Below, piece by piece: positions 1-64,000 of a stretch of 64,000 nucleotides of DNA. The stretch covers positions 6,385-70,384 of the IMG/VR virus record IMGVR_UViG_3300028631_000429. One strand, given 5' to 3'. The notes under the pieces are model-generated. The model was not told where the DNA came from. It worked only from the letters and a program-made list of their open reading frames with translations, and made no database searches. Position 1 is the first letter of the stretch. Every line of letters begins with the position of its first letter. Both the position numbers and the translations under genes were made by a program. The stretch comes from a virus. Taxonomy: Duplodnaviria; Caudoviricetes.

Positions 1-237
1 TGGGGCAACTACCTCGTCTAAAATAATCTGTACATATGGATCCATTTCTCTTGATGTTCGGCTTAATATAATTTCATCTATATCAACCTCTTCAATATCA
101 ACGGGACCGTTCAAATTGTTATTTTCACCAAACTGGATAGCAGCCTTCCTCCCATCCTCGTTCACTTTTGTATTAATATGACTATCTTGTTTTTTATAGA
201 CCCTGTACAACTTTCCATCAGATTCCTTTTTACTCAT
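1..237 (-). CDS. Hypothetical protein, partial (runs off the left edge)
   Basis: RBS GAGGTGG then ATG at 237; open for 79 codons to the edge (MSKKESDGKLYRVYKKQDSHINTKVNEDGRKAAIQFGENN...). Not in the ORF track. Confidence 0.65.
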   Translation of the reverse strand, partial: MSKKESDGKLYRVYKKQDSHINTKVNEDGRKAAIQFGENNNLNGPVDIEEVDIDEIILSRTSREMDPYVQIILDEVVAP

Positions 238-265
238 ATTCCCACCTCAAATCCAGATTGATTTC

Positions 266-479
266 TTATTTTGCATTCTTACAATTTTCCTCGATATCGA
301 ACATTGCCTTAAAATCATTGAAATTATATGGGTAAGAATTATCCCTATCAAAATGGACCCTATTGTGTCCGTTATCATACTCAATTCCAATTTCCCATTG
401 TATCTCGTCTAAAACTACGTACGCATTAAAGATTTTCTTTCAAATACTCTTCACAATACCTTTCTGGGCTTATCATCAT
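266..479 (-). pseudogene. Internally deleted remnant of a Firmicutes hypothetical protein family
   Basis: MMISPERYCEEYLKENL* followed in another frame by AYVVLDEIQWEIGIEYDNGHNRVHFDRDNSYPYNFNDFKAMFDIE; these resemble the N- and C-termini of a roughly 220-aa clostridial family recalled from memory. Confidence 0.5.
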
Positions 480-502
480 ATGGGGCACGCCTTATAGTAT
501 TA

Positions 503-1234
503 CTATTTAAGAATTCTGTTAAAATTATTTTTTATAACTTTAGAAATATCTTCTAATGACAGATTTCTTGTTTTAGCTAGATAAGAATATATTTCATCTA
601 CAAAAAATAAATCATATCTATCTTTTAAACCATACGTAAATGGAGCATCACTCTCTATCAGTATTTTATCTACTGGAATAGTATCAATTATCCTCTTGCC
701 AGAACTGCTACGAACCATTTGTTGGTTTATAGAAAAATAATAGCCTCTTTCAAGTGCATTCTTTAGTTCTCCAATTGATCCGGAATACCAATGTAAAATA
801 ACAGCCCCTTGAAAGCCTTTCAAGACATCCATTACTTCTTTCTGCGCTTTTCTTGAATGAATGCTAAGAATTTTATTTTTATGCTCGCTACAAATCTGAA
901 TAATATCTGAAAATATTTTTACCTGACTTTTTCTGTTATTCAAATCAGGTGTTGAAAAATCCAATCCTATTTCCCCTATATATCTTGTTTTATCAACATT
1001 TTTGATAAAAATGGATAACTGATCCTGATATTCACAAGCAAGCTCTGGGTGAAATCCGAGCGCCAGCTTCATATACTTATACTGTTGATAGTCTGGATAA
1101 TACTTTTCAAATAGGACTGGTAGGTTAGTAACAGCTATTGTATATGATCTCATGCATTCAATATAATCCGCTACAGCCTTTCTATCTCTATATAAGTCAA
1201 AATGCATATGTGCATCCATGGAAAAGGAAATCAT
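503..1234 (-). CDS. qatD: QatD, TatD-family nuclease
   Basis: TatD motifs DAHMH, GFHP, IGEIGLD, SIHSR, ILHWY, LIESDAPF; last gene of a four-gene overlapping operon. Confidence 0.92.
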   Translation of the reverse strand: MISFSMDAHMHFDLYRDRKAVADYIECMRSYTIAVTNLPVLFEKYYPDYQQYKYMKLALGFHPELACEYQDQLSIFIKNVDKTRYIGEIGLDFSTPDLNNRKSQVKIFSDIIQICSEHKNKILSIHSRKAQKEVMDVLKGFQGAVILHWYSGSIGELKNALERGYYFSINQQMVRSSSGKRIIDTIPVDKILIESDAPFTYGLKDRYDLFFVDEIYSYLAKTRNLSLEDISKVIKNNFNRILK

Positions 1235-2514
1235 TCTATGTCCTCCAAATATTCCATGATCTCGTTCATTCCCCTAATGTATAGCTGTGTGAATTGGTCG
1301 ATATTTTCCGTAATAGCTCCAGATTTCTGAATAGTCATAAATGCATACTTAGGATTGAATTTCTCAATTCCCATTCTATATGAGTTTAAATTCATTTTTG
1401 CAGTTTCACCACTAACAAATCTATTATCTCGATAAGAACTTTCGTCATGAAAACCTGACTTTTTGATTGCTGCCTGTCTGATTACACACGGCAAGCAATA
1501 GCCACAATGCCTTGCCTGAGTTTCTTTTAACATTCTGCCGTTATCTGGATGTGAGCATGACATTGTGTTATCTAAGTTGTTTTGTAAAAAGTCTTGATTC
1601 ATGCAATTTAATAACATCTCACCTTTTGTATGGAATTGATATGGATTCTTTAATGTTATAAGAATTCCTAAATTATTTAATAGTTTTTGAAAAAGCTTTA
1701 AATAATATGGATGCGTAGTTCTCGTACTGCTGGTGCCAAATCTTGAAAATGTGAGCGGAATATTCAATGATATCAAACCATTTTCGGGAATTAACAAATC
1801 TATCGGTTTTCCTAAAGAAGAGGCAACAGTAATAGCATGTGCAAAGAACATAAACGAGCGTGTTCTTGTTGTATCCTCCACTCCATTTACTACTTTTGCA
1901 TAATATTGATGAAAATCCCGTGTTTCTATACCATATTTTTTAATGATTCTTTCTTTTAATATGTCTTGGTATTCTTTTGTTCCTTTTCCACCACCATAAT
2001 GGCTAATGAATAGATTATTACCATGACTATTTTCCAAAAGATCAACCGCTCCTACAAAAGAATCCAAACCACCTGAAAACATACAAACTCGATCATAATT
2101 CTTTGCTATTTTTTTAGACTTTTCCATTCTTTCTTTATGGTTAATCTCTCTTGCTGTAAGTTCTCTCTTTCTAAAATGAAATGTCCAGTAATCACCACTT
2201 AAAAAACTAATCATTTTTTCGAGTAATCCACAATTTAACTCCCATTTTTCAAATTCCAATACGGGGATATATAGTTCCATCTTTCTGCTCCAGCCATCTA
2301 TCGAATTACTACGCAATACTATTCTATCAGCTGCAAAGACTGCTAAAGAGATATATAGCAAATCAATAGATTCCAATCCATACCACTGCGGCATTTTATT
2401 TTTATTGTTCCAGAAGGTAAAGGAGAAACTACTGTCATTTGCAAAGTTTATCATAACATCTTGATTTTCCGGGATAAATTCATCGTCATTATCTGTTCTA
2501 AAATTTATAATCAT
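1231..2514 (-). CDS. qatC: QatC, QueC-like ATP pyrophosphatase
   Basis: SGGLDS PP-loop, TRTRSFMF, SCSHP and HCGYCLPC Zn cluster; between qatB and qatD. Confidence 0.92.
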   Translation of the reverse strand: MIINFRTDNDDEFIPENQDVMINFANDSSFSFTFWNNKNKMPQWYGLESIDLLYISLAVFAADRIVLRSNSIDGWSRKMELYIPVLEFEKWELNCGLLEKMISFLSGDYWTFHFRKRELTAREINHKERMEKSKKIAKNYDRVCMFSGGLDSFVGAVDLLENSHGNNLFISHYGGGKGTKEYQDILKERIIKKYGIETRDFHQYYAKVVNGVEDTTRTRSFMFFAHAITVASSLGKPIDLLIPENGLISLNIPLTFSRFGTSSTRTTHPYYLKLFQKLLNNLGILITLKNPYQFHTKGEMLLNCMNQDFLQNNLDNTMSCSHPDNGRMLKETQARHCGYCLPCVIRQAAIKKSGFHDESSYRDNRFVSGETAKMNLNSYRMGIEKFNPKYAFMTIQKSGAITENIDQFTQLYIRGMNEIMEYLEDIE

Positions 2515-3278
2515 AATGTACCCTCCAATACTTCAAGGCATTTACCATAAAGTTCTGTAATGGATGCGCGAACATCCTGATTTATAATATCCCCTTTTTT
2601 CCCAAACTCAACTCTCACAGTACTAAATATATACCCTTTGAATTCTTGTTCCAGAGATTGAGTTTGCTTAGAATCATCTATATATTTTTCAAATCTACTT
2701 CCCAAATCTTTCATCATCAATGCCCATATATATGCTCCAACATATTCGTATAGAGCCTCATTCATTAAATTGAGTGGCATCTTATCTAAGCATTCTAAAT
2801 CCATCTTATTATTCTCAACATAATCATATACTTTTGACAACGCTTCTTCTGCAGCTTCTTTTGCAACAATATCTTCTTTTGTATTAGAAGCCGGAGCAAG
2901 TACATTTATTAACTGAGAAAATATATCTTCTACACTTCTGCCTGAGAATTCTATTCCCAGATTTCTAAATGTTGTAGCAAATCCATCGGTTCGGATACCA
3001 TTGAAGAATGTCCCTAATCCACTACCCGTACGAATGCCAGAAGTTGATTGAGCTGCCATCCTATGGGAACCACCAGATGCCTTAATATACTGTTTTGCAA
3101 TATGGCTTGCGGAACCCCTATGACCGCCACTATTAATAAACTTTGACATATCCGATTTTACAGTCTTCCATTTCACTGGAGCATTTTGAATAATATCACT
3201 TTTCTGTTCTCCATCGTAGTCATCTGGCAACAATGGATTTCTATCATTTTTACCATGATATATACTTGAAGTTCCCAT
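2511..3278 (-). CDS. qatB: QatB
   Basis: N-terminus MGTSS...PLLP typical of QatB; position between KAP NTPase and QueC-like gene. Confidence 0.85.
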   Translation of the reverse strand: MGTSSIYHGKNDRNPLLPDDYDGEQKSDIIQNAPVKWKTVKSDMSKFINSGGHRGSASHIAKQYIKASGGSHRMAAQSTSGIRTGSGLGTFFNGIRTDGFATTFRNLGIEFSGRSVEDIFSQLINVLAPASNTKEDIVAKEAAEEALSKVYDYVENNKMDLECLDKMPLNLMNEALYEYVGAYIWALMMKDLGSRFEKYIDDSKQTQSLEQEFKGYIFSTVRVEFGKKGDIINQDVRASITELYGKCLEVLEGTL

Positions 3279-3290
3279 ACACTTCCCCCC

Positions 3291-5105
3291 TTATTTTAAT
3301 TCTTTAAACACAGCCTTTAACCTGTCGTTGTCTATAATCCAAGCATCTGCAATCTCTTTCATTTCTAAAACTTTATGGGACTTTTGGGCAAAAGCAACAA
3401 GCATTGGTGCAAATCCCATCGTAATCTGACTTCCTTTAAGCGATTTAAGATGTGCAAATGTTTCTGCATACAAGCTTTCTCTTGAACCCCCCCAAGCAAT
3501 AAAGGCATCAAATTTAACTTTATCTATACTGGTGTCTGCAATTATAGAATTAAATACTGCTTCCAAAATTTTCGCCGCCTCACTGTCACCAATCGTATTG
3601 GCTTTACTAATAGCATTCTTCAATTGTAAGTCAGACTTAGAAATTAACTTATCAAAGATATCTTGTGCTGTCGGAGACAATTTTGAACTCATATATTTTA
3701 CTTTTTCATCAAGTGATGTTCTGGTAAAATAAAAATATAATGTTAAATCTTCATTAGCTAATTTAGGTTCTATTTTACACCAGTTTTGTACCCAAACATC
3801 ATCCTTCCAAATTTTAAGAGCTTCTAACTCTTCTGACTTTTCTTCTTCAAATATAGATAACTCTTTAGATAGAATGCCAGCAGCGGACAATTCAGCAATA
3901 GACTTAAATAAGCTTGGCTTTATGTATTCTAACATCATGATTTTTGCCAACACTTTACGATCCAGGGTTTTGTGCTTATATTTAGCCATCTTAATACGCA
4001 TATCGAGGGAATTCAAAAATCTTTTGCATTGTCGTGGGTTTCCACTTAATCCCTTGGACAATACACTCGCAAGCTGTTTTGCAACAATCATACCTTCTGT
4101 AGCTTTTAATTTTAATTCCTCTTCTTCAACAACTCCATCAATAACTTTTTTTAGAGAAAACTGTGTAAAATCTTCAAGTCTGTCATTATTAATTTTTTCT
4201 ATTATGGTATTAAATATTTCATTTGGTAGCTCTTCTTGGAAAAGTAAACATGCAATATAAATTTCGACTTCATCTTCATTCAATTTTGGTATTCTGATCG
4301 GATATTGAATTAGTTTTTCAAGATATTCTTTACCAATACTAATCTGACTGCCTTCAATTTCTTTATACTTACTATTTACGGCATAAGAAATGTGACGTTC
4401 ATCTGCCCCAATGACAAAGGCTACTTTCCCATGAAACATAAATAGTTTCATAGCTTCCAAAGTATCCAAAATCGTATTAGGATTGCACCTATCTAATTCA
4501 TCAATGAATACAACCAGCCTTGAAATTTTTGTAGCCTCTAGTAATTTTTCAAATTCCTGTTGAAACTTACGAATATCCTCACGCAATTCTTTGTTATTTA
4601 ATTCATCATTAATTGCTGCTTTAATTTCATCAAAATCAATATCATCTGCTTGATCTGATATCTGCTTTACTACAGAATTAATTGTTATATCAGCAAGAGT
4701 TCCTAAACCACCTGTAAGCAGTAAATCTGCCCCTACTTTAACCCCTTTTCTTACAAGTTTAAATTTATCAACACTATCATATAAACCTTTTAAGATGTTT
4801 TTTGCCTTTGAAGACATTCTTTTTTGCTTTGCTATCTCATCTAAAATAGAACCTAAAATTGCAGACTTAGCATCGTCATAGCTTTCAAAAAGCCATCCAT
4901 TAAACACAAGGCATTTAATTTTTTCATCTTCCTCTTCAAGTCTTTTCTTACACATATACATAAGACTTGATTTACCACTTCCCCAATCCCCATAGACGCC
5001 TATACTGGCAGGAAGTAAATTATCATCAGTAATGGTATGTTTTAAAACATTAATTAAATAATCATAATCTAAAAAATCAAGCTCTGTTTCACTATCCTTC
5101 CACAT
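3291..5105 (-). CDS. qatA: QatA, KAP-family P-loop NTPase
   Basis: Walker A GDWGSGKSS, Walker B VFIDELDRC, YLEKLIQ, GNPRQCKRFLN KAP motifs. Confidence 0.92.
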   Translation of the reverse strand: MWKDSETELDFLDYDYLINVLKHTITDDNLLPASIGVYGDWGSGKSSLMYMCKKRLEEEDEKIKCLVFNGWLFESYDDAKSAILGSILDEIAKQKRMSSKAKNILKGLYDSVDKFKLVRKGVKVGADLLLTGGLGTLADITINSVVKQISDQADDIDFDEIKAAINDELNNKELREDIRKFQQEFEKLLEATKISRLVVFIDELDRCNPNTILDTLEAMKLFMFHGKVAFVIGADERHISYAVNSKYKEIEGSQISIGKEYLEKLIQYPIRIPKLNEDEVEIYIACLLFQEELPNEIFNTIIEKINNDRLEDFTQFSLKKVIDGVVEEEELKLKATEGMIVAKQLASVLSKGLSGNPRQCKRFLNSLDMRIKMAKYKHKTLDRKVLAKIMMLEYIKPSLFKSIAELSAAGILSKELSIFEEEKSEELEALKIWKDDVWVQNWCKIEPKLANEDLTLYFYFTRTSLDEKVKYMSSKLSPTAQDIFDKLISKSDLQLKNAISKANTIGDSEAAKILEAVFNSIIADTSIDKVKFDAFIAWGGSRESLYAETFAHLKSLKGSQITMGFAPMLVAFAQKSHKVLEMKEIADAWIIDNDRLKAVFKELK

Positions 5106-5228
5106 AAAAACACTCTCCTATAACCTCTCTTTATACGGATAAGTTTGTTTACATATTTCAATCTTAATATCCACAATTACTTTTCCTAAGTCTTTAGTGA
5201 ATATATCTTTTTACACTACCCTATATTA

Positions 5229-5237
5229 ATCATAACA
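5229..5237 (-). promoter_or_regulatory. Possible extended -10 promoter for qatABCD
   Basis: Minus strand TGtTATGAT about 125 nt upstream of qatA; no convincing -35. Confidence 0.35.
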
Positions 5238-5275
5238 CAATAAATACCATTTTTCGATGTATTATTTGTAAAGAA

Positions 5276-5331
5276 AAAACTACTAACAGTAAAACCCTCA
5301 GCGGACCGAGGATTTTAGTCTTAGTAGTTTT
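5276..5331. repeat. 56-bp imperfect inverted repeat: candidate recombinase att site or terminator
   Basis: AAAACTACTAAcagTAAAAcCCTC-agcggacc-GAGGaTTTTAgtcTTAGTAGTTTT, about 70 bp past the stop of the last recombinase. Confidence 0.5.
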
Positions 5332-5403
5332 CAGCAGGAGTGGGAACCCCACCCCTGCCTAATTCTACACACCGGAGCATCCATTAAGGCCTTCATCATC
5401 GTA

Positions 5404-7050
5404 TTAATCTTCATAAAACTCAATCTCTTGTTCCATAATGATGCCATATTTAAAGTGAATTTCAATTTTGGATTCATTTATTACCTTGATTCTAAGTATC
5501 AAGCGTCTGATTAAATCCTCATCAAACTCTCCGACCCTGCAGCTTACCCTGCCAAGGTAAGAGTCCATCCCATCCACCCTTTGCTCATACTCGCCGGCCA
5601 ACTTCTGTTCTCTTGCCAGCTTTAATTTTTTCATCTTGAGGGTTTGCATTTCTTCTGCAATTTTTCTATACTGTTCATGAAAATCTTCATTGATGGCCCC
5701 TTGCTTGGCATTTTCTTCGATTAAGGTAAGGAGCTGTTTTTGCAGCTTGGTAATTTCCTCATCAAACTCTGTTTTTATGTTTTTTGTTGTGTAGTTACCA
5801 ATCACTCGGATTACATTCTCTCTGAATGCTCCTACAACCTCCCTTTGATTTTCTACTACACTGTCCACAGCCTTCATAATTGCTTCGTGCAGGGGTTTTT
5901 CTTTTAAGGTGGCGGAATGCTTACAAGTTTTTGTTCCGTTTAACAATCGGCTTTCACATCGCCACACGGGAGTAAGATTTCCATTCCTTGACCAGGTCTG
6001 CCTACGATAAGGGTGGGAGCATTCTCCGCAGACAAGAATGTCTGAGAGTACATATTTAGAACTGTACTTACTTTTTTCTTTTTTAGCCCGTCTGGCAATG
6101 GACGGCTTATGAAGGCTTGCCCGTCTTGCTCTTTCTTCCTGCACTTGGTAAAAAAGCTCTTTTGGGATAATTGCTTCATGGTTATCCTCAATATAATATT
6201 GAGGTACGATGCCGTCATTCTTCACTCTCTTTTTTGTAAGGAAATCAACTGTATATGTCTTTTGCTGCAGGACATCGCCCATATACTTTTCGTTCTGGAG
6301 TATCTTTGCGATGACAGTATCATGCCATTTATCTTTTCCTGTTACCGTCTTAATACCATCTGCCATAAAGGTATTCGCTATCTGCTGTGTACTTAGCCCT
6401 TCAAGGTAAAGACGATAGATTCTTCTGACTAACTTCGCTTGTTCCGGTACGATGACCAGCTCGCCATCCTCATCTTTTGTGTATCCTAAAAACTTCTTAT
6501 GATTGACCAGCACCACACCGTTTTCATATCTTCTTGCGATTCCCCAGCGCGTGTTTTCACTTAAGTTACGGCTTTCTTCTTGTGCTTGGCTACTTAAAAT
6601 GGTGATTAAAAGTTCACCTGTCGCCTCCAGTGTATTGACACCTTCTTTTTCAAAAATGATGCCGATATTTTTCTCCTTGAGCTTTCTTATGGTTTGCAGG
6701 GAATCTACTGTATTTCTTGCGAAACGACTGACTGATTTGGTTAGTATTAAGTCTATTTTTCCTGCCATGCAGTCATCAATCATGGAGTTAAAGTCATCCC
6801 TCTTTTTCATATTGGTTGCAGACTTCCCATCATCTGCATAAATGCCTGCCAGCTTCCAGTTTGGATTCTGCTGAATTTTCTCTGTATAATAAGATATCTG
6901 AGCATCGTAACTGCTTTCCTGCTGTTCCAGCAAAGTGCTGACTCTACAGTAAGCTGCTACTCTTAATGCTTTTAGCTGTACTTTGATGTTCCTGTCATAA
7001 GCTGGTTGTGAAGGTATGATAGATACATTTTTCTTTTTAACTGCTTGCAC
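5404..7050 (-). CDS. Large serine recombinase (TndX/CcrB-like)
   Basis: Catalytic AAYCRVST, KSVSRFARN, recombinase domain, CxxC Zn ribbon. Start moved to GTG 7050 behind RBS AAAGGGGG. Confidence 0.93.
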   Translation of the reverse strand: MQAVKKKNVSIIPSQPAYDRNIKVQLKALRVAAYCRVSTLLEQQESSYDAQISYYTEKIQQNPNWKLAGIYADDGKSATNMKKRDDFNSMIDDCMAGKIDLILTKSVSRFARNTVDSLQTIRKLKEKNIGIIFEKEGVNTLEATGELLITILSSQAQEESRNLSENTRWGIARRYENGVVLVNHKKFLGYTKDEDGELVIVPEQAKLVRRIYRLYLEGLSTQQIANTFMADGIKTVTGKDKWHDTVIAKILQNEKYMGDVLQQKTYTVDFLTKKRVKNDGIVPQYYIEDNHEAIIPKELFYQVQEERARRASLHKPSIARRAKKEKSKYSSKYVLSDILVCGECSHPYRRQTWSRNGNLTPVWRCESRLLNGTKTCKHSATLKEKPLHEAIMKAVDSVVENQREVVGAFRENVIRVIGNYTTKNIKTEFDEEITKLQKQLLTLIEENAKQGAINEDFHEQYRKIAEEMQTLKMKKLKLAREQKLAGEYEQRVDGMDSYLGRVSCRVGEFDEDLIRRLILRIKVINESKIEIHFKYGIIMEQEIEFYED

Positions 7051-7960
7051 ATTTATCCCCCTTTCTATAAGTTTCATGGACAGTAAGTCCATGAATAAAT
7101 TCTATTTCAACTCGTCCATCTTCATAGATGACCAGTTTTTTGACTGTCTGTAAAAATAATTCTTCATGAAATTCTGTTTGCTGTTTCCTATTTGAAAGGG
7201 CTTGCTTTATGTTTTTTGTATGATGGTCATAATCATAAACCTGCGCAGTTTGATAAAGGAGTGCTGCCCTTTGAAAAATCATCGTCGCCAGCTCCTTGGA
7301 GGAAAATTGTTCGTCTGCTTCCATGTCTTTAACCCTTTGATCAAGCTTCCAGAATTCTGGTGAATAACGCTTTGGAGCCTCCTTTTGTTTCTTCTGCAGT
7401 AAAGAAGGTGTTCTTATTATCTTGTTTACCGCAGAAATAAAAACTTCTTTTATTTGCTCGTCCGTAATTACCCCACAGATACATTGGACCCTGTTTTTAT
7501 AAATATAATGCTTGCACTTCCATTTGCTTTTTTCAGAAGGTTTTCCACAGTTCTCTGTATATTTTCTGAATACCTCTCTGCACTCACCGCACCAAAGTCT
7601 GCCACTGAATGGGCTTTGATTATTCATGCTATTTGGCTGCATAAGCCGTCCAAGCTTTTTGCGCTGTTCCTTTCTACGGTTCTGTACCTGTTCAAAAATT
7701 TCCGTTTCTATCATCTGCGGATACATCTCATCGCCTAAATACTTTATGTTTTCTAAAATTTTGCCAACAGAGCCATGATTCCAAGATGGTTTGTTGTTTG
7801 CGTTTGGAACTCCCTTTGCTGTAAGTTCCTTTGCTATTGCATAGGTAGAGCTTCCTGAAAGGTAATTGTCAAAAACCTCTCTTACAACCTTTGCTTTTTC
7901 TTCTTCAACATATATCTTTCCGTTTCGCATCCGAAACCCTATAGGTGTGTGCCTTTGCAT
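7037..7960 (-). CDS. Recombinase-domain protein without catalytic resolvase domain
   Basis: Starts at PIGF (recombinase domain), has CGEC Zn ribbon, no YxRxS. ATG 7960 behind AAGGAGG. Confidence 0.85.
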   Translation of the reverse strand: MQRHTPIGFRMRNGKIYVEEEKAKVVREVFDNYLSGSSTYAIAKELTAKGVPNANNKPSWNHGSVGKILENIKYLGDEMYPQMIETEIFEQVQNRRKEQRKKLGRLMQPNSMNNQSPFSGRLWCGECREVFRKYTENCGKPSEKSKWKCKHYIYKNRVQCICGVITDEQIKEVFISAVNKIIRTPSLLQKKQKEAPKRYSPEFWKLDQRVKDMEADEQFSSKELATMIFQRAALLYQTAQVYDYDHHTKNIKQALSNRKQQTEFHEELFLQTVKKLVIYEDGRVEIEFIHGLTVHETYRKGDKCASS

Positions 7961-9575
7961 CTTTGTTATCCTCCTTTCCACAGTTTTCTGAAAACTCCAG
8001 TTTGTTCTTTAAACGGAAGGTTACAATTTTCCCTTCCTTTATAATAATCTGATCCACTGTTTCTAAAAACAAATCCTCACGGTATGTATCCTGTATCCCT
8101 GGATTGCTTTCCAACAGTCCTATAAGTTGTTCAGTATAAAAAATTTCTGTTTCAAATCCGCTGTCATCAAGCAGGCCTTTCCTCTTTTTTCGCATGGAAT
8201 CCAACTCTATTTGCAGGGCAGTCTGCTTCTCTATAAAAATAGCAGGGTCAAGATATCCTTTTGCAGCTACGCCGCTTAAGATATGACTCTGCTTTGAAAG
8301 TTCCATTATTTTTTCATTACATTCTCTGATGTCCTTTTCCTGCTGTTCATCAGCACGCAGCTTTCGTAAGGATTCCAGCATCGGAGAAAGGATTTCTAAA
8401 TAATTCCCGGAGAGCTTATTCCACATCAAGATAAATGCTTCTTTTATAATATCCTCCCGGATTGCTATCATGCTGCATTTTTCTTTATCTTCAATGTGCT
8501 GGATACAAGACCATTGCACTTTCTCATAAGGCTTTCCGATATAAATTTTCTGCCTCCTGAACACCTTTCCGCATTCCCCGCATATAATTTTGCTACTGTA
8601 GGCATAACGGTTTTGTGATTTTATACCATCGACCTTCATTTGCTTGCGGCGGTATTCATAAATTTCCCTGACCGCTTCTGCCTCTTCCATACTGATAATG
8701 GGTTCATGATTCTCAGAAATAAAATACTGAGGTAGCTCACCCTTATTTCTTTTTCTCCTAAAGGGGATTACCTCAGTAGTAAATGTCTTTTGCAATATTA
8801 AGTTTCCTGTATAGATTGGGTTAAGAAGAATTTCTTTTACCACCCCTTCTGACCATCTTTCAGCACCTCGTATGGTTTGTATTCCTTTCTCACTCAATTC
8901 CCTCGCAATAACATAGGAGCCTTTGCCGTTTAGATACTGTTTGAAAATATAGCGGACAGTTTCAGCTTCTTGTTCCTCAATAATCAGCTCACCTCTTTCA
9001 TCTTTAACATATCCGAGGGCAGGAGTTCCTATCTTAAAGGTACCGTCTTGAAACCGTTTAATCGCCGCCCACTTGTTGTTTGTTGAAATGCTTTCTGCCT
9101 CTCCTTGCGCTAAGGAGCTTAAGATGGTCAAGAGCATTTCACTGCTCTCAAATAATGTATTAATATTCTCTTTCTCGAAAAACACTGCAATACCAAGCAG
9201 TTTCAGCTTACGGATTGCCTTTATACTGTCAACGGTATTTCTTGCGAAGCGGGTTACTGATTTTGTGATGATCATATCAATTTTTCCAGCTTCACAATCT
9301 TTTATCATGCGTAGAAAGTCATCCCTTTTCTGCAGCTTCGTCCCACTTCGAGCTTCGTCTGCATAAACCCCGACATACTGCCAATCACTTCTTTTGCTAA
9401 TTAGTTCTTCATAATAGGCAGTCTGCGCAGTAAATGAATTCTGCTGCTCTCTTGAATCAGTACTGACACGACAGTAAGCACAAACCCGTTTTTGCGGCTG
9501 AAGTTGCATTATAACCTGAGGTTTCACAGGATTAATTTTGGTTATCTTTTTTGCTTTTTTCTGTTTGCCTGCCAT
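7905..9575 (-). CDS. Large serine recombinase
   Basis: CAYCRVST, KSVTRFARN, CGEC Zn ribbon. ATG 9575 behind AAGGAGG. Confidence 0.93.
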   Translation of the reverse strand: MAGKQKKAKKITKINPVKPQVIMQLQPQKRVCAYCRVSTDSREQQNSFTAQTAYYEELISKRSDWQYVGVYADEARSGTKLQKRDDFLRMIKDCEAGKIDMIITKSVTRFARNTVDSIKAIRKLKLLGIAVFFEKENINTLFESSEMLLTILSSLAQGEAESISTNNKWAAIKRFQDGTFKIGTPALGYVKDERGELIIEEQEAETVRYIFKQYLNGKGSYVIARELSEKGIQTIRGAERWSEGVVKEILLNPIYTGNLILQKTFTTEVIPFRRKRNKGELPQYFISENHEPIISMEEAEAVREIYEYRRKQMKVDGIKSQNRYAYSSKIICGECGKVFRRQKIYIGKPYEKVQWSCIQHIEDKEKCSMIAIREDIIKEAFILMWNKLSGNYLEILSPMLESLRKLRADEQQEKDIRECNEKIMELSKQSHILSGVAAKGYLDPAIFIEKQTALQIELDSMRKKRKGLLDDSGFETEIFYTEQLIGLLESNPGIQDTYREDLFLETVDQIIIKEGKIVTFRLKNKLEFSENCGKEDNKDAKAHTYRVSDAKRKDIC

Positions 9576-9655
9576 GTTCTTTTCCTCCTTTCTAACAGAT
9601 TTTCCTTCTGTTAGCAACACACATTACCACACAAGTTTTGGAATAGCTACTGTTA

Positions 9656-9817
9656 TTACACATATACTTTTGCAAGTTGAGGAAGAAATGTTTGGCGGTT
9701 CAAAGCATCAATTTCTTCATATTCTTCATTGGTGATTAAATCGTTACGAAGCAGGATTCCCAGGTACTTCAATGTGATTTTATATTTAACTTCATTAGCT
9801 GTTTGCTCTTTTGACAC
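9656..9817 (-). CDS. Small SHOCT-like protein (53 aa)
   Basis: RBS AGGGGG, GTG start, MSKEQTANEVKYKITLKYLGILLRNDLITNEEYEEIDALNRQTF; LIT-EEY pattern is SHOCT-like. Not in the ORF track. Confidence 0.75.
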   Translation of the reverse strand: MSKEQTANEVKYKITLKYLGILLRNDLITNEEYEEIDALNRQTFLPQLAKVYV

Positions 9818-9865
9818 AAATATAACCCCCTATATCTAATGTACTTTTTCCTTTTCATAACCGTA

Positions 9866-10252
9866 TCATTTTATCCGTATAACCTTGGCAGTTGATAACC
9901 CTAAACTTAGGGACAATGCCTGATCAATTGAAATCATCCGCAACTCACTCAGACTTCCTATGTATTCCAAAAGCCGGATGCGATCAATAGTACGTATCTG
10001 TTCCAGCAGTACCACCGAATTTTTCTGTAACGGCTCCATACACCCAATTTCCACATGTGTGGGCAGTTCCTTTTTTGGCTTGCTGGTTATAGCTACTACA
10101 ATGACTGTGGGGCTGTAACGGTTTCCTATATCATTCTGTATAATAAGCACGGGGCGAATACCACCTTGCTCACAGCCCACCACTGGGCTTAAATCAGCAT
10201 AAAAAATATCTCCGCGCCTTATAATTCTTTTTTGTTCTTGCAAAATATGCAC
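9866..10252 (-). CDS. mazF: MazF/PemK (EndoA-like) endoribonuclease toxin
   Basis: [46 protein letters not shown] and EQIRTID; RBS AAGGAGG. Confidence 0.92.
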
Positions 10253-10280
10253 CTCCTTTTATTTGCTTAATGGCACAAAA

Positions 10281-10337
10281 ATGCAAACCGCTCTGCTTTG
10301 CGATTACTCTGCTTGCGTATACAGAGCGGTTTGCATG
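10281..10337 (-). terminator. Terminator-like hairpin just upstream of mazF
   Basis: 15-bp perfect stem ATGCAAACCGCTCTG/CAGAGCGGTTTGCAT followed by TTTT on the minus strand. Confidence 0.6.
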
Positions 10338-10339
10338 GA

Positions 10340-10750
10340 TTCTGACATTAAGTTTTTTCTCTGTGCTTAATTCGACACTACTCCCCAAGCACCAATGGCA
10401 ACAACTTAAACTGCGGTTGGCTAAACCGCATCATGGGACTTTCACCCTCGCCGGGATCTCCGCCGACTGCCCTCATTGCGTAATCCCCCGTTTAAGGGGG
10501 GCTGTGACTGGACAGAAGTATCATTATAGGCTGACGGGATTATTGCGAAACAGGCTGCCACAGCCTGTTTTACCATCGGATGGGTACCGCTTTGCACCTT
10601 GTTTGGCCGTCTTTGATAGGATTTAATTTTTTCATTGGAATCCTACAGGTGGTCTTGGCGCATCCCCGGAAGTCGCTTTGCCTTTTATGGCACCGTCAGC
10701 TAAAGTATTTAAGTTGTCGGATATGAAATTTTCAAAGAACAATCGGGGTA
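10340..10750 (-). ncRNA. Candidate large structured RNA or leader between sigma-like gene and mazF
   Basis: No credible ORF; hairpins at 10412-10430, 10435-10447, 10485-10501, 10548-10570, 10617-10645 and an 8-bp long-range pair 10530-10537/10693-10700. Confidence 0.5.
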
Positions 10751-10756
10751 TAAAAA

Positions 10757-10793
10757 AACCCCTTCACTACTAATCCGGTTTCGTGAAGGGGTT
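10757..10793 (-). terminator. Hairpin after sigma-like gene
   Basis: 11-bp perfect IR AACCCCTTCAC/GTGAAGGGGTT with T-run on the minus strand. Confidence 0.55.
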
Positions 10794-10807
10794 GGACCAA
10801 ATTATTT

Positions 10808-11257
10808 TTAGTTTTCTAAAAGTTTTTTTAATCTGGCCAGTATTCGCTTCTTCCTATTATGGATTGTCATGCGTGGAATGCCGGTTTCCGCTGCCAGCTG
10901 GTGCTCGCTTTTATTCTGGAAAAACAAAGAGAAAATCAATTCTTGTTCCTCCTTTGGCAGTTGCGCAAGACACTTATGAAGTTCTTCCGCGATAAGCCTG
11001 TCTACCACAATATCCTCCACACGGGGCGAGATTAAATCAGGGATTGCATCCTCTCCATTAGTTTCACTTGTATCCAGGGCACTATAAAAGAACACACCAT
11101 GTTTTGCATCCTTTTCTTGTAGATGAAGTTCACGGCGTCTCATACGGTAATAAGTCAAATAGACTTCCTCTGTTACAGGCACTAGCTTATCTTGTACTCT
11201 TATCTGGTACTTCTTTTTTACTATGTGTTGTTTTGAAAGTTTTCTATGTTCCTTCAT
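10808..11257 (-). CDS. Sigma-70 region 4 DNA-binding protein (Tn916 Orf7-like)
   Basis: C-terminal LHKCLAQLPKEEQELIFSLFFQNKSEHQLAAETGIPRMTIHNRKKRILARL region-4 HTH; regulatory module context. Confidence 0.88.
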   Translation of the reverse strand: MKEHRKLSKQHIVKKKYQIRVQDKLVPVTEEVYLTYYRMRRRELHLQEKDAKHGVFFYSALDTSETNGEDAIPDLISPRVEDIVVDRLIAEELHKCLAQLPKEEQELIFSLFFQNKSEHQLAAETGIPRMTIHNRKKRILARLKKLLEN

Positions 11258-11289
11258 TTAAATCGACTCCTTTGGATTTCAAATTTTTG

Positions 11290-11390
11290 AAATCCGCCAG
11301 AGCCGCCGAATCCGCAAAATGAAACAAGACGGCAGGAGAACCCCCTTTGTCAGAGGATTCCGCACTGCCGTCTTGCGTTCTGGCGGATTT
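11290..11390. promoter_or_regulatory. Nested inverted repeats in the leader of the sigma-like gene
   Basis: AAATCCGCCAGA(11290)/TCTGGCGGATTT(11379) enclosing CAAGACGGCAG(11325)/CTGCCGTCTTG(11365). Confidence 0.55.
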
Positions 11391-11409
11391 CATTATGTTG
11401 AGATTGTAC

Positions 11410-11568
11410 TTACACTGCTGGTTTTACATGTTCATGAGTAATTTCTAATGTTCCGTCAGCATTTGCCCTAATTCGAGTAATGCAATCTTTAATTTGTATC
11501 ACGAACATTCGCTCATCTTCGCTTACATCTCCAACACGCTTTTTGCTAAGGTTCCTAATCTCATTCAT
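11410..11568 (-). CDS. Small hypothetical protein (52 aa) of the ICE regulatory module
   Basis: RBS AAGGGAGG, ATG 11568, MNEIRNLSKKRVGDVSEDERMFVIQIKDCITRIRANADGTL. Confidence 0.7.
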   Translation of the reverse strand: MNEIRNLSKKRVGDVSEDERMFVIQIKDCITRIRANADGTLEITHEHVKPAV

Positions 11569-11786
11569 ACAAATATCCCTCCCTTCGATTAAATTCGTGC
11601 TACCTTGGCATATAAAAAAGCTGCTATTGCCTTGCACAATAACAGCTTACTAATTTATGGGACAAGCTTGGAGGAGCGGGAATAGCTATATCATAGAGTG
11701 AGAGTAGCTAATTTTTAATGAATATTCAGTTTTTTATTGCAATATTGTAATTTGTAAAGCCAATATCAGCGTTAATAAAGTTTACC

Positions 11787-11815
11787 TTGATATTAGCAAT
11801 GTCATATGATAAAAT
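11787..11815 (+). promoter_or_regulatory. Sigma-A promoter for the HTH gene and downstream defence cluster
   Basis: TTGATA(11787)-N17-TAAAAT(11810) with TG extension. Confidence 0.7.
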
Positions 11816-11862
11816 ATTCCAGACAGATTGTTTTGGAGCAACATTCATTTGGAGGCGATACT

Positions 11863-12075
11863 ATGGCGTTTAGCTACAATAAGCTATGGAAGTTATTAAT
11901 AGATAGAAAGATGATAAAAAAAGATTTGATGGCTGAAACCGGCATAACCAGCACTACAATGGCGAAGTTAGGCAAGGATCTTCCGGTCAGCATGGATATT
12001 TTGGCGCGTATATGTAAGGCACTCAAATGCAATATTGGAGATATTGTCGACTATGTCGACGAGGACAATAAATAG
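11863..12075 (+). CDS. Cro/C1-type HTH repressor (HTH_26-like)
   Basis: MAFSYNKLWKLLIDRKMIKKDLMAETGITSTTMAKLGK...CKALKCNIGDIV; RBS GGAGG before ATG 11863. Confidence 0.9.
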   Translation: MAFSYNKLWKLLIDRKMIKKDLMAETGITSTTMAKLGKDLPVSMDILARICKALKCNIGDIVDYVDEDNK

Positions 12076-12106
12076 ACAACGTTTCACTTGAAAGGGAGGG
12101 GTCGGC

Positions 12107-13540
12107 ATGAGGTTATGTTTTGGTTCATACCTGGCTGTGCTTGTTTCGTGCAAGGCAGTTAATGTTGATAATAAGCAGCTGTGTGAGGCACTGCTTCATT
12201 CTGTTGCCCCAAATTATGAATTCACCTTTGCCGGACAGGAAAACCCCGACAGGGTTCGGGAGGATGTTACCTCCAAACTATTGCGTTGCGAGCAAAACCT
12301 GCCTAAAGATGTTACTGATCCAGCTCGTACCGCTGATCCTCAAGAAGTAGCTTTATATTTTAAAGACCATGTCCTCGGACTTTTAAATGAAAATTTATCA
12401 AAGCAAATAATTCTTGCTTTCAAAGATATTATCGCCAATGATAAGCCTGAAATGATTAAAAATAAAATGCATGGCATTGAGGATGATACAAAAATTGAAT
12501 TAGTCAATGGGATTATCAAAAGGGAATTGGCAGCCCAAACTGAATTCTTATTTCATTCCTTCTTAGCAGGTATTTTTCTATATACCGCTACAAAAACAAC
12601 AAACAGATATGGCAAGAAAACAATAGAGTCAATTGATTACGACTATATTGTTTCATTTAATTCCCGCATTGATGGGATTAATTTAATTGCTGATAAAGCA
12701 GCGAGCTTTTCCCTACCTAATATTAAAAATGGTAAGGCCGATACAGAATTTGCTGAGGATGTAGCAGGATATGTTATAGATAAAATTAAGTTGCTAAAAC
12801 CTGCAACTGTACAGGAGGATTCCCTACTGGTTACTTTGCTATCAGAAGCAAACGGTAACTGCTTAAAATGTGGCAAAAAACTTGGCATTCCAAAACGTGG
12901 GAAAATACCTGTTGGAAATTATGAAATTGTATATTTAAAACAGCCTTCTAATGAAAGAGACCAATATGAGAATGCTGTTGCATTATGTTCGGATGATTGT
13001 GCCCCTATCGTCTCAGAAATGTCAGCGGATGAAATAACAGATTTATTGGAGAGTAAAAAAAGATGTGCTGCAACTCAGGCCTTTCTTGATAAGATATCGG
13101 GGATTAAATTTCAAAATCAAATTGAGTCTGTTTTACGAGAAGTACATAAAATAAAAAACACCAAGGGTTTAGAAGGCACTGATATGAAAGACTTAGTAGA
13201 AATTGAACGCAAAATCCATGAGCCATTCCTTAAAGATAAGATTAACGCAAGTATGGCTCGTCTTTATAAAACAGTAAATGGAATATGCGGCCGTCTTGAG
13301 CAGGAAATTGGATTTGATACTAATATGTTTGGTGGATTAATGAAATCTGCCTCATTGATGCTTGATGGCGGGGTTAAAAGTAATGGGGATATTGCAGATC
13401 CCCAGGAATACATAATGAATTTATTAATAGACAATCTGTTTTTGCAGGTTGGACAAAAGCATAAAGATGCTTGTGAGATAATAATAGGATACTTAGTAAA
13501 GAGGTGTGATTTATTCAATGAGAATGCCAAGCAAAGTTAA
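12107..13540 (+). CDS. lmuA: Lamassu/ABC-3C effector: unknown N-terminal domain, degenerate HNH-like Zn domain, C-terminal adaptor
   Basis: CLKC...YEIVYL...ENAVALCSDDC; C-terminal ACEIIIGYLVKRCDLF resembles ABC-3C CTDs; first of three overlapping genes. Confidence 0.72.
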   Translation: MRLCFGSYLAVLVSCKAVNVDNKQLCEALLHSVAPNYEFTFAGQENPDRVREDVTSKLLRCEQNLPKDVTDPARTADPQEVALYFKDHVLGLLNENLSKQIILAFKDIIANDKPEMIKNKMHGIEDDTKIELVNGIIKRELAAQTEFLFHSFLAGIFLYTATKTTNRYGKKTIESIDYDYIVSFNSRIDGINLIADKAASFSLPNIKNGKADTEFAEDVAGYVIDKIKLLKPATVQEDSLLVTLLSEANGNCLKCGKKLGIPKRGKIPVGNYEIVYLKQPSNERDQYENAVALCSDDCAPIVSEMSADEITDLLESKKRCAATQAFLDKISGIKFQNQIESVLREVHKIKNTKGLEGTDMKDLVEIERKIHEPFLKDKINASMARLYKTVNGICGRLEQEIGFDTNMFGGLMKSASLMLDGGVKSNGDIADPQEYIMNLLIDNLFLQVGQKHKDACEIIIGYLVKRCDLFNENAKQS

Positions 13541-13760
13541 TTCTTACTCAGATAGCGTAATATCCTTGTTCGCACCTATCCTTGAGAAACTGGAGGAACG
13601 GGATATGACTCCCCATGAGTTACTTGAAGCAACACGGACAAAAGTGTCGGAAATAAGTGTTTTTCTTGATGCTCTTGATTGTTTATATAAACTTGGACAG
13701 ATTGAAATTCCTGAAGGTATGGAGGTTCTGCGCTATGTTAAAACAAATAATATGCGATAA
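13518..13760 (+). CDS. lmuC: Lamassu/ABC-3C middle component
   Basis: 80-aa wHTH-like MRMPSKVNSYSDS...FLDALDCLYKLGQI overlapping both neighbours. Confidence 0.75.
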   Translation: MRMPSKVNSYSDSVISLFAPILEKLEERDMTPHELLEATRTKVSEISVFLDALDCLYKLGQIEIPEGMEVLRYVKTNNMR

Positions 13761-15420
13761 ATTTAAAACTCAGCCGGAAGCGTTCCGCACTGGGCTTAAT
13801 GTTGTTCTTGGCAGCTCTGATGGCAGTAATGCTATCGGAAAAACTACCTTCCTACTTATACTAGACTTTGTTTTTGGTGGGGATGGTTATACCAAGGCTG
13901 CTAAGGATGTTATAAATCATATTGACCATCACACAATTGACTTTATCTTTGAATTTGACGGTATATCCTACTTCTTTTCCAGAAGTACAAGCCGTCCTTC
14001 TGTTGTGAATCGGTGTGATAGTAAGTTCCGGGTTATTGAAGAAATGCCTTTGCAAAAATATCGGGGCTTTCTTTTTGATGAATATAAGATACATCTTCAA
14101 GGTATTAGCTTTAGCGAGATTGTCGATCGCTTTTTCCGCATTTACGGACACGGCAACCACAATGAACACAAGCCTTTACAAGGTGAACGTGAAACTATGG
14201 CTACGGCTGTAGAGTATCTACTGAAATTATTGGACAAATTTCAGGATATACAGAAGCTTAAAACTGCCGAAGAAAGCTATGGTATTAAACCAAGCAAACA
14301 AATTGAGCGGTCAGTTTCAGACATCACAGCTAAAATTGGCGAGAATAAGGAAAAAATTACAGCCTTAGAAAAGCGCAGAGATAAACTATGCCAACAAAAT
14401 GAAGAAGCTAATTTACAGGCTCTTGGGATTGATTCCAAGCAAGCTGAAAAGCTCGCTAATATAAAAAAAGAGCTGGGCAGGCTTATCAGAAGAAAAAGTC
14501 TCCTTACATCACAGCTTAACGCTGTACAAAATAATATGCCTGAAAATGATGGTGTTCTGAGGAAAGACTTTTCGACCCTTTTGCGCTTTTTCCCGGAAGC
14601 CAATATTGATGCCTTTAACGATGTGGAAACCTTCCACGCTAAAATTAATAGCTTCCTCCGTGCAGATATTGAGGAAGAGGTATCGCAGCTGGTACCGCAA
14701 ATTGAATACATAGATGCCGACATCACCTCTTATGAAAAACAGATTGAGGACACTGGAGTAGCAAAAACACTTTCCCAGTCTATTCTCACACAATATGCAC
14801 GTGTATCCCGTGAGATTGAGAGGCTCGAAGATGAAAATGAAGCTATGCAAAATGAAATGGAACAATCGAAGAAACGCAAGGAAATTGAGGATATACTTGC
14901 CAACCTACGTAGAAAACAGGAGGAAGCACTTGAAAGTGCAGAATCTGAGGTAAACGCTGAAATGAAAAGAATTAATGATATCATTACCGGCGGTGATAGG
15001 GCTACTCCTGTATTGACATTAAAACCAGATAAATCCTTTGAGTTTGAAACTCCTAACGACAAGAGCGAAGGAACGGCATATAAAGGGCTTGTTGTCTATG
15101 ATTTAAGCATGCTTTCTTTGACCCCCCTTCCTGCATTAATTCATGATTCAAGCATTGTTAAGCGCATAGAAGATGCCGACTTTGAACAAATACTAAGCCT
15201 TTATCAAGAATGCGGGGATATGGGCAAACAGGTATTTATTGCATTTGATAAGGCAGATACATATACAGATGATACCTACAGGATGCTTGATGAGGCAACT
15301 GTCCTCCGCCTTTCTATAGGAAATGAACTGTTCGGCAAATCTTGGAGCCGCAAAACTGCAGAAACTAAACATAAACCTATATCCACTTTTGGATCAAATG
15401 ATGAGCAAGAAACAGAATAG
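13735..15420 (+). CDS. lmuB: Lamassu/ABC-3C SMC-like ABC ATPase (DUF2326 type)
   Basis: Walker A NAIGKTT, long coiled coil, signature KSEGT, Walker B LIHDS, FIAFDK. ATG 13735 behind GGAGG. Confidence 0.85.
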   Translation: MLKQIICDKFKTQPEAFRTGLNVVLGSSDGSNAIGKTTFLLILDFVFGGDGYTKAAKDVINHIDHHTIDFIFEFDGISYFFSRSTSRPSVVNRCDSKFRVIEEMPLQKYRGFLFDEYKIHLQGISFSEIVDRFFRIYGHGNHNEHKPLQGERETMATAVEYLLKLLDKFQDIQKLKTAEESYGIKPSKQIERSVSDITAKIGENKEKITALEKRRDKLCQQNEEANLQALGIDSKQAEKLANIKKELGRLIRRKSLLTSQLNAVQNNMPENDGVLRKDFSTLLRFFPEANIDAFNDVETFHAKINSFLRADIEEEVSQLVPQIEYIDADITSYEKQIEDTGVAKTLSQSILTQYARVSREIERLEDENEAMQNEMEQSKKRKEIEDILANLRRKQEEALESAESEVNAEMKRINDIITGGDRATPVLTLKPDKSFEFETPNDKSEGTAYKGLVVYDLSMLSLTPLPALIHDSSIVKRIEDADFEQILSLYQECGDMGKQVFIAFDKADTYTDDTYRMLDEATVLRLSIGNELFGKSWSRKTAETKHKPISTFGSNDEQETE

Positions 15421-15452
15421 TAAACTGACAGCAATTAAGGAGATGAAATTAC

Positions 15453-17897
15453 ATGGCGGTTATTAAAAACTTACTACAGCAAATCACCGATCCGGTACTC
15501 CGTGAGCGGCTTGCACATGAAGTAAATCGGTTAAGTAAGAATAAAAAATTCGGCTTAGTTTTCGAGGAGCATGTTCCTGAATGCACTCCACTTTATAGCG
15601 TACCCATTAAACGAGGTTCATTTGTTGCCCGGAAAACAGGCAAAATGAATAATATATACATGGTAAAGGAAATAGATGGCGAAACTGCTACCTGCATGGA
15701 TAAAATCACCCTTGAGATTGAAGCCATCCCACTTAGCGAAATCGTATCTGTGGCACAGTTTGGGGAACCTATTTTCCCCTCCCTTGAGCCTATCGATAAA
15801 GTACTTAATGCGGCAGATGACAACCTTTGGCATACGATTATTGAAGCTGACAACTACCACGCCCTTCAGCTTTTAGAATACCTTTATGAGGGAAAAGTGG
15901 ATTGTATATATATTGACCCGCCCTATAATACAGGGGCAAGAGATTGGAAATATAATAATGATTATGTAGATTCAAATGATGCTTATAGACACAGTAAGTG
16001 GCTTTCTATGATGAAGAAACGACTAAAACTTGCTCATAGGATACTTAATCCAGAAACAGGTGTACTTATTGTCACAATTGATGAGCACGAAGTTCATCAT
16101 CTGAGAACATTGCTAGAGGAAGTTTTCCCAGAGGCATATATTCAGATGGTAACGGATGTAATCAATTATAAGGGTGTGTCACAGGATTATTTTGCAAGAG
16201 TTGAGGAGTATATTATTTATGTTTTTATGCCACAGGCAAATCTATCAAGTTGGTATGATAGAATGCTTGGCGAAAGTGAAACTTTTTCAAAAAAAGTTAC
16301 ATGGGCATCTTTACTTAGAAGGGGTAGTGACTCATATAGGCAAGACTCTCCTAATTTATATTACCCAATATTAATAGATGAAAAAAATAATCGTGTTGTC
16401 AAGGCAGGAGATGTTTTACCTTTAGGAAGTCACCCCGACTATGATGCTACCATAGATGGCTATAGGGCAGCATGGCCTGTCCGTACTGATTTATCTGAAG
16501 GTAGGTGGTCAATGAGTAATGATACCTTGAATCAGATGATAGAAATTGGCTATGTTTCCGTTGGGAAATTTGATGCTAAAAGAAAAACCTGGCCTATTAA
16601 ATATTTGTTTAAGAAGCAGCGAGAACAGATAGAACGCGGAGAGATAATTATAACTGGACGTGATAATGTTACGGGAGCTGTTAATGTTGAATATTCTGGG
16701 GAAATAAATCAACTAGTTAGAACTGTTTGGTATCGAAATTCCCATAACGCTGGAACATATGGAACTGACATGATTACGAATATACTTAATAAACCAAATA
16801 CCTTTTCCTTTCCTAAATCTCTATATGCAGTGCACGATGCAGTGGGCATAATTATTAAGGATAACCCCAACGCTCTTATCGTTGACTTCTTCGCAGGCAG
16901 CGGTACTACACTCCATGCAGTTAATTTGCTTAATGCGGAGGATGACGGCAAACGACGCTGTATCCTTGTCACCAACAATGAGGTATCAGAAGCTGAGGCA
17001 CAGGAATTGAAAGCTGCTGGTTATCAGCCAGGTGATCCTGAATGGGAAAGCCGTGGCATATGCCGCTCGGTAACTTGGCCTCGTACAGAATATAGTATCC
17101 TTGGCAAACGAGCTGATGGCACAATTTTAACAGGAGAATACTTTACCAACCTGACCACCGATAAAGAAGTCAACCGCTCATTTTATCAATTGGGCTTTGT
17201 AGAAGACCCTACAAGACTTGTGCTTGCTGCAAAAAAACAAATTGTTGCTCTTATGGGCAAGAATAAGCTGCCACAATCCCTCGTTAAAGCCGACAGCCGT
17301 TTTGTAGTATCGGAGAAATACACCGCTTCAATTCTTTTTGATTCAGAAGCAGCTGACGAATGGCTTGAAGCTCTTGAAGACCAAGAGCATATTACTGATT
17401 TCTATATTGTTGCAAAAGAGAACCGGATTTTTAATGAAATAAAAACAAAAGTGGTTGAGTTACTCGGTACAATCACAGTAACTGAACCATTCAAGCGGCC
17501 AATGAGTGAAGGCTTCGCCGCCAATGTAGAATACTTTAAGCTTGGATTTTTGGATAAGAACAGTGTTTCCCTTGGCCAGCAATTTCATGAAATACTGCCC
17601 CTTCTGTGGCTAAAAGCAGGTGCTGTCGGCGAGCGACCAGAATTAGATGGCATAGAATTACCGGATATGCTGATTCTTCCGCAGAATTCTTTTGCAATTC
17701 TGCTTGATGAAGATTGTTATGGCAAGTTCTCTGAAGACTTGCTTGATGCCGGTAAAATTGAAACAGTGTATTTTGTCACGAATTCTGAGGAGGCATTTAG
17801 GGAGATGTCTGATGGTATCGAGGCTACGCATACATACCAGTTATATCGTGACTATATTGATAATTTCGTAATTGGGAGCAGGAGGAATAGTCTATGA
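15453..17897 (+). CDS. mod: Type III-like R-M adenine methyltransferase (Mod)
   Basis: IYIDPPYNTG (motif IV) before DFFAGSGTT (motif I), beta-class order; FPKSL; overlaps helicase gene. Confidence 0.88.
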   Translation: MAVIKNLLQQITDPVLRERLAHEVNRLSKNKKFGLVFEEHVPECTPLYSVPIKRGSFVARKTGKMNNIYMVKEIDGETATCMDKITLEIEAIPLSEIVSVAQFGEPIFPSLEPIDKVLNAADDNLWHTIIEADNYHALQLLEYLYEGKVDCIYIDPPYNTGARDWKYNNDYVDSNDAYRHSKWLSMMKKRLKLAHRILNPETGVLIVTIDEHEVHHLRTLLEEVFPEAYIQMVTDVINYKGVSQDYFARVEEYIIYVFMPQANLSSWYDRMLGESETFSKKVTWASLLRRGSDSYRQDSPNLYYPILIDEKNNRVVKAGDVLPLGSHPDYDATIDGYRAAWPVRTDLSEGRWSMSNDTLNQMIEIGYVSVGKFDAKRKTWPIKYLFKKQREQIERGEIIITGRDNVTGAVNVEYSGEINQLVRTVWYRNSHNAGTYGTDMITNILNKPNTFSFPKSLYAVHDAVGIIIKDNPNALIVDFFAGSGTTLHAVNLLNAEDDGKRRCILVTNNEVSEAEAQELKAAGYQPGDPEWESRGICRSVTWPRTEYSILGKRADGTILTGEYFTNLTTDKEVNRSFYQLGFVEDPTRLVLAAKKQIVALMGKNKLPQSLVKADSRFVVSEKYTASILFDSEAADEWLEALEDQEHITDFYIVAKENRIFNEIKTKVVELLGTITVTEPFKRPMSEGFAANVEYFKLGFLDKNSVSLGQQFHEILPLLWLKAGAVGERPELDGIELPDMLILPQNSFAILLDEDCYGKFSEDLLDAGKIETVYFVTNSEEAFREMSDGIEATHTYQLYRDYIDNFVIGSRRNSL

Positions 17898-20410
17898 GAG
17901 CAACCTTATTTCCTTTTCAAGAAGTAGCACTTGCTGACTTACATGAAAAGATACAAAAAGCACATACCCTTTGGAGCGAAAAAGACCCGCAGGTTATTTC
18001 CTTTACCGCTCCCACGGGTGCAGGAAAGACAATTATTATGACCGCTCTGTTTGAGGACATTATTTTCGGTCATGCCTATGGTATAGCTGAGCCTGATTCT
18101 ATTTTTGTCTGGCTTTCAGATATGCCTGAGCTGAATGAACAAACACGCTTAAAAATCGAAAGCAAATCAGATAAATTCCGCGCAAGAGACATCCACATAA
18201 TTGATTCCAACTATGACTCCGAATATTTTGCACCGGGTGGAATCTATTTTTTAAATACACAAAAACTTGGTACAGACAAGCTTCTCACCCAGAAGTCGGA
18301 CCTGCGCCAATATACAATTTGGGAGACACTTGCCAATACTGCAAAGCGCCAACCAAAATCATTTTATATTGTTATAGACGAGGCACACCGAGGTACAGCT
18401 ACACCGCAAGCGGAAAACAGAGCGCAATCCATTATGCAAAAATTTATTAAAGGCAGCAAAGAAGATGGAATGCCTATCATGCCACTTGTTATAGGTGTAA
18501 CTGCAACACCACAGCGTTTTCAACGACTTGTAGCCGATACTACTTCTACTATCCAAAAAGTTGCTGTTCCCCCGGAGGATGTCCGGGAATCCGGCTTATT
18601 GAAAGATAGAATTATAATACATTTCCCTGAAATTGCAATAAATGCTGATATGACAATGTTTAAAGAAGCTGTTGCTAACTGGAAAGATAAATGCGAACGC
18701 TGGGCGGCTTACTCTGACCATGAGGAAATTAAAAATCCTGTTCGCCCTATTCTTGTAGTTCAGGTTGAAGATGGCAATGAACGGTTGATCACTCACACAG
18801 ATTTGGAAAATTGTATCACTGTAATTGAAGATACTCTTGGACGCAAGCTCCGTGCCGGTGAGGCAATTCATACATTTGATAAATATGAAACCATCAAAGT
18901 AGGTGATGTAGATATATACAAAGTGGATGCATCCCGAATTGAACATGATGAAAAGGCGATGGTTGTGTTCTTTAAGATGAACCTTTCCACCGGATGGGAC
19001 TGCCCTCGTGCCGAGACAATGATGTCATTTAGGAACGCCAGTGATTATACTCACATTGCTCAGCTGCTGGGGCGGATGATCCGTACCCCTCTTGCCCGCC
19101 GTGTTGAATCCGATGCTGAATTAAATAATGTCAGCCTTTACCTGCCATTCTTCGATGAGGAAACTGTCAAGATGGTGGAGCAAGCCCTGCGTGATGGTGA
19201 AGCATCTATCCCTGCTGAAACAGGCTCACACAGGGAATTAATCACATTAAAAAGAAATCCTGCTTTTGCAGATGTGTTTAGCGATATGAATTTAATAACA
19301 TATCGCATAGATTCGGCAAGAAAGCAACCAGCTCTACGCAGGCTGATTGCCCTTGCTCGTGCCCTTACCCAAGATATGATTGCACCAGGGGCTCGCAAGA
19401 CTATGTTAAAAAAATTGCTTGATGAATTTGAAAAAGAAATCACTGCTTTAAGAGAATCGGGCAAATTCGAGACCATATCCAAAGCAACTACAGGCTTTGG
19501 CCTCTATTCCCTTACCATCGATTATGGCAGTGATGTTGCAAACAAAATTATGGAATCAAATGAAGTTATCTCGCTTTCGGATTTTGATATGAATAATCTA
19601 TTTGAGCGGGCGGGAAAAATCTTCGGCGAAGGCTTACACAAAGAGTATTGGATTCGTCATGCTACTCGTGAAGCCAAAGATGTAAAGACTGAAATGATTG
19701 TTCTGGCCAGTGACAGTGAAGCAATGGATAGGCTTGAAGCATTTGCCGGTAGGTTATTCAATGAGTTATATGATACCCATCAATCATCCTTCCGCCACTT
19801 AAAGGAAGATCGCAAGGATACATATAGAAAACTTGCACAGTCCTCCACTATTCCAATCGCACTTGATTGGCAGCTGCCCCAGTCTATAGATTTTTCTATA
19901 GGAGAAGATGCTATTGCCTTAGAAAATCATCTTTTTATCCCTTCCGAGGGCGGAGACTTCAAAGTTAGCTTAGGAGATTGGGAAAAGGGTGTTATTGAGG
20001 AAGAGATGCAGGAAGCCAAAGGTGCAGTAGCGTGGCTTCGCAATCTTGATCGTAAAAAATGGTCCCTTGAAATTCCATACGAAGTAGGTGGTGTAACAAC
20101 CCCCATGTTCCCAGACCTTATTGTTGTTCGTACTAATGCAAATGGATATGTTTTTGATATTCTGGAGCCCCATGATCCCAGTCGTAAGGATAACTATCCA
20201 AAGGCCGTTGGTCTTGCAAAGTTTGCCGAAAAACATGGTGAATATTTTGGCCGGATACAGCTTATTCGCAAAGCAAAAGGTGCGGACAAACGAGATCATT
20301 TCTATCGTTTAGATATGAGTAAGCTTAGCATTCGAAATAGAGTTCGTAGTGTAACATCCAATGCTGAACTTGATCGGATTTTTGATGAGGAAGCAATAAC
20401 GGAAGAATAA
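17894..20410 (+). CDS. res: Type III-like restriction subunit (SF2 helicase plus PD-(D/E)xK nuclease)
   Basis: APTGAGKT, IDEAH, TATP, GWDCPR, QLLGRMIR; C-terminal FPDLIVV...ILEPH. Confidence 0.85.
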   Translation: MRATLFPFQEVALADLHEKIQKAHTLWSEKDPQVISFTAPTGAGKTIIMTALFEDIIFGHAYGIAEPDSIFVWLSDMPELNEQTRLKIESKSDKFRARDIHIIDSNYDSEYFAPGGIYFLNTQKLGTDKLLTQKSDLRQYTIWETLANTAKRQPKSFYIVIDEAHRGTATPQAENRAQSIMQKFIKGSKEDGMPIMPLVIGVTATPQRFQRLVADTTSTIQKVAVPPEDVRESGLLKDRIIIHFPEIAINADMTMFKEAVANWKDKCERWAAYSDHEEIKNPVRPILVVQVEDGNERLITHTDLENCITVIEDTLGRKLRAGEAIHTFDKYETIKVGDVDIYKVDASRIEHDEKAMVVFFKMNLSTGWDCPRAETMMSFRNASDYTHIAQLLGRMIRTPLARRVESDAELNNVSLYLPFFDEETVKMVEQALRDGEASIPAETGSHRELITLKRNPAFADVFSDMNLITYRIDSARKQPALRRLIALARALTQDMIAPGARKTMLKKLLDEFEKEITALRESGKFETISKATTGFGLYSLTIDYGSDVANKIMESNEVISLSDFDMNNLFERAGKIFGEGLHKEYWIRHATREAKDVKTEMIVLASDSEAMDRLEAFAGRLFNELYDTHQSSFRHLKEDRKDTYRKLAQSSTIPIALDWQLPQSIDFSIGEDAIALENHLFIPSEGGDFKVSLGDWEKGVIEEEMQEAKGAVAWLRNLDRKKWSLEIPYEVGGVTTPMFPDLIVVRTNANGYVFDILEPHDPSRKDNYPKAVGLAKFAEKHGEYFGRIQLIRKAKGADKRDHFYRLDMSKLSIRNRVRSVTSNAELDRIFDEEAITEE

Positions 20411-20442
20411 TATTTCAGATATTATTAACAGGAGGAGAAATA

Positions 20443-22212
20443 ATGGCATTTCAAACTGCACTTACAATAAAAGAAGCTATTGCCAGCATTCATAGTAAAA
20501 AGTATTTGCTACCTTCTATCCAAAGAGAATTTGTATGGGATGTAGACCAGATTACCCAATTATTTGATAGCCTTATGCTTGGCTATCCCATAGGCTCATT
20601 CCTGTTTTGGGAAGTCGGCAAACAAAATGGCAATGAATTTGTTTTTTATGAATTTCTCAGGAATTATCATGAAAGGGATTGCCGTCACAACACCAAAGCA
20701 AGTATTACCGGTAGTGAATCTATCACAGCTATTTTAGATGGGCAACAGCGGCTAACATCTCTCTATGTTGGGCTGATGGGAACATACGCTTATAAGAAAC
20801 CATATTTCCGTTATGATAATCCCAAGGCCTACCCAGTTAGAAAGCTGTATTTGAATTTACTTAGCAAGTCTGAAGATGATGACTGGTTTTATGATTTTTC
20901 ATTTTTAACTAATGATGAATGCTCCAATGATGAAGATCACTATTGGTTTGCTGTGGGCGATATACTTAAATTCAACGAATTAACCGATGTGGTTATTTAC
21001 TTGCAGCAAAAGGTTGTTCCATATTTGCTAAAATCAGCACAGGATTCAGGTAAAGAATATGACACAGAAAAGGGTACCTTTGCAACAGATACACTGAGTA
21101 AATTATGGAAAGCCGTTCATAGTGACGGTACGATTAGCTATTATCTTGAAAAAAGCAACGAGCTTGATAAGGTACTCAATATTTTCATACGGGTAAATAG
21201 CGGAGGAACACAGCTTAGTTATTCTGATTTACTGCTGTCTATTGCGTCAGCACAATGGGACCAGCTGGATGCCCGGGAAGAAATCCATCAGGCGGTTGAT
21301 GACTTGAATCGCATCGGACGAGGATTTAATGTCAATAAAGATTTTATCCTTAAAGCCTGCTTAGTACTCTGCGATTTTCCGGATATCGCTTTTAAGATTG
21401 ATAATTTTAATCATACCAATATGATGAAAATTCAGCATGAGTGGGAAAACATCATAACAGCCCTAAGGGAGGCAGTCACTTTAGTTGCCCGCCTCGGTTT
21501 TAATAGGGACAATATAACATCTAATAACTTGCTCATCCCCATAGCCTATTACATAAAACATATTGGACTACCCACAAATTTTGCTGCATCGCCTAAAAAT
21601 GCGGAGAATGTACGGAAAATTAAGAAATGGTTTGTCAGTGCCATGCTGAAGCGTGTCTTTAGCTCTCAGCCTGATGGTGTCCTTCGCCCTGTTCGAGAGA
21701 CTATTCAAAAAAATGACAAGGCTGACTTTCCTTTTGAGAAAATTGTTGACAGGTTTAAGGGTACAAACAGGACTCATGAGTTTACGGATGCGGATATTGA
21801 AAACCTGCTGTTCCAAAAATTTGGACAAGGGGATACTTTGGTTATAATGTCCATCCTCTACCCTTGGGCGGACATGAACAATTTATTTCATGTTGATCAT
21901 ATATTCCCCAAAGCAGAATTTACGGAAAGGAAATTACGCCGTAGGGGAATTGGAGATATAACCGATTTTATTAGCAATTTTAACTATCTTGGTAATCTTC
22001 AACTTCTTGAAGGACTTGATAATACTTCCAAGAAGGATAAGGATTACAAACAGTGGTTTGAAACAAATTTACCCACGGCAGAAGCCAAACGGGAGTACTG
22101 TCAAAGACATTTAATTCCTTCTGACATTGATCTTTCATTTACAAACTTCCCGGAATTTTTTGACGCTCGAGAAGCCCTGATTATTGAAAAGCTAAAAAAA
22201 GAATTGCAATAA
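20443..22212 (+). CDS. GmrSD-like DUF262/DUF1524 nuclease (type IV restriction-like)
   Basis: LPSIQREFVW, LDGQQRLTS, FIRVNSGG; C-terminal HVDHIFP and LGNLQLL HNH motifs. Confidence 0.88.
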   Translation: MAFQTALTIKEAIASIHSKKYLLPSIQREFVWDVDQITQLFDSLMLGYPIGSFLFWEVGKQNGNEFVFYEFLRNYHERDCRHNTKASITGSESITAILDGQQRLTSLYVGLMGTYAYKKPYFRYDNPKAYPVRKLYLNLLSKSEDDDWFYDFSFLTNDECSNDEDHYWFAVGDILKFNELTDVVIYLQQKVVPYLLKSAQDSGKEYDTEKGTFATDTLSKLWKAVHSDGTISYYLEKSNELDKVLNIFIRVNSGGTQLSYSDLLLSIASAQWDQLDAREEIHQAVDDLNRIGRGFNVNKDFILKACLVLCDFPDIAFKIDNFNHTNMMKIQHEWENIITALREAVTLVARLGFNRDNITSNNLLIPIAYYIKHIGLPTNFAASPKNAENVRKIKKWFVSAMLKRVFSSQPDGVLRPVRETIQKNDKADFPFEKIVDRFKGTNRTHEFTDADIENLLFQKFGQGDTLVIMSILYPWADMNNLFHVDHIFPKAEFTERKLRRRGIGDITDFISNFNYLGNLQLLEGLDNTSKKDKDYKQWFETNLPTAEAKREYCQRHLIPSDIDLSFTNFPEFFDAREALIIEKLKKELQ

Positions 22213-22229
22213 CTGTGAGGTGAATACCA

Positions 22230-23252
22230 ATGCCTTTTACAATCGTCCGACAGGACATCACAAAAATGAAAACCGATGCAATTGTTAATGCTGCAAATAC
22301 AGAACTTAAAATGGGCGGCGGTGTTTGCGGTGCAATATTTCAAGCGGCTGGGAAAAACGAACTACAGGAAGCCTGCAATGGGCTTTCACCTATAAAAGTA
22401 AGTGATGCGGTAATTACACCGGGCTTTGCTTTATCGGCAAGTTACATTATTCATGCTGCAGGACCGGTCTATGATCCTTCAAGCCCCAAGGAAAGCGAGG
22501 AATTACTTCGATTAGCTTATCTAAACTCTCTTAATCTTGCCGAAGACTATAAGTGCAAAAGCATCGCTTTTCCCCTTATTTCAAGCGGCATTTATGGATA
22601 TCCGAAGGATGAAGCGCTCAAGGTAGCGACTACTGCAATCAAGGATTTTCTTGGCAATCATGACATGGATATCTATCTGGCCGTATTCGATAAAGATGCA
22701 TTTATGGTCAGCGAGAAGCTGCTGGGAGAAGTTGCAAGCTATATTGATGACAACTATATTGAAAAGCATAAACTATCCCGGCGAGAGCTGCTTGATATTG
22801 AGCGAAGAGCCTTAGCTGATGTTGACCATATAGAATATGACTCACCAATGCCGCAAATTTCAGAAGAGGTACTTAAGGCCCCAGCAGGCATTGATGACTT
22901 AATAGATAATCTCGATGAGCCCTTTTCGACAACTCTCCTACGCTTAATTGATGCCAAGGACAAAACTGATGTGGAGGTTTATAAGCGTGCCAACCTTGAT
23001 AGGAAGCTGTTTTCAAAAATAAGAACCGGTAAAGGCTACATGCCCAGCAAACGAACAGCTATTGCCCTGGCCGTTGCCTTAGAGCTTAACCTTGATGAAA
23101 CAGACGATCTCCTGGAACGGGCCGGTTATACCTTATCTCGCAGTCAAAAATTTGATGTGATTATAGAATATTTTATCATCAACGGCAAATATGATATTTT
23201 TGAAATTAACGAGGTATTGTTCAAATATGACCAGCCCTTGTTAGGGGGATAA
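22230..23252 (+). CDS. Macro domain fused to XRE-like HTH
   Basis: IVNAAN, GGGVCGAIF, FPLISSGIYGYP; C-terminal VYKRANLDRKLFSKIR helix-turn-helix. Confidence 0.88.
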   Translation: MPFTIVRQDITKMKTDAIVNAANTELKMGGGVCGAIFQAAGKNELQEACNGLSPIKVSDAVITPGFALSASYIIHAAGPVYDPSSPKESEELLRLAYLNSLNLAEDYKCKSIAFPLISSGIYGYPKDEALKVATTAIKDFLGNHDMDIYLAVFDKDAFMVSEKLLGEVASYIDDNYIEKHKLSRRELLDIERRALADVDHIEYDSPMPQISEEVLKAPAGIDDLIDNLDEPFSTTLLRLIDAKDKTDVEVYKRANLDRKLFSKIRTGKGYMPSKRTAIALAVALELNLDETDDLLERAGYTLSRSQKFDVIIEYFIINGKYDIFEINEVLFKYDQPLLGG

Positions 23253-23256
23253 GCAA

Positions 23257-23712
23257 ATGAATTATGTAAAAGAAATAGATTCTTTAATTCAGGGAGTTTC
23301 CTTAGCAATTGGCAAGCCGATTCCCAGAGAAAAATATGAAATACTTGATAGGGGTTTGCCTCATACACAACCTACACGGTTGCCTTTCGGAAAAATGGCA
23401 GTATATATGTTTTTGTTTAATAGCGAGTTTCTAAAGATTGGAAAGGCTAACCATCGCAGCAATGCGAGATTCTGCAGCCATCATTATAGCCTTAGTGCAC
23501 CATCAACGCTTGCAAAATCTTTGCTTGCAGATGATGAGATGATTAGTTTTAATATAACTCCTTCCAATGTGAAGGATTGGATTAAAACTAACTGCCGCAG
23601 GATTGACATTATTATTGATGCGGATTTAGGGGTTTTCGCTCTGGATTTAATCGAAGGAATTATGCACTATAAATACGAACCCAGATATGAGGGTTTTGCC
23701 TCACAAAGATAG
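23257..23712 (+). CDS. Hypothetical protein, possibly GIY-YIG-like nuclease
   Basis: AVYMF...FLKIGKA...NARFCSHHY and late E (LIEG) follow the GIY-YIG spacing pattern. Confidence 0.5.
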   Translation: MNYVKEIDSLIQGVSLAIGKPIPREKYEILDRGLPHTQPTRLPFGKMAVYMFLFNSEFLKIGKANHRSNARFCSHHYSLSAPSTLAKSLLADDEMISFNITPSNVKDWIKTNCRRIDIIIDADLGVFALDLIEGIMHYKYEPRYEGFASQR

Positions 23713-23791
23713 TTGTCGCTTTTCAAACGACCTATGGTTCTGCTTTATAGGTTATCCTTAAGTCACAATAAAACTTAAGGAGGACAATTCA

Positions 23792-24445
23792 ATGAAAAAA
23801 GGATTAACAGAACTGGTATTTATACTGGACAAAAGCGGCTCCATGAGCGGACTTGAAAAGGATACAATCGGCGGATATAATTCAATGCTTGCAAAGCAAA
23901 AGAATATACAAGGTGATTGCCTTATTACTACCGTGCTTTTTGATAACAATTACGAGCTGCTTCATGATCGCATCGATATTAGAGCGGTTAGCCCCATCAC
24001 CGAAAAAGAATACCAAGTTGGCGGTTCAACGGCACTACTTGATGCAATAGGCAGTACAATTAATAAGATTGGCAATGCCCAAAAACATACAGCTGAAGAA
24101 TATCGTGCAGAAAAGGTAATGTTCGTTATTATCACAGACGGCGAAGAAAATTCCAGCCGTGAATATTCCGCTGAAAAAGTCAAATCACAGATTGAAAGAC
24201 AAAAATCAAAATATAACTGGGAATTTATTTTTCTTGGAGCAAACATAGACGCAGTTCATACCGCCAGACAGTTTGGTATAGGCGAAGACCGGGCAATGGA
24301 CTACATTGCAGATAGCGAAGGAACAGCCCTTAACTACTCTGTTATGAGTGATGTCGTCTCTGAATTTCGAGAAAAGACAACTATATCAGATAAGCACTTT
24401 GATGAAATAAGAAAGGATGCAAAAAAGCGTGGTGGACAAAGATGA
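23792..24445 (+). CDS. Stand-alone vWA domain protein
   Basis: MIDAS DKSGSM, GGSTALLDAIG, IITDGEENSS, FLGAN. Confidence 0.9.
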   Translation: MKKGLTELVFILDKSGSMSGLEKDTIGGYNSMLAKQKNIQGDCLITTVLFDNNYELLHDRIDIRAVSPITEKEYQVGGSTALLDAIGSTINKIGNAQKHTAEEYRAEKVMFVIITDGEENSSREYSAEKVKSQIERQKSKYNWEFIFLGANIDAVHTARQFGIGEDRAMDYIADSEGTALNYSVMSDVVSEFREKTTISDKHFDEIRKDAKKRGGQR

Positions 24446-24628
24446 AGCCTGATGAAATGCCATCTACAAATATTTCTAAGCTCTGGATCTCTAATAATCA
24501 AAAGGATTGGTTGGATGCCGGTATCCTGCTAGAGCAGTGCAAAAGCAGAAGAATTAAATCAATTATTTCAAACAGATAAATGGACACCAAGAAAAATTGA
24601 TAAAGTGCTTTGGGCTTATAGAGAATAA
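24442..24628 (+). pseudogene. Internally deleted remnant coupled to the vWA gene
   Basis: ATGA overlap; MKPDEMPSTNISKLWISNNQKDWLDA then, in another frame, KAEELNQLFQTDKWTPRKIDKVLWAYRE*. Confidence 0.5.
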
Positions 24629-24773
24629 AATAAGCATATATTTTTGAGTAATGTACTTCTCTAAATAATATTACAGATAAGTAATCTAAGATACTATGTT
24701 CTTTCTCTGTAATAATATCTTTTAGAGTGAGAGGTTCTGGGTAGTTCACCATGAACCGAGGCTGGGTTCAGCT

Positions 24774-24815
24774 AAAGCACATAGTTCCCCCTTGGCGGAA
24801 ACTATGTGCTTTTTT
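24774..24815. terminator. Bidirectional intrinsic terminator between defence cluster and conjugation operon
   Basis: 13-bp perfect IR AAAGCACATAGTT/AACTATGTGCTTT with T-run; convergent genes either side. Confidence 0.8.
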
Positions 24816-24830
24816 CTTACTAATCTAATC

Positions 24831-25100
24831 TTATTTCAAAATTAATCTATTGCTGGTGTGGCTTCCATTTTCCCGATAGCGAGTCTCCTTTTCTACCAAT
24901 CCGGCTTTGGTAAGATCATGGAGCGCCCTCTTAATAGTACTGCGTGATAAATCCAAGTCAGAGGCAATAGTTTTTACTGCCGGCCAGCAGTCCTGCCCCT
25001 TACCTGCACGGTCTTTTAAATACATATAAACAACCCTTGCCCTTGAGGGTAACTCATCAGGCGAGGCCTTATACAAATGATCAAAATATCCCATGTTCAA
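24831..25100 (-). CDS. Small winged-HTH protein (HTH_36, replication-initiator-like N-domain)
   Basis: RARVVYMYL...CWPAVKTIASDLDLSRSTIKRALHDLTKAGLV. Confidence 0.8.
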   Translation of the reverse strand: MNMGYFDHLYKASPDELPSRARVVYMYLKDRAGKGQDCWPAVKTIASDLDLSRSTIKRALHDLTKAGLVEKETRYRENGSHTSNRLILK

Positions 25101-25111
25101 TCCCCTTTCTT

Positions 25112-26941
25112 TTAAGATGTCCGTACATGGGTGCGGCGCTTTGATGTATCTGTTTGTGGTTCGGTAACAGGGGTATGCAAAGTACCAGTGCCGCCCTCTT
25201 CCTCCAATAATTCACCAGTTTCAGTATCAACAGCGACAAATGCTGAATGACGGCGCATTATATTTTCCTCTAGTATTTGTTTATCTGCATAGTTGACCTT
25301 TCGATGGGCACGTTCTGCTACTGTATAAACACTATCAAAGGTAATGCCCCAATCTAAGAATAAACTCAGCTTGGCTTTCATGGGATGAGTGCCGGTTTTC
25401 ATGACTACGAAGTTTCCTTTTGGAATAGACTTCAGTTCATCTGCTGTCATGAGAGGACGCTCCATCATCTGTAAAGATTGGCTGGGGTCATTTTTGCCGC
25501 GGCTGATGCTACCACTCATGACGGTACGGCTGCCCATCGCCTTGGACAGTACCTCGGCAGTCTGGCTGTTGGGTGCAAAGCCACCGAAGATAGTATCCTG
25601 GCAGTTATCAACGATAATTTCGGAGCCTTCTTTCCCATAGTTTTTTTCAAGCTGGCCAAAACTTTGAATGATAGGTACCATGGTCAGGCGGCGGGAACGG
25701 CTGGCAGAAAAAATCAGTTCCAGCGAATCAATTGCAGGAAGTGTACCAAGCTCATCACAGTAAAATACTACTCTGTTTTTCAGCTTACCTTCATTTTCAT
25801 CGGCTACTGCTAAAATTTCACGATAGAGCTGTTGAATCATCAGGCTGACCATAAAATATTTCGTTAAATCTTCTTCCGGGAGAACAATAAATAATGCTGA
25901 TTTTTCATTTACAAACTTTTCTGCATCCACGGCTGTATCAAAACACAAAATCTGCTCCATCTCGGAATCAAGAAAAGAATTTAGCCTTGAGAGTACCGTA
26001 GAGAGAACAGACATCATGGCTTGCTCTGCTGAGTTGAGTGCCGCCCCTGCAAACCATCGTGCTTTATGGTCTCCGGGGAGCTTATCCATTAAAAGCTGGA
26101 ACTGGCTTTTACCTTTCACTTTGCTTGGAGCAAGTAAATCCTGCACCAATTTGAATACGCTTATAATGTGACGACAATCAGTGATTGAGCCATCCCCATT
26201 TTTTGTCGGAGGAAGATATTCTGCGATTAACAAAATCACAGCAGTAAGAAGTCCTTCGGCGGCATCATAGAAAAACTGATTTTGTCCGTAATTTTCGCCA
26301 CCCGCATTGATTATGGTTTTGGCAATAATCTTTGCATATTTTTCTGACTTAGCTTTCGCAACAAGATTCCTTTCATCAGCTCTATGTGAATCCATATATT
26401 TATTAACAAGGTGAAGCATATTGTTACCATCCGAGCGGGTTGGATTACGTAAATCAATGACTGCCACATGGTAGCCATAGTAGTCACGGGCAATAGCTCC
26501 GTAATTTCGATAGAGATCTCCTTTGGTATCGGTGGTGAGAAAGCTCATGCCGCTGGCACAGGCATATTCAAGGTTAGGATAAAGAAAAAAAGCAGTCTTA
26601 CCCACACCGGATGCACCAATCATCAGGCAATGGACATCATCTGTGTCTACCAGTGCAGTAAGTTCATTTTTCTTGCCTGTGCTTCCAAGGATTAACCCCT
26701 GCTGATTAACTTGAGGTAGTGCCATACCCCTTCTCCACTCCTTTGGCTTAAATGGAATGTGTTTGTAGGTGCTTTTGATTTCATTCTTGGTAGCAAATCT
26801 TGCTGTACCATGTTGCCCATCACCCACTGTACGGGATTTGATTCCATTGAGGGTATAGTAATGAGCTAAAAGCGAAAGACCGCCGATGACTGAAAACATC
26901 ACGGCGGTCGCTGCTATGAGAATATAAACTTGAGATATCAT
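25112..26941 (-). CDS. virD4: VirD4-like type IV coupling protein
   Basis: N-terminal TM, GQHGTARFA, Walker A GASGVGKT, Walker B YCDELG, IIQSFGQL. Confidence 0.93.
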   Translation of the reverse strand: MISQVYILIAATAVMFSVIGGLSLLAHYYTLNGIKSRTVGDGQHGTARFATKNEIKSTYKHIPFKPKEWRRGMALPQVNQQGLILGSTGKKNELTALVDTDDVHCLMIGASGVGKTAFFLYPNLEYACASGMSFLTTDTKGDLYRNYGAIARDYYGYHVAVIDLRNPTRSDGNNMLHLVNKYMDSHRADERNLVAKAKSEKYAKIIAKTIINAGGENYGQNQFFYDAAEGLLTAVILLIAEYLPPTKNGDGSITDCRHIISVFKLVQDLLAPSKVKGKSQFQLLMDKLPGDHKARWFAGAALNSAEQAMMSVLSTVLSRLNSFLDSEMEQILCFDTAVDAEKFVNEKSALFIVLPEEDLTKYFMVSLMIQQLYREILAVADENEGKLKNRVVFYCDELGTLPAIDSLELIFSASRSRRLTMVPIIQSFGQLEKNYGKEGSEIIVDNCQDTIFGGFAPNSQTAEVLSKAMGSRTVMSGSISRGKNDPSQSLQMMERPLMTADELKSIPKGNFVVMKTGTHPMKAKLSLFLDWGITFDSVYTVAERAHRKVNYADKQILEENIMRRHSAFVAVDTETGELLEEEGGTGTLHTPVTEPQTDTSKRRTHVRTS

Positions 26942-26958
26942 GGATAACTCCTTTCTTC

Positions 26959-27900
26959 TTATGCCATTCTCATTTCAAAGCCTCCCTGTACCTGCTGGCT
27001 GCTTATTAAATCATCATTCCAGTCCTTACCTTGGGACATAAGCAGGGAGCACCTATATTCACTTTCCTTAAGCTGATTTTTCAGCCGTTCCGATGCCTTA
27101 TGACCTGCCTCGTCATTATCAAGACAGAGGGTTACCTCTTTAAGGTGCAGATTTAGCTCAAGCATTTTCATCATTGATTGGCTGCCTACTCCGCAAAGGG
27201 CAACATAGCTGTGAGCTTGCCAATCCTGTGGCTGCAGTGTGATGTAAGATAGTAAATCAATAGGCGCCTCAAAAACATAAAGACGATCACTGCTGCCGAT
27301 ATAATGAAAACTATATGCCGGATTGCATCCATCCACATTTCCTTTGAAGCTGATGCCCTTGGTATAAAGTCCTCGCTTGTGTGCATGACGAGGCACTCCT
27401 TTTTCATCCAATCCAACGAACACCGCATTATGATATTTTTTGTTACCATCTTTTGATTTTTCGCAGGATTCATAAAGCAATTTTTCTTTGGCAAAGAAAC
27501 TGACTACATCACGGTCTATCTTTCTCGTTTTTACAAGGTAAGCGTAAACCCTGCGCATATCTGAATGTGCATCAGGCAGTTTGAAGGGTTTTGGCTCTTC
27601 CTGTCTTTTTTTCTTCGCAGGGGTATATTCAATACCCTGTTCACCGCCTAACAATAAAATTACTGCATCAGGGAAAGACAAGTTATAAAAGTCCTTAACG
27701 AAATCTATGGCATAGCCGCCACGCTCTTTTGAATGATCATACCATTCGTTACCACGGACAGTGATGCTGCGGTCTGATTCAAGCCGCTTTTCTCTGCCGC
27801 TGGCAATAAGCTTTTCACCTTGGCGGTATAAAAAATCTATAAGATCAACATTATTGGCACGATATTTTTGTTCCTCCGTAAAATGAATATAGTTTCCCAT
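26959..27900 (-). CDS. DUF3991/toprim domain protein
   Basis: YVFEAPIDLLSY and LCLDNDEAG toprim motifs; GKDWND. Confidence 0.85.
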   Translation of the reverse strand: MGNYIHFTEEQKYRANNVDLIDFLYRQGEKLIASGREKRLESDRSITVRGNEWYDHSKERGGYAIDFVKDFYNLSFPDAVILLLGGEQGIEYTPAKKKRQEEPKPFKLPDAHSDMRRVYAYLVKTRKIDRDVVSFFAKEKLLYESCEKSKDGNKKYHNAVFVGLDEKGVPRHAHKRGLYTKGISFKGNVDGCNPAYSFHYIGSSDRLYVFEAPIDLLSYITLQPQDWQAHSYVALCGVGSQSMMKMLELNLHLKEVTLCLDNDEAGHKASERLKNQLKESEYRCSLLMSQGKDWNDDLISSQQVQGGFEMRMA

Positions 27901-27909
27901 AGGTGCCTC

Positions 27910-28029
27910 CTATCTATGACGATTGCCGATGCGATGAAAAAACACCGGGCGATTAACGCTCCGGTGCTGCTTTGGCATGAGTAATTTTTTGAGGTGCGAC
28001 TTAATACTTTTTTCTTTCCGTTTCTTCAT
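27910..28029 (-). CDS. 39-aa basic small ORF overlapping a terminator-like hairpin
   Basis: RBS GGGGGA, MKKRKEKSIKSHLKKLLMPKQHRSVNRPVFFHRIGNRHR*; contains CACCGG-N12-CCGGTG-TTTTTT. Not in the ORF track. Confidence 0.4.
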   Translation of the reverse strand: MKKRKEKSIKSHLKKLLMPKQHRSVNRPVFFHRIGNRHR

Positions 28030-28045
28030 GTAGATCCCCCAATCT

Positions 28046-30706
28046 TTATATGGTGTGCATAGACTGTTCATGATCATCTTGCTTTTGACCCTGCGCCTGC
28101 TTCTTAGCCCTTATCTTCTGCAAGAGTTTCCGATCGGCACGCTGGTTCGGCGGTATTCTTGCCGGTGGGGTGTCACCGATAATGCGGCTCATATGGTGTA
28201 GTAACCTTGTAGCTGCCAGCATCACAGACGGTTCTTTAAACTCATCTATATGGTCAAGAAAAAACTGAGCATAGATGTTACCCTGCGCTGCCGAGAGTGT
28301 GAACCACTTTACGGCTTCTTCTTTATCTTTCAGAATATCTTTCCCCATCAGATAAAGCTTTCCAAGAGTGTACTGGGCATATTGATTACCTTGATTTGCA
28401 GAAGCGGTCAAATATTGCAAAGCTGTTTCCACATTCTTTGAGACATCCTCGCCTGTAAGATAAAGCTTTCCAAGGCGGTATTCGGCAAATTCGTTCCCAT
28501 TTATAGCTGCGCTTTTTAAATATGAAATTGCCTTTGCTACATCCTTTGGAACATCCTCACCTTTTAGATAAAGGCAACCGAGAGCATATTCTGCAAACTG
28601 ATTTTTCTGCTGGGCAGAAATACTAAACCAACGCAAGGCCTCAGGGATATCTTTTAAGATACCCTCACCGCCCAAGTACAGCTTGCCAAGCTGATAGGCG
28701 GCAAAGGAGTTTCCCACCAATGCCGCTTTTTCAAAATAACTTCGTGCCTGCAGTATATCCTTTTCCGTACCGATACCATTTAGGAGCATCCAGCCAAGAC
28801 GATATTGAAGCTTATCATCATGACTTTGTTTTTCCAAGGAAGTAAATCCATGAAATGCATCTGAAAAATGTTTTTGCGCTTTCTCTTCATTTTTATCACA
28901 GCCAATGCCATCACGAAGCATTTTACCTGTTTCAAAGCTGGCATAAGGAAAACCCTGTTTAGCTGAGTGCAGGTACAGTTCAAAGGCGGTTTGGTAATCT
29001 TGTTCTACACCGTTACCCCTATAATAAAGACCAGCAAGAGAATACTCCGCATATTTATATTTTTCACTTGCCGATTGTGTAAGCCACTGAGCGGCTTTCA
29101 TATAATCCTGTTCTGCACCAAAGCCCGCTGCATACATTTTCCCAATGCGATACTGGGTATATTTCCAAGGTTTTTCAGATTCTGCAGCATGGAATATTGT
29201 GAGTGCCTTTTCATACCACTGATGTGATTTATCAGCATCTTCACTGCATCCAAGACCATCCGCATTCATTCTGCCAATGTCATACATGGCAAGAGGATTA
29301 TTCAGCTCTGCTTCCAAAAGTAACAGACTATAGGCCTTTTCAAAATCCTGCGTAATTCCGGCATCCTCATCACCATAGAAAAATTGCTTTGCTTGCTTAT
29401 AGTCCCCGCTCCACCATGAAGGGCTTCGGCTTTTACCATGATGACTATTCTCTTTCTTATGCGGTTCAAAGCCGTCTTGAATATCGTCTGCATTTTCCGG
29501 CAGAAAATAGTCGGGCGGCATACTACTATCAACAGGGGGTTCGGGTATAATAGCATCTGCTGTTTCTGATTCATCAAAGATAAATTCCCCTTTTGAAATT
29601 TCCATTGCTTCTTTTATAACCATGTTACGAATAGATTTAAAGTCACTGCATTTTGAAAGCGGCAATTGCTGAGATGGTGTTTCGGTATAGATATTCTCAA
29701 TCTGCCCCTTTGCTTTTTGCCATAGGGTATAGGCTTTAGCCACTCTTTCATCCTTGGCAAGCTCATCTACAATTTCATCCACCACATTTTTTAGTTCTGC
29801 TTTGAGATAGCCATATTGTTTTTTTCCTGTGGTATGTTTCAGACACTCCGCAAGATAGGTGATAAGCTCTTCAATTTTTTCGTTTCTAAGTGTATCACTT
29901 TGCATTTGTATCAGCAGTTTTCGAAGTGCAGTGCGTGTTTCTTTAGTAAGATTATCCCGCTTTTGAGTTTTTTCTCCGTATAAAGGTATCAGCTCCTGTC
30001 GGAAAATTTCCGTTGAAAGAGCTGATTTCATTTTGCGAATCCCCGGCTTAGTAAGGTATCCTTCATTTGGATTTGTGCTGTAACAAATCATATGGACATG
30101 AGGGTGGTGGCTCTCATTATGAAATGCCGCATACCATTTCAGATTGTCCGGATGAATTTTAAGGCTTTCCGCAAGGTCAATCGCCTTTGAAGAAATCAGC
30201 GACTTCCAGCTATCGGCGTTTTCGAATCCAAATTTTTCAGCATCCTCACGGCGAAGGGAAATAATCGGTGTCCACACATTACCGGTATGCTCTGCAATCT
30301 CTTTTGCAGCCTGTGAGAGAATAAGCGGATGCTCTCCGACTGCAAACAAACCATGGGTATCAAACTTTTCCACTCTGGGACGGTTTGCGATGTAATCAAG
30401 ATATTTTTCTTTATCACCGATTTGTTCAATGTGCTGTTCCAATGTGATAGAAATAAATTCAGAAGCATTTTCACGATTTGGCTCGGCAAGGTAGTCCTCA
30501 TATTCCAGTGACTCCTTGCTATCGGGAATTTCTCGAATGATTTGAGTAATAAGCAATTGCTGCTTTTTGGTGCTATTCCAAAGTGCCTTAGCATTAGAAA
30601 CTTTTTCTACACCATCACGGGTGGCAATATATTTGACCAGATGATTTAGATGGGATGCGGCTTTTCCGCCTTTTAGATAACCATTTTTAATAACCAGTCT
30701 TGCCAT
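28046..30706 (-). CDS. MobP3/MobL-type relaxase with about nine Sel1-like repeats
   Basis: YIATRDGVE, YIANRPRV, HUH motif AAFHNESHHPHVH; repeated (F/Y)AxYxLGxxYxxGxGVxxD units. Confidence 0.9.
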   Translation of the reverse strand: MARLVIKNGYLKGGKAASHLNHLVKYIATRDGVEKVSNAKALWNSTKKQQLLITQIIREIPDSKESLEYEDYLAEPNRENASEFISITLEQHIEQIGDKEKYLDYIANRPRVEKFDTHGLFAVGEHPLILSQAAKEIAEHTGNVWTPIISLRREDAEKFGFENADSWKSLISSKAIDLAESLKIHPDNLKWYAAFHNESHHPHVHMICYSTNPNEGYLTKPGIRKMKSALSTEIFRQELIPLYGEKTQKRDNLTKETRTALRKLLIQMQSDTLRNEKIEELITYLAECLKHTTGKKQYGYLKAELKNVVDEIVDELAKDERVAKAYTLWQKAKGQIENIYTETPSQQLPLSKCSDFKSIRNMVIKEAMEISKGEFIFDESETADAIIPEPPVDSSMPPDYFLPENADDIQDGFEPHKKENSHHGKSRSPSWWSGDYKQAKQFFYGDEDAGITQDFEKAYSLLLLEAELNNPLAMYDIGRMNADGLGCSEDADKSHQWYEKALTIFHAAESEKPWKYTQYRIGKMYAAGFGAEQDYMKAAQWLTQSASEKYKYAEYSLAGLYYRGNGVEQDYQTAFELYLHSAKQGFPYASFETGKMLRDGIGCDKNEEKAQKHFSDAFHGFTSLEKQSHDDKLQYRLGWMLLNGIGTEKDILQARSYFEKAALVGNSFAAYQLGKLYLGGEGILKDIPEALRWFSISAQQKNQFAEYALGCLYLKGEDVPKDVAKAISYLKSAAINGNEFAEYRLGKLYLTGEDVSKNVETALQYLTASANQGNQYAQYTLGKLYLMGKDILKDKEEAVKWFTLSAAQGNIYAQFFLDHIDEFKEPSVMLAATRLLHHMSRIIGDTPPARIPPNQRADRKLLQKIRAKKQAQGQKQDDHEQSMHTI

Positions 30707-31128
30707 TAGATATCAACACCTTGCTGGAATAAAACTGCATCATCTAGTTTGATTTTCCCTCTGGTCTTTTTTACTTCTGCAACGCATCTGCCTCGGAGAC
30801 TTTGCAGTTCGTTATCGGTGACTTCTAGCGTGGCCGCTAAAAGATGCATCATCATACTAATCTCCACAGATAAGCGGAACAGATTATTTGCCACACGATT
30901 TTCTGTGTTTTGCAAAGTACCTTGAATGGCTCCGAGTAAATTCTGCGATAAAAAAGATGTGCTGTTTTGACAGCTTAGATATCCGGTATAGAAATCCACC
31001 GCTTGTGAAATAAACTCGGTATGATTTTTCATATTCTTTGCCTGAATCATAGCTTCCATGTTTTGAATCATATCCGGATAGAGCCATGCTACTACCCGCT
31101 GTTTCAGCTCGGTTTTATTCTCATTCAT
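30706..31128 (-). CDS. Probable relaxosome accessory protein (RHH-like)
   Basis: Immediately upstream of and touching the relaxase; N-terminal beta-alpha-alpha pattern (RVVAWL...HTEFISQAVDFY). Confidence 0.65.
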   Translation of the reverse strand: MNENKTELKQRVVAWLYPDMIQNMEAMIQAKNMKNHTEFISQAVDFYTGYLSCQNSTSFLSQNLLGAIQGTLQNTENRVANNLFRLSVEISMMMHLLAATLEVTDNELQSLRGRCVAEVKKTRGKIKLDDAVLFQQGVDI

Positions 31129-31149
31129 TTCATCAAATCTCCTTATATT

Positions 31150-31560
31150 TTTCTGACAGCACCTTGGGGAGCACCTTGCAAATGCTGATACGGCTGGGGT
31201 TAGATAAGCGTTACAGCACCTAAGAGAGCATAAAAGGCTATTTACAGCACCTTTGTTATGATTTTACCCTGTGCGAAAAAGGCTGTATTTACGGTGTAAA
31301 GGCGGTCGGCACTGCCGACCGCTGTGACCGAGAGGTGCGTTTACAGCACCTCTCTTTCTCCTGCTCTATTTTCAATCCACGGATTCACGCTCATAGTGAT
31401 GTCGTTCTGCCTGTCCATAGGCTACTCTGTCTGTCCGCAAAGCTTCCTCAATTTGCCCTCCAAACTGCCAAGTGGTGTTACCCGCCCTACCCATGGACTT
31501 AAATGCCCACACGGGGGCACACAGGGGGCGACAGGGGGGATAATGATGCTCCCTTACTTC
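31150..31560. promoter_or_regulatory. Candidate oriT
   Basis: TTACAGCACCT at 31211, 31242, 31341 plus partial copies at 31156, 31170; hairpins 31302-31322 and 31331-31353; non-coding, next to relaxosome genes. Confidence 0.6.
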
Positions 31561-31579
31561 TTGAGTTTCGTTTCAAGGG

Positions 31580-31834
31580 TTATATATCTTCATTTGGCGG
31601 GTTAGGGGAGTGCTGGGTTGTTTTTTCTTTCTGCTTTTTAGCTTTTGGGGCGGGCATGCTATCTGCCGTTTCATCGATATATTCTCGCACTGCAGCCGGT
31701 ACATATTTTTCGTATAGTTTTTGCAATGCTTCACCCAGTTCATGCTCAATGGATGCATCTTTTTTCTCCATATAGCGTTTGGTAGCTCCGAGCTTTTGAG
31801 CTTCCATACTAAGCGAGATGGTATCTTTTTTCAT
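31580..31834 (-). CDS. DUF6103-like ICE protein
   Basis: MKKDTISLSMEAQKLGATKRYMEKKDASIEHEL...YEKYVPAAVREYI; RBS GGAGG before ATG 31834. Confidence 0.7.
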   Translation of the reverse strand: MKKDTISLSMEAQKLGATKRYMEKKDASIEHELGEALQKLYEKYVPAAVREYIDETADSMPAPKAKKQKEKTTQHSPNPPNEDI

Positions 31835-31853
31835 TATAATTATCCTCCAATCA

Positions 31854-32219
31854 TTAAAAACTAATAAATGTAATGCGTGGTTCCAACTCTTGTTCCTCGC
31901 CGGTAAAGGCAGGGGAATCTGCAAACTGCTCTGCATATTTTTCTGCCTGCTTGTTGGTTAAGGAAACAAAATCGCCTTCCATACTATCGCCACAAATAAA
32001 AAACGGGCCGCAAACAATATCATCACCAAACCATCGATTGGGCTTCATGCCGTTTAGCTTACCTTCATCATTACAGACCAACAGACAATCATTATCCAAG
32101 CCGATAACCTGAATAAGACCGTCAACCTCAGCTTGCAAGCCGTCAAGATTGTTGCAGATTTCTTTTATAATCGGTGGCTGACCGACTTCAATTTTTAAAA
32201 CTTTAATCATGTTATCCAT
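31854..32219 (-). CDS. DUF3846-like protein
   Basis: LQAEVDGLIQ, VCNDEGKLNGMKPNR, IVCGPFFICG. Confidence 0.75.
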   Translation of the reverse strand: MDNMIKVLKIEVGQPPIIKEICNNLDGLQAEVDGLIQVIGLDNDCLLVCNDEGKLNGMKPNRWFGDDIVCGPFFICGDSMEGDFVSLTNKQAEKYAEQFADSPAFTGEEQELEPRITFISF

Positions 32220-32280
32220 ATAAATGTCCTCCTGCTTTTCTTGTATTTCCATAGCTTTTCTTTTAGCTAAACCAACTTTC

Positions 32281-32856
32281 TTAAATATGCTGCATAGACA
32301 TTTCTGTATCTTCCTGAACGACATTTGGGCAAAAATCCAAATAAAATGTCATATCAAAACCGTCCTCAGTCATTTCCACCTCGGCCATTTCATCTGCACA
32401 GCTTAAAATATTGAGGACTTGTTCTCCGATTCCATTACCGTTTTTTATGGTAATTCCGTATTGTTCTTTGATTTCATCAAAATCTGTAATCCAATTTCCG
32501 CCCTCTGTATGCATGCATCCTTCCTTAATGAGAGAGTCTGCAAGCTCTAAAATTTGTTGCTGGAAATAAGGTTTTATACGAGGAAGCCAAGCAACATATC
32601 TGGCATAATCGTAGCCCTGACTTTCCACAAGGAAGCCATCATGTGATTGGTCGCTCAGTATAAGGAGGGAGTGACGAACACCTTTTTCATCCATATACAT
32701 ATATTCCTTATGGTCTTTTATAAAATCTTCATCCCTGAGAAGCCCTCTTGAAAAGGCTATAAATTTTTGCTCGGGCAGTATTACCACAGCCTCTATAAAG
32801 GCTTCACTTAAATTAAAAGTTGAGATTTTCCTTTCAAAGTTTACTTGTAATTTCAT
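32281..32856 (-). CDS. DUF6329-like ICE protein
   Basis: HSLLIL...DGFLVESQGYDYARY pattern; RBS GGAG. Confidence 0.65.
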   Translation of the reverse strand: MKLQVNFERKISTFNLSEAFIEAVVILPEQKFIAFSRGLLRDEDFIKDHKEYMYMDEKGVRHSLLILSDQSHDGFLVESQGYDYARYVAWLPRIKPYFQQQILELADSLIKEGCMHTEGGNWITDFDEIKEQYGITIKNGNGIGEQVLNILSCADEMAEVEMTEDGFDMTFYLDFCPNVVQEDTEMSMQHI

Positions 32857-32873
32857 TTAGTTGACTCCTTCCT

Positions 32874-33974
32874 TTATGGTAAATAACTTCTTGGATTTTG
32901 CTTTTCTCCACCCACTCGCACCTCAAAGTGTAGATGGTTTCCCGTGCTTCTTCCGGTAGAACCCACCTCGGCAATAATACTGCCGGCATCTACGGTTTGC
33001 CCTTCGCTGACAAGAATTTTAGAGCAATGGGCATAGAGTGTAACAAATCCACCGCCATGATCTACCATCACATGGTAGCCATATCCGCTGGTGGAATAAC
33101 GGACCACATAAACTGTTCCGGGAAGTGCCGCTCGAATGGAAGTGCCCCTGGATGCACCAAGGTCGATCCCGCCATGTCCTGCTCCTTTACCGGTGAACGG
33201 GTCTTTACGATAGCCAAACTCCGAGGTGACCATACTGCGCCAACTCTCACCAAGGGGTGAGCAGAAACCGTCTGCTCCGATAAAGGGTGCAGACGAAAGG
33301 GGCAAACCGTTTGACCATTCATCAAACTCATGACCATAAGTTGGGGCTGGACTTCCATAAAGCACACGGTAATAAATTTCTGTTGCATTGATTTGGCTCT
33401 CGTGAGTGACCGCCATCCCCATAGACAAGGAAATATTTTCATATACTATGGGCAGTTCCCTGATAGGAACCGCCACGATATAAGTTTCTTCCTCGGTAGT
33501 TTCATTGCCGTCTGAATCTGTGGTAGTGACAGTTCTGGTGCGTTCCTCATAGGTGGCAAATGAGTCAACAAACTGTCTGTGCTGAAGCCTTGAAGGACTT
33601 TCAGCGCCGAAAAATAGAGAATAAAAAATAGCCTTAACCCTTACTGAGTCGAGGCTGTCTCCATCTTCTATTTCTCTGTTTACTGCGGCAATAGCACCGT
33701 CTAAAAGTGTAAAACTGCTTCGCATGTCCTCAATGTATCCTCGGTAATCCTCTGGGACATTGCCCGAAATAACACCGCCGTCAAAGCATAGGCCTACAGC
33801 AGTATTGTTATGATCTGCTGTGCCAGATAGCAGGCTGCAGATTAAAACAATGATTAAAATGACCGGCGACAGGATTAAACCGATTGTCCAGCCAATAGTT
33901 TTGCGAAGTCTTTCATCCGATAAAGCCGTAGCGGCGGCTTTCGCAACCATAGTTATTGTTGCAGGGTCAGCCAT
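32874..33974 (-). CDS. M23 peptidase, conjugative cell-wall hydrolase
   Basis: HGGIDL, LYAHCS, TGNHLHFEV; N-terminal TM segment. Confidence 0.9.
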   Translation of the reverse strand: MADPATITMVAKAAATALSDERLRKTIGWTIGLILSPVILIIVLICSLLSGTADHNNTAVGLCFDGGVISGNVPEDYRGYIEDMRSSFTLLDGAIAAVNREIEDGDSLDSVRVKAIFYSLFFGAESPSRLQHRQFVDSFATYEERTRTVTTTDSDGNETTEEETYIVAVPIRELPIVYENISLSMGMAVTHESQINATEIYYRVLYGSPAPTYGHEFDEWSNGLPLSSAPFIGADGFCSPLGESWRSMVTSEFGYRKDPFTGKGAGHGGIDLGASRGTSIRAALPGTVYVVRYSTSGYGYHVMVDHGGGFVTLYAHCSKILVSEGQTVDAGSIIAEVGSTGRSTGNHLHFEVRVGGEKQNPRSYLP

Positions 33975-33978
33975 AAAA

Positions 33979-34482
33979 TCACCACCATTTCAGCTCGCCA
34001 AATCCGAACATATCCTGCTGTTCTAACTCTGGCTCGCTTTCCATCAAATGCTCGGTATAATCAAGCGCCTGCTCCAAAACAATAAGGTCAAAGCCTGCAC
34101 TCTTATAACCTTCAAGGATGGTATTGTAATAAAAATCGGAAGGATAGCCCAGACGATGTCCCGGAGTCATGATATAGACCATAGCTGGCACTGTTCCTCC
34201 ATCCAGCGGCAGCTCCATTGTTTCCTTGCCGTAAAAACTGGGATACCCCTCGTAAATATCAAGGGCTTTCTCATCCTTTTGGGTAATCTCCCAAAGCAAA
34301 ACAGGAACAGAACTTCCCTCGCAAGGCTCGATTGTAGCCACTGCACCATGCCTGCCGCCCCTGAAAACAAGGGCATAATTCTTTATTTCCGATGCCCCCA
34401 ACACTTTGGCAGTAGGACACCTTTTCGCCATTTGGGGCAGATTAAGATTACTGCCGTAGGCGATATATAGTTTATTTTCCAT
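33979..34482 (-). CDS. Gamma-glutamylcyclotransferase (AIG2-like)
   Basis: YIAYGSNL, LDIYEGYP; ATG 34482 behind GAGGGAG. Confidence 0.88.
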   Translation of the reverse strand: MENKLYIAYGSNLNLPQMAKRCPTAKVLGASEIKNYALVFRGGRHGAVATIEPCEGSSVPVLLWEITQKDEKALDIYEGYPSFYGKETMELPLDGGTVPAMVYIMTPGHRLGYPSDFYYNTILEGYKSAGFDLIVLEQALDYTEHLMESEPELEQQDMFGFGELKWW

Positions 34483-34492
34483 ATGCACTCCC

Positions 34493-35530
34493 TCACATTG
34501 ACATAGTAAAAGCGGGGGATTCTCCATCCTCCGCTTCCAAATTAATAGCTTCTGTTGGCTCTTGTTCTGCTTCTGCAGCCTGTGCCAGCTCTGCTTCACG
34601 CTTTTCCCTAAGCCTTTCTTTTTGCCTTTCTGCTTGAGCCGGGTCTTTCCAGGCAATACAGCCTTCCAGATGATCCAGCAGATGCTTTCGTGCTGTTTTA
34701 AATTCATCCCCAATCATACCAAGGCGCAAAAGCCAAACACGAAAGGTATATTTCTCATTGCTGGATTCAGTTTTTATCGGGCTTGCAGAGCGCTGATTGA
34801 GAGCCTGCGCTGTAATGGCAAGACAGAACTGAATATATGCTTTAATCTTCCCGGCATGTAAATCGCCGTTAAAAGCACGAAATTCAACAGTTCCTTTTTG
34901 AAACACGCTATGCAGATTCAAACATCGATAGCGGCTGGAGTGATAATGTTCACGGCTTCCATCGCCTCCGTTGTACCAAATACTTTTGAGTTTTTCTAAG
35001 GTTGCAGGCTTCTTACGATTAATTTGTTCCAAAAAGATTGGATCAATCTTCTGACAGAAGCTTGTTTCTCTACCTCGTGACACCTTTAATGCTTTATAAA
35101 TCATGTCCTCTTTAGCAGCCATGATATTGACAAGATTCCGAAGCTTTGGGGCTTCAAAAGGGGCAGCATTAATGTGAATGTGAATACCACAGGAGGAATT
35201 AATAAAGGCTCCTGCACCTCTCAGTTTACGAACCATTTCCTGTACGGCTTCAATATCTTTATACTGACATATGGGGCTAACCAGTTCTACGCTGTAGCTC
35301 CTGTCAGCACTCACTTTTCTGCGGCCTTCTTTTCTTTGACAGTCAATACTGGCATCGCTCATAACTTTCCATTTGCGGCCTTCGCTGTCACGGGCATAAT
35401 ATACATCGTAATAAGTGCCTTCATATTCCTTGGTCGTGCCAAGGTATTCGGCAATTACCTCTGCGGCACGGCTTCTTGTAATACCAGTCATTTCAATTTC
35501 AATTCCGAAATCTTGGCCTTGTATCTCCAT
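34493..35530 (-). CDS. Putative amidoligase (COOH-NH2 ligase, glutamine synthetase-like fold)
   Basis: FGIEIE, DASI, ELVSP, SCGIHIH, RYRCLN, TVEFRAF. Confidence 0.88.
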   Translation of the reverse strand: MEIQGQDFGIEIEMTGITRSRAAEVIAEYLGTTKEYEGTYYDVYYARDSEGRKWKVMSDASIDCQRKEGRRKVSADRSYSVELVSPICQYKDIEAVQEMVRKLRGAGAFINSSCGIHIHINAAPFEAPKLRNLVNIMAAKEDMIYKALKVSRGRETSFCQKIDPIFLEQINRKKPATLEKLKSIWYNGGDGSREHYHSSRYRCLNLHSVFQKGTVEFRAFNGDLHAGKIKAYIQFCLAITAQALNQRSASPIKTESSNEKYTFRVWLLRLGMIGDEFKTARKHLLDHLEGCIAWKDPAQAERQKERLREKREAELAQAAEAEQEPTEAINLEAEDGESPAFTMSM

Positions 35531-35543
35531 TTAATCACCGCCC

Positions 35544-36023
35544 TTACCACATTCTGTGTTGGAGGGTATGATCTTTTTCATGTAAAAGTCCCGCCATTTC
35601 AGCGGCCGAATTGATAAAACTGCAAAGTCTCTCCCTTCGCCAAGTATCAATTAAATGCCGGCTGCATTCCTCATTGAGAGCATTGATTTTTAAGACTGCA
35701 TCTTTAACACATTCAGAAATAGCAGCAGAATCACCTTCCGCAGATATCAGATCCTCAATGTATTCGTCTAAAATCCTTTCCATCAAAGATACATCTTCCA
35801 GTGTATAATGATAGCTGTCAGCGTAGGGATTAGGATATTCTTTTCCGTCCATGCAGTATCGTAGATTATCTAAGATTCCTGGTCTTTCTTCACTTTCTGA
35901 CTTTTGATATTTCTCCATAAAAGCTAAAATATCCGCTTCACGGTCTGGAGTGTAGCGGATAAAAGACAGCATATCTTCAAGAAGCCCTGATTTACTTTCC
36001 TTATGATCTATTAACTTTGTCAT
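35544..36023 (-). CDS. Hypothetical helical protein (159 aa)
   Basis: RBS AAGGGAG before ATG 36023; ends VLKINALNEEC...LIDTWRRERLCSFI...DHTLQHRMW. Confidence 0.7.
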   Translation of the reverse strand: MTKLIDHKESKSGLLEDMLSFIRYTPDREADILAFMEKYQKSESEERPGILDNLRYCMDGKEYPNPYADSYHYTLEDVSLMERILDEYIEDLISAEGDSAAISECVKDAVLKINALNEECSRHLIDTWRRERLCSFINSAAEMAGLLHEKDHTLQHRMW

Positions 36024-36042
36024 TATTCTTCTCCCTTCTTCA

Positions 36043-37881
36043 TCATCTTCCGCCTGCTTTCCCAAACAGTTTTTCCTTATAGGCCGGTGCGTGAACGGCA
36101 AGATTGTATCGCTCAATACCGCATTTATATAGACATACTCCACGCTGGGGAAAGCGGATGAGATTATATTCCGATTCCTCAAGCTGGAGAGAATCAATAT
36201 AAAACTGTTTATCAATGTTGCCTGCGTTAAAAAGAAAAGCGTGAGTCGGAATAGAGAACAATGGCTTTGTCAATTCTCTGATCCCTTCAATATTAAAGTC
36301 CTCAAGATTCTGTGATGCTAAAATGACCGCCGATTCCTTCTTTCGCACACGCTTCATAAAGTTTCGGATGTACTCAATGGCGGTGAGGTTCGTAAGGAAT
36401 AGATATAGCTCATCAATGCTGGCGACAGTGTTGCCTTCGGTCAGGAGCTTATCACTCATAAAGGATAAAACATTAAAGAGCAGAGCATTCTTCACATTTC
36501 TGCTTGCCTGCAAAAGTCCTTTTACTCCAAACACAATAAAGCGGTCACTGGTGACATTGGTGTGTCCATTAAAAAATTTACTTTCCGCACCCATGCACAT
36601 AGAGTGAAGCCCCAAAAGGATTTCCTGCAGCAACTCTGCCGTATAAAGCTGGTGTTTGCTGCTGTCGTAACCCTTATATTCACCCTCAATCAGTTCATAT
36701 AGATTGGAGAGGATGGGATAATCCTCAGTATTTAATTTTGTGAAATTGGTGCTGTCACTGATATTAAAATTCCCGTAGAGCTTACCCAACATAATTTCGA
36801 TGGTGTCAATGTGGCGGTCATCAAAATCCTTGTAGCAGCGAAAAAAGTCTTTAAGAAAAGATATATGCTGGCTGAGCTTTGTGCGCTGCAGAAAGGCCTG
36901 GGGAGCATCTCTATCACCAAAGCTTCCGTTTTCATCCCATGCCTTTGGTTCTAATGGATTGATTATATACTGACCGGACATGAGGTCGATAAAGCACCCG
37001 CCGAGATTTTCTGCAAGCTCCACATATTCATGCTCTGGGTCTAAGCACAGAACAGTCTTACCAGATTCCAGTACATTGCACAGGATCAATTTAAGCAGAT
37101 AGCTTTTGCCCTGACCGCTGTTACCAAGGATTAGGATGTTGGCATTGGTCTTGTCGTCATCACGCTTATCAAAATCCACAATAATATTGCTTCCGAACTT
37201 ATCCCTACCAAGGTAGAAACCGCCGGGGTCGGTCTTGCCGGAATAGTTAAAGGGGTAAAGATTCGCCACGCTGCTGGCAGGCAAAACCCGTTCATACTGA
37301 CTCCCAAACACATTATGTCCGGCAGGGCCTACAGCAAGAAAACCCTCCCGCTGGCGCAGAATCAAGCGATCCACATTGAGCTTTGATCGTACCAGCTCTG
37401 TTAAAACATCGGTCTGCAGGAGTTTCAGTGCATCAAGATTGTGGGCTGTCAGCTCAATGTAAACAGCACAGTGCAACAGGGGTTCTCGGTTTCTGTGCAT
37501 GGCTGATACCAAGGTAACCACATCCTGTAGATTGCTTTCGGCGGTGACGGTCTGCTGAAGATTACTGGTGTTACTTTTATCCATACGATTTTTATTGGCC
37601 GCATTATGAATGATTTTCTTTTCTTCTCCTGCCGTAACCTGTCTTGTATAGATGCGTAGGGTTACACCGTCCTTTTCGCCTAAATGCCGCAGGATTGCCT
37701 GCTCATCGGTTGCTGTTGGATATTCTCGCAGCACCCAGACACAGCGAAAGGTATTTCCGCAAATAAAATGATCCACATTAAATTTAATAACACCGGGTGC
37801 TATCATATCGAGGAAATCTTTAATTTTTGTATCCTCGGCCGATACTACAACTTTTTTCTTTCTGGCTTTACTCACCGACAA
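36043..37881 (-). CDS. virB4: VirB4-like conjugation ATPase
   Basis: Walker A GNSGQGKS, DPEHEY, Walker B SIDELY, RKKESAVILASQN. Confidence 0.93.
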   Translation of the reverse strand: MSVSKARKKKVVVSAEDTKIKDFLDMIAPGVIKFNVDHFICGNTFRCVWVLREYPTATDEQAILRHLGEKDGVTLRIYTRQVTAGEEKKIIHNAANKNRMDKSNTSNLQQTVTAESNLQDVVTLVSAMHRNREPLLHCAVYIELTAHNLDALKLLQTDVLTELVRSKLNVDRLILRQREGFLAVGPAGHNVFGSQYERVLPASSVANLYPFNYSGKTDPGGFYLGRDKFGSNIIVDFDKRDDDKTNANILILGNSGQGKSYLLKLILCNVLESGKTVLCLDPEHEYVELAENLGGCFIDLMSGQYIINPLEPKAWDENGSFGDRDAPQAFLQRTKLSQHISFLKDFFRCYKDFDDRHIDTIEIMLGKLYGNFNISDSTNFTKLNTEDYPILSNLYELIEGEYKGYDSSKHQLYTAELLQEILLGLHSMCMGAESKFFNGHTNVTSDRFIVFGVKGLLQASRNVKNALLFNVLSFMSDKLLTEGNTVASIDELYLFLTNLTAIEYIRNFMKRVRKKESAVILASQNLEDFNIEGIRELTKPLFSIPTHAFLFNAGNIDKQFYIDSLQLEESEYNLIRFPQRGVCLYKCGIERYNLAVHAPAYKEKLFGKAGGR

Positions 37882-38455
37882 TCACCCACCTTTCTCCATC
37901 GAAGTCCTCATATTTTTCGGTTGTAACATTCTGCTCGTAATATACGCCTAAGAGACGCTTGATGTCAGTTTCATTTGCTTTTTTTGTAGTGAAGCCCTGA
38001 TCCTTCAGGGACTTTTCTATACGGGAGAGATAGGGTTGAACTTCTGATTCCTTCTCGTCACGCAGGCGAATGATGATGAGAAATTCACGGGCTGTTGCCA
38101 TCTGCACCTGCATGCGGTCAAGTGAGACTGCATCCTGCTGGAGCAGTTTGCGTATGACCGGATTTTGTTCCTCTTCCATACGGCTGCGCAAATGGGCTTT
38201 GTTATCTTCAAAATTCTCACGGCTGTTAAGGCAAAGCATCTCAATTTCTGCAATACCTTTGAGAACATTCATCAGGGCATATATCCTTGCACCCACACTG
38301 CTTTCAGACAACACACTGATATTAGTGGGCTTAATCATAAAAAATACCAGTTCTCCATAGCCGGTAACCAAAGCATGACTATTGATGTTTTCAATGCCCA
38401 TGAGCTGCCTTGTAGATGCCTTTTCTTTGGCTTCACTTTTCTTTTTTCTGCTCAT
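37868..38455 (-). CDS. Conjugation protein upstream of VirB4
   Basis: ATGA-coupled to PrgI-like gene and overlapping virB4. Confidence 0.65.
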   Translation of the reverse strand: MSRKKKSEAKEKASTRQLMGIENINSHALVTGYGELVFFMIKPTNISVLSESSVGARIYALMNVLKGIAEIEMLCLNSRENFEDNKAHLRSRMEEEQNPVIRKLLQQDAVSLDRMQVQMATAREFLIIIRLRDEKESEVQPYLSRIEKSLKDQGFTTKKANETDIKRLLGVYYEQNVTTEKYEDFDGERWVIVGE

Positions 38456-38715
38456 GCACTTTCCCTCCATTCATAAAGTTGCTTTTTGCCGATAAAAAAC
38501 ACAGCGGCATATCTGATAAAATCAAGAATACTTGTATCCTCAAAACGGATAGATAAAAAGGCATATACGGCTGTTACTACGATGGGCAAAAACCATCCGA
38601 GTTGGGAAAGAGCAAACACAGATATGAGACATCCTACACCAATGATGCCAATATCTCTAAGCTCCCACAGCCATAGCGTGGCCTTAGATTTTAAGTTATC
38701 AGGGTAAATGTACAA
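38452..38715 (-). CDS. PrgI/VirB3-like membrane protein
   Basis: MYIYPDNLK, two TM segments, position upstream of virB4. Confidence 0.65.
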   Translation of the reverse strand: MYIYPDNLKSKATLWLWELRDIGIIGVGCLISVFALSQLGWFLPIVVTAVYAFLSIRFEDTSILDFIRYAAVFFIGKKQLYEWRESA

Positions 38716-38718
38716 GGT

Positions 38719-40734
38719 TCAATCCTCCTGTTCTCTATAAATTCTTTGTAAAAAATAAGCAATGCCCCGCATCACAAAGTCTACGCAGGGTATCGCCACA
38801 CTATTTCCAAGTGCTTTATATCTGGCACTGTCAGAACCGCCGGGAATATTCGTCCAGCCGTCAGGAAAGCCTTGAAGCCGTTCACATTCAAGTGGAGTAA
38901 GGCGGCGGATGAGTTTTCTGTTCTTTCCGCCAGCGGTCGCTATAAGATTTTCACTGCCCCCGCCGTTATCACCGCCTTGTGCCCGAAGGGTGGTACAACC
39001 CTCGGAATAATTCCCAAACTGGGATTGACCAAAGATCTCCGGTTGGCAAACAAGGTCTGTAGCATCCTTGTGCTGCCTTGCACTTTGAGTTGCGACAACC
39101 TCATTTTCTGAAAATTCATCACTTCTTTGTCGGCTGAATACTGCATGGCGGTCGGCTCCGGTTAATGTGTAACTAATGTCAGGCTGGCATCCAAGGCCGT
39201 TGCCTCCGTTTTGCACCTGCCTGTCTATAATGTTTCCTGCTATACAGAAGCTTTCCTGCAAGATAGCGATACCGCCTTGGTTTTTACTTGGGTCGGGATT
39301 GGTGGTATCAATGGTTCGGGCTATTTCTGTTTCTCTGCATCCCGAATTGGGATTTGAGGATTTCATGCTATTTGATTCCTTAGAATCAAGGGAGAATGCT
39401 ACAGGGTTACCCACTAAAGGAACATTATTTCCGCCAGTTCCCATACGGGCTGCAAGTGTTGGAGCTACTCCAAGGGGACCATTATATCTACCATCCTTGG
39501 GATGGTTTTCAAATAGTACCGGCTGGTTATTTCCGCTCATGCCGGCACTGCTTGGCTGGGTGATAAGCGGTGGATGTCCGCCCATACCTGCCCTGAGGGT
39601 CGGGGTTACTTCCTCGGTGATATCCATCCGCTCACCGCCATGATCATTGAGACATAGGAGTGGTTCCTGAGCGACAAATGTCTGCATCTGCATATTCCGT
39701 GTTGCCAGCAGGGCACCGGATACACCATCTAAGTCAATTACCTCATCACGCTGATTGACATGAAAGGCTACTGATGCCTGTGTAATAATACCGTTCCTGC
39801 CGGTAGACATGCCGCAATTAACACCGAGGGTTGAAGATACCTCCCCAGTCAGATCACCGTTGTAACCATCAGAGCCCACGGTCTCTTTTTCTTCTGTTTG
39901 AATATATCCATGGCCGCCGCCTTGACCACTATAAAGAGCTGGCCACGTGCCTGTTTCCTCAAAAATACGGCGGCTTTGCACATCCCACGGTATCAGGCAA
40001 GCTCCGCCTGAATCATCAGAGCCTCCTTCAATTGTTGTGGCAGTTCCTTGCCCCGAGCCTCGGCTCTGCGCAATATTCCCAAACAGGCGGTCTTGCTCAA
40101 ATAATATTTGGGGTGCGGTGCATCCTCCAAAATCTGCGACAAGGAAGATACGACGGCGGCGCTGGGCGACTCCCCAGAATTGAGCATCCAAGACACGCCA
40201 AGCCAGGCTGAATTCATCTCCCAGAATGGCAGCCCCAGCAGATTGCCAGCGTCCGGATTCAGGTTGAGGCACATCACAGGAACTGTACTTAATGCGGATA
40301 ATCTCCTCGATGACCGCCCGGAAGTCCTCGCCTTCTGTTGAGCTGAAAGCTCCGGGGACATTTTCCCAAACGAGGTATCGAGGTCGTATAAGGTGAGTTG
40401 GTATACCTCTTTGTTCATCGGCTTTTCTCATCTCCTTTGCAATACGTGTCTGTTCCATGAATAAGCCGGAGCGTTCTCCAGCAAGGCCTGCACGCTGGCC
40501 GGCGACAGACAAATCCTGACATGGTGAGCCGCCGCAGATGATATCAACCGGCGGCAATGTTGCACCATTTAGTTTTGTAATATCCCCCACATGGGGCATA
40601 TCAGGGAATCTAATTTTCGTTACTTCGATGGGAAAGGTTTCTATTTCACTTGCCCACACAGGCTTTATTCCGTTACGAACTGCAGCAAGAGGAAAGCCCC
40701 CAATCCCATCAAAGAGGCTTCCCATGGTCATCAT
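38719..40734 (-). CDS. C5 cytosine DNA methyltransferase, long variable region
   Basis: Motif I SLFDGIGG, IV GSPCQD, VI ENVPG, VIII QRRRRIFLV, IX RLTPLECERLQGFP, X KALGNSV. Confidence 0.93.
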   Translation of the reverse strand: MMTMGSLFDGIGGFPLAAVRNGIKPVWASEIETFPIEVTKIRFPDMPHVGDITKLNGATLPPVDIICGGSPCQDLSVAGQRAGLAGERSGLFMEQTRIAKEMRKADEQRGIPTHLIRPRYLVWENVPGAFSSTEGEDFRAVIEEIIRIKYSSCDVPQPESGRWQSAGAAILGDEFSLAWRVLDAQFWGVAQRRRRIFLVADFGGCTAPQILFEQDRLFGNIAQSRGSGQGTATTIEGGSDDSGGACLIPWDVQSRRIFEETGTWPALYSGQGGGHGYIQTEEKETVGSDGYNGDLTGEVSSTLGVNCGMSTGRNGIITQASVAFHVNQRDEVIDLDGVSGALLATRNMQMQTFVAQEPLLCLNDHGGERMDITEEVTPTLRAGMGGHPPLITQPSSAGMSGNNQPVLFENHPKDGRYNGPLGVAPTLAARMGTGGNNVPLVGNPVAFSLDSKESNSMKSSNPNSGCRETEIARTIDTTNPDPSKNQGGIAILQESFCIAGNIIDRQVQNGGNGLGCQPDISYTLTGADRHAVFSRQRSDEFSENEVVATQSARQHKDATDLVCQPEIFGQSQFGNYSEGCTTLRAQGGDNGGGSENLIATAGGKNRKLIRRLTPLECERLQGFPDGWTNIPGGSDSARYKALGNSVAIPCVDFVMRGIAYFLQRIYREQED
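39993..40418 (-). CDS. Nested alternative-frame ORF, probable beta subunit of the C5 methyltransferase
   Basis: 141 codons fully inside the MTase in the +1 frame; encodes SWMLNSGESPS...SLSQILE...KYYLSKTACLGILRRAEARGKELP, a C5-MTase small-domain segment absent from the main frame. Confidence 0.75.
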   Translation of the reverse strand: MNKEVYQLTLYDLDTSFGKMSPELSAQQKARTSGRSSRRLSALSTVPVMCLNLNPDAGNLLGLPFWEMNSAWLGVSWMLNSGESPSAAVVSSLSQILEDAPHPKYYLSKTACLGILRRAEARGKELPQQLKEALMIQAELA

Positions 40735-41123
40735 CAGACCATACCTATTGCCATTACCGGTGTGGAAGCCTCGGCCTGTGTATTACCTTTAACATTTCCA
40801 ATAACAAAGCCTTTTTCCTGTTCCATTACTCTCCGAATGGGGATACCAAGCCTTTCAGCTTCTATAATTTCCGCCATCATGCCTTGAGAAATACGATCCC
40901 CATAGCACCATAATTCATCACAAGCTGAGAGTATAACAAGCCCCATATCCAGTGCCAGCTGGCGTTCTTTTGGAACTGATTCGCAAAGCAGGCTGGGGTA
41001 TAACAAATGGGGCGCAAAAAAAGCGTGCCCTTGATCCATCACATGGCGGCACGCTCGTTTGGCAAACACTGTGTTTTTTTCTATATCACCTGCATAAGGG
41101 GAAGCTACATAAATAATTTTCAT
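40734..41123 (-). CDS. DUF4406-like protein (nucleoside deoxyribosyltransferase-like fold)
   Basis: IYVASPYAG, FAPHLLYP, CDELWCYG, SQGMMAEI. Confidence 0.7.
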   Translation of the reverse strand: MKIIYVASPYAGDIEKNTVFAKRACRHVMDQGHAFFAPHLLYPSLLCESVPKERQLALDMGLVILSACDELWCYGDRISQGMMAEIIEAERLGIPIRRVMEQEKGFVIGNVKGNTQAEASTPVMAIGMV

Positions 41124-41142
41124 AATTTTTTTCCTTTCTCAT

Positions 41143-42048
41143 TTATTTTGGAGCCACTGCTTGCACAACTGTACGGGTTGTATTAACTGCAGCCTGAGCC
41201 GTATAAACTGCGCTCATCATATTCGCTCTTGTACTTGTATCAAGGCCAAAGGCACCGGCGATTCTCGGCACTTCTCCTGCGGCAAGCATGAGCCCAAGTC
41301 CAAGCAAAGCATGATCCTTTAGCACCATCAGTCCGGCAGTTAGGATTGTTGCTTGTAAAAATGTAGTAAGGCACAGACCGATGATCTGCTTGCACCACTG
41401 GACAAAGCCGTCAATATATCCTCTTGGAACAGAGAACATATAGAGGCTCCCTACAGCAATTTGAATGAGCAGAATCCCGCCCCGCTTAAGATTGGCGAAG
41501 AACACTTTTATTACCGAATAGCCCATCATAATAATGATAAAGAGCAGCATAATCGGGCTTGTAATAACAGACAGGCCGCCAAAGATACCGGAGCTGATTG
41601 CCCCACTTGGATCGGGTGTACTTCCAAGACCGGCGATGATTTGATTTGCCACCTCACCAAAGCTTTGCCCGTAACCTGTAAGTCCTGCTGTAAGACTGCT
41701 TTGCAGATTTACCGATAGCTTGAACAGCTCCACCGGTACGATGGTAAATAAGGATACTGCCATAAAGCCTTTGATAGCATTTAATGCGGCATCTTTGATG
41801 CTCCCTCTGCCGTGTTGGTATTCAATGCCGGTTTCAAAGCAGGATACCACTAAACCTGTTCCATACAGCGCCCAAGCCAGATAAGAAAAGAACAACACGA
41901 TTGAGGCTACCCAGTTCATTTCAAATAATTCCACACCCATGTTTCCCATCTGTGAAAAGAAATCACCGAGAAATCCGATTACCTGACCATATATCCAGTC
42001 AATAAGCTGACTCATTACATCGCCAAGGATAAAATCCCATATAAACAA
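41143..42048 (-). CDS. VirB6/TrbL-like polytopic membrane protein
   Basis: Multiple TM helices, KRGGILLIQIAVGSLY; TTG start 42048 behind GGAGGTG. Confidence 0.8.
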   Translation of the reverse strand: MFIWDFILGDVMSQLIDWIYGQVIGFLGDFFSQMGNMGVELFEMNWVASIVLFFSYLAWALYGTGLVVSCFETGIEYQHGRGSIKDAALNAIKGFMAVSLFTIVPVELFKLSVNLQSSLTAGLTGYGQSFGEVANQIIAGLGSTPDPSGAISSGIFGGLSVITSPIMLLFIIIMMGYSVIKVFFANLKRGGILLIQIAVGSLYMFSVPRGYIDGFVQWCKQIIGLCLTTFLQATILTAGLMVLKDHALLGLGLMLAAGEVPRIAGAFGLDTSTRANMMSAVYTAQAAVNTTRTVVQAVAPK

Positions 42049-42133
42049 AGGTGAATCACCTCCCTGTAAAAAGAATAAGGACATACCGTTTATCACGATA
42101 TGCCCTGGTTTTTGCATAAAAAATGACGAGCAG

Positions 42134-42454
42134 TTAGCCGCTTATCGGTTTTGTCTGTTCGCCATCTTTTTCAAATATTTCAAGTATAAGTTTTGCTCCC
42201 ATTCGAAAACCTTCTATAAATCGTTCTTCTCCAACGTTGTAAAGCAAATTGTTTTGTACCGTTAGATACTCATGTAATCTTTCCTTCTCCTTCTCATCCA
42301 GCATAGCTTCGATTTCTTTTTCAAGTTCGACAAGCCGATACTGCTGTTTTTGAAATTCACTGCCTGGAACAATGCTTTTTTCCGCAAGCATTAATCTTCC
42401 GCGGTAAAGCTCACGAAGAATTTTTTCTTTCTGCACTATCTCCACCTCCTTCAA
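42134..42454 (-). CDS. DUF6809-like protein
   Basis: ILRELYRG...ERFIEGFRMGAKLILE. Confidence 0.7.
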   Translation of the reverse strand: MKEVEIVQKEKILRELYRGRLMLAEKSIVPGSEFQKQQYRLVELEKEIEAMLDEKEKERLHEYLTVQNNLLYNVGEERFIEGFRMGAKLILEIFEKDGEQTKPISG

Positions 42455-42523
42455 GCACAGAAGAATACCACAACATATAGACTTTATCTATACCAAATAC
42501 CAATAAATCGTACTGTATATAGT

Positions 42524-42964
42524 TTACATAGACTGTTTCATACTTAGGTATGCATCATCTGTTTCTTTCTGCTGATAGTTTTGCTCCATAAAAAGCTCGG
42601 CATAGCTGTCAATTTGCTCTGCCAGCTGCTTAAAATCCATTGTTGTTGGCTGGTATCCATACCATTCAGTCACTCCATTATATGCCCAAGCATGCGGTAC
42701 AAGGCCATCACTGAAATTAGGATTATTTATCTTCTTTTTGCCCCAGATATCCTTAAATTTAAGTGTCGTGCTGTCGATGGTTCCGCTGTTCTTATCTAGT
42801 GCGGTGAGGCGAATCCCTGCATAATGATCCGCATGCCCCAAGGTGACAAATTGTAACTTCAGCCTGTTGTTTTCGCTCAAGGGAATGTATAAGGCATTGC
42901 CGATAAATTTTGCATCCTCATATCCTTCGGTGCATTTTCTTAAGTTCTGTTCAAAAAAGTTCAT
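42524..42964 (-). CDS. Conserved ICE hypothetical protein
   Basis: RBS GGAGG; MNFFEQNLRK; acidic ...KQSM tail like other ICE proteins here. Confidence 0.7.
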   Translation of the reverse strand: MNFFEQNLRKCTEGYEDAKFIGNALYIPLSENNRLKLQFVTLGHADHYAGIRLTALDKNSGTIDSTTLKFKDIWGKKKINNPNFSDGLVPHAWAYNGVTEWYGYQPTTMDFKQLAEQIDSYAELFMEQNYQQKETDDAYLSMKQSM

Positions 42965-43066
42965 GATTTAACCTCCAAATAGTTTTTTATATTCATCTAA
43001 ACCTTCTTGCAAAAGCTTGTAACAGTATTAAAATCATCTTCTATTTCCTTTCTATAAAACTTAATA

Positions 43067-43107
43067 TTGACAAAACTGTCTAATCACGATAGACTAAATA
43101 TAGTCTA
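43067..43107 (+). promoter_or_regulatory. Sigma-A promoter with overlapping BlaI-type operator
   Basis: TTGACA(43067)-N17-TAGACT(43090); palindrome TAGACTA-AATA-TAGTCTA (43090-43107) covers the -10. Confidence 0.8.
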
Positions 43108-43133
43108 ATGATATTCGACAGGAGGTTTATTAT

Positions 43134-43496
43134 ATGAACCCATATAAACTTGGTGAGTTGGAAGAGCAGTTTGCTCAGCTTATTTGGAAGCATGAGCCTA
43201 TCAGTTCCCGAACACTTACGGAAATTTGTGCTGAAGCTTTCGATTGGAAGCGTACTACCACCTACACAATGCTCAGGCGCTTATGTGATCGGGGATTATT
43301 TCAAAATATAAGCGGTACAGTCAGCTCAATCATGTCCGAAGCTGACTTTAGAGCCGGGCAGGGAGAGCAGTTTCTAAATGAAACTTTTGAGGGCTCTTTA
43401 CCACAATTTTTCGCAGCATTTACACGACGCAATAAGTTGAGCAAAAAAGAAATAAATGAAATACAAAAGCTTATTGATGAGCACAAGGAGGGTTAG
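43134..43496 (+). CDS. blaI: BlaI/MecI/CopY-family repressor
   Basis: LGELEEQFAQLIW, WKRTTTYTMLRRLCDRG, FLNETFEGS. Confidence 0.9.
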   Translation: MNPYKLGELEEQFAQLIWKHEPISSRTLTEICAEAFDWKRTTTYTMLRRLCDRGLFQNISGTVSSIMSEADFRAGQGEQFLNETFEGSLPQFFAAFTRRNKLSKKEINEIQKLIDEHKEG

Positions 43497-43498
43497 TA

Positions 43499-45223
43499 AT
43501 GGTTGAAAAAATATTTTTACAGATTCTTAATATGAGCTTTACTGCCAGTTTTGTGATAATCTTTGTGCTGATAACAAGGCTGTTTTTGAAAAAGTCACCT
43601 AAAATTTTATCCTATGCCCTTTGGGGTGTTGTGCTCTTCCGCCTGGTCTTTCCTTTCAGTTTTGAAAGCATGTTTAGTCTTGTGCCTGTGAAGACAAACC
43701 CTATCTCTCAAGACATTGTTTACGCACCTATTCCAACAATAGATACAGGCATTCCGGCAATTAATCATGCAGTGAACTCATCATTGCCCGCAGCAACACC
43801 GGCTGCCAGTATAAATCCCATGCAAGTTTGGGTTTTTATCGGCACTCTTGTTTGGATATTAGGCATTACAATTCTACTTATTTACAGCATTGTTTCTCTT
43901 GTGAAGTTACAAAAGCGCCTTAAAGATGCTGTTCATGAAAGAGATAATATCTACCTTGTGGAGCATTTAGAAACACCTTTTGTTATGGGTATTATTCGTC
44001 CCAGAATTTATTTGCCTGCAACCCTTACAGCTGAGGAAAAAAGATATATCATGCTCCATGAAGATATGCATATCAAGCGGTTCGACCATATAGTGAAAAT
44101 ATTCTCTTTCTTTGTGCTTTGCCTGCACTGGTTTAATCCTCTTGTATGGGCAGCGTTTTTTATTAGCGGCAAAGATATGGAAATGTCCTGTGATGAGGCA
44201 GTTATCAAACAACTGGGCAGTAATGTGAAAAAGGAATATTCAGCCTCACTTTTAACCCTTGCAACTGGCAGGCGAATTATTGGCGGTACCCCCCTTGCCT
44301 TCGGTGAAGGTGATACTAAGGGCAGAATTAAAAATGTATTGAATTATAAAAAGCCTGCCTTTTGGGTAGTCGTATTAGCTGTGATCGCTGTCATAATTTT
44401 AGCAGTTGGTTTGTCATCAAATCCAATGAATACCCCGATTGTTCTACCAGACAAGGACGAGGTGTCCAGTATACAAATCGAACAGGTTAATGAAGGAGAT
44501 AGCCTTGGTGTGGTTCAAATCACAGATATAGCCGATATAGAAATCATATTGGATGCTCTGCAAAACACAAATAAAACTTTCAGAAAATCGGTCAATGATG
44601 CTCCTAACAGCAAAAACTACTTTCGGATATATATTGAAGGCACAACATTGCAAAGATTTTTCTTATTTGCCGAAGGTAATAAATACTATATCGAGGAAGC
44701 ATACTCCGGTATTTACAAGACAAGTCGGGAAACGAGTGTTTCTGTAGCTAAAGTTTATATATCCAATGGTGGAGCTGATTTGGAAGATACTACTACTGCC
44801 TTGTGGAATGCCCGCACGAAATATATTGGCGATAATTCAGCTGTGGGAAATATCATTAGTCTATTGCAGTTCCCTGAAGGTGTAGCCTATGACAGTTTTG
44901 AGTTGCATACAAGCGAGCCCCCCTATGCCGTATCGGTGAAGTTTAAAACAGATACAGAGATTCGTAATTTTTATTCGGGAGCAGATAATCAATCCCCTTT
45001 CCAAATAAATGCCCTGATAATGTTCTCTCTTATTGAAAACGCAGAGTACATTACCTTCAGCTTAAATGATGGTATTTACGATCCTTACTCTATTCAGTAC
45101 ACTGACGATATGGCTAAAATGATACTTGGTGATAATTATCGTAAAGATAGTGAAAACCTTGATGGATTTCGTTCACAGATTGAAAAGCTACAGGAGTTGC
45201 TTTCTATAAAAAATGAGAGGTAA
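43499..45223 (+). CDS. BlaR1-like M56 metallopeptidase sensor with non-PBP extracellular domains
   Basis: TM helices, HEDMH zinc motif, EMSCDE, RIKNVL; no SxxK penicillin-binding domain; C-terminal TKYIGDNSAV resembles DUF4825. Confidence 0.88.
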   Translation: MVEKIFLQILNMSFTASFVIIFVLITRLFLKKSPKILSYALWGVVLFRLVFPFSFESMFSLVPVKTNPISQDIVYAPIPTIDTGIPAINHAVNSSLPAATPAASINPMQVWVFIGTLVWILGITILLIYSIVSLVKLQKRLKDAVHERDNIYLVEHLETPFVMGIIRPRIYLPATLTAEEKRYIMLHEDMHIKRFDHIVKIFSFFVLCLHWFNPLVWAAFFISGKDMEMSCDEAVIKQLGSNVKKEYSASLLTLATGRRIIGGTPLAFGEGDTKGRIKNVLNYKKPAFWVVVLAVIAVIILAVGLSSNPMNTPIVLPDKDEVSSIQIEQVNEGDSLGVVQITDIADIEIILDALQNTNKTFRKSVNDAPNSKNYFRIYIEGTTLQRFFLFAEGNKYYIEEAYSGIYKTSRETSVSVAKVYISNGGADLEDTTTALWNARTKYIGDNSAVGNIISLLQFPEGVAYDSFELHTSEPPYAVSVKFKTDTEIRNFYSGADNQSPFQINALIMFSLIENAEYITFSLNDGIYDPYSIQYTDDMAKMILGDNYRKDSENLDGFRSQIEKLQELLSIKNER

Positions 45224-45229
45224 ATCAAT

Positions 45230-46735
45230 ATGACAACTTATAAAAAATTTAACAAGCTAAATATTGACACCATGCTGCTGGGCATAGGAAGAGGGGATAA
45301 CGAAAGCCTATATTTTTGCACACCCAAAGGTGCAAAAATCATTGGATGGGCAGGTGTAGATGGCATTCATTTTTGTTTCATACGAGGGTTCGGAGAAACA
45401 GTATTTGCCGTCAGCCCTATGAACACTCCTGGGAACTATGTGCACCCACTGGCAAGCAGTTTTTCTGACTTTCTGTGTCTTTTACTTGCTTGCGGTGATA
45501 CCACAGCGTTAGAACAGGTACATAGCTGGGATCAGGAGGAGTTTGACACCTTTTTAGAGGATAATCCGGTTACCGAAGAACAAATGTCGGCGTTGAACAT
45601 CATTCGTGAAAAGCTACATCTTGAACCAATTGAGCACCCTTTTACCTATATTAAACAATTGCAGGCTCAGTTTGACTACGGCAAAATCAAATTTACAAAA
45701 GACTATGAAGACTTTATCCCGCCTGCACCGACGCTTCCCGAATGGAAGGTGTATTTTGACGGTAATTTTTTGGGACACTCAGGTAGGCAAAGGCCAGGTA
45801 AAGAGATTCCTGTTCAAGCTTATTTTAATTCAAACAACAAGGAATGGTATATTCCTTCCATCTATTCCTGTAGTCGTGGATTAGTTATAGATTTTTGCAT
45901 AGAAATCCCTGCCAAGCACATTAGTGACTTCATAGATAAGTGGAAACTTTCTCCTGAGAATGATGGCAGTAACTTTTCTGAGCAGCAACGAGAGGAAATT
46001 GAAGCTGAAAACCCGATGACTGTCAATTTCAGTCCCGAGATTGTCTTAAACGGAAAGACAATTTCATCTTCTCACGGTTGTGGATTATCATGGAATCCTT
46101 GTTTTCCCGAGCAGAATGGGATAGAAAGTGATGGCGTCTGTAAACACTATGGACTTGACCAAGACTCAGGCTGGGTCATATGGAGATCAGCCTTTCCTTG
46201 GCAAACAAAAGGTAATCCCTCAATATCCTCTCTAAGTGCTACGATTAAACACGACCGCATTAATATCAGTGGTTCGCATTTCAATGTAAATGTTCCCGGC
46301 GAATGCATTGAGTTTACGAATCCAATAACGAATATATTGCACACAATGACTGTGCAGAAATACGAACAACAAGAAATCCCAACCAATAGTTTTATAGATG
46401 ATAATTACGATTTTCCATCCCACTGCATTGCAATGAACTACACCATTTCACCAGACCTTGATGACGAGTCCTTCTCGGTTCGAGACTGCAACATTGGAGA
46501 TAGACCTCGTAAAAAGCATCATAATCCAATGGAACCGCAGGCTATCAGTGATTCTTTTGCAATTGGAATCATCGGTGGTGCATCTGCACCTACTGCCATT
46601 CCTTTTGGCAATAGTAGGCAAGGAAAGCTTCGTGCCACGTGTTCTGCTTTGCACTTTGAACCTGTAGAAAGAGTAGACTGGCGAATTGTTTTTCATAAAA
46701 ATCCATGTCCAGATATGACTATAAAATTATTATAA
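45230..46735 (+). CDS. Hypothetical protein, N-terminal SUKH/SMI1-like domain possible
   Basis: GVDGIHFCF...VHPLASSFSDFL pattern; third gene of the blaI operon. Confidence 0.6.
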   Translation: MTTYKKFNKLNIDTMLLGIGRGDNESLYFCTPKGAKIIGWAGVDGIHFCFIRGFGETVFAVSPMNTPGNYVHPLASSFSDFLCLLLACGDTTALEQVHSWDQEEFDTFLEDNPVTEEQMSALNIIREKLHLEPIEHPFTYIKQLQAQFDYGKIKFTKDYEDFIPPAPTLPEWKVYFDGNFLGHSGRQRPGKEIPVQAYFNSNNKEWYIPSIYSCSRGLVIDFCIEIPAKHISDFIDKWKLSPENDGSNFSEQQREEIEAENPMTVNFSPEIVLNGKTISSSHGCGLSWNPCFPEQNGIESDGVCKHYGLDQDSGWVIWRSAFPWQTKGNPSISSLSATIKHDRINISGSHFNVNVPGECIEFTNPITNILHTMTVQKYEQQEIPTNSFIDDNYDFPSHCIAMNYTISPDLDDESFSVRDCNIGDRPRKKHHNPMEPQAISDSFAIGIIGGASAPTAIPFGNSRQGKLRATCSALHFEPVERVDWRIVFHKNPCPDMTIKLL

Positions 46736-46787
46736 ATCTTATATAAGTGTCGTACTTTGAGTTACAAATACCATTACAATATTAATT

Positions 46788-46819
46788 GAGCCAATGCATT
46801 TTTATCGATGCATTGGCTC
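46788..46819. terminator. Bidirectional terminator
   Basis: 12-bp IR GAGCCAATGCAT/ATGCATTGGCTC between convergent genes. Confidence 0.75.
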
Positions 46820-46828
46820 TTGCTTTAC

Positions 46829-47170
46829 CTACATCCCCAAAATCGTCCAAATATAGAGTGGTGCCGTTAAGGTAAACACTAAGCAGGCAAACAAGATTGC
46901 CGGGGCACTCCACTCAAATTGGCCGTGCTTGCGATAGTCAAAATACGCCATCCCAAGCTTAGCAAAGAAAAATACAGCTAAAATAAGGTCTATTGCTGGA
47001 AATACCACATTGTTTACCACTGTCTTTATCTGCCCTGAAGCATCTCGCCATGTGCCTTCAATTGCTCCTGCTACATCCCCGGTACCGGCTGCAAAAGCCG
47101 TTGTACAGAAAAGCATGGAGAGCACGAGGACACAAGTCAGCATCAGGATTCTTTTTTTATTTTTTGTCAT
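46829..47170 (-). CDS. DUF3852-like VirB2/TrbC pilin-like protein
   Basis: Signal peptide TTAFA, then two hydrophobic helices (VVFPAIDLILAVFFFAKL). Confidence 0.75.
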   Translation of the reverse strand: MTKNKKRILMLTCVLVLSMLFCTTAFAAGTGDVAGAIEGTWRDASGQIKTVVNNVVFPAIDLILAVFFFAKLGMAYFDYRKHGQFEWSAPAILFACLVFTLTAPLYIWTILGM

Positions 47171-47273
47171 AGAGACCGCCTTTCTTTCTTTTCGTATTTT
47201 CAACACAAAATCCCTGCGGATGAGAATAATCATTTCTCGTCTGCAGGGATTTCTATTGTTATCTTTCCTTCTT

Positions 47274-48959
47274 TTATGGCTTTAGCGGTGCTACATGCCA
47301 ATCATCCCAGAGTGATCCTCGAATAGCCAGGCTATCGGTTAGATTTGCCGAGAGCATCCCAACCGGAGTCCAGCTATCAAGAATCCAGGTATTCACCTCA
47401 TAACTTCCATCCGGCATCCAAACAGGGCTGAAATGTGTTCTGTTCTTGTAGGTTGAGTAATTGTTTTTTTGAAATTCAAAGCGAGTGGAACTTCCGCTTT
47501 GTACTCTCTCCAGCAGTCTCCAGTAGGTGTCATAGTTAAACTCCGGAAAATAGCTTACAGCATTTTGTGGATTCGTCACTGCGGAGGATTGATTGCTGCT
47601 TACTGAGGTAAATACTTCCTGATTAATTCCATAACCTGACTTCATAATTCGACCGTTAGCAGTAGGGTTTTTGCTATCACAACGGATAGCCAAATTAGCA
47701 GAAAAAGAAGCATGATATCTGCTTAAATCAAATTCCCACCATCCGTGATCACACCAATACCCATCCTCTTCATCTCCGTGCCATACCCAGTATGCCCTCC
47801 ACCAGGGACTCCAAACTGTCCAATCAGCTCTTGTTTTTTCTGCCCGCTGCGGAACAAGACTTTTTTGAAAGCTATCGTTTCTATCATCAGCTATAGGGTT
47901 AGGCGGGGGATTCTTACTCAAATCTACAATCTTGCAGTTTATTATACTTTTATCCGTTCCTCCCGGACCTCGCACAGACACATGAATTACCATGTCCTGC
48001 TCCGTAGCCGGAGTTTTCCACTTTACCCATGCAAGCTGACTGTCGCCGCTCGGATAGTAGATATTACCCACGTTATAGGTTGTGCCATTTATTGTGAAGC
48101 TTACACGGGTTGGATTGTCGGGGTCAGATTGGCCTCCGCTTACTCTCACCGATGTGATTACCTCTGTATTTACTCTATATTCATAATCATAGGCGGAAAC
48201 AACAGGAGGCTCCGGTTGTTCTTGAAAGCGTACAATACCAAGTCCAAGACTGGATTTAATATCTGCATTTGAAGCAGTGCTGGTTTTGCTGCCACTCCAT
48301 GCCGGATAGCCAAGATCACCTACTTCTAAAAACATAGCGAGGGGCAAGTTTTTGTGTGACAGAGATGTCATTCGTTTTCTAAGCAAACCGCTAACCTGTT
48401 CATCGTACAAAGCTGCTTCAGTAGCAGTTGTAGCAATCATCACACCCTCAAATTTATAAAAAGCAAAGGGTTCAAGAAGCAGCTTGTAATCCCCACCAAT
48501 CAGCACATCATAGTTCATGCCTGTGTGATTGGAAATTAGTTTTATGGTGTATTCTGAACAAAAATACTTTTTAATTGCATCAATATTGTTGCTGCCGTTA
48601 GTGCTTACAATGCGTGGTATTGCCTGGGGAGGGTTTATATATTGATAGCTTCCTTGCTGAGGTGAAAGACCTTTACCGTTGCTATAGCTTAGTTTGCTAA
48701 CCTTGCCGAAATGAAACAATGTTGAAGGGGGATTTTTATTCGTAAGATCAATAGGGGTAGTAACTACGGCATGATCACTGGCTCTTACCACAGTCACCCT
48801 TACCCCATCGTTGCCTGGTGTCCATGAGTTCGTACTTGTGCCATCACCCATGCCACCGCCCCCACCATCTATATTCCCATCTCCGACTGCGAAAGCCGAA
48901 AGAGAAAAACAGCATATCAAGGCAAGGCTTAGGCAAATTGAAGTCAATACTTTTTTCAT
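47274..48959 (-). CDS. Secreted conserved ICE protein
   Basis: Signal peptide LSAFA, GDGNIDGGGGGMG, Trp-rich C-terminal half. Confidence 0.75.
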   Translation of the reverse strand: MKKVLTSICLSLALICCFSLSAFAVGDGNIDGGGGGMGDGTSTNSWTPGNDGVRVTVVRASDHAVVTTPIDLTNKNPPSTLFHFGKVSKLSYSNGKGLSPQQGSYQYINPPQAIPRIVSTNGSNNIDAIKKYFCSEYTIKLISNHTGMNYDVLIGGDYKLLLEPFAFYKFEGVMIATTATEAALYDEQVSGLLRKRMTSLSHKNLPLAMFLEVGDLGYPAWSGSKTSTASNADIKSSLGLGIVRFQEQPEPPVVSAYDYEYRVNTEVITSVRVSGGQSDPDNPTRVSFTINGTTYNVGNIYYPSGDSQLAWVKWKTPATEQDMVIHVSVRGPGGTDKSIINCKIVDLSKNPPPNPIADDRNDSFQKSLVPQRAEKTRADWTVWSPWWRAYWVWHGDEEDGYWCDHGWWEFDLSRYHASFSANLAIRCDSKNPTANGRIMKSGYGINQEVFTSVSSNQSSAVTNPQNAVSYFPEFNYDTYWRLLERVQSGSSTRFEFQKNNYSTYKNRTHFSPVWMPDGSYEVNTWILDSWTPVGMLSANLTDSLAIRGSLWDDWHVAPLKP

Positions 48960-48979
48960 TCGGACTCCTTTCCGCAATA

Positions 48980-49008
48980 AAAAATGCACCGCTTAGCAGT
49001 GCATTTTT
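48980..49008. terminator. Intrinsic terminator-like hairpin
   Basis: AAAAATGCAC-N9-GTGCATTTTT. Confidence 0.6.
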
Positions 49009-49022
49009 TACGCTATATTTAT

Positions 49023-49586
49023 TTAGTTTCCCAGAATACCTACTTGCTTGTTAATATCCCCATCACTTTCTCCTACAATTCCTTGATTTTCTCCGCTGTT
49101 TTTAATCCAGCCAAATCCCGGGAGGTAAGTCTCACCCTTACCATTAACATCCCCGCCTTGAGGCTGACTATCACTCTTGGGCGGTGTGCTTGGCTTTTCT
49201 ACCTTGTTATGCTCTATCGGTTTATCCTGCTCAGTGACTTTTTCGCCATCCGGCTTTTGGTCAGGGTTTTTAAGCTGTTCATCGGTGTACTCCGGCTTGA
49301 TAGGATTAGGCTGAATTGTTTGCTCGGTGCCTTTATCTATCCCATTGCCGGTTTTGGATTCCTCTTGAATTTGTATTGGCGGTACTTTAATGTCCTCTTC
49401 TTTTTCTGTTATATCGGGATTTTCTACTGCCACTTTCTGTGTGCCGCTATTTTGCTCTGGCAGATCTAAGTCATTTATTGTCGGTGCTTTAAACTGGCTC
49501 ATAATTGCTACCACAAGCACTACACTCAGAGCCAGTCCACCTGCAATTAGAAGCCATTTTTTTAATCTATCATTTATATTTTTCAT
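49023..49586 (-). CDS. DUF6550-like single-TM protein
   Basis: RBS AAGGAGG, one TM, Pro/Lys/Glu-rich linker, YLPGFGW...DINKQVG end. Confidence 0.7.
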   Translation of the reverse strand: MKNINDRLKKWLLIAGGLALSVVLVVAIMSQFKAPTINDLDLPEQNSGTQKVAVENPDITEKEEDIKVPPIQIQEESKTGNGIDKGTEQTIQPNPIKPEYTDEQLKNPDQKPDGEKVTEQDKPIEHNKVEKPSTPPKSDSQPQGGDVNGKGETYLPGFGWIKNSGENQGIVGESDGDINKQVGILGN

Positions 49587-49710
49587 AAGAGCATCCTCCT
49601 TGTCTAAATTCACATATTTTGTTAATCCACACCCTACCACATGAGAGTTCAAAAGTCTATCATTATTGTTAACAGGATTTTCGTGATTCCATTGACATAG
49701 ATCATGGGGC

Positions 49711-50256
49711 TTAAAATTTTGGGGTATAACCGGCACTGGTTTTTACCTTTATTTGCATAGGAGGCAGCAGCTTTCCCCCAAAGGATACCGGCACCTCCAG
49801 CATAATGGTGCTGTCCGCCTGAAATCGTGCGGCACTTTGATCCCTTGCAGCAAATGGTGCATTTTTAATATTTACTGAAAGCCCCCATATGCGAAATTCC
49901 AGCTTGTTTTCAGATGTGCGCTTTTCATGATAACCACCGCTGTAGCGAAGTCCAAGGATGCTATCCAGCCTGTCATATATATCGCCATAATCAAGACTTT
50001 CTTCAAAATCCGCGGCGATAGGTTGATAAGCCCCTGAATACCCTTCACGGACACCGTGATACACATCATCGTAATTATCATTAACAGTTGAAATAACAGC
50101 TGATTGCACGGCATCACGAACACCTTGGGCGACAATCATCAGGCGGAAGTATTCTGAAATACCGCTGAAAATTATAACTAAAGATAGAGTGATGGCTATA
50201 ATAAGGGGAAAGGATGCAGCTCTTTTATCTTTTAAAATTCGTTTAATTTTCTCCAT
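49711..50256 (-). CDS. TadE/F-like minor pilin
   Basis: Basic leader KDKRA followed by hydrophobic helix; in Tad locus. Confidence 0.65.
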   Translation of the reverse strand: MEKIKRILKDKRAASFPLIIAITLSLVIIFSGISEYFRLMIVAQGVRDAVQSAVISTVNDNYDDVYHGVREGYSGAYQPIAADFEESLDYGDIYDRLDSILGLRYSGGYHEKRTSENKLEFRIWGLSVNIKNAPFAARDQSAARFQADSTIMLEVPVSFGGKLLPPMQIKVKTSAGYTPKF

Positions 50257-50264
50257 ATCGCCAC

Positions 50265-50672
50265 CTACTTCCAATAGACTTCTGATTTTCCTGCCGCATC
50301 TGAACGCAGGGTAATGGGAAAGGAGCTAAAGCCTGAGAATAAGCCGATGTCAGCCTGATAGGTGACTGTTACGGTGAATTCTTCATTAAGCTGGATTTTA
50401 CCTGTTTTTGACCATGTGACAGTAGGATTAAGTCCTGTTTTTTCACATAGAATCTGTTCTCTACGACTTGTTTCACTTCCTACACGGCCTGCAATTTCCG
50501 CTTCCCGAATCAGCTCCACGGCAAAGGTATCCACCTGTTGTTTTTGGATATAGACAGGAAAGACTTTTACTGCGAGGGCTATAACCAGCATGGCACAGAT
50601 AATCAGAATACAGATATCAATATAGCCCTCGGCTCGTCTGCTTTTTAGAATATATTTTGTTTTTCTTAGCAT
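50265..50672 (-). CDS. DUF4320-like TadE minor pilin
   Basis: KSRRA|EGYID then hydrophobic helix. Confidence 0.75.
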   Translation of the reverse strand: MLRKTKYILKSRRAEGYIDICILIICAMLVIALAVKVFPVYIQKQQVDTFAVELIREAEIAGRVGSETSRREQILCEKTGLNPTVTWSKTGKIQLNEEFTVTVTYQADIGLFSGFSSFPITLRSDAAGKSEVYWK

Positions 50673-50684
50673 AACACCGCCCTC

Positions 50685-51557
50685 CTAAAACATCCCGCCA
50701 AGGGAATGGATAATTTCATAGATAATGATCGCCATGTAGGTCATAAGAAAACACATCAGCATAGCAAAGGAAAATACACGGATTTTAGGCGGTATCTTCA
50801 TGGCCTGTGCCTTTAATCTTTGCAGTTCCAACTGCTTCATATCATGAGAAAGCATTTGAAAATACATAGCACTGTCATCTCCCCGCAGGACACCGATCAG
50901 TCCGCGGGTAATGTCTGAGAGCATGGGTGAATTAAACCTCGCTTCAAAGCGTGTAAGGGCGGCTTCATAAGATGATGAACGCATATCAGCCGTTAAAATA
51001 TCTAATTCGGCGGAAAAATCCTCTCCTGCATTTTTCTTGAAACTTTCCAACATGGATAACACATCCCGGCTGGCTTTCAGTTCTTGGGTAATGGTCGCCA
51101 CAAATCTTGGCAGTTCCTGCTCAATCTTGTTTCTCTTTGCAGACAAAGCCTCATCTGCCTTACGAATCTCCTTAAAATAGATGAGGATGGCAAGAAACAC
51201 TACAATGGGTGCTAAGAGAGGCAGTACGATTAGGCAGGGAATAACCGCCAAGGCAACGGCGACAGATTTTACAACCGCCATTGCAGTAAAAAGTTCAGGT
51301 GTTTCTGAAAAACCTGCCGCTGACAGCACATTGGCCATGCGGCTTTTTTTATACTCATCCATGGGTATATATTTTGATAGCTTTACAGCCGCTGAACGAA
51401 GTAAAGTATCGATGGTTTTAGGCTTGGATTTTGCCTGCTTTCCTGCTAAAAGCATCGCCTTTTCTGTAGCAAGGGTAGGCAGCTTCAACAGGTCAGCAGC
51501 TATAAAAAAGAGTCCTAATCCAAGGAGGACTCCAAATAAAAGTATATAGATTGTCAT
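50685..51557 (-). CDS. tadC: TadC-like pilus platform protein
   Basis: T2SSF-like ELPRFVATI, three TM segments; follows tadB. Confidence 0.8.
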   Translation of the reverse strand: MTIYILLFGVLLGLGLFFIAADLLKLPTLATEKAMLLAGKQAKSKPKTIDTLLRSAAVKLSKYIPMDEYKKSRMANVLSAAGFSETPELFTAMAVVKSVAVALAVIPCLIVLPLLAPIVVFLAILIYFKEIRKADEALSAKRNKIEQELPRFVATITQELKASRDVLSMLESFKKNAGEDFSAELDILTADMRSSSYEAALTRFEARFNSPMLSDITRGLIGVLRGDDSAMYFQMLSHDMKQLELQRLKAQAMKIPPKIRVFSFAMLMCFLMTYMAIIIYEIIHSLGGMF

Positions 51558-51560
51558 CTG

Positions 51561-52490
51561 TTACCTCCTGTATTCTATTGGCTGGGTCAGCTTGATAACA
51601 AATGCCGTGGAAATGAAAATAACAGCGGCACAGATCGTCAAAACAATCTGCCCCAGGAGGGTGTGCATTAAGGTGTGATACCAATCTTTGTTCAAAAAAT
51701 ATAAGAGAGGAATGTTTCCTACTACCAGAACCTGCATGATAATAAATTCTTTACGAGGTTCAAACACCATATTCTCCAGTTCACCATTGACCACACGCAT
51801 ATCGCTGAGCTTGCTTACAATAGGTGTCAGGGTGGTTTTTAGACTCCTGTCCTGCTGGCAGGCAATAATGGCATCGCACCATTCTCGAAACACAGCGTTA
51901 TCTATTTGTTCTTTCAGGTCGTGGAGTGCAGCTGTAACATCGGGGTTTACCAGCTTGACCCTTGATACAAATCCACGAAATACATTCAATACCGGCTGGT
52001 TGAGATAAGGGATATTTTCTTCTACCGCTGTTAGAATATCCTCATTTCTCAGATAGGCGGTAGTAATAATGCTAAGTGCTGTTTCAAGCTCCGCGGCTAT
52101 ATCCTTTTTGAAATGCCCGGCAGTCAGCTTCACCCACCAAAAAGGCAGAAACATACATCCTACTGCCATAACAGGGATTAAAAAAATGTTTCCCATCATG
52201 ATTGCGATAGAGGCGCCGATGCAAAAGAACAGCAGAGCCGCCCCACAGAGCACAGGAAATTTTGCCGTCCTGCCTGTGACTTTTAGGATGGCCTGCACCT
52301 CGGCGATTTCACGGCGCAGATAAGATTTCTTTTTGCGGCGAGTGGCTTCATTGATCTCATCACGAAGAGATCTCGGCTTATCATTAAGTTTTGCAAACAC
52401 TCTGTCTGTAAATTCCATAGGTGACAGGTTCAGTAAAATAAAAAAACCTGCTATCATTCCGACGCAGGCAACAAGCTGAATGGTTGTCAT
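51561..52490 (-). CDS. tadB: TadB-like pilus platform protein
   Basis: ELETALSIITTAY, TM segments; directly after the ATPase. Confidence 0.8.
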   Translation of the reverse strand: MTTIQLVACVGMIAGFFILLNLSPMEFTDRVFAKLNDKPRSLRDEINEATRRKKKSYLRREIAEVQAILKVTGRTAKFPVLCGAALLFFCIGASIAIMMGNIFLIPVMAVGCMFLPFWWVKLTAGHFKKDIAAELETALSIITTAYLRNEDILTAVEENIPYLNQPVLNVFRGFVSRVKLVNPDVTAALHDLKEQIDNAVFREWCDAIIACQQDRSLKTTLTPIVSKLSDMRVVNGELENMVFEPRKEFIIMQVLVVGNIPLLYFLNKDWYHTLMHTLLGQIVLTICAAVIFISTAFVIKLTQPIEYRR

Positions 52491-53914
52491 ATAGTTTTAA
52501 CCCCCTCTCTGAGGTTATTGATGATGGGCTGTGGCATACCGTTTTCCAGAAGTCTTTTGGCAAGACTTTCGGAAATAGTGTTCACCTGCTCATGGTGTCC
52601 CTCAATCATAAAGTTTCCATCCTCCATGCGATTTTCCGTTATGACATACTGAAACAGTGGTCGAAAATGCCTTGTTCCATCGGGCAAGATTTCGCATTCT
52701 TGTATTTCCATCATACGGCGTTGCTTGTTTTCCAGCTGTTTACAAAATACCACGATGGGATAGGCCTCCGTCACATAATCCATAAGGGTGGCGTCGCTCA
52801 TATCCACAGCACGCTTGCATAGGGATACCATACGGCGATAGGTAGCTTCACAAGAATTGGAGTGAATGGTAGTCAGTACAGCTACACCGGTTCGAGCAGC
52901 CTCCTGTGCCGCATTAGCTTCAGCGCCGCGCATTTCACCGACTACGACAATATCGGGATTAAAGCGCAGGGCCATGTCTAAAAGTGTAATTTGATCTACA
53001 CGCTGGCGATCATTATCTGAATCACGGGTGAGGGTGTGGATGACCGAGTTCGTCACTTTGCCCCCTTTCTCCCTCACCAAGGCAAGCTCACGGGATCCGT
53101 TTTCAATGGTATAGATTCTTTTATTATCAGGAATGGTGGTTAGTATCCAACCTGCTACGGTGGTTTTGCCGCTGGAGGTAGCCCCTGCCACGCATACGGA
53201 AATACCATAGCGAACACAAAGGGATAAAAAGTCCAGCATGGGTTCAGTCGCAGTGCCGCTTTTAATGAAATCTTCCTTTTGCATAGACTGAGGGTTTACG
53301 ATACGAATGGATGCCGCAATGCCCACATCTTCGTCTACAATAGGACTTTTCAAAACAGCGATACGGATATTCTTAGAAAGATGCCCAAGTACGATGGGGC
53401 TTGCATTATCCAGCACCATACCGCTGATATGAAGCATACGGCGGATTACATTGACAGCATGTTCCGGGCTATCAAAGCGTTCAGTAAGCTTTACCGTACT
53501 CCCATCGCTATACTGCACTTCAATATCCCTCCAGCTGTTGATGTCTATTTCTTCAATGCCTGTTCCAAAGATATATTTAGTCAAAAATCCAAACTCCGCC
53601 ATTTCAGTGTAGAGTGCATCGGCAAGTGCATCGCCGCCCATACCATTTACCGAGATTCGGTGATCCTGCAGATATTTAGTAATATACCTTTTCATCTGTG
53701 CCTTGGAATCGGCACGGTTACCGGTGATTAAAGTGCTATAATTTTCCGAGATATATTCCTGCACATCACTTAGTACCGAGGAGAAATCCTTGCCCTCGCT
53801 TTCAGGAGCGAAAAACAGAGAATGGGCTTGGGAGATGCTGTTCATGTCGAGATTATCTTCGAATTGTTTCTGCTTGCTAAAAACAGAGGCATTCCTTTTT
53901 TCACCAAACATCAA
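52487..53914 (-). CDS. tadA: TadA/CpaF pilus assembly ATPase
   Basis: Walker A GATSSGKTT, TIEN, LRFNPDIVVVGEMRG, TTIHSN. Confidence 0.92.
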   Translation of the reverse strand: MMFGEKRNASVFSKQKQFEDNLDMNSISQAHSLFFAPESEGKDFSSVLSDVQEYISENYSTLITGNRADSKAQMKRYITKYLQDHRISVNGMGGDALADALYTEMAEFGFLTKYIFGTGIEEIDINSWRDIEVQYSDGSTVKLTERFDSPEHAVNVIRRMLHISGMVLDNASPIVLGHLSKNIRIAVLKSPIVDEDVGIAASIRIVNPQSMQKEDFIKSGTATEPMLDFLSLCVRYGISVCVAGATSSGKTTVAGWILTTIPDNKRIYTIENGSRELALVREKGGKVTNSVIHTLTRDSDNDRQRVDQITLLDMALRFNPDIVVVGEMRGAEANAAQEAARTGVAVLTTIHSNSCEATYRRMVSLCKRAVDMSDATLMDYVTEAYPIVVFCKQLENKQRRMMEIQECEILPDGTRHFRPLFQYVITENRMEDGNFMIEGHHEQVNTISESLAKRLLENGMPQPIINNLREGVKTI

Positions 53915-54717
53915 AACACCTCCCTTATAATTTTTTCAATTTCTTTTCTAAACTGGCGGCTGTCCTTAAGAGATAAATCAGCCAGCAGATTACCGGCAAG
54001 GTATTGCTGCTCTAATTCCTGTGAATGATTCAGAACAAAAGCAGCCGAACCCAGTGCCTGCACAGTTTGTTCCTGTGCCTGCTGGGGCTTTACATTGGCA
54101 GACACCTTATACTGCTTATCTGCATCCCATTTGCTGTCACGTAGGAGAGTCAGCTGACTGGACAGGTAGCTGATGGATTTTAAATCCGCATTGGCAAGAC
54201 GCAAAACACTGTCTGCTTCCATGAGGGCTAATGCTGAAAGGATATCATTTGCAATATAACTGCTGCAGTCCACAATAATAAAAGGAGCTACTCTGCGAAG
54301 TTCACAAAGCAGCTCCCTGGCCTGCACCTCTGAATAAGGCGGATAGGTGTATTCATTTTCACCTTTCTTCATTCCCAAAATTGTGAGATAGCTGTTCTTT
54401 TTTAATGTTACAAGATTGTGCTTAATTAAAGGCTCTGTTACATGAGTGGCGGCAAGAACACTGCCCAAAGAATGCTCGCTGTCAATCTCAGAGGGTGAGC
54501 AAATACAAGGCAACATCGGTGCAGTCATGTCACATAGAAGCAGTACCACATTTTGTTTTTTATCTGCAAGGTATTTTGCAATTTTTACGGCAGTTACTGT
54601 TTTACCGCTTCCCGGACTGCCCCAAACAGCCAGGATGCCGCCTTGTAATTTTTCTTCAGCATCCGGTTTCTCCGCTCGTAGTGAGCGAGAAAAAATGCTT
54701 TTCTTTTTGAAGTTCAT
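53911..54717 (-). CDS. TadZ/CpaE-like MinD/ParA ATPase
   Basis: GSPGSGKT, IIVDC; between cpaB and tadA. Confidence 0.8.
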   Translation of the reverse strand: MNFKKKSIFSRSLRAEKPDAEEKLQGGILAVWGSPGSGKTVTAVKIAKYLADKKQNVVLLLCDMTAPMLPCICSPSEIDSEHSLGSVLAATHVTEPLIKHNLVTLKKNSYLTILGMKKGENEYTYPPYSEVQARELLCELRRVAPFIIVDCSSYIANDILSALALMEADSVLRLANADLKSISYLSSQLTLLRDSKWDADKQYKVSANVKPQQAQEQTVQALGSAAFVLNHSQELEQQYLAGNLLADLSLKDSRQFRKEIEKIIREVF

Positions 54718-55539
54718 TTATTCTGTCACCTCATTCTCATCAAACTGTTCAGGCTCTGCTTCCTGCGACTGTGCCGTCTGCTCCTGTTCATCACCTTTTT
54801 GTTCTGTGGGATAAAGAGCTTCGTTAATTTTATCCTGTGCATCAATAAACTTTGCGGTGTTGGCAGGGGTGCCGCGATAAACAAGGGATAGGTGGAGCTT
54901 TCCGTCTGCCTCAAGTTCTGCCAGCACTTTGCTCTGCTCAGAAGATACAAGCAGGGTTACTGTGGAAGGCAGTTCCCGCTCATCCTGATTTACTTGTGTT
55001 TCCCCAGTGTTGGCATCATAACCGCTGGAGGCAGTTACGCTGATAATTTCTACATATTTAAGCTCGGCAGGGACTACAGTGGAGCCCTGCTTCTTGTAAT
55101 CAGGAGCAATGACAGACACAATATCTCCGCTTTGCAGTTTGCCCGACAGCCCATTTGCAAAGTTTTTAATGGTAACTGACATAGCTTGTTTGCTGCCGTC
55201 TAAATTGTATAAATAGGCATTTTCAGCGGCAGGAGTATCAGACAGTTTGGTATTTAAAATGTAGTCACCAATGGAGAGATCGGCCTTTGCGTACTTGCCT
55301 ATGACCGTATCTTTTTGCCTGATGACATTCTCCGGCAGACCAAAGCCTCCGACTTCGGCAATCTGCACCATGTCCTTGGTTATTTCATCACCGGCCTTAA
55401 TTTCTTTTGTCACCCTAATAATTTCGGTTTTTTGACTGAGTGTTTTATTAAACAGCGGTGTAAGTCCAAAGCAGATGAGTAAAGACAATAAAATGCAGAT
55501 TACACCAAGCACGGTGCGGTTTTTCAATAAATTCATCAA
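54718..55539 (-). CDS. cpaB: CpaB/RcpC Flp pilus assembly protein (SAF domain)
   Basis: N-terminal TM, IKAGDEIT SAF motif, GKLQSGDIVSV, TVTLLV. Confidence 0.88.
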   Translation of the reverse strand: MMNLLKNRTVLGVICILLSLLICFGLTPLFNKTLSQKTEIIRVTKEIKAGDEITKDMVQIAEVGGFGLPENVIRQKDTVIGKYAKADLSIGDYILNTKLSDTPAAENAYLYNLDGSKQAMSVTIKNFANGLSGKLQSGDIVSVIAPDYKKQGSTVVPAELKYVEIISVTASSGYDANTGETQVNQDERELPSTVTLLVSSEQSKVLAELEADGKLHLSLVYRGTPANTAKFIDAQDKINEALYPTEQKGDEQEQTAQSQEAEPEQFDENEVTE

Positions 55540-55569
55540 CAGATCCTCCTTAGTTTTTAATCACGGGAA

Positions 55570-56019
55570 TTATATAAAACCTATAAATTTTAGAATGTAT
55601 GCAGGCAGAAAGCCTACAGTCAATATGGGCAGCAAGGGCATTTCAGCATGGAGATTCCATGGTTTCTTTTTGCGCTGTAAATGGTTCATTGCTATTTTCC
55701 ATAGGCATATTCCTATGGGAAGCGGCAGGGCAAAGGCAAATGCCCAAATAGAAGCATTTACCCCCAGCATTGAACAAGCAGCGGCAATGAATTTAACATC
55801 CCCTCCGCCCATATGTTTTTCATCAATCCATGCAACAATAAAAAACGGCAGTGCAAGGAATCCCCCCCATAGGTTGACAGGGCTGAAATTAATCAGCCCT
55901 GTCAAAAATATTAGGATGCAGATGCCATCGGGTACCATTCTTTTTTTTAAATCCCATCCGGCAGCTGCTATAAGCAGAGAACAAAAAAGCACCGCCTGAA
56001 GGGTGCTGTTAGCCTGCAT
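55570..56019 (-). CDS. A24 prepilin peptidase (TadV/CpaA)
   Basis: WDLKKRMVPD and MGGGDVKF catalytic aspartates; multi-TM. Confidence 0.88.
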   Translation of the reverse strand: MQANSTLQAVLFCSLLIAAAGWDLKKRMVPDGICILIFLTGLINFSPVNLWGGFLALPFFIVAWIDEKHMGGGDVKFIAAACSMLGVNASIWAFAFALPLPIGICLWKIAMNHLQRKKKPWNLHAEMPLLPILTVGFLPAYILKFIGFI

Positions 56020-56293
56020 AGTTAAACATTTCCTTGATACGCTGTACCAGCGTTGGAAGCACAGTACCCTCAAGCAGTGCATAAAGACCCGCAAGGAGCA
56101 ATGCCCCAAGTACAACGGCAATCAAAATTTTCACTGCTGTGTCGATATAGCCTTCCCCTCGATTGCTGGCAAGTACGGCTCTGCTTCTTACCTTGAAGAT
56201 CTGCAGTTTTCCAGACAGAGAGTGAATACTCGTGTTAATAGAATTTACAGTTTGGGTGATCCTTTTTTTCATATTGCTAATGAGCTTTTTCAT
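56009..56293 (-). CDS. DUF6133-like Flp-type major pilin
   Basis: Long basic leader, NRG|EGYID, hydrophobic helix, short C-terminus. Confidence 0.8.
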   Translation of the reverse strand: MKKLISNMKKRITQTVNSINTSIHSLSGKLQIFKVRSRAVLASNRGEGYIDTAVKILIAVVLGALLLAGLYALLEGTVLPTLVQRIKEMFNYAG

Positions 56294-56325
56294 CGTGATA
56301 ATCTCCTTTATATTTCATATTTTAT

Positions 56326-59300
56326 TTACTCAAAATGATAAGTTACAGAGTAGGTGATATTACTTTTGTTGTACATACAGTTGTGATTCGTGTAATAGTA
56401 AAATTCCAGCTGAGTATACACTCCTGCACCAAGGGTACGGCTGAATGTGATGCCGTTTGAAGTAGTGCCATAGTCCAGCTGATCCCACTGTCCGGTAAGT
56501 TTGTTTAAGCCTCGCACTCTGCCAAAGTCAGAACCGCTATGACCGGAAACAGGCGGAACTGTGAATGTGTATTCAGTGATGGTAGCACCTTCAAGACCAT
56601 TTTCTAAAATAACTGAATCAGGGCCGGTCAGTGTCATGCCTCCGCTGCCGTTTGAATCGGCTACAAAGAACACAATAGCTGCCCAAGGTGATTCAGCTCC
56701 TGCCGTATCTACAGCTTTTACTCGTACCAAATTTCTTCCAAGAGGATAAGCTTGTGTTTCGGCATTTCTGTTTTCCCAAACAAGGGTTACTGCATCGCCA
56801 TCTGGGTCTGAGCTTGTGGCTTTGATGGTGACAGGGGTTCCCGGTGCAACGCTGTTGCCGCTTGGCGTTCTGGTGATAACCGGTGTTGTAGGTGCGGAGT
56901 TTGCAATGGTGAAAGTCTTGGATGCCCATTCCGAATATAGCCCTGTACTGTCTTTCGCACGGACACGAATTGTATGAGTGCCTACGGTGTAGTAATTGTC
57001 TGCGATTTTGTTTTCCCATTCCAAGGTGGTCTGGTCGCCGTCAGCATCAATTGCCGTTGCAGTGATATCTACGAAAAACTTGCCGTCTTTAGCAATTCTG
57101 GTAGGTGTTGCTGTCAGTGTTACCGCAGGTGCGGAACTTGTGATAGTGAAGCTTTTTTCCGTCCAAGCAGAATATGCTCCTGCAATATCCTTTGCCCTGA
57201 CACGGATGGTGTGAGTACCTGGTACATAATAGCCGTCAGCAGTCGCACCATCATATTCCATGGTCACTGCATCTCCATCAGGATCTGTTGCATTGGCTTT
57301 AATTTCGACAAAAAATTTACCATCCTTTACAGTCCGGGTAGGGGTTGCCGTTACTGTTGGCGCATCGGGGGGAGTGTTGGTAACTGTGATATTTTCGGAG
57401 TGGCTAATGGTTCGACCAGCACTGTCGGTAATGGTTGCGGTCAGCATAAAAACGCCTACATCATGAATGGAAATATTGCCTCCACTGTTATCAAGACTAC
57501 CTTGAAAGGCAGTATCAATGCCGTCTTTTCTCAGCATCCAGATTGCGGTATAACCTTCAATATGCTGTGCATCTTTGGGGACTACAGTGAAGCTTGTACC
57601 ATAGTGAATTGTTTCGGGGATCGTAAAGGCGTACTGTATCACCGGTAAAATAGTTATACTTTGGCTGTTAGTATAGCTGCGGTCAAGATAGTCAGTCATG
57701 GCAGCGGTAAGGACATATTCTCCATGAGCTTTAAAGGTAATTTTACCGCCTTGTGCATTCAGATTTCCGCTGAATGCTTCGCTTAGGGAAATGTTTTTAC
57801 CATCTTTTTTTACTGTCCATTCTACCGGAAGCACATTGTTATTTCCGAAGGTGCGGAGATCAATGGATGTGTCTGTATAGGCAAGTTCCGGAAGTTCAAA
57901 TCCAATTGTCAATACCGGTAAAACTTCACATCTGCTGCCTGATTCAAATAAGAATACTCTGCCTGTTTCATCAGTGACCCTTGCTACTAATTCATAGACA
58001 CCAGCTCGCTTAAATCGAATAGTACCGCCGCTGTTGGCAAGGCTTCCACCTACATAGGTGCCCCAATCCTGAAAGCCGTAGGTGTTATCCACCAGCCATT
58101 CAATAGCAAGGCCGTCCAGATCGGCAATGTCGGTTTCAACCGCAATATCAGCATCAGTATGAGCATGCCTTGGCAGGCTATAGCCTACGGTCGGAACTGG
58201 ATATACCTTGAAGCTTTGTTCATAGCTGTAGCTTCTGCCGCCATCATCGGTAAATTTCGCCTTTAGAAGATAGCTGCCCTTCTCCTTAAATTGCAGATTA
58301 CCTCCCGAATTGGTGAGCGTACCTGTGGCTGCATCTGATAGGGTAATCTCCTTTCCGTTATGGGTTAATGACCAGTAGGCGGCATGACTGCCGATTTCAT
58401 CAAATACAGCTTCCACTGTAACGGCCTTATCTGTATGGAAGATTTCAGGCAGATAAAATCCGGCTGAGCCAACAGGGTATACCGTGATAGTGGCTGTATC
58501 AGCAAACACTCTGCCCGTGATATCGGTAACAGATGCGGTCAGCGTGTACACACCTTTTTCCTTAAAGCGAATACTGCCGTTAGCAAGGTTTCCTTCTATA
58601 AATGTACTAATATCGGCAGGCTCACCGTTTCGAGTCAATGTGTAAGCTACGGATAAGTCATCCGTTTCCTTGGTTTCTGTCTCTATTGCTACTGTTTTAT
58701 CTGTATGGGAAACAGCAAGCAGTTCAAGCTTTACTTCTGCCACAGGGTAGACGGTGATGGTATCGGAGGCCTTGACCGTTTTTCCAAGTTCGTCTGTAAT
58801 AGAAGCGGTCAGGATATAAATGCCTTTTTCTTTGAACAACACTGTGCCGCCTTGAGGGTTTAGTTCTCCTGTGAGAGCATCAATGATTTCTACAGCTACA
58901 CCGTCTTTTTCCAAAGACCACACCACTGCTTTACTTCCGAGGTTTTCGGTTGAAAGCTCTACAGCAACAGCAGTATCGGTGTGTGCTGTTTCAGGCAGCT
59001 TAAAATCAGCTGAAACCATTGGATAAACAGTGATAGCCTGTTCATAATTTGCCGCCACACCTCGACTGTTTTTAACAGTGGCTATTAGAGTAAAACTACC
59101 GGTTTGTAAAAACTGTACTGTACCTCCATCGGCTGTCAGCTCGCCTTCGATAATATCTGTTAGTACCGCTGGAAGTCCGTCTTTTTGAACTGTCCATATA
59201 ATACTGCTGACATAGCGGCTGTTTGCTTCAACCTTAATTTCATCGGCTGTATAGGTAGCTTCGGGAAGGATGAAGGAAAACTGAGGGGCTGGCACATAGG

Positions 59301-60021
59301 AAGAACCTCCATTACCAGAAGGCTTTTCCTCCGGTTTTATGACTGGCTGTTTTTCCGATTCTTCTTTTTTTATCTGTTCCTTAGCTTTTTCTGTATCCAC
59401 TAACATTTCAAAAGCTTCACCACGAGTGGCATTCTTATCGGGACGAACCGTACCGTCTGGATATCCATCTATAATGTGGTAGTGCTTGCTGGTACAGATG
59501 TATTCCTTTTCTTCCCCACTAAGCTGACTTTCATCTATAAATCCAAGCATACATGGACAGGATGGGTCATGGCTTTCCTTGCCCATGGCTCTGACCAGCA
59601 TACGGATCATTTCCATACGGGTGATAGGTTTATCAGGTAAAAACTTATTACCAAAATCACCTTTTTGGATAATCCCTGCAATGACAAGAGCCTCTACATC
59701 AGACTTAGACCAGTGTCCTGCAATATCAGTAAAGCTGATTGTGATATCCTGCCCGTCAGGCTTCGGCAGTTCCATCGTTCTTGTTATCAGAGCTGCAAAT
59801 TCCGCTCTTGTAATAATATTATCTGGGTGAACCAGCCCATCGGGATAGCCAGCAATTACACCCTTTTCTGCAAGGATATTAATTGCTTCCTCTGCCCAAT
59901 GCCCCTTGGCATCTTCAAAGTATCGATGAGCCGCATAAGCACTCCCTGCAAATAAAGAAAGTACTACGCAAAAAATCAGTAAAATACTGGTGGGTCTTTT
60001 AACTTTTGTACTCATTAGCAA
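56326..60021 (-). CDS. SLH-anchored surface protein with tandem Ig-like repeats
   Basis: Signal peptide, three SLH-like repeats (GHWAEEAI, ITRAEFA), about six LPE..HTD repeats, three ATDxDGD repeats. Confidence 0.9.
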   Translation of the reverse strand: MLMSTKVKRPTSILLIFCVVLSLFAGSAYAAHRYFEDAKGHWAEEAINILAEKGVIAGYPDGLVHPDNIITRAEFAALITRTMELPKPDGQDITISFTDIAGHWSKSDVEALVIAGIIQKGDFGNKFLPDKPITRMEMIRMLVRAMGKESHDPSCPCMLGFIDESQLSGEEKEYICTSKHYHIIDGYPDGTVRPDKNATRGEAFEMLVDTEKAKEQIKKEESEKQPVIKPEEKPSGNGGSSYVPAPQFSFILPEATYTADEIKVEANSRYVSSIIWTVQKDGLPAVLTDIIEGELTADGGTVQFLQTGSFTLIATVKNSRGVAANYEQAITVYPMVSADFKLPETAHTDTAVAVELSTENLGSKAVVWSLEKDGVAVEIIDALTGELNPQGGTVLFKEKGIYILTASITDELGKTVKASDTITVYPVAEVKLELLAVSHTDKTVAIETETKETDDLSVAYTLTRNGEPADISTFIEGNLANGSIRFKEKGVYTLTASVTDITGRVFADTATITVYPVGSAGFYLPEIFHTDKAVTVEAVFDEIGSHAAYWSLTHNGKEITLSDAATGTLTNSGGNLQFKEKGSYLLKAKFTDDGGRSYSYEQSFKVYPVPTVGYSLPRHAHTDADIAVETDIADLDGLAIEWLVDNTYGFQDWGTYVGGSLANSGGTIRFKRAGVYELVARVTDETGRVFLFESGSRCEVLPVLTIGFELPELAYTDTSIDLRTFGNNNVLPVEWTVKKDGKNISLSEAFSGNLNAQGGKITFKAHGEYVLTAAMTDYLDRSYTNSQSITILPVIQYAFTIPETIHYGTSFTVVPKDAQHIEGYTAIWMLRKDGIDTAFQGSLDNSGGNISIHDVGVFMLTATITDSAGRTISHSENITVTNTPPDAPTVTATPTRTVKDGKFFVEIKANATDPDGDAVTMEYDGATADGYYVPGTHTIRVRAKDIAGAYSAWTEKSFTITSSAPAVTLTATPTRIAKDGKFFVDITATAIDADGDQTTLEWENKIADNYYTVGTHTIRVRAKDSTGLYSEWASKTFTIANSAPTTPVITRTPSGNSVAPGTPVTIKATSSDPDGDAVTLVWENRNAETQAYPLGRNLVRVKAVDTAGAESPWAAIVFFVADSNGSGGMTLTGPDSVILENGLEGATITEYTFTVPPVSGHSGSDFGRVRGLNKLTGQWDQLDYGTTSNGITFSRTLGAGVYTQLEFYYYTNHNCMYNKSNITYSVTYHFE

Positions 60022-60027
60022 TCCTCC

Positions 60028-60408
60028 TTACATTCCGGCCATTTGCTGGCTTCGTTCCTGTTCAGGGGCTTCCTGCATCTGTTCCTTGGACTGCTTTTGT
60101 GCCATTGTTTGCTCATAGGCAGATAGTACTGCCTTGTCAAAGGCTTGTTTTGCTTCCTTGGTGCAGGGAAAGCAGATGTCTTTGTATTCGCCGTTTTGCC
60201 CTTTATATTGGGGCATGGATACAAACAGGCCTTTTGTGCCCTCTAAAATACGGACTTTAGACACGGCAAAAAACCCATTGATATTGACCGATGCATTGGC
60301 TTTCAGTGCGCCATCTGTTTTTACCGGATAAATGCGTACATCAAAATCCATCGGTGTTTCTTGAAACTGTTCCTTTTGGGGAACAGCCGGTGTTGCTTTT
60401 TTTGGCAT
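60028..60408 (-). CDS. spoVG: SpoVG-family nucleic-acid-binding protein
   Basis: LKANASVNING, GTKGLFVSMP, GEYKDICFP. Confidence 0.88.
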   Translation of the reverse strand: MPKKATPAVPQKEQFQETPMDFDVRIYPVKTDGALKANASVNINGFFAVSKVRILEGTKGLFVSMPQYKGQNGEYKDICFPCTKEAKQAFDKAVLSAYEQTMAQKQSKEQMQEAPEQERSQQMAGM

Positions 60409-60420
60409 AACTTCTTCCTC

Positions 60421-60999
60421 CTAAAATGATTGTGACATGGACTCTGCCATGCCCTGTGTTTGACTGCCTTCTTCAAAAGCAATCTGTTTAAATCCAAAAC
60501 GATCACAGTAATGGAATTCGCTGCCTTCCTCGTTATAAAGCTCTACCACATCGGACATGGACAGCGAATGTCCCTTATATCCAGAGGGATGATTTGTATT
60601 GCAGCGGCTATAAATGGCTTCAAGATCGTTTGTTCCAAGCTGACCATCATAAACGATGTTGTAATGTTCCGGAGCAGGCTCTCCAAACTGATTTGTCATT
60701 TCATCTAAGCTGATGAATTTCATATACACATCCGTATCGGGCTTTAGCTGCCAGATACGAACACTTTTCAGCGGTGCAGCGGCTTCCATACTACCTGTCA
60801 ATTGCTCTCCCGCAAGAAGCCGTTCCATAACACCGTCCGTCCACTGGGGAACAAGATCATGATCCTGAAGCCAGCTTACAAATTCCTCATTTTTGAAGAT
60901 AGAATCCACGACAGCATTTCCCTTATCGGTATATCCCGCCGGATTGCCATAATAGGAAATGAGGCTGCCTTTTTTCGTAATCCCTTGCATTTTCTTCAC
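60421..60999 (-). CDS. YodL-domain protein
   Basis: LEAIYSRCNTNHPSGYKGHSLSMSDVV, YCDRFGF. Confidence 0.85.
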   Translation of the reverse strand: MKKMQGITKKGSLISYYGNPAGYTDKGNAVVDSIFKNEEFVSWLQDHDLVPQWTDGVMERLLAGEQLTGSMEAAAPLKSVRIWQLKPDTDVYMKFISLDEMTNQFGEPAPEHYNIVYDGQLGTNDLEAIYSRCNTNHPSGYKGHSLSMSDVVELYNEEGSEFHYCDRFGFKQIAFEEGSQTQGMAESMSQSF

Positions 61000-61060
61000 C
61001 TGCCTTTAATCTAAAGCCACTAACGGAAAGTTAAAGCATCAATTTTAAGCTTCTGCCTTA

Positions 61061-61648
61061 TTAATTATTAAAAATTTCTCCTTGCCCGTAGATAACTTCC
61101 TCCAACATGATAAGTTCATCCAGCTTAGCGAGGCAGATACCGGCTGAAGCAAGAATTGCAAGTATGCCGGAAGGCACATCGGTAATATCTTCTTGGATAT
61201 CTGCTTCTACAACAGTAATCCCACCGCTATCCTCATTGGCATAGGCTTCTAACTTGGCATCTGCCGGGATACCAGCTTCCTCCAAGACATAATCAGGAAT
61301 ATGGATATCATCGCTTCCATCCATTAAACTCTGACAAAGCTCGCAATGGGCTAACCACTTCTTAGGTGTATCCTGACAGTCGTCAGAATCTTTGCAATTA
61401 CAAACATCTCCGCAGTTGTCGCAGAAACCGCAGGCCTGTGCCAGTATTACGGTCAGGTCGGAAGCAAGTGCACTAAGGGTATCTATTACATTTACAAGTT
61501 CCAGCACCGTCATTTCACCGTTTACAATTACGCAGACATTATCGCCGGTGATAACATCCATCACCCCAGTATCAGCAAGGGATGTTCCATCCAGAATTTC
61601 TTCAAGGATGTCCTGTTCTGCTATTTTCTTTTTCTGATTTTTCTTCAT
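61061..61648 (-). CDS. AbrB-like protein with Cys-rich insertion
   Basis: IPDYVLEEAGIPADAKLEAY swapped-hairpin pattern; CGFCDNCGDVCNC...CELC. Confidence 0.6.
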   Translation of the reverse strand: MKKNQKKKIAEQDILEEILDGTSLADTGVMDVITGDNVCVIVNGEMTVLELVNVIDTLSALASDLTVILAQACGFCDNCGDVCNCKDSDDCQDTPKKWLAHCELCQSLMDGSDDIHIPDYVLEEAGIPADAKLEAYANEDSGGITVVEADIQEDITDVPSGILAILASAGICLAKLDELIMLEEVIYGQGEIFNN

Positions 61649-61694
61649 GAATATATTCCTCCGTTAAAATATTTGCCCAATTGCAAGGGCTGTG

Positions 61695-62561
61695 TTACTC
61701 ATCATCTGTCATAAGTCCAGATATCCCCGCATCAAATAGATTCATCTGTGATGGGATGCTTAAGCCACGCTCCTGCATATCGTAATTAGCGATAAGGATT
61801 TCAGGAAACTGCGCACCGCCGTCATATCGCTGCTTGATGTTATTGATGCGGGTATAGGCATCAATTTGTATACCTGGTGCATCGTAGAGCCCTCTGATAA
61901 ATTCACAATCGTTGTAGGAAAGCAGGAATTTGCCCTGGGCATTCATCAGGGTATCCCTTAAGCGAATGTGATCTTTTTCAGTAAATCCATCCTCTCCAAC
62001 ATTTTTATAGTAGCCTTCGGTTTCAAAGTAAGGCGGATCGCAATAGAAAAAACTCACCGGCCGATCATACTGCCTGATGAGCTTTTCAAAGTCCTTATTT
62101 TCAATTACTACCTTTGCAAGCCTGCGATGAGCCTGTTCAATCAGCGGAAAATTGCCCCAGATATCATGGGGCTGGCTGCCAAAACTGGTTAGCCCTGAGG
62201 CATAGCTATAGCGGATGAGCTGATAGAACCATGCCGCCTTTTGCACGTCTGTCGCAGGGCTATCTCGGGCGAGACAGTTTTTTACATAGTCAAAATCCTC
62301 TCTGGAATTAAGGCAATACCGTAGAGCATCTATCAGCTCATTTGGTTTGTCCCTTACACAACGATAGAGATTGACAAGCAAGCTGTTAAAATCGTTGTAG
62401 ACTTCAAAATCATTGCCGGGATTCTTATGAAATAGTATCCAACCGGCTCCGCCGAACACTTCGATGTAGCGCTCGTAGTAAAGGGGAAAGAGATTTACAA
62501 TCAATTCACGAAGTGATTTCTTTCCGCCTATCCAAGACATGAAGCTATTCAGAGACTTCAC
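61695..62561 (-). CDS. Dam-like (D12 class) adenine methyltransferase
   Basis: WIGGKK, EVFGGAG, YNDFN, YCDPPY. Confidence 0.92.
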   Translation of the reverse strand: MKSLNSFMSWIGGKKSLRELIVNLFPLYYERYIEVFGGAGWILFHKNPGNDFEVYNDFNSLLVNLYRCVRDKPNELIDALRYCLNSREDFDYVKNCLARDSPATDVQKAAWFYQLIRYSYASGLTSFGSQPHDIWGNFPLIEQAHRRLAKVVIENKDFEKLIRQYDRPVSFFYCDPPYFETEGYYKNVGEDGFTEKDHIRLRDTLMNAQGKFLLSYNDCEFIRGLYDAPGIQIDAYTRINNIKQRYDGGAQFPEILIANYDMQERGLSIPSQMNLFDAGISGLMTDDE

Positions 62562-62883
62562 CCCCCTCCTTAAAGGGCAGTCTGATCTGGGCTTTGTCAA
62601 AATCCGAAAGTGAGCGATTCAGCCCTCGGATGGCGGCGCTGATACCGGCAATCCTCCGCCTCATATGCCGGATAGTGGCTCGCAGCTCATTTTCTGTTTT
62701 TGCATAGTAATAGCCGCTTTGATCACTGGCAATGGGAATTGCTTCACGGCGCAGGATATTAATAAGGTCACGAAGCTCCTTGCCGTTTACACGGAATATC
62801 AACTCCAGCTCTCGGCTTAGGATGGCATTTTCCTTGCCAAGATGATAATCCTTCAGATATTCTGCAAGCTGATCTTTGTCCAT
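62545..62883 (-). CDS. Winged-HTH hypothetical protein
   Basis: SRELELIFRVNGKELRDLINILRREAIPIAS...GYYYA. Confidence 0.7.
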   Translation of the reverse strand: MDKDQLAEYLKDYHLGKENAILSRELELIFRVNGKELRDLINILRREAIPIASDQSGYYYAKTENELRATIRHMRRRIAGISAAIRGLNRSLSDFDKAQIRLPFKEGGEVSE

Positions 62884-62933
62884 TCTTGCCTCCTTTCCGA
62901 CCGCTTGCCCGAAAGAAAAACAAGATAGAAAGT

Positions 62934-63026
62934 AAAAAAAGCAAGACCGCTTTCTTTTGGGAAAACGGCCTTACTTTTTTGATTGATATATGAAAACACC
63001 GGCTGTTATACCGGTGCTATTTCATC
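62934..63026 (-). terminator. Two hairpins after the SLOG gene
   Basis: ACACCGG/CCGGTG IR at about 62991-63026 and an imperfect stem with A/T runs at about 62934-62980. Confidence 0.4.
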
Positions 63027-63035
63027 TTTGTTTAC

Positions 63036-63548
63036 TTATTTATATAGATTGATAATCTCAAGGCTTTCCTTTTCTGCCATACGAACGGTTTGTGCAGTAC
63101 CGCTTCTGGCTTGTCTATTCCAGTAACATATGATTCTGCTGCTGTGTTCCACCATATATTGATTTCGCTGTGCGTAGCATCTGATATTGTAATGGGTGTT
63201 TAAGGTGATGACTTCATCGCATTTAGGCATGATTTCATAATATAATTCATGATCGGCTATTGAGTATCTTACAGCCTGTTCTTCATAAGGAATTACTGCA
63301 ATCAGACGAATATATCGTGGATTATCAAAATCAATCACTGTTTTCTTTTTAATCACTTCCTCTGCAACCATAAGATCCCACCCATAAGCACCTCCAAATA
63401 TAAAGGTGTTGTATCCATCTTTTATTGCTTTTTCAATTTCTTCTGACATTCTTATTCTCAAATGCTCCAGAGCTTCTCCTTTCGGAAGTCTTTCACTTCG
63501 ATGCCCGGTAAAGCATACTGTTTTTTCTCTGATGAGTTTCCGCTTCAC
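63036..63548 (-). CDS. YpsA/DUF1273 SLOG-family protein
   Basis: VCFTGHRS, FGGAYGWD, RNQYMVE, SGTAQTV; GTG 63548 behind GGAGG. Confidence 0.85.
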   Translation of the reverse strand: MKRKLIREKTVCFTGHRSERLPKGEALEHLRIRMSEEIEKAIKDGYNTFIFGGAYGWDLMVAEEVIKKKTVIDFDNPRYIRLIAVIPYEEQAVRYSIADHELYYEIMPKCDEVITLNTHYNIRCYAQRNQYMVEHSSRIICYWNRQARSGTAQTVRMAEKESLEIINLYK

Positions 63549-63601
63549 ATGTAATCCTCCAGTCATATTATTCATTTTGTATATGGATACACTCCATACA
63601 C

Positions 63602-63630
63602 AGTATAATCAACATGACTATCACAGTCAA
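63602..63630 (-). promoter_or_regulatory. Sigma-A promoter for the leftward ICE operon
   Basis: Minus strand TTGACT-N17-TATACT; flanked by inverted ATATGGATA (63581) / TATCCATAT (63659), possible operator halves. Confidence 0.75.
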
Positions 63631-63676
63631 CCAATAGGGATATAATTTATATTGACAATATCCATATTGGGAAGGA

Positions 63677-64000
63677 GTGATATTCATAGAACGCTTAAAA
63701 CAGCTCAGGGAAGCTAAAAACCTGACACAGCTTCGACTTGCAATGGAACTCAATGTGTCACAGGAAACTATCAGCGGCTACGAGATCGGAAAAGCGGTAC
63801 CGCCTGCGGAAATGCTTATTAAGCTCGCTGATACCCTTGATACTTCAGTGGACTATATTCTTAGCAGAACCGACATAAAATCCACACTTCGGGCTTCCGA
63901 GCTCAGTGAGCAGGAGGCAGAGATACTTACAATTCTTCGTAAACAACCGGAGGATAAAAGGGTCTTTGTATTTGATTTAATAAAAGGACTTGAAAAATAG
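63677..64000 (+). CDS. XRE-family HTH repressor
   Basis: RLKQLREAKNLTQLRLAMELNVSQETISGYEIG; divergent from the leftward operon. Exact start uncertain. Confidence 0.9.
   Translation: MIFIERLKQLREAKNLTQLRLAMELNVSQETISGYEIGKAVPPAEMLIKLADTLDTSVDYILSRTDIKSTLRASELSEQEAEILTILRKQPEDKRVFVFDLIKGLEK

Follow-up and report, generated by a model that had tools for sequence, protein, structure and literature searches.

The 555-nt spacer (10253-10807, minus strand) between a gene for a sigma-70 region-4 (sigma-r4) protein and pemK in the window (the whole 64,000-nt stretch of a viral record analysed here) contains a non-coding and densely structured RNA of ~470 nt (10266-10735, read on the minus strand), which is probably (at about 0.78) a member of the canT/pemK RNA family that, judging from its analogy with canT of Tn916, acts in cis as a processive antiterminator. 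Homology to the Tn916 canT region, a covarying fold, and the gene layout were all observed. The initial annotation of this DNA had ranked the region among candidates for an undescribed system. Instead, it is another copy of a known RNA family: an Rfam scan identified it as RF02913 (pemK RNA) with 68.7 bits (gathering score 34.8), a clean family match of the kind that the initial annotation had listed as refuting its proposal, and its homologue, canT of Tn916, has already been characterised experimentally (PMC11658703). What the present comparison adds is the apparent equivalence of pemK and canT and a covariation-supported architecture of the whole RNA.

Gene neighbourhood of the RNA

All genes flanking the RNA are located on the minus strand (Table 1). 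The sigma-r4 gene directly upstream occupies the place of Orf7/Sig7 in Tn916, and the similarity of its product to Tn916 Sig7 is marginal (BLASTP E 0.2). The small ORF preceding it has neither a Pfam match nor similarity to Tn916 Sig8; if a split sigma factor is used here, this ORF is the only candidate partner nearby. The sigma gene is followed by an intrinsic terminator, and a hairpin with a U-run is conserved at this place in homologues. No promoter was evident between this terminator and the RNA, where there is no room for a separate one. On the other side, the first gene downstream encodes a PemK/MazF-family toxin, and no antitoxin gene adjoining pemK was found in the ORF list or by Pfam. 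The likely pemK start is a TTG at 10243, 7 nt after AAAGGAGG (the mechanical ORF list gives a GTG at 10252), and the same arrangement of ribosome-binding site and TTG (10243-10262, minus strand) is found in homologues. The SHOCT_2 gene and three large serine recombinase genes that come next (5404-9817, minus strand) have the same transcription direction as the RNA.

Folding of the whole spacer on the minus strand gave a z-score of -6.05 against dinucleotide shuffles, and no conserved reading frame was found on either strand of the RNA region, which agrees with the densely structured non-coding region described initially. An ORF of 118 aa is open antisense to the RNA (10270-10626, plus strand) and mirrors the discredited 'orf5' of Tn916. 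In L004, a 95%-similar locus and the closest relative, it is closed (at most 55-59 aa open in any frame); thus, it is probably spurious. A BLAST search of the plasmid collection with the spacer gave no match, and pattern scans of viral contigs gave mostly chance matches inside coding sequence, ~10 being real.

Table 1. Positions of genes, RNA elements and terminators in the window and, where indicated, in the Tn916-type locus L209
Feature	Position	Strand	Basis or remark
Predicted terminator-like hairpin	62980-62935	-	pattern prediction; 20 bp + T-rich tail; ~1 kb from record end
Predicted terminator	56007-55988	-	pattern prediction
Predicted terminator	54318-54282	-	pattern prediction
VirB11-like ATPase	52487-53914	-	
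VirB4-like ATPase	36043-37881	-	
MobL relaxase	28046-30706	-	
Coupling protein	25112-26941	-	
ORF, 75 aa	11410-11637	-	just upstream of the sigma-r4 gene
Sigma-70 region-4 protein, 149 aa	10808-11257	-	Pfam Sigma70_r4, 2.8e-8
Intrinsic terminator after sigma gene	10750-10793 (stem 10793-10757)	-	fold; 11-bp stem + U7
5' box UUGAAAAUUUCAUAUC	10720-10735	-	conserved in homologues; TTGAAAA start at 10735
P0, outermost long-range helix	10399-10719 (10719-10707 / 10411-10399)	-	13 pairs, 8 compensatory
P1, GCUGACGG / CCGUCAGC	10530-10700 (10700-10693 / 10537-10530)	-	covariation; encloses 155 nt
P1a, hairpin	10691-10680	-	RNAalifold and pair counts
P1b	10676-10673 / 10548-10545	-	RNAalifold and pair counts
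P2	10669-10661 / 10582-10573	-	RNAalifold and pair counts
P2b, CGC/GCG	10660-10658 / 10590-10588	-	3 bp, nearly invariant
P3, variable arm	10651-10595	-	RNAalifold and pair counts
P4, hairpin	10569-10549	-	RNAalifold and pair counts
pemK core: AUAAUGAUACUUC, then three-hairpin junction ending GGGUGAAAGUCCCAUGA	10431-10527	-	RF02913
P5, hairpin UGCGGU-UUAGCCA-ACCGCA	10412-10430	-	6/6 pairs compensatory
P6, hairpin with conserved 18-nt loop GGGGAGUAGUGUCGAAUU	10363-10392	-	5/6 pairs compensatory; window's clade only
P7, CUUAAUGUCA / UGCCAUUAAG	10266-10352 (10352-10343 / 10275-10266)	-	encloses P8; window's clade only
P8, long GC-rich terminator-like hairpin, then UUUUUGUG (U-run)	10341-10277	-	fold; window's clade only
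PemK/MazF-family toxin	9866-10252	-	Pfam PemK_toxin, 9.8e-34; first gene downstream of the RNA
SHOCT_2 small protein, 53 aa	9656-9817	-	Pfam
Large serine recombinase	7905-9620	-	Pfam
Large serine recombinase, middle	7037-7981	-	BLASTP similarity of homologues' recombinase ORFs to it
Large serine recombinase	5404-7092	-	Pfam
L209: Sigma70_r4 (Orf7/Sig7)	560-991		
L209: HTH_16 (Orf8/Sig8)	988-1218		
L209: Tn916-Xis	1679-1882		Tn916 integrase also present
L209: antisense ORF 'orf5', 83 codons			

The Rfam motif is the middle of a larger fold

The RF02913 match is located at 10527-10431 (minus strand), has an E-value of 2.8e-10 for the whole window, and covers model positions 1-61 of 61. No other family reached its gathering score in the whole-window Rfam scan, and a permissive scan of 9800-11300 gave, besides pemK, sub-threshold matches only. 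With pemK starting 179 nt downstream in the same orientation, the match has a cis-regulatory placement. It contains the ATAATGATACTTC box (10527-10515), whose first bases, AUA at 10527-10525, correspond to the canT(S3) site of Tn916, and the GGGU-GAAA-GUCCC element (~10448-10435, minus strand) pointed out in the initial annotation, which turns out to be the third hairpin of the Rfam core. The two boxes named there for similar leaders, a TTGAAAA start (10735) and the ATAATGATACTTC core, are indeed conserved in homologues. The pemK motif comes from a survey of 224 candidates (PMC5737381; pemK is not mentioned in its main text), and its structure was revised in Rfam 15 (PMC11701678). In the searchable literature, the motif appears only in computational work (RNA annotation, structure prediction, and the Rfam 15 update), with no functional study.

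With its 61 positions, the Rfam model accounts for about one-fifth of what is conserved in this RNA and does not include P0-P5; the motif forms just the central part of a more extensive conserved fold, to which P0-P5 and the clade-specific P6-P8 also belong. Upstream of the motif, almost every instance has a fixed order of elements, namely the 5' box, P0, AUAC-n-UUA, and P1, followed by GAGC, CGCCAnGAC, a variable arm, GAGCGA, a hairpin, GCrAUGAC, the 3' strand of P1, and AUAAUGAUACUUC. In the window, the interior of this 5' domain (10545-10691, minus strand) has the conserved strings GAGC, CGCCAAGAC, GAGCG, and GCAAUAAU. The 5' box has the family consensus UUGAmAA..(U)GAAUA or CAUAUCC and tolerates hairpin insertions (L146 and L170), which suggests that it belongs to the RNA rather than being a -35/-10 pair. 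A sigma-70-type promoter composed of the UUGAAAA box and UAAAUA was considered and ruled out, given the hairpins inserted between both in the same two loci; moreover, a start at the UUGAAAA box would exclude the covarying 5' strand of P0.

P0 pairs the leader with the stretch that immediately follows hairpin P5, so that ~295 nt, comprising the 5' domain, the Rfam core, and P5, lie within it. Most of 63 homologues have a perfect helix of 8-13 bp at this position, formed by unrelated sequence, and 41% of the cognate strand pairs exceed the 95th percentile of the scores of non-cognate pairs. P1 is the long-range helix that had been noticed in the sequence from the beginning; ~60 homologues have a helix in the equivalent place, formed by unrelated sequences, and all 6 of its 6 model pairs have changed on both sides (48 sequences). 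The terminator-like hairpins initially reported at both ends are also present, being the sigma-gene terminator and P8, of which a simple terminator scan flags 10305-10286. The 3' strand of P7 sits after the P8 U-run. Two GCAGAG copies lie inside P8 as described; homologues do not conserve this inner part of the hairpin, so the proposed alternative pairing of the copies is probably incidental. For the P6 loop, base pairing with either GAUACUUC or the 5' leader was considered by eye as well and had no covariation support in L170 and L146.

Covariation and strand

The initial annotation had proposed covariation among homologues as a check, and it was found. In an alignment of ten full-length RNAs of the window's clade (470-562 nt), for which the RNAalifold structure was counted, 65 of 116 pairs have compensatory change, including 10 of the 24 pairs of P7/P8, and changes on both sides occur in every named helix except P2b. 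Paired cells amount to 95.2%, whereas column shuffles reach 82.6% and slid controls 36-41%. Some G-U pairs are invariant (for example, UG in 10/10 at the end of P0), and these are compatible with the minus strand only.

For the 5' domain, we built a covariance model (R1) that includes no sequence of the window's clade, using 10 others of which two are Tn916-type. It matches the window at 10515-10712 (minus strand) over the full model length (30.6 bits, E 2e-5), as well as 49 of 58 loci, each match ending 13 nt into the Rfam core. In the 48-sequence alignment of this domain, which was fitted to R1 and thus favours structure, 88.3% of cells are paired versus 57.7% in shuffles. When 33 diverse 5' domains were aligned with MAFFT and folded with RNAalifold, only P1 and P1b were recovered because the inner hairpins were misaligned; the inner helices were resolved by the covariance model and the clade-restricted alignment.

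The pemK motif and canT of Tn916

canT is the conjugation-associated antiterminator of Tn916 (Wirachman & Grossman 2024, PMC11658703). Conjugation depends on it, as does transcription past terminator T1; it is active in one orientation and in cis only, requires no other Tn916 gene, and suppresses unrelated terminators as well as several consecutive ones; orf5 is not needed as a protein (PMC11658703). A 2026 preprint from the same authors reports that Orf7 and Orf8 form a split sigma factor driving a promoter upstream of canT. Neither pemK nor Rfam is mentioned in the text of PMC11658703 or in the preprint, and a link between the pemK motif and canT is absent from the searchable papers.

In our search of Lactobacillales genomes, RF02913 gave a recurrent 101-nt match of 55.0 bits. 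One of these loci, L209, belongs to a Tn916-type element, in which the match (1501-1601) lies in the orf8-xis spacer. We mapped the published canT coordinates, which are counted from the orf8 stop codon (PMC11658703), onto this locus. The active 452-bp canT fragment (nt 126-577) corresponds to L209 1344-1795 and begins exactly at the UUGAAAA box. The deletion canT(Delta162) (nt 229-390; L209 1447-1608) takes away the entire Rfam core as well as P4 and the P1 3' strand, and the substitution canT(S3), AUA to UGC at nt 283, falls on L209 1501-1503, i.e., the first three bases of the motif, where the sequence is ATA. The catalogued pemK motif and canT therefore appear to be one and the same RNA. 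One shorter active fragment (400 bp) is insensitive to the S3 mutation (PMC11658703), which leaves some doubt about what the core contributes to canT. According to the same authors, single-sequence folding failed to explain the canT fragments; the comparative fold P0-P5 supplies the structure model that their approach did not give.

The window RNA and Tn916 canT are similar in size (~470 nt and 452, respectively) and share the Rfam core, the 5' box, and the P0, P1, P2, P4, and P5 architecture. Both are located after sigma gene(s) and before recombinase genes, co-oriented with conjugation genes that are reached only after circularisation. They differ in the downstream genes, which encode PemK, a SHOCT protein, and three serine recombinases in the window but Xis and a tyrosine integrase in Tn916. 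In addition, the window RNA has a longer P3 arm, an extra 3' module (P6-P8) with its own terminator that is absent from Tn916, and, unlike Tn916, a strong terminator separating it from the sigma gene.

Other RNA-only processive antiterminators are put (phage HK022) and EAR (Bacillus eps operons), as cited in PMC11658703. Both have been proposed, as the window RNA is here, to act in cis as nascent transcripts that let RNA polymerase ignore terminators along long operons, but neither has a sequence or structure match to it. The window RNA is much larger than put.

Distribution and gene context of the family

Matches to RF02913 were present in 34 of the 150 Clostridia genomes sampled and in 31 of the 151 from Lactobacillales, frequently with several in the same genome; the 14 control genomes had none. 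Gene contexts were counted in 77 non-redundant instances by comparison with a small protein reference set. A sigma-r4 gene is located upstream in 43 of them, which bears out the statement in the initial annotation that such RNAs follow Orf7-like sigma genes in Firmicute integrative and conjugative elements (ICEs). A recombinase gene follows in 49 (serine type in 32; Tn916-type Int and/or Xis in 17). PemK follows in 12, leaving 65 without PemK downstream, so the name 'pemK RNA' is misleading. The P6-P8 module occurs both with and without PemK: in L164, L170, and L112, the RNA including this 3' module precedes SHOCT and recombinase genes in the absence of PemK. The SHOCT_2 protein therefore probably belongs with the recombinases and not with the toxin. 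Elements that carry a member of the family may have a tyrosine or a serine recombinase, and a MazF toxin may be present or absent, so that the gating of excision and transfer by antitermination may be a general principle among Firmicute ICEs.

Proposed function and alternative explanations

Antitermination by the window element is what we infer from a single, distant homologue that has been characterised. The RNA would be transcribed on the minus strand from a putative start on the sigma-gene side and would adopt a fold in which the outer P0 closes the 5' multi-helix domain, the pemK three-way junction, and P5. If it works as canT does in Tn916, the folded RNA would stay with RNA polymerase and render it resistant to intrinsic terminators. 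The polymerase could then read through P8, the terminator that the RNA itself carries, and transcribe pemK, the SHOCT gene, and the three serine recombinase genes. Once the element has excised and circularised, the polymerase might continue across the joint, past the strong predicted right-end terminator, into the co-oriented conjugation genes (coupling protein, relaxase, and VirB-like ATPases). As the conjugation genes share the minus strand with the RNA and the recombinases, transcription of the circular form would re-enter at the right end, which is the topology of Tn916. Predicted intrinsic terminators (pattern predictions) lie in the downstream path of the RNA, including one near the far element end. 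The hairpin at 62980-62935 is a candidate counterpart of the T1 insulator of Tn916.

A local attenuator or riboswitch, in which the fold would sense a ligand or protein and set only the formation of P8 with no processive effect, is unlikely. Rfam classes the pemK motif as cis-regulatory and, in the window's clade, P8 and its U-run stand right after the RNA and before the first gene, as such a switch would have it. However, most family members, including Tn916, have no P8-like terminator, a conserved alternative (antiterminator) pairing with P8 was not seen, P7 cannot compete during transcription because its 3' strand is made only after the U-run, and Tn916 canT acts on heterologous and multiple terminators (PMC11658703). 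The gating of read-through into toxin and recombinase genes by a conserved RNA, as suggested in the initial annotation, is thus retained as the most likely function, by way of cis-acting processive antitermination, and action in trans or as a ligand switch is unlikely.

We give still less credence to an RNA antitoxin for the antitoxin-less PemK/MazF. Type III toxin-antitoxin loci consist of a structured RNA followed by a terminator and then the toxin, an order that the window resembles, and pemK has no adjoining protein antitoxin gene, yet the distribution of the family disfavours a dedicated antitoxin: PemK comes after so few of its members, and the same RNA precedes SHOCT and recombinase genes in the three loci lacking PemK and xis/int in Tn916. 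Furthermore, RNA antitoxins of type III are tandem repeats that the toxin processes and are always paired with a toxin gene, whereas the region has no tandem repeats, and the MazF cut site UACAU is absent from the spacer. That the region is not an RNA at all, being a small protein gene or a DNA-level site (origin of transfer, attachment site, or operator array), is highly improbable. The 118-aa antisense ORF, with its parallel in Tn916 'orf5', would speak for a protein, but stop-free stretches vary in frame and length among close relatives, orf5 is dispensable as a protein in Tn916, and the helices keep pairing via compensatory changes, with G-U pairs that fit one strand only.

Within the reading as a cis-acting processive antiterminator, it is conceivable, though doubtful, that the antiterminator of the window's clade is not constitutive and that the P6 loop and P7/P8 make passage into the toxin and recombinase genes dependent on a second input. 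This input could be a factor that recognises the strongly conserved P6 loop, or it could be PemK, through an action on its own leader; if true, the clade would have a regulated checkpoint on a processive antiterminator.

A second, divergent RNA of pemK/canT type was also detected in the same record (G000:C1:3105-3205, plus strand; L002 1501-1601; 52.7 bits), ~3.2 kb to the left of where the window begins. A 57-aa ORF and a serine recombinase gene come after it on the plus strand, with no pemK. These converge on the recombinase operon of the window, and four co-oriented minus-strand genes (window 503-5105; putative qatABCD) separate the two. The presence of two RNA copies on one record may reflect two tandem elements or a remnant.
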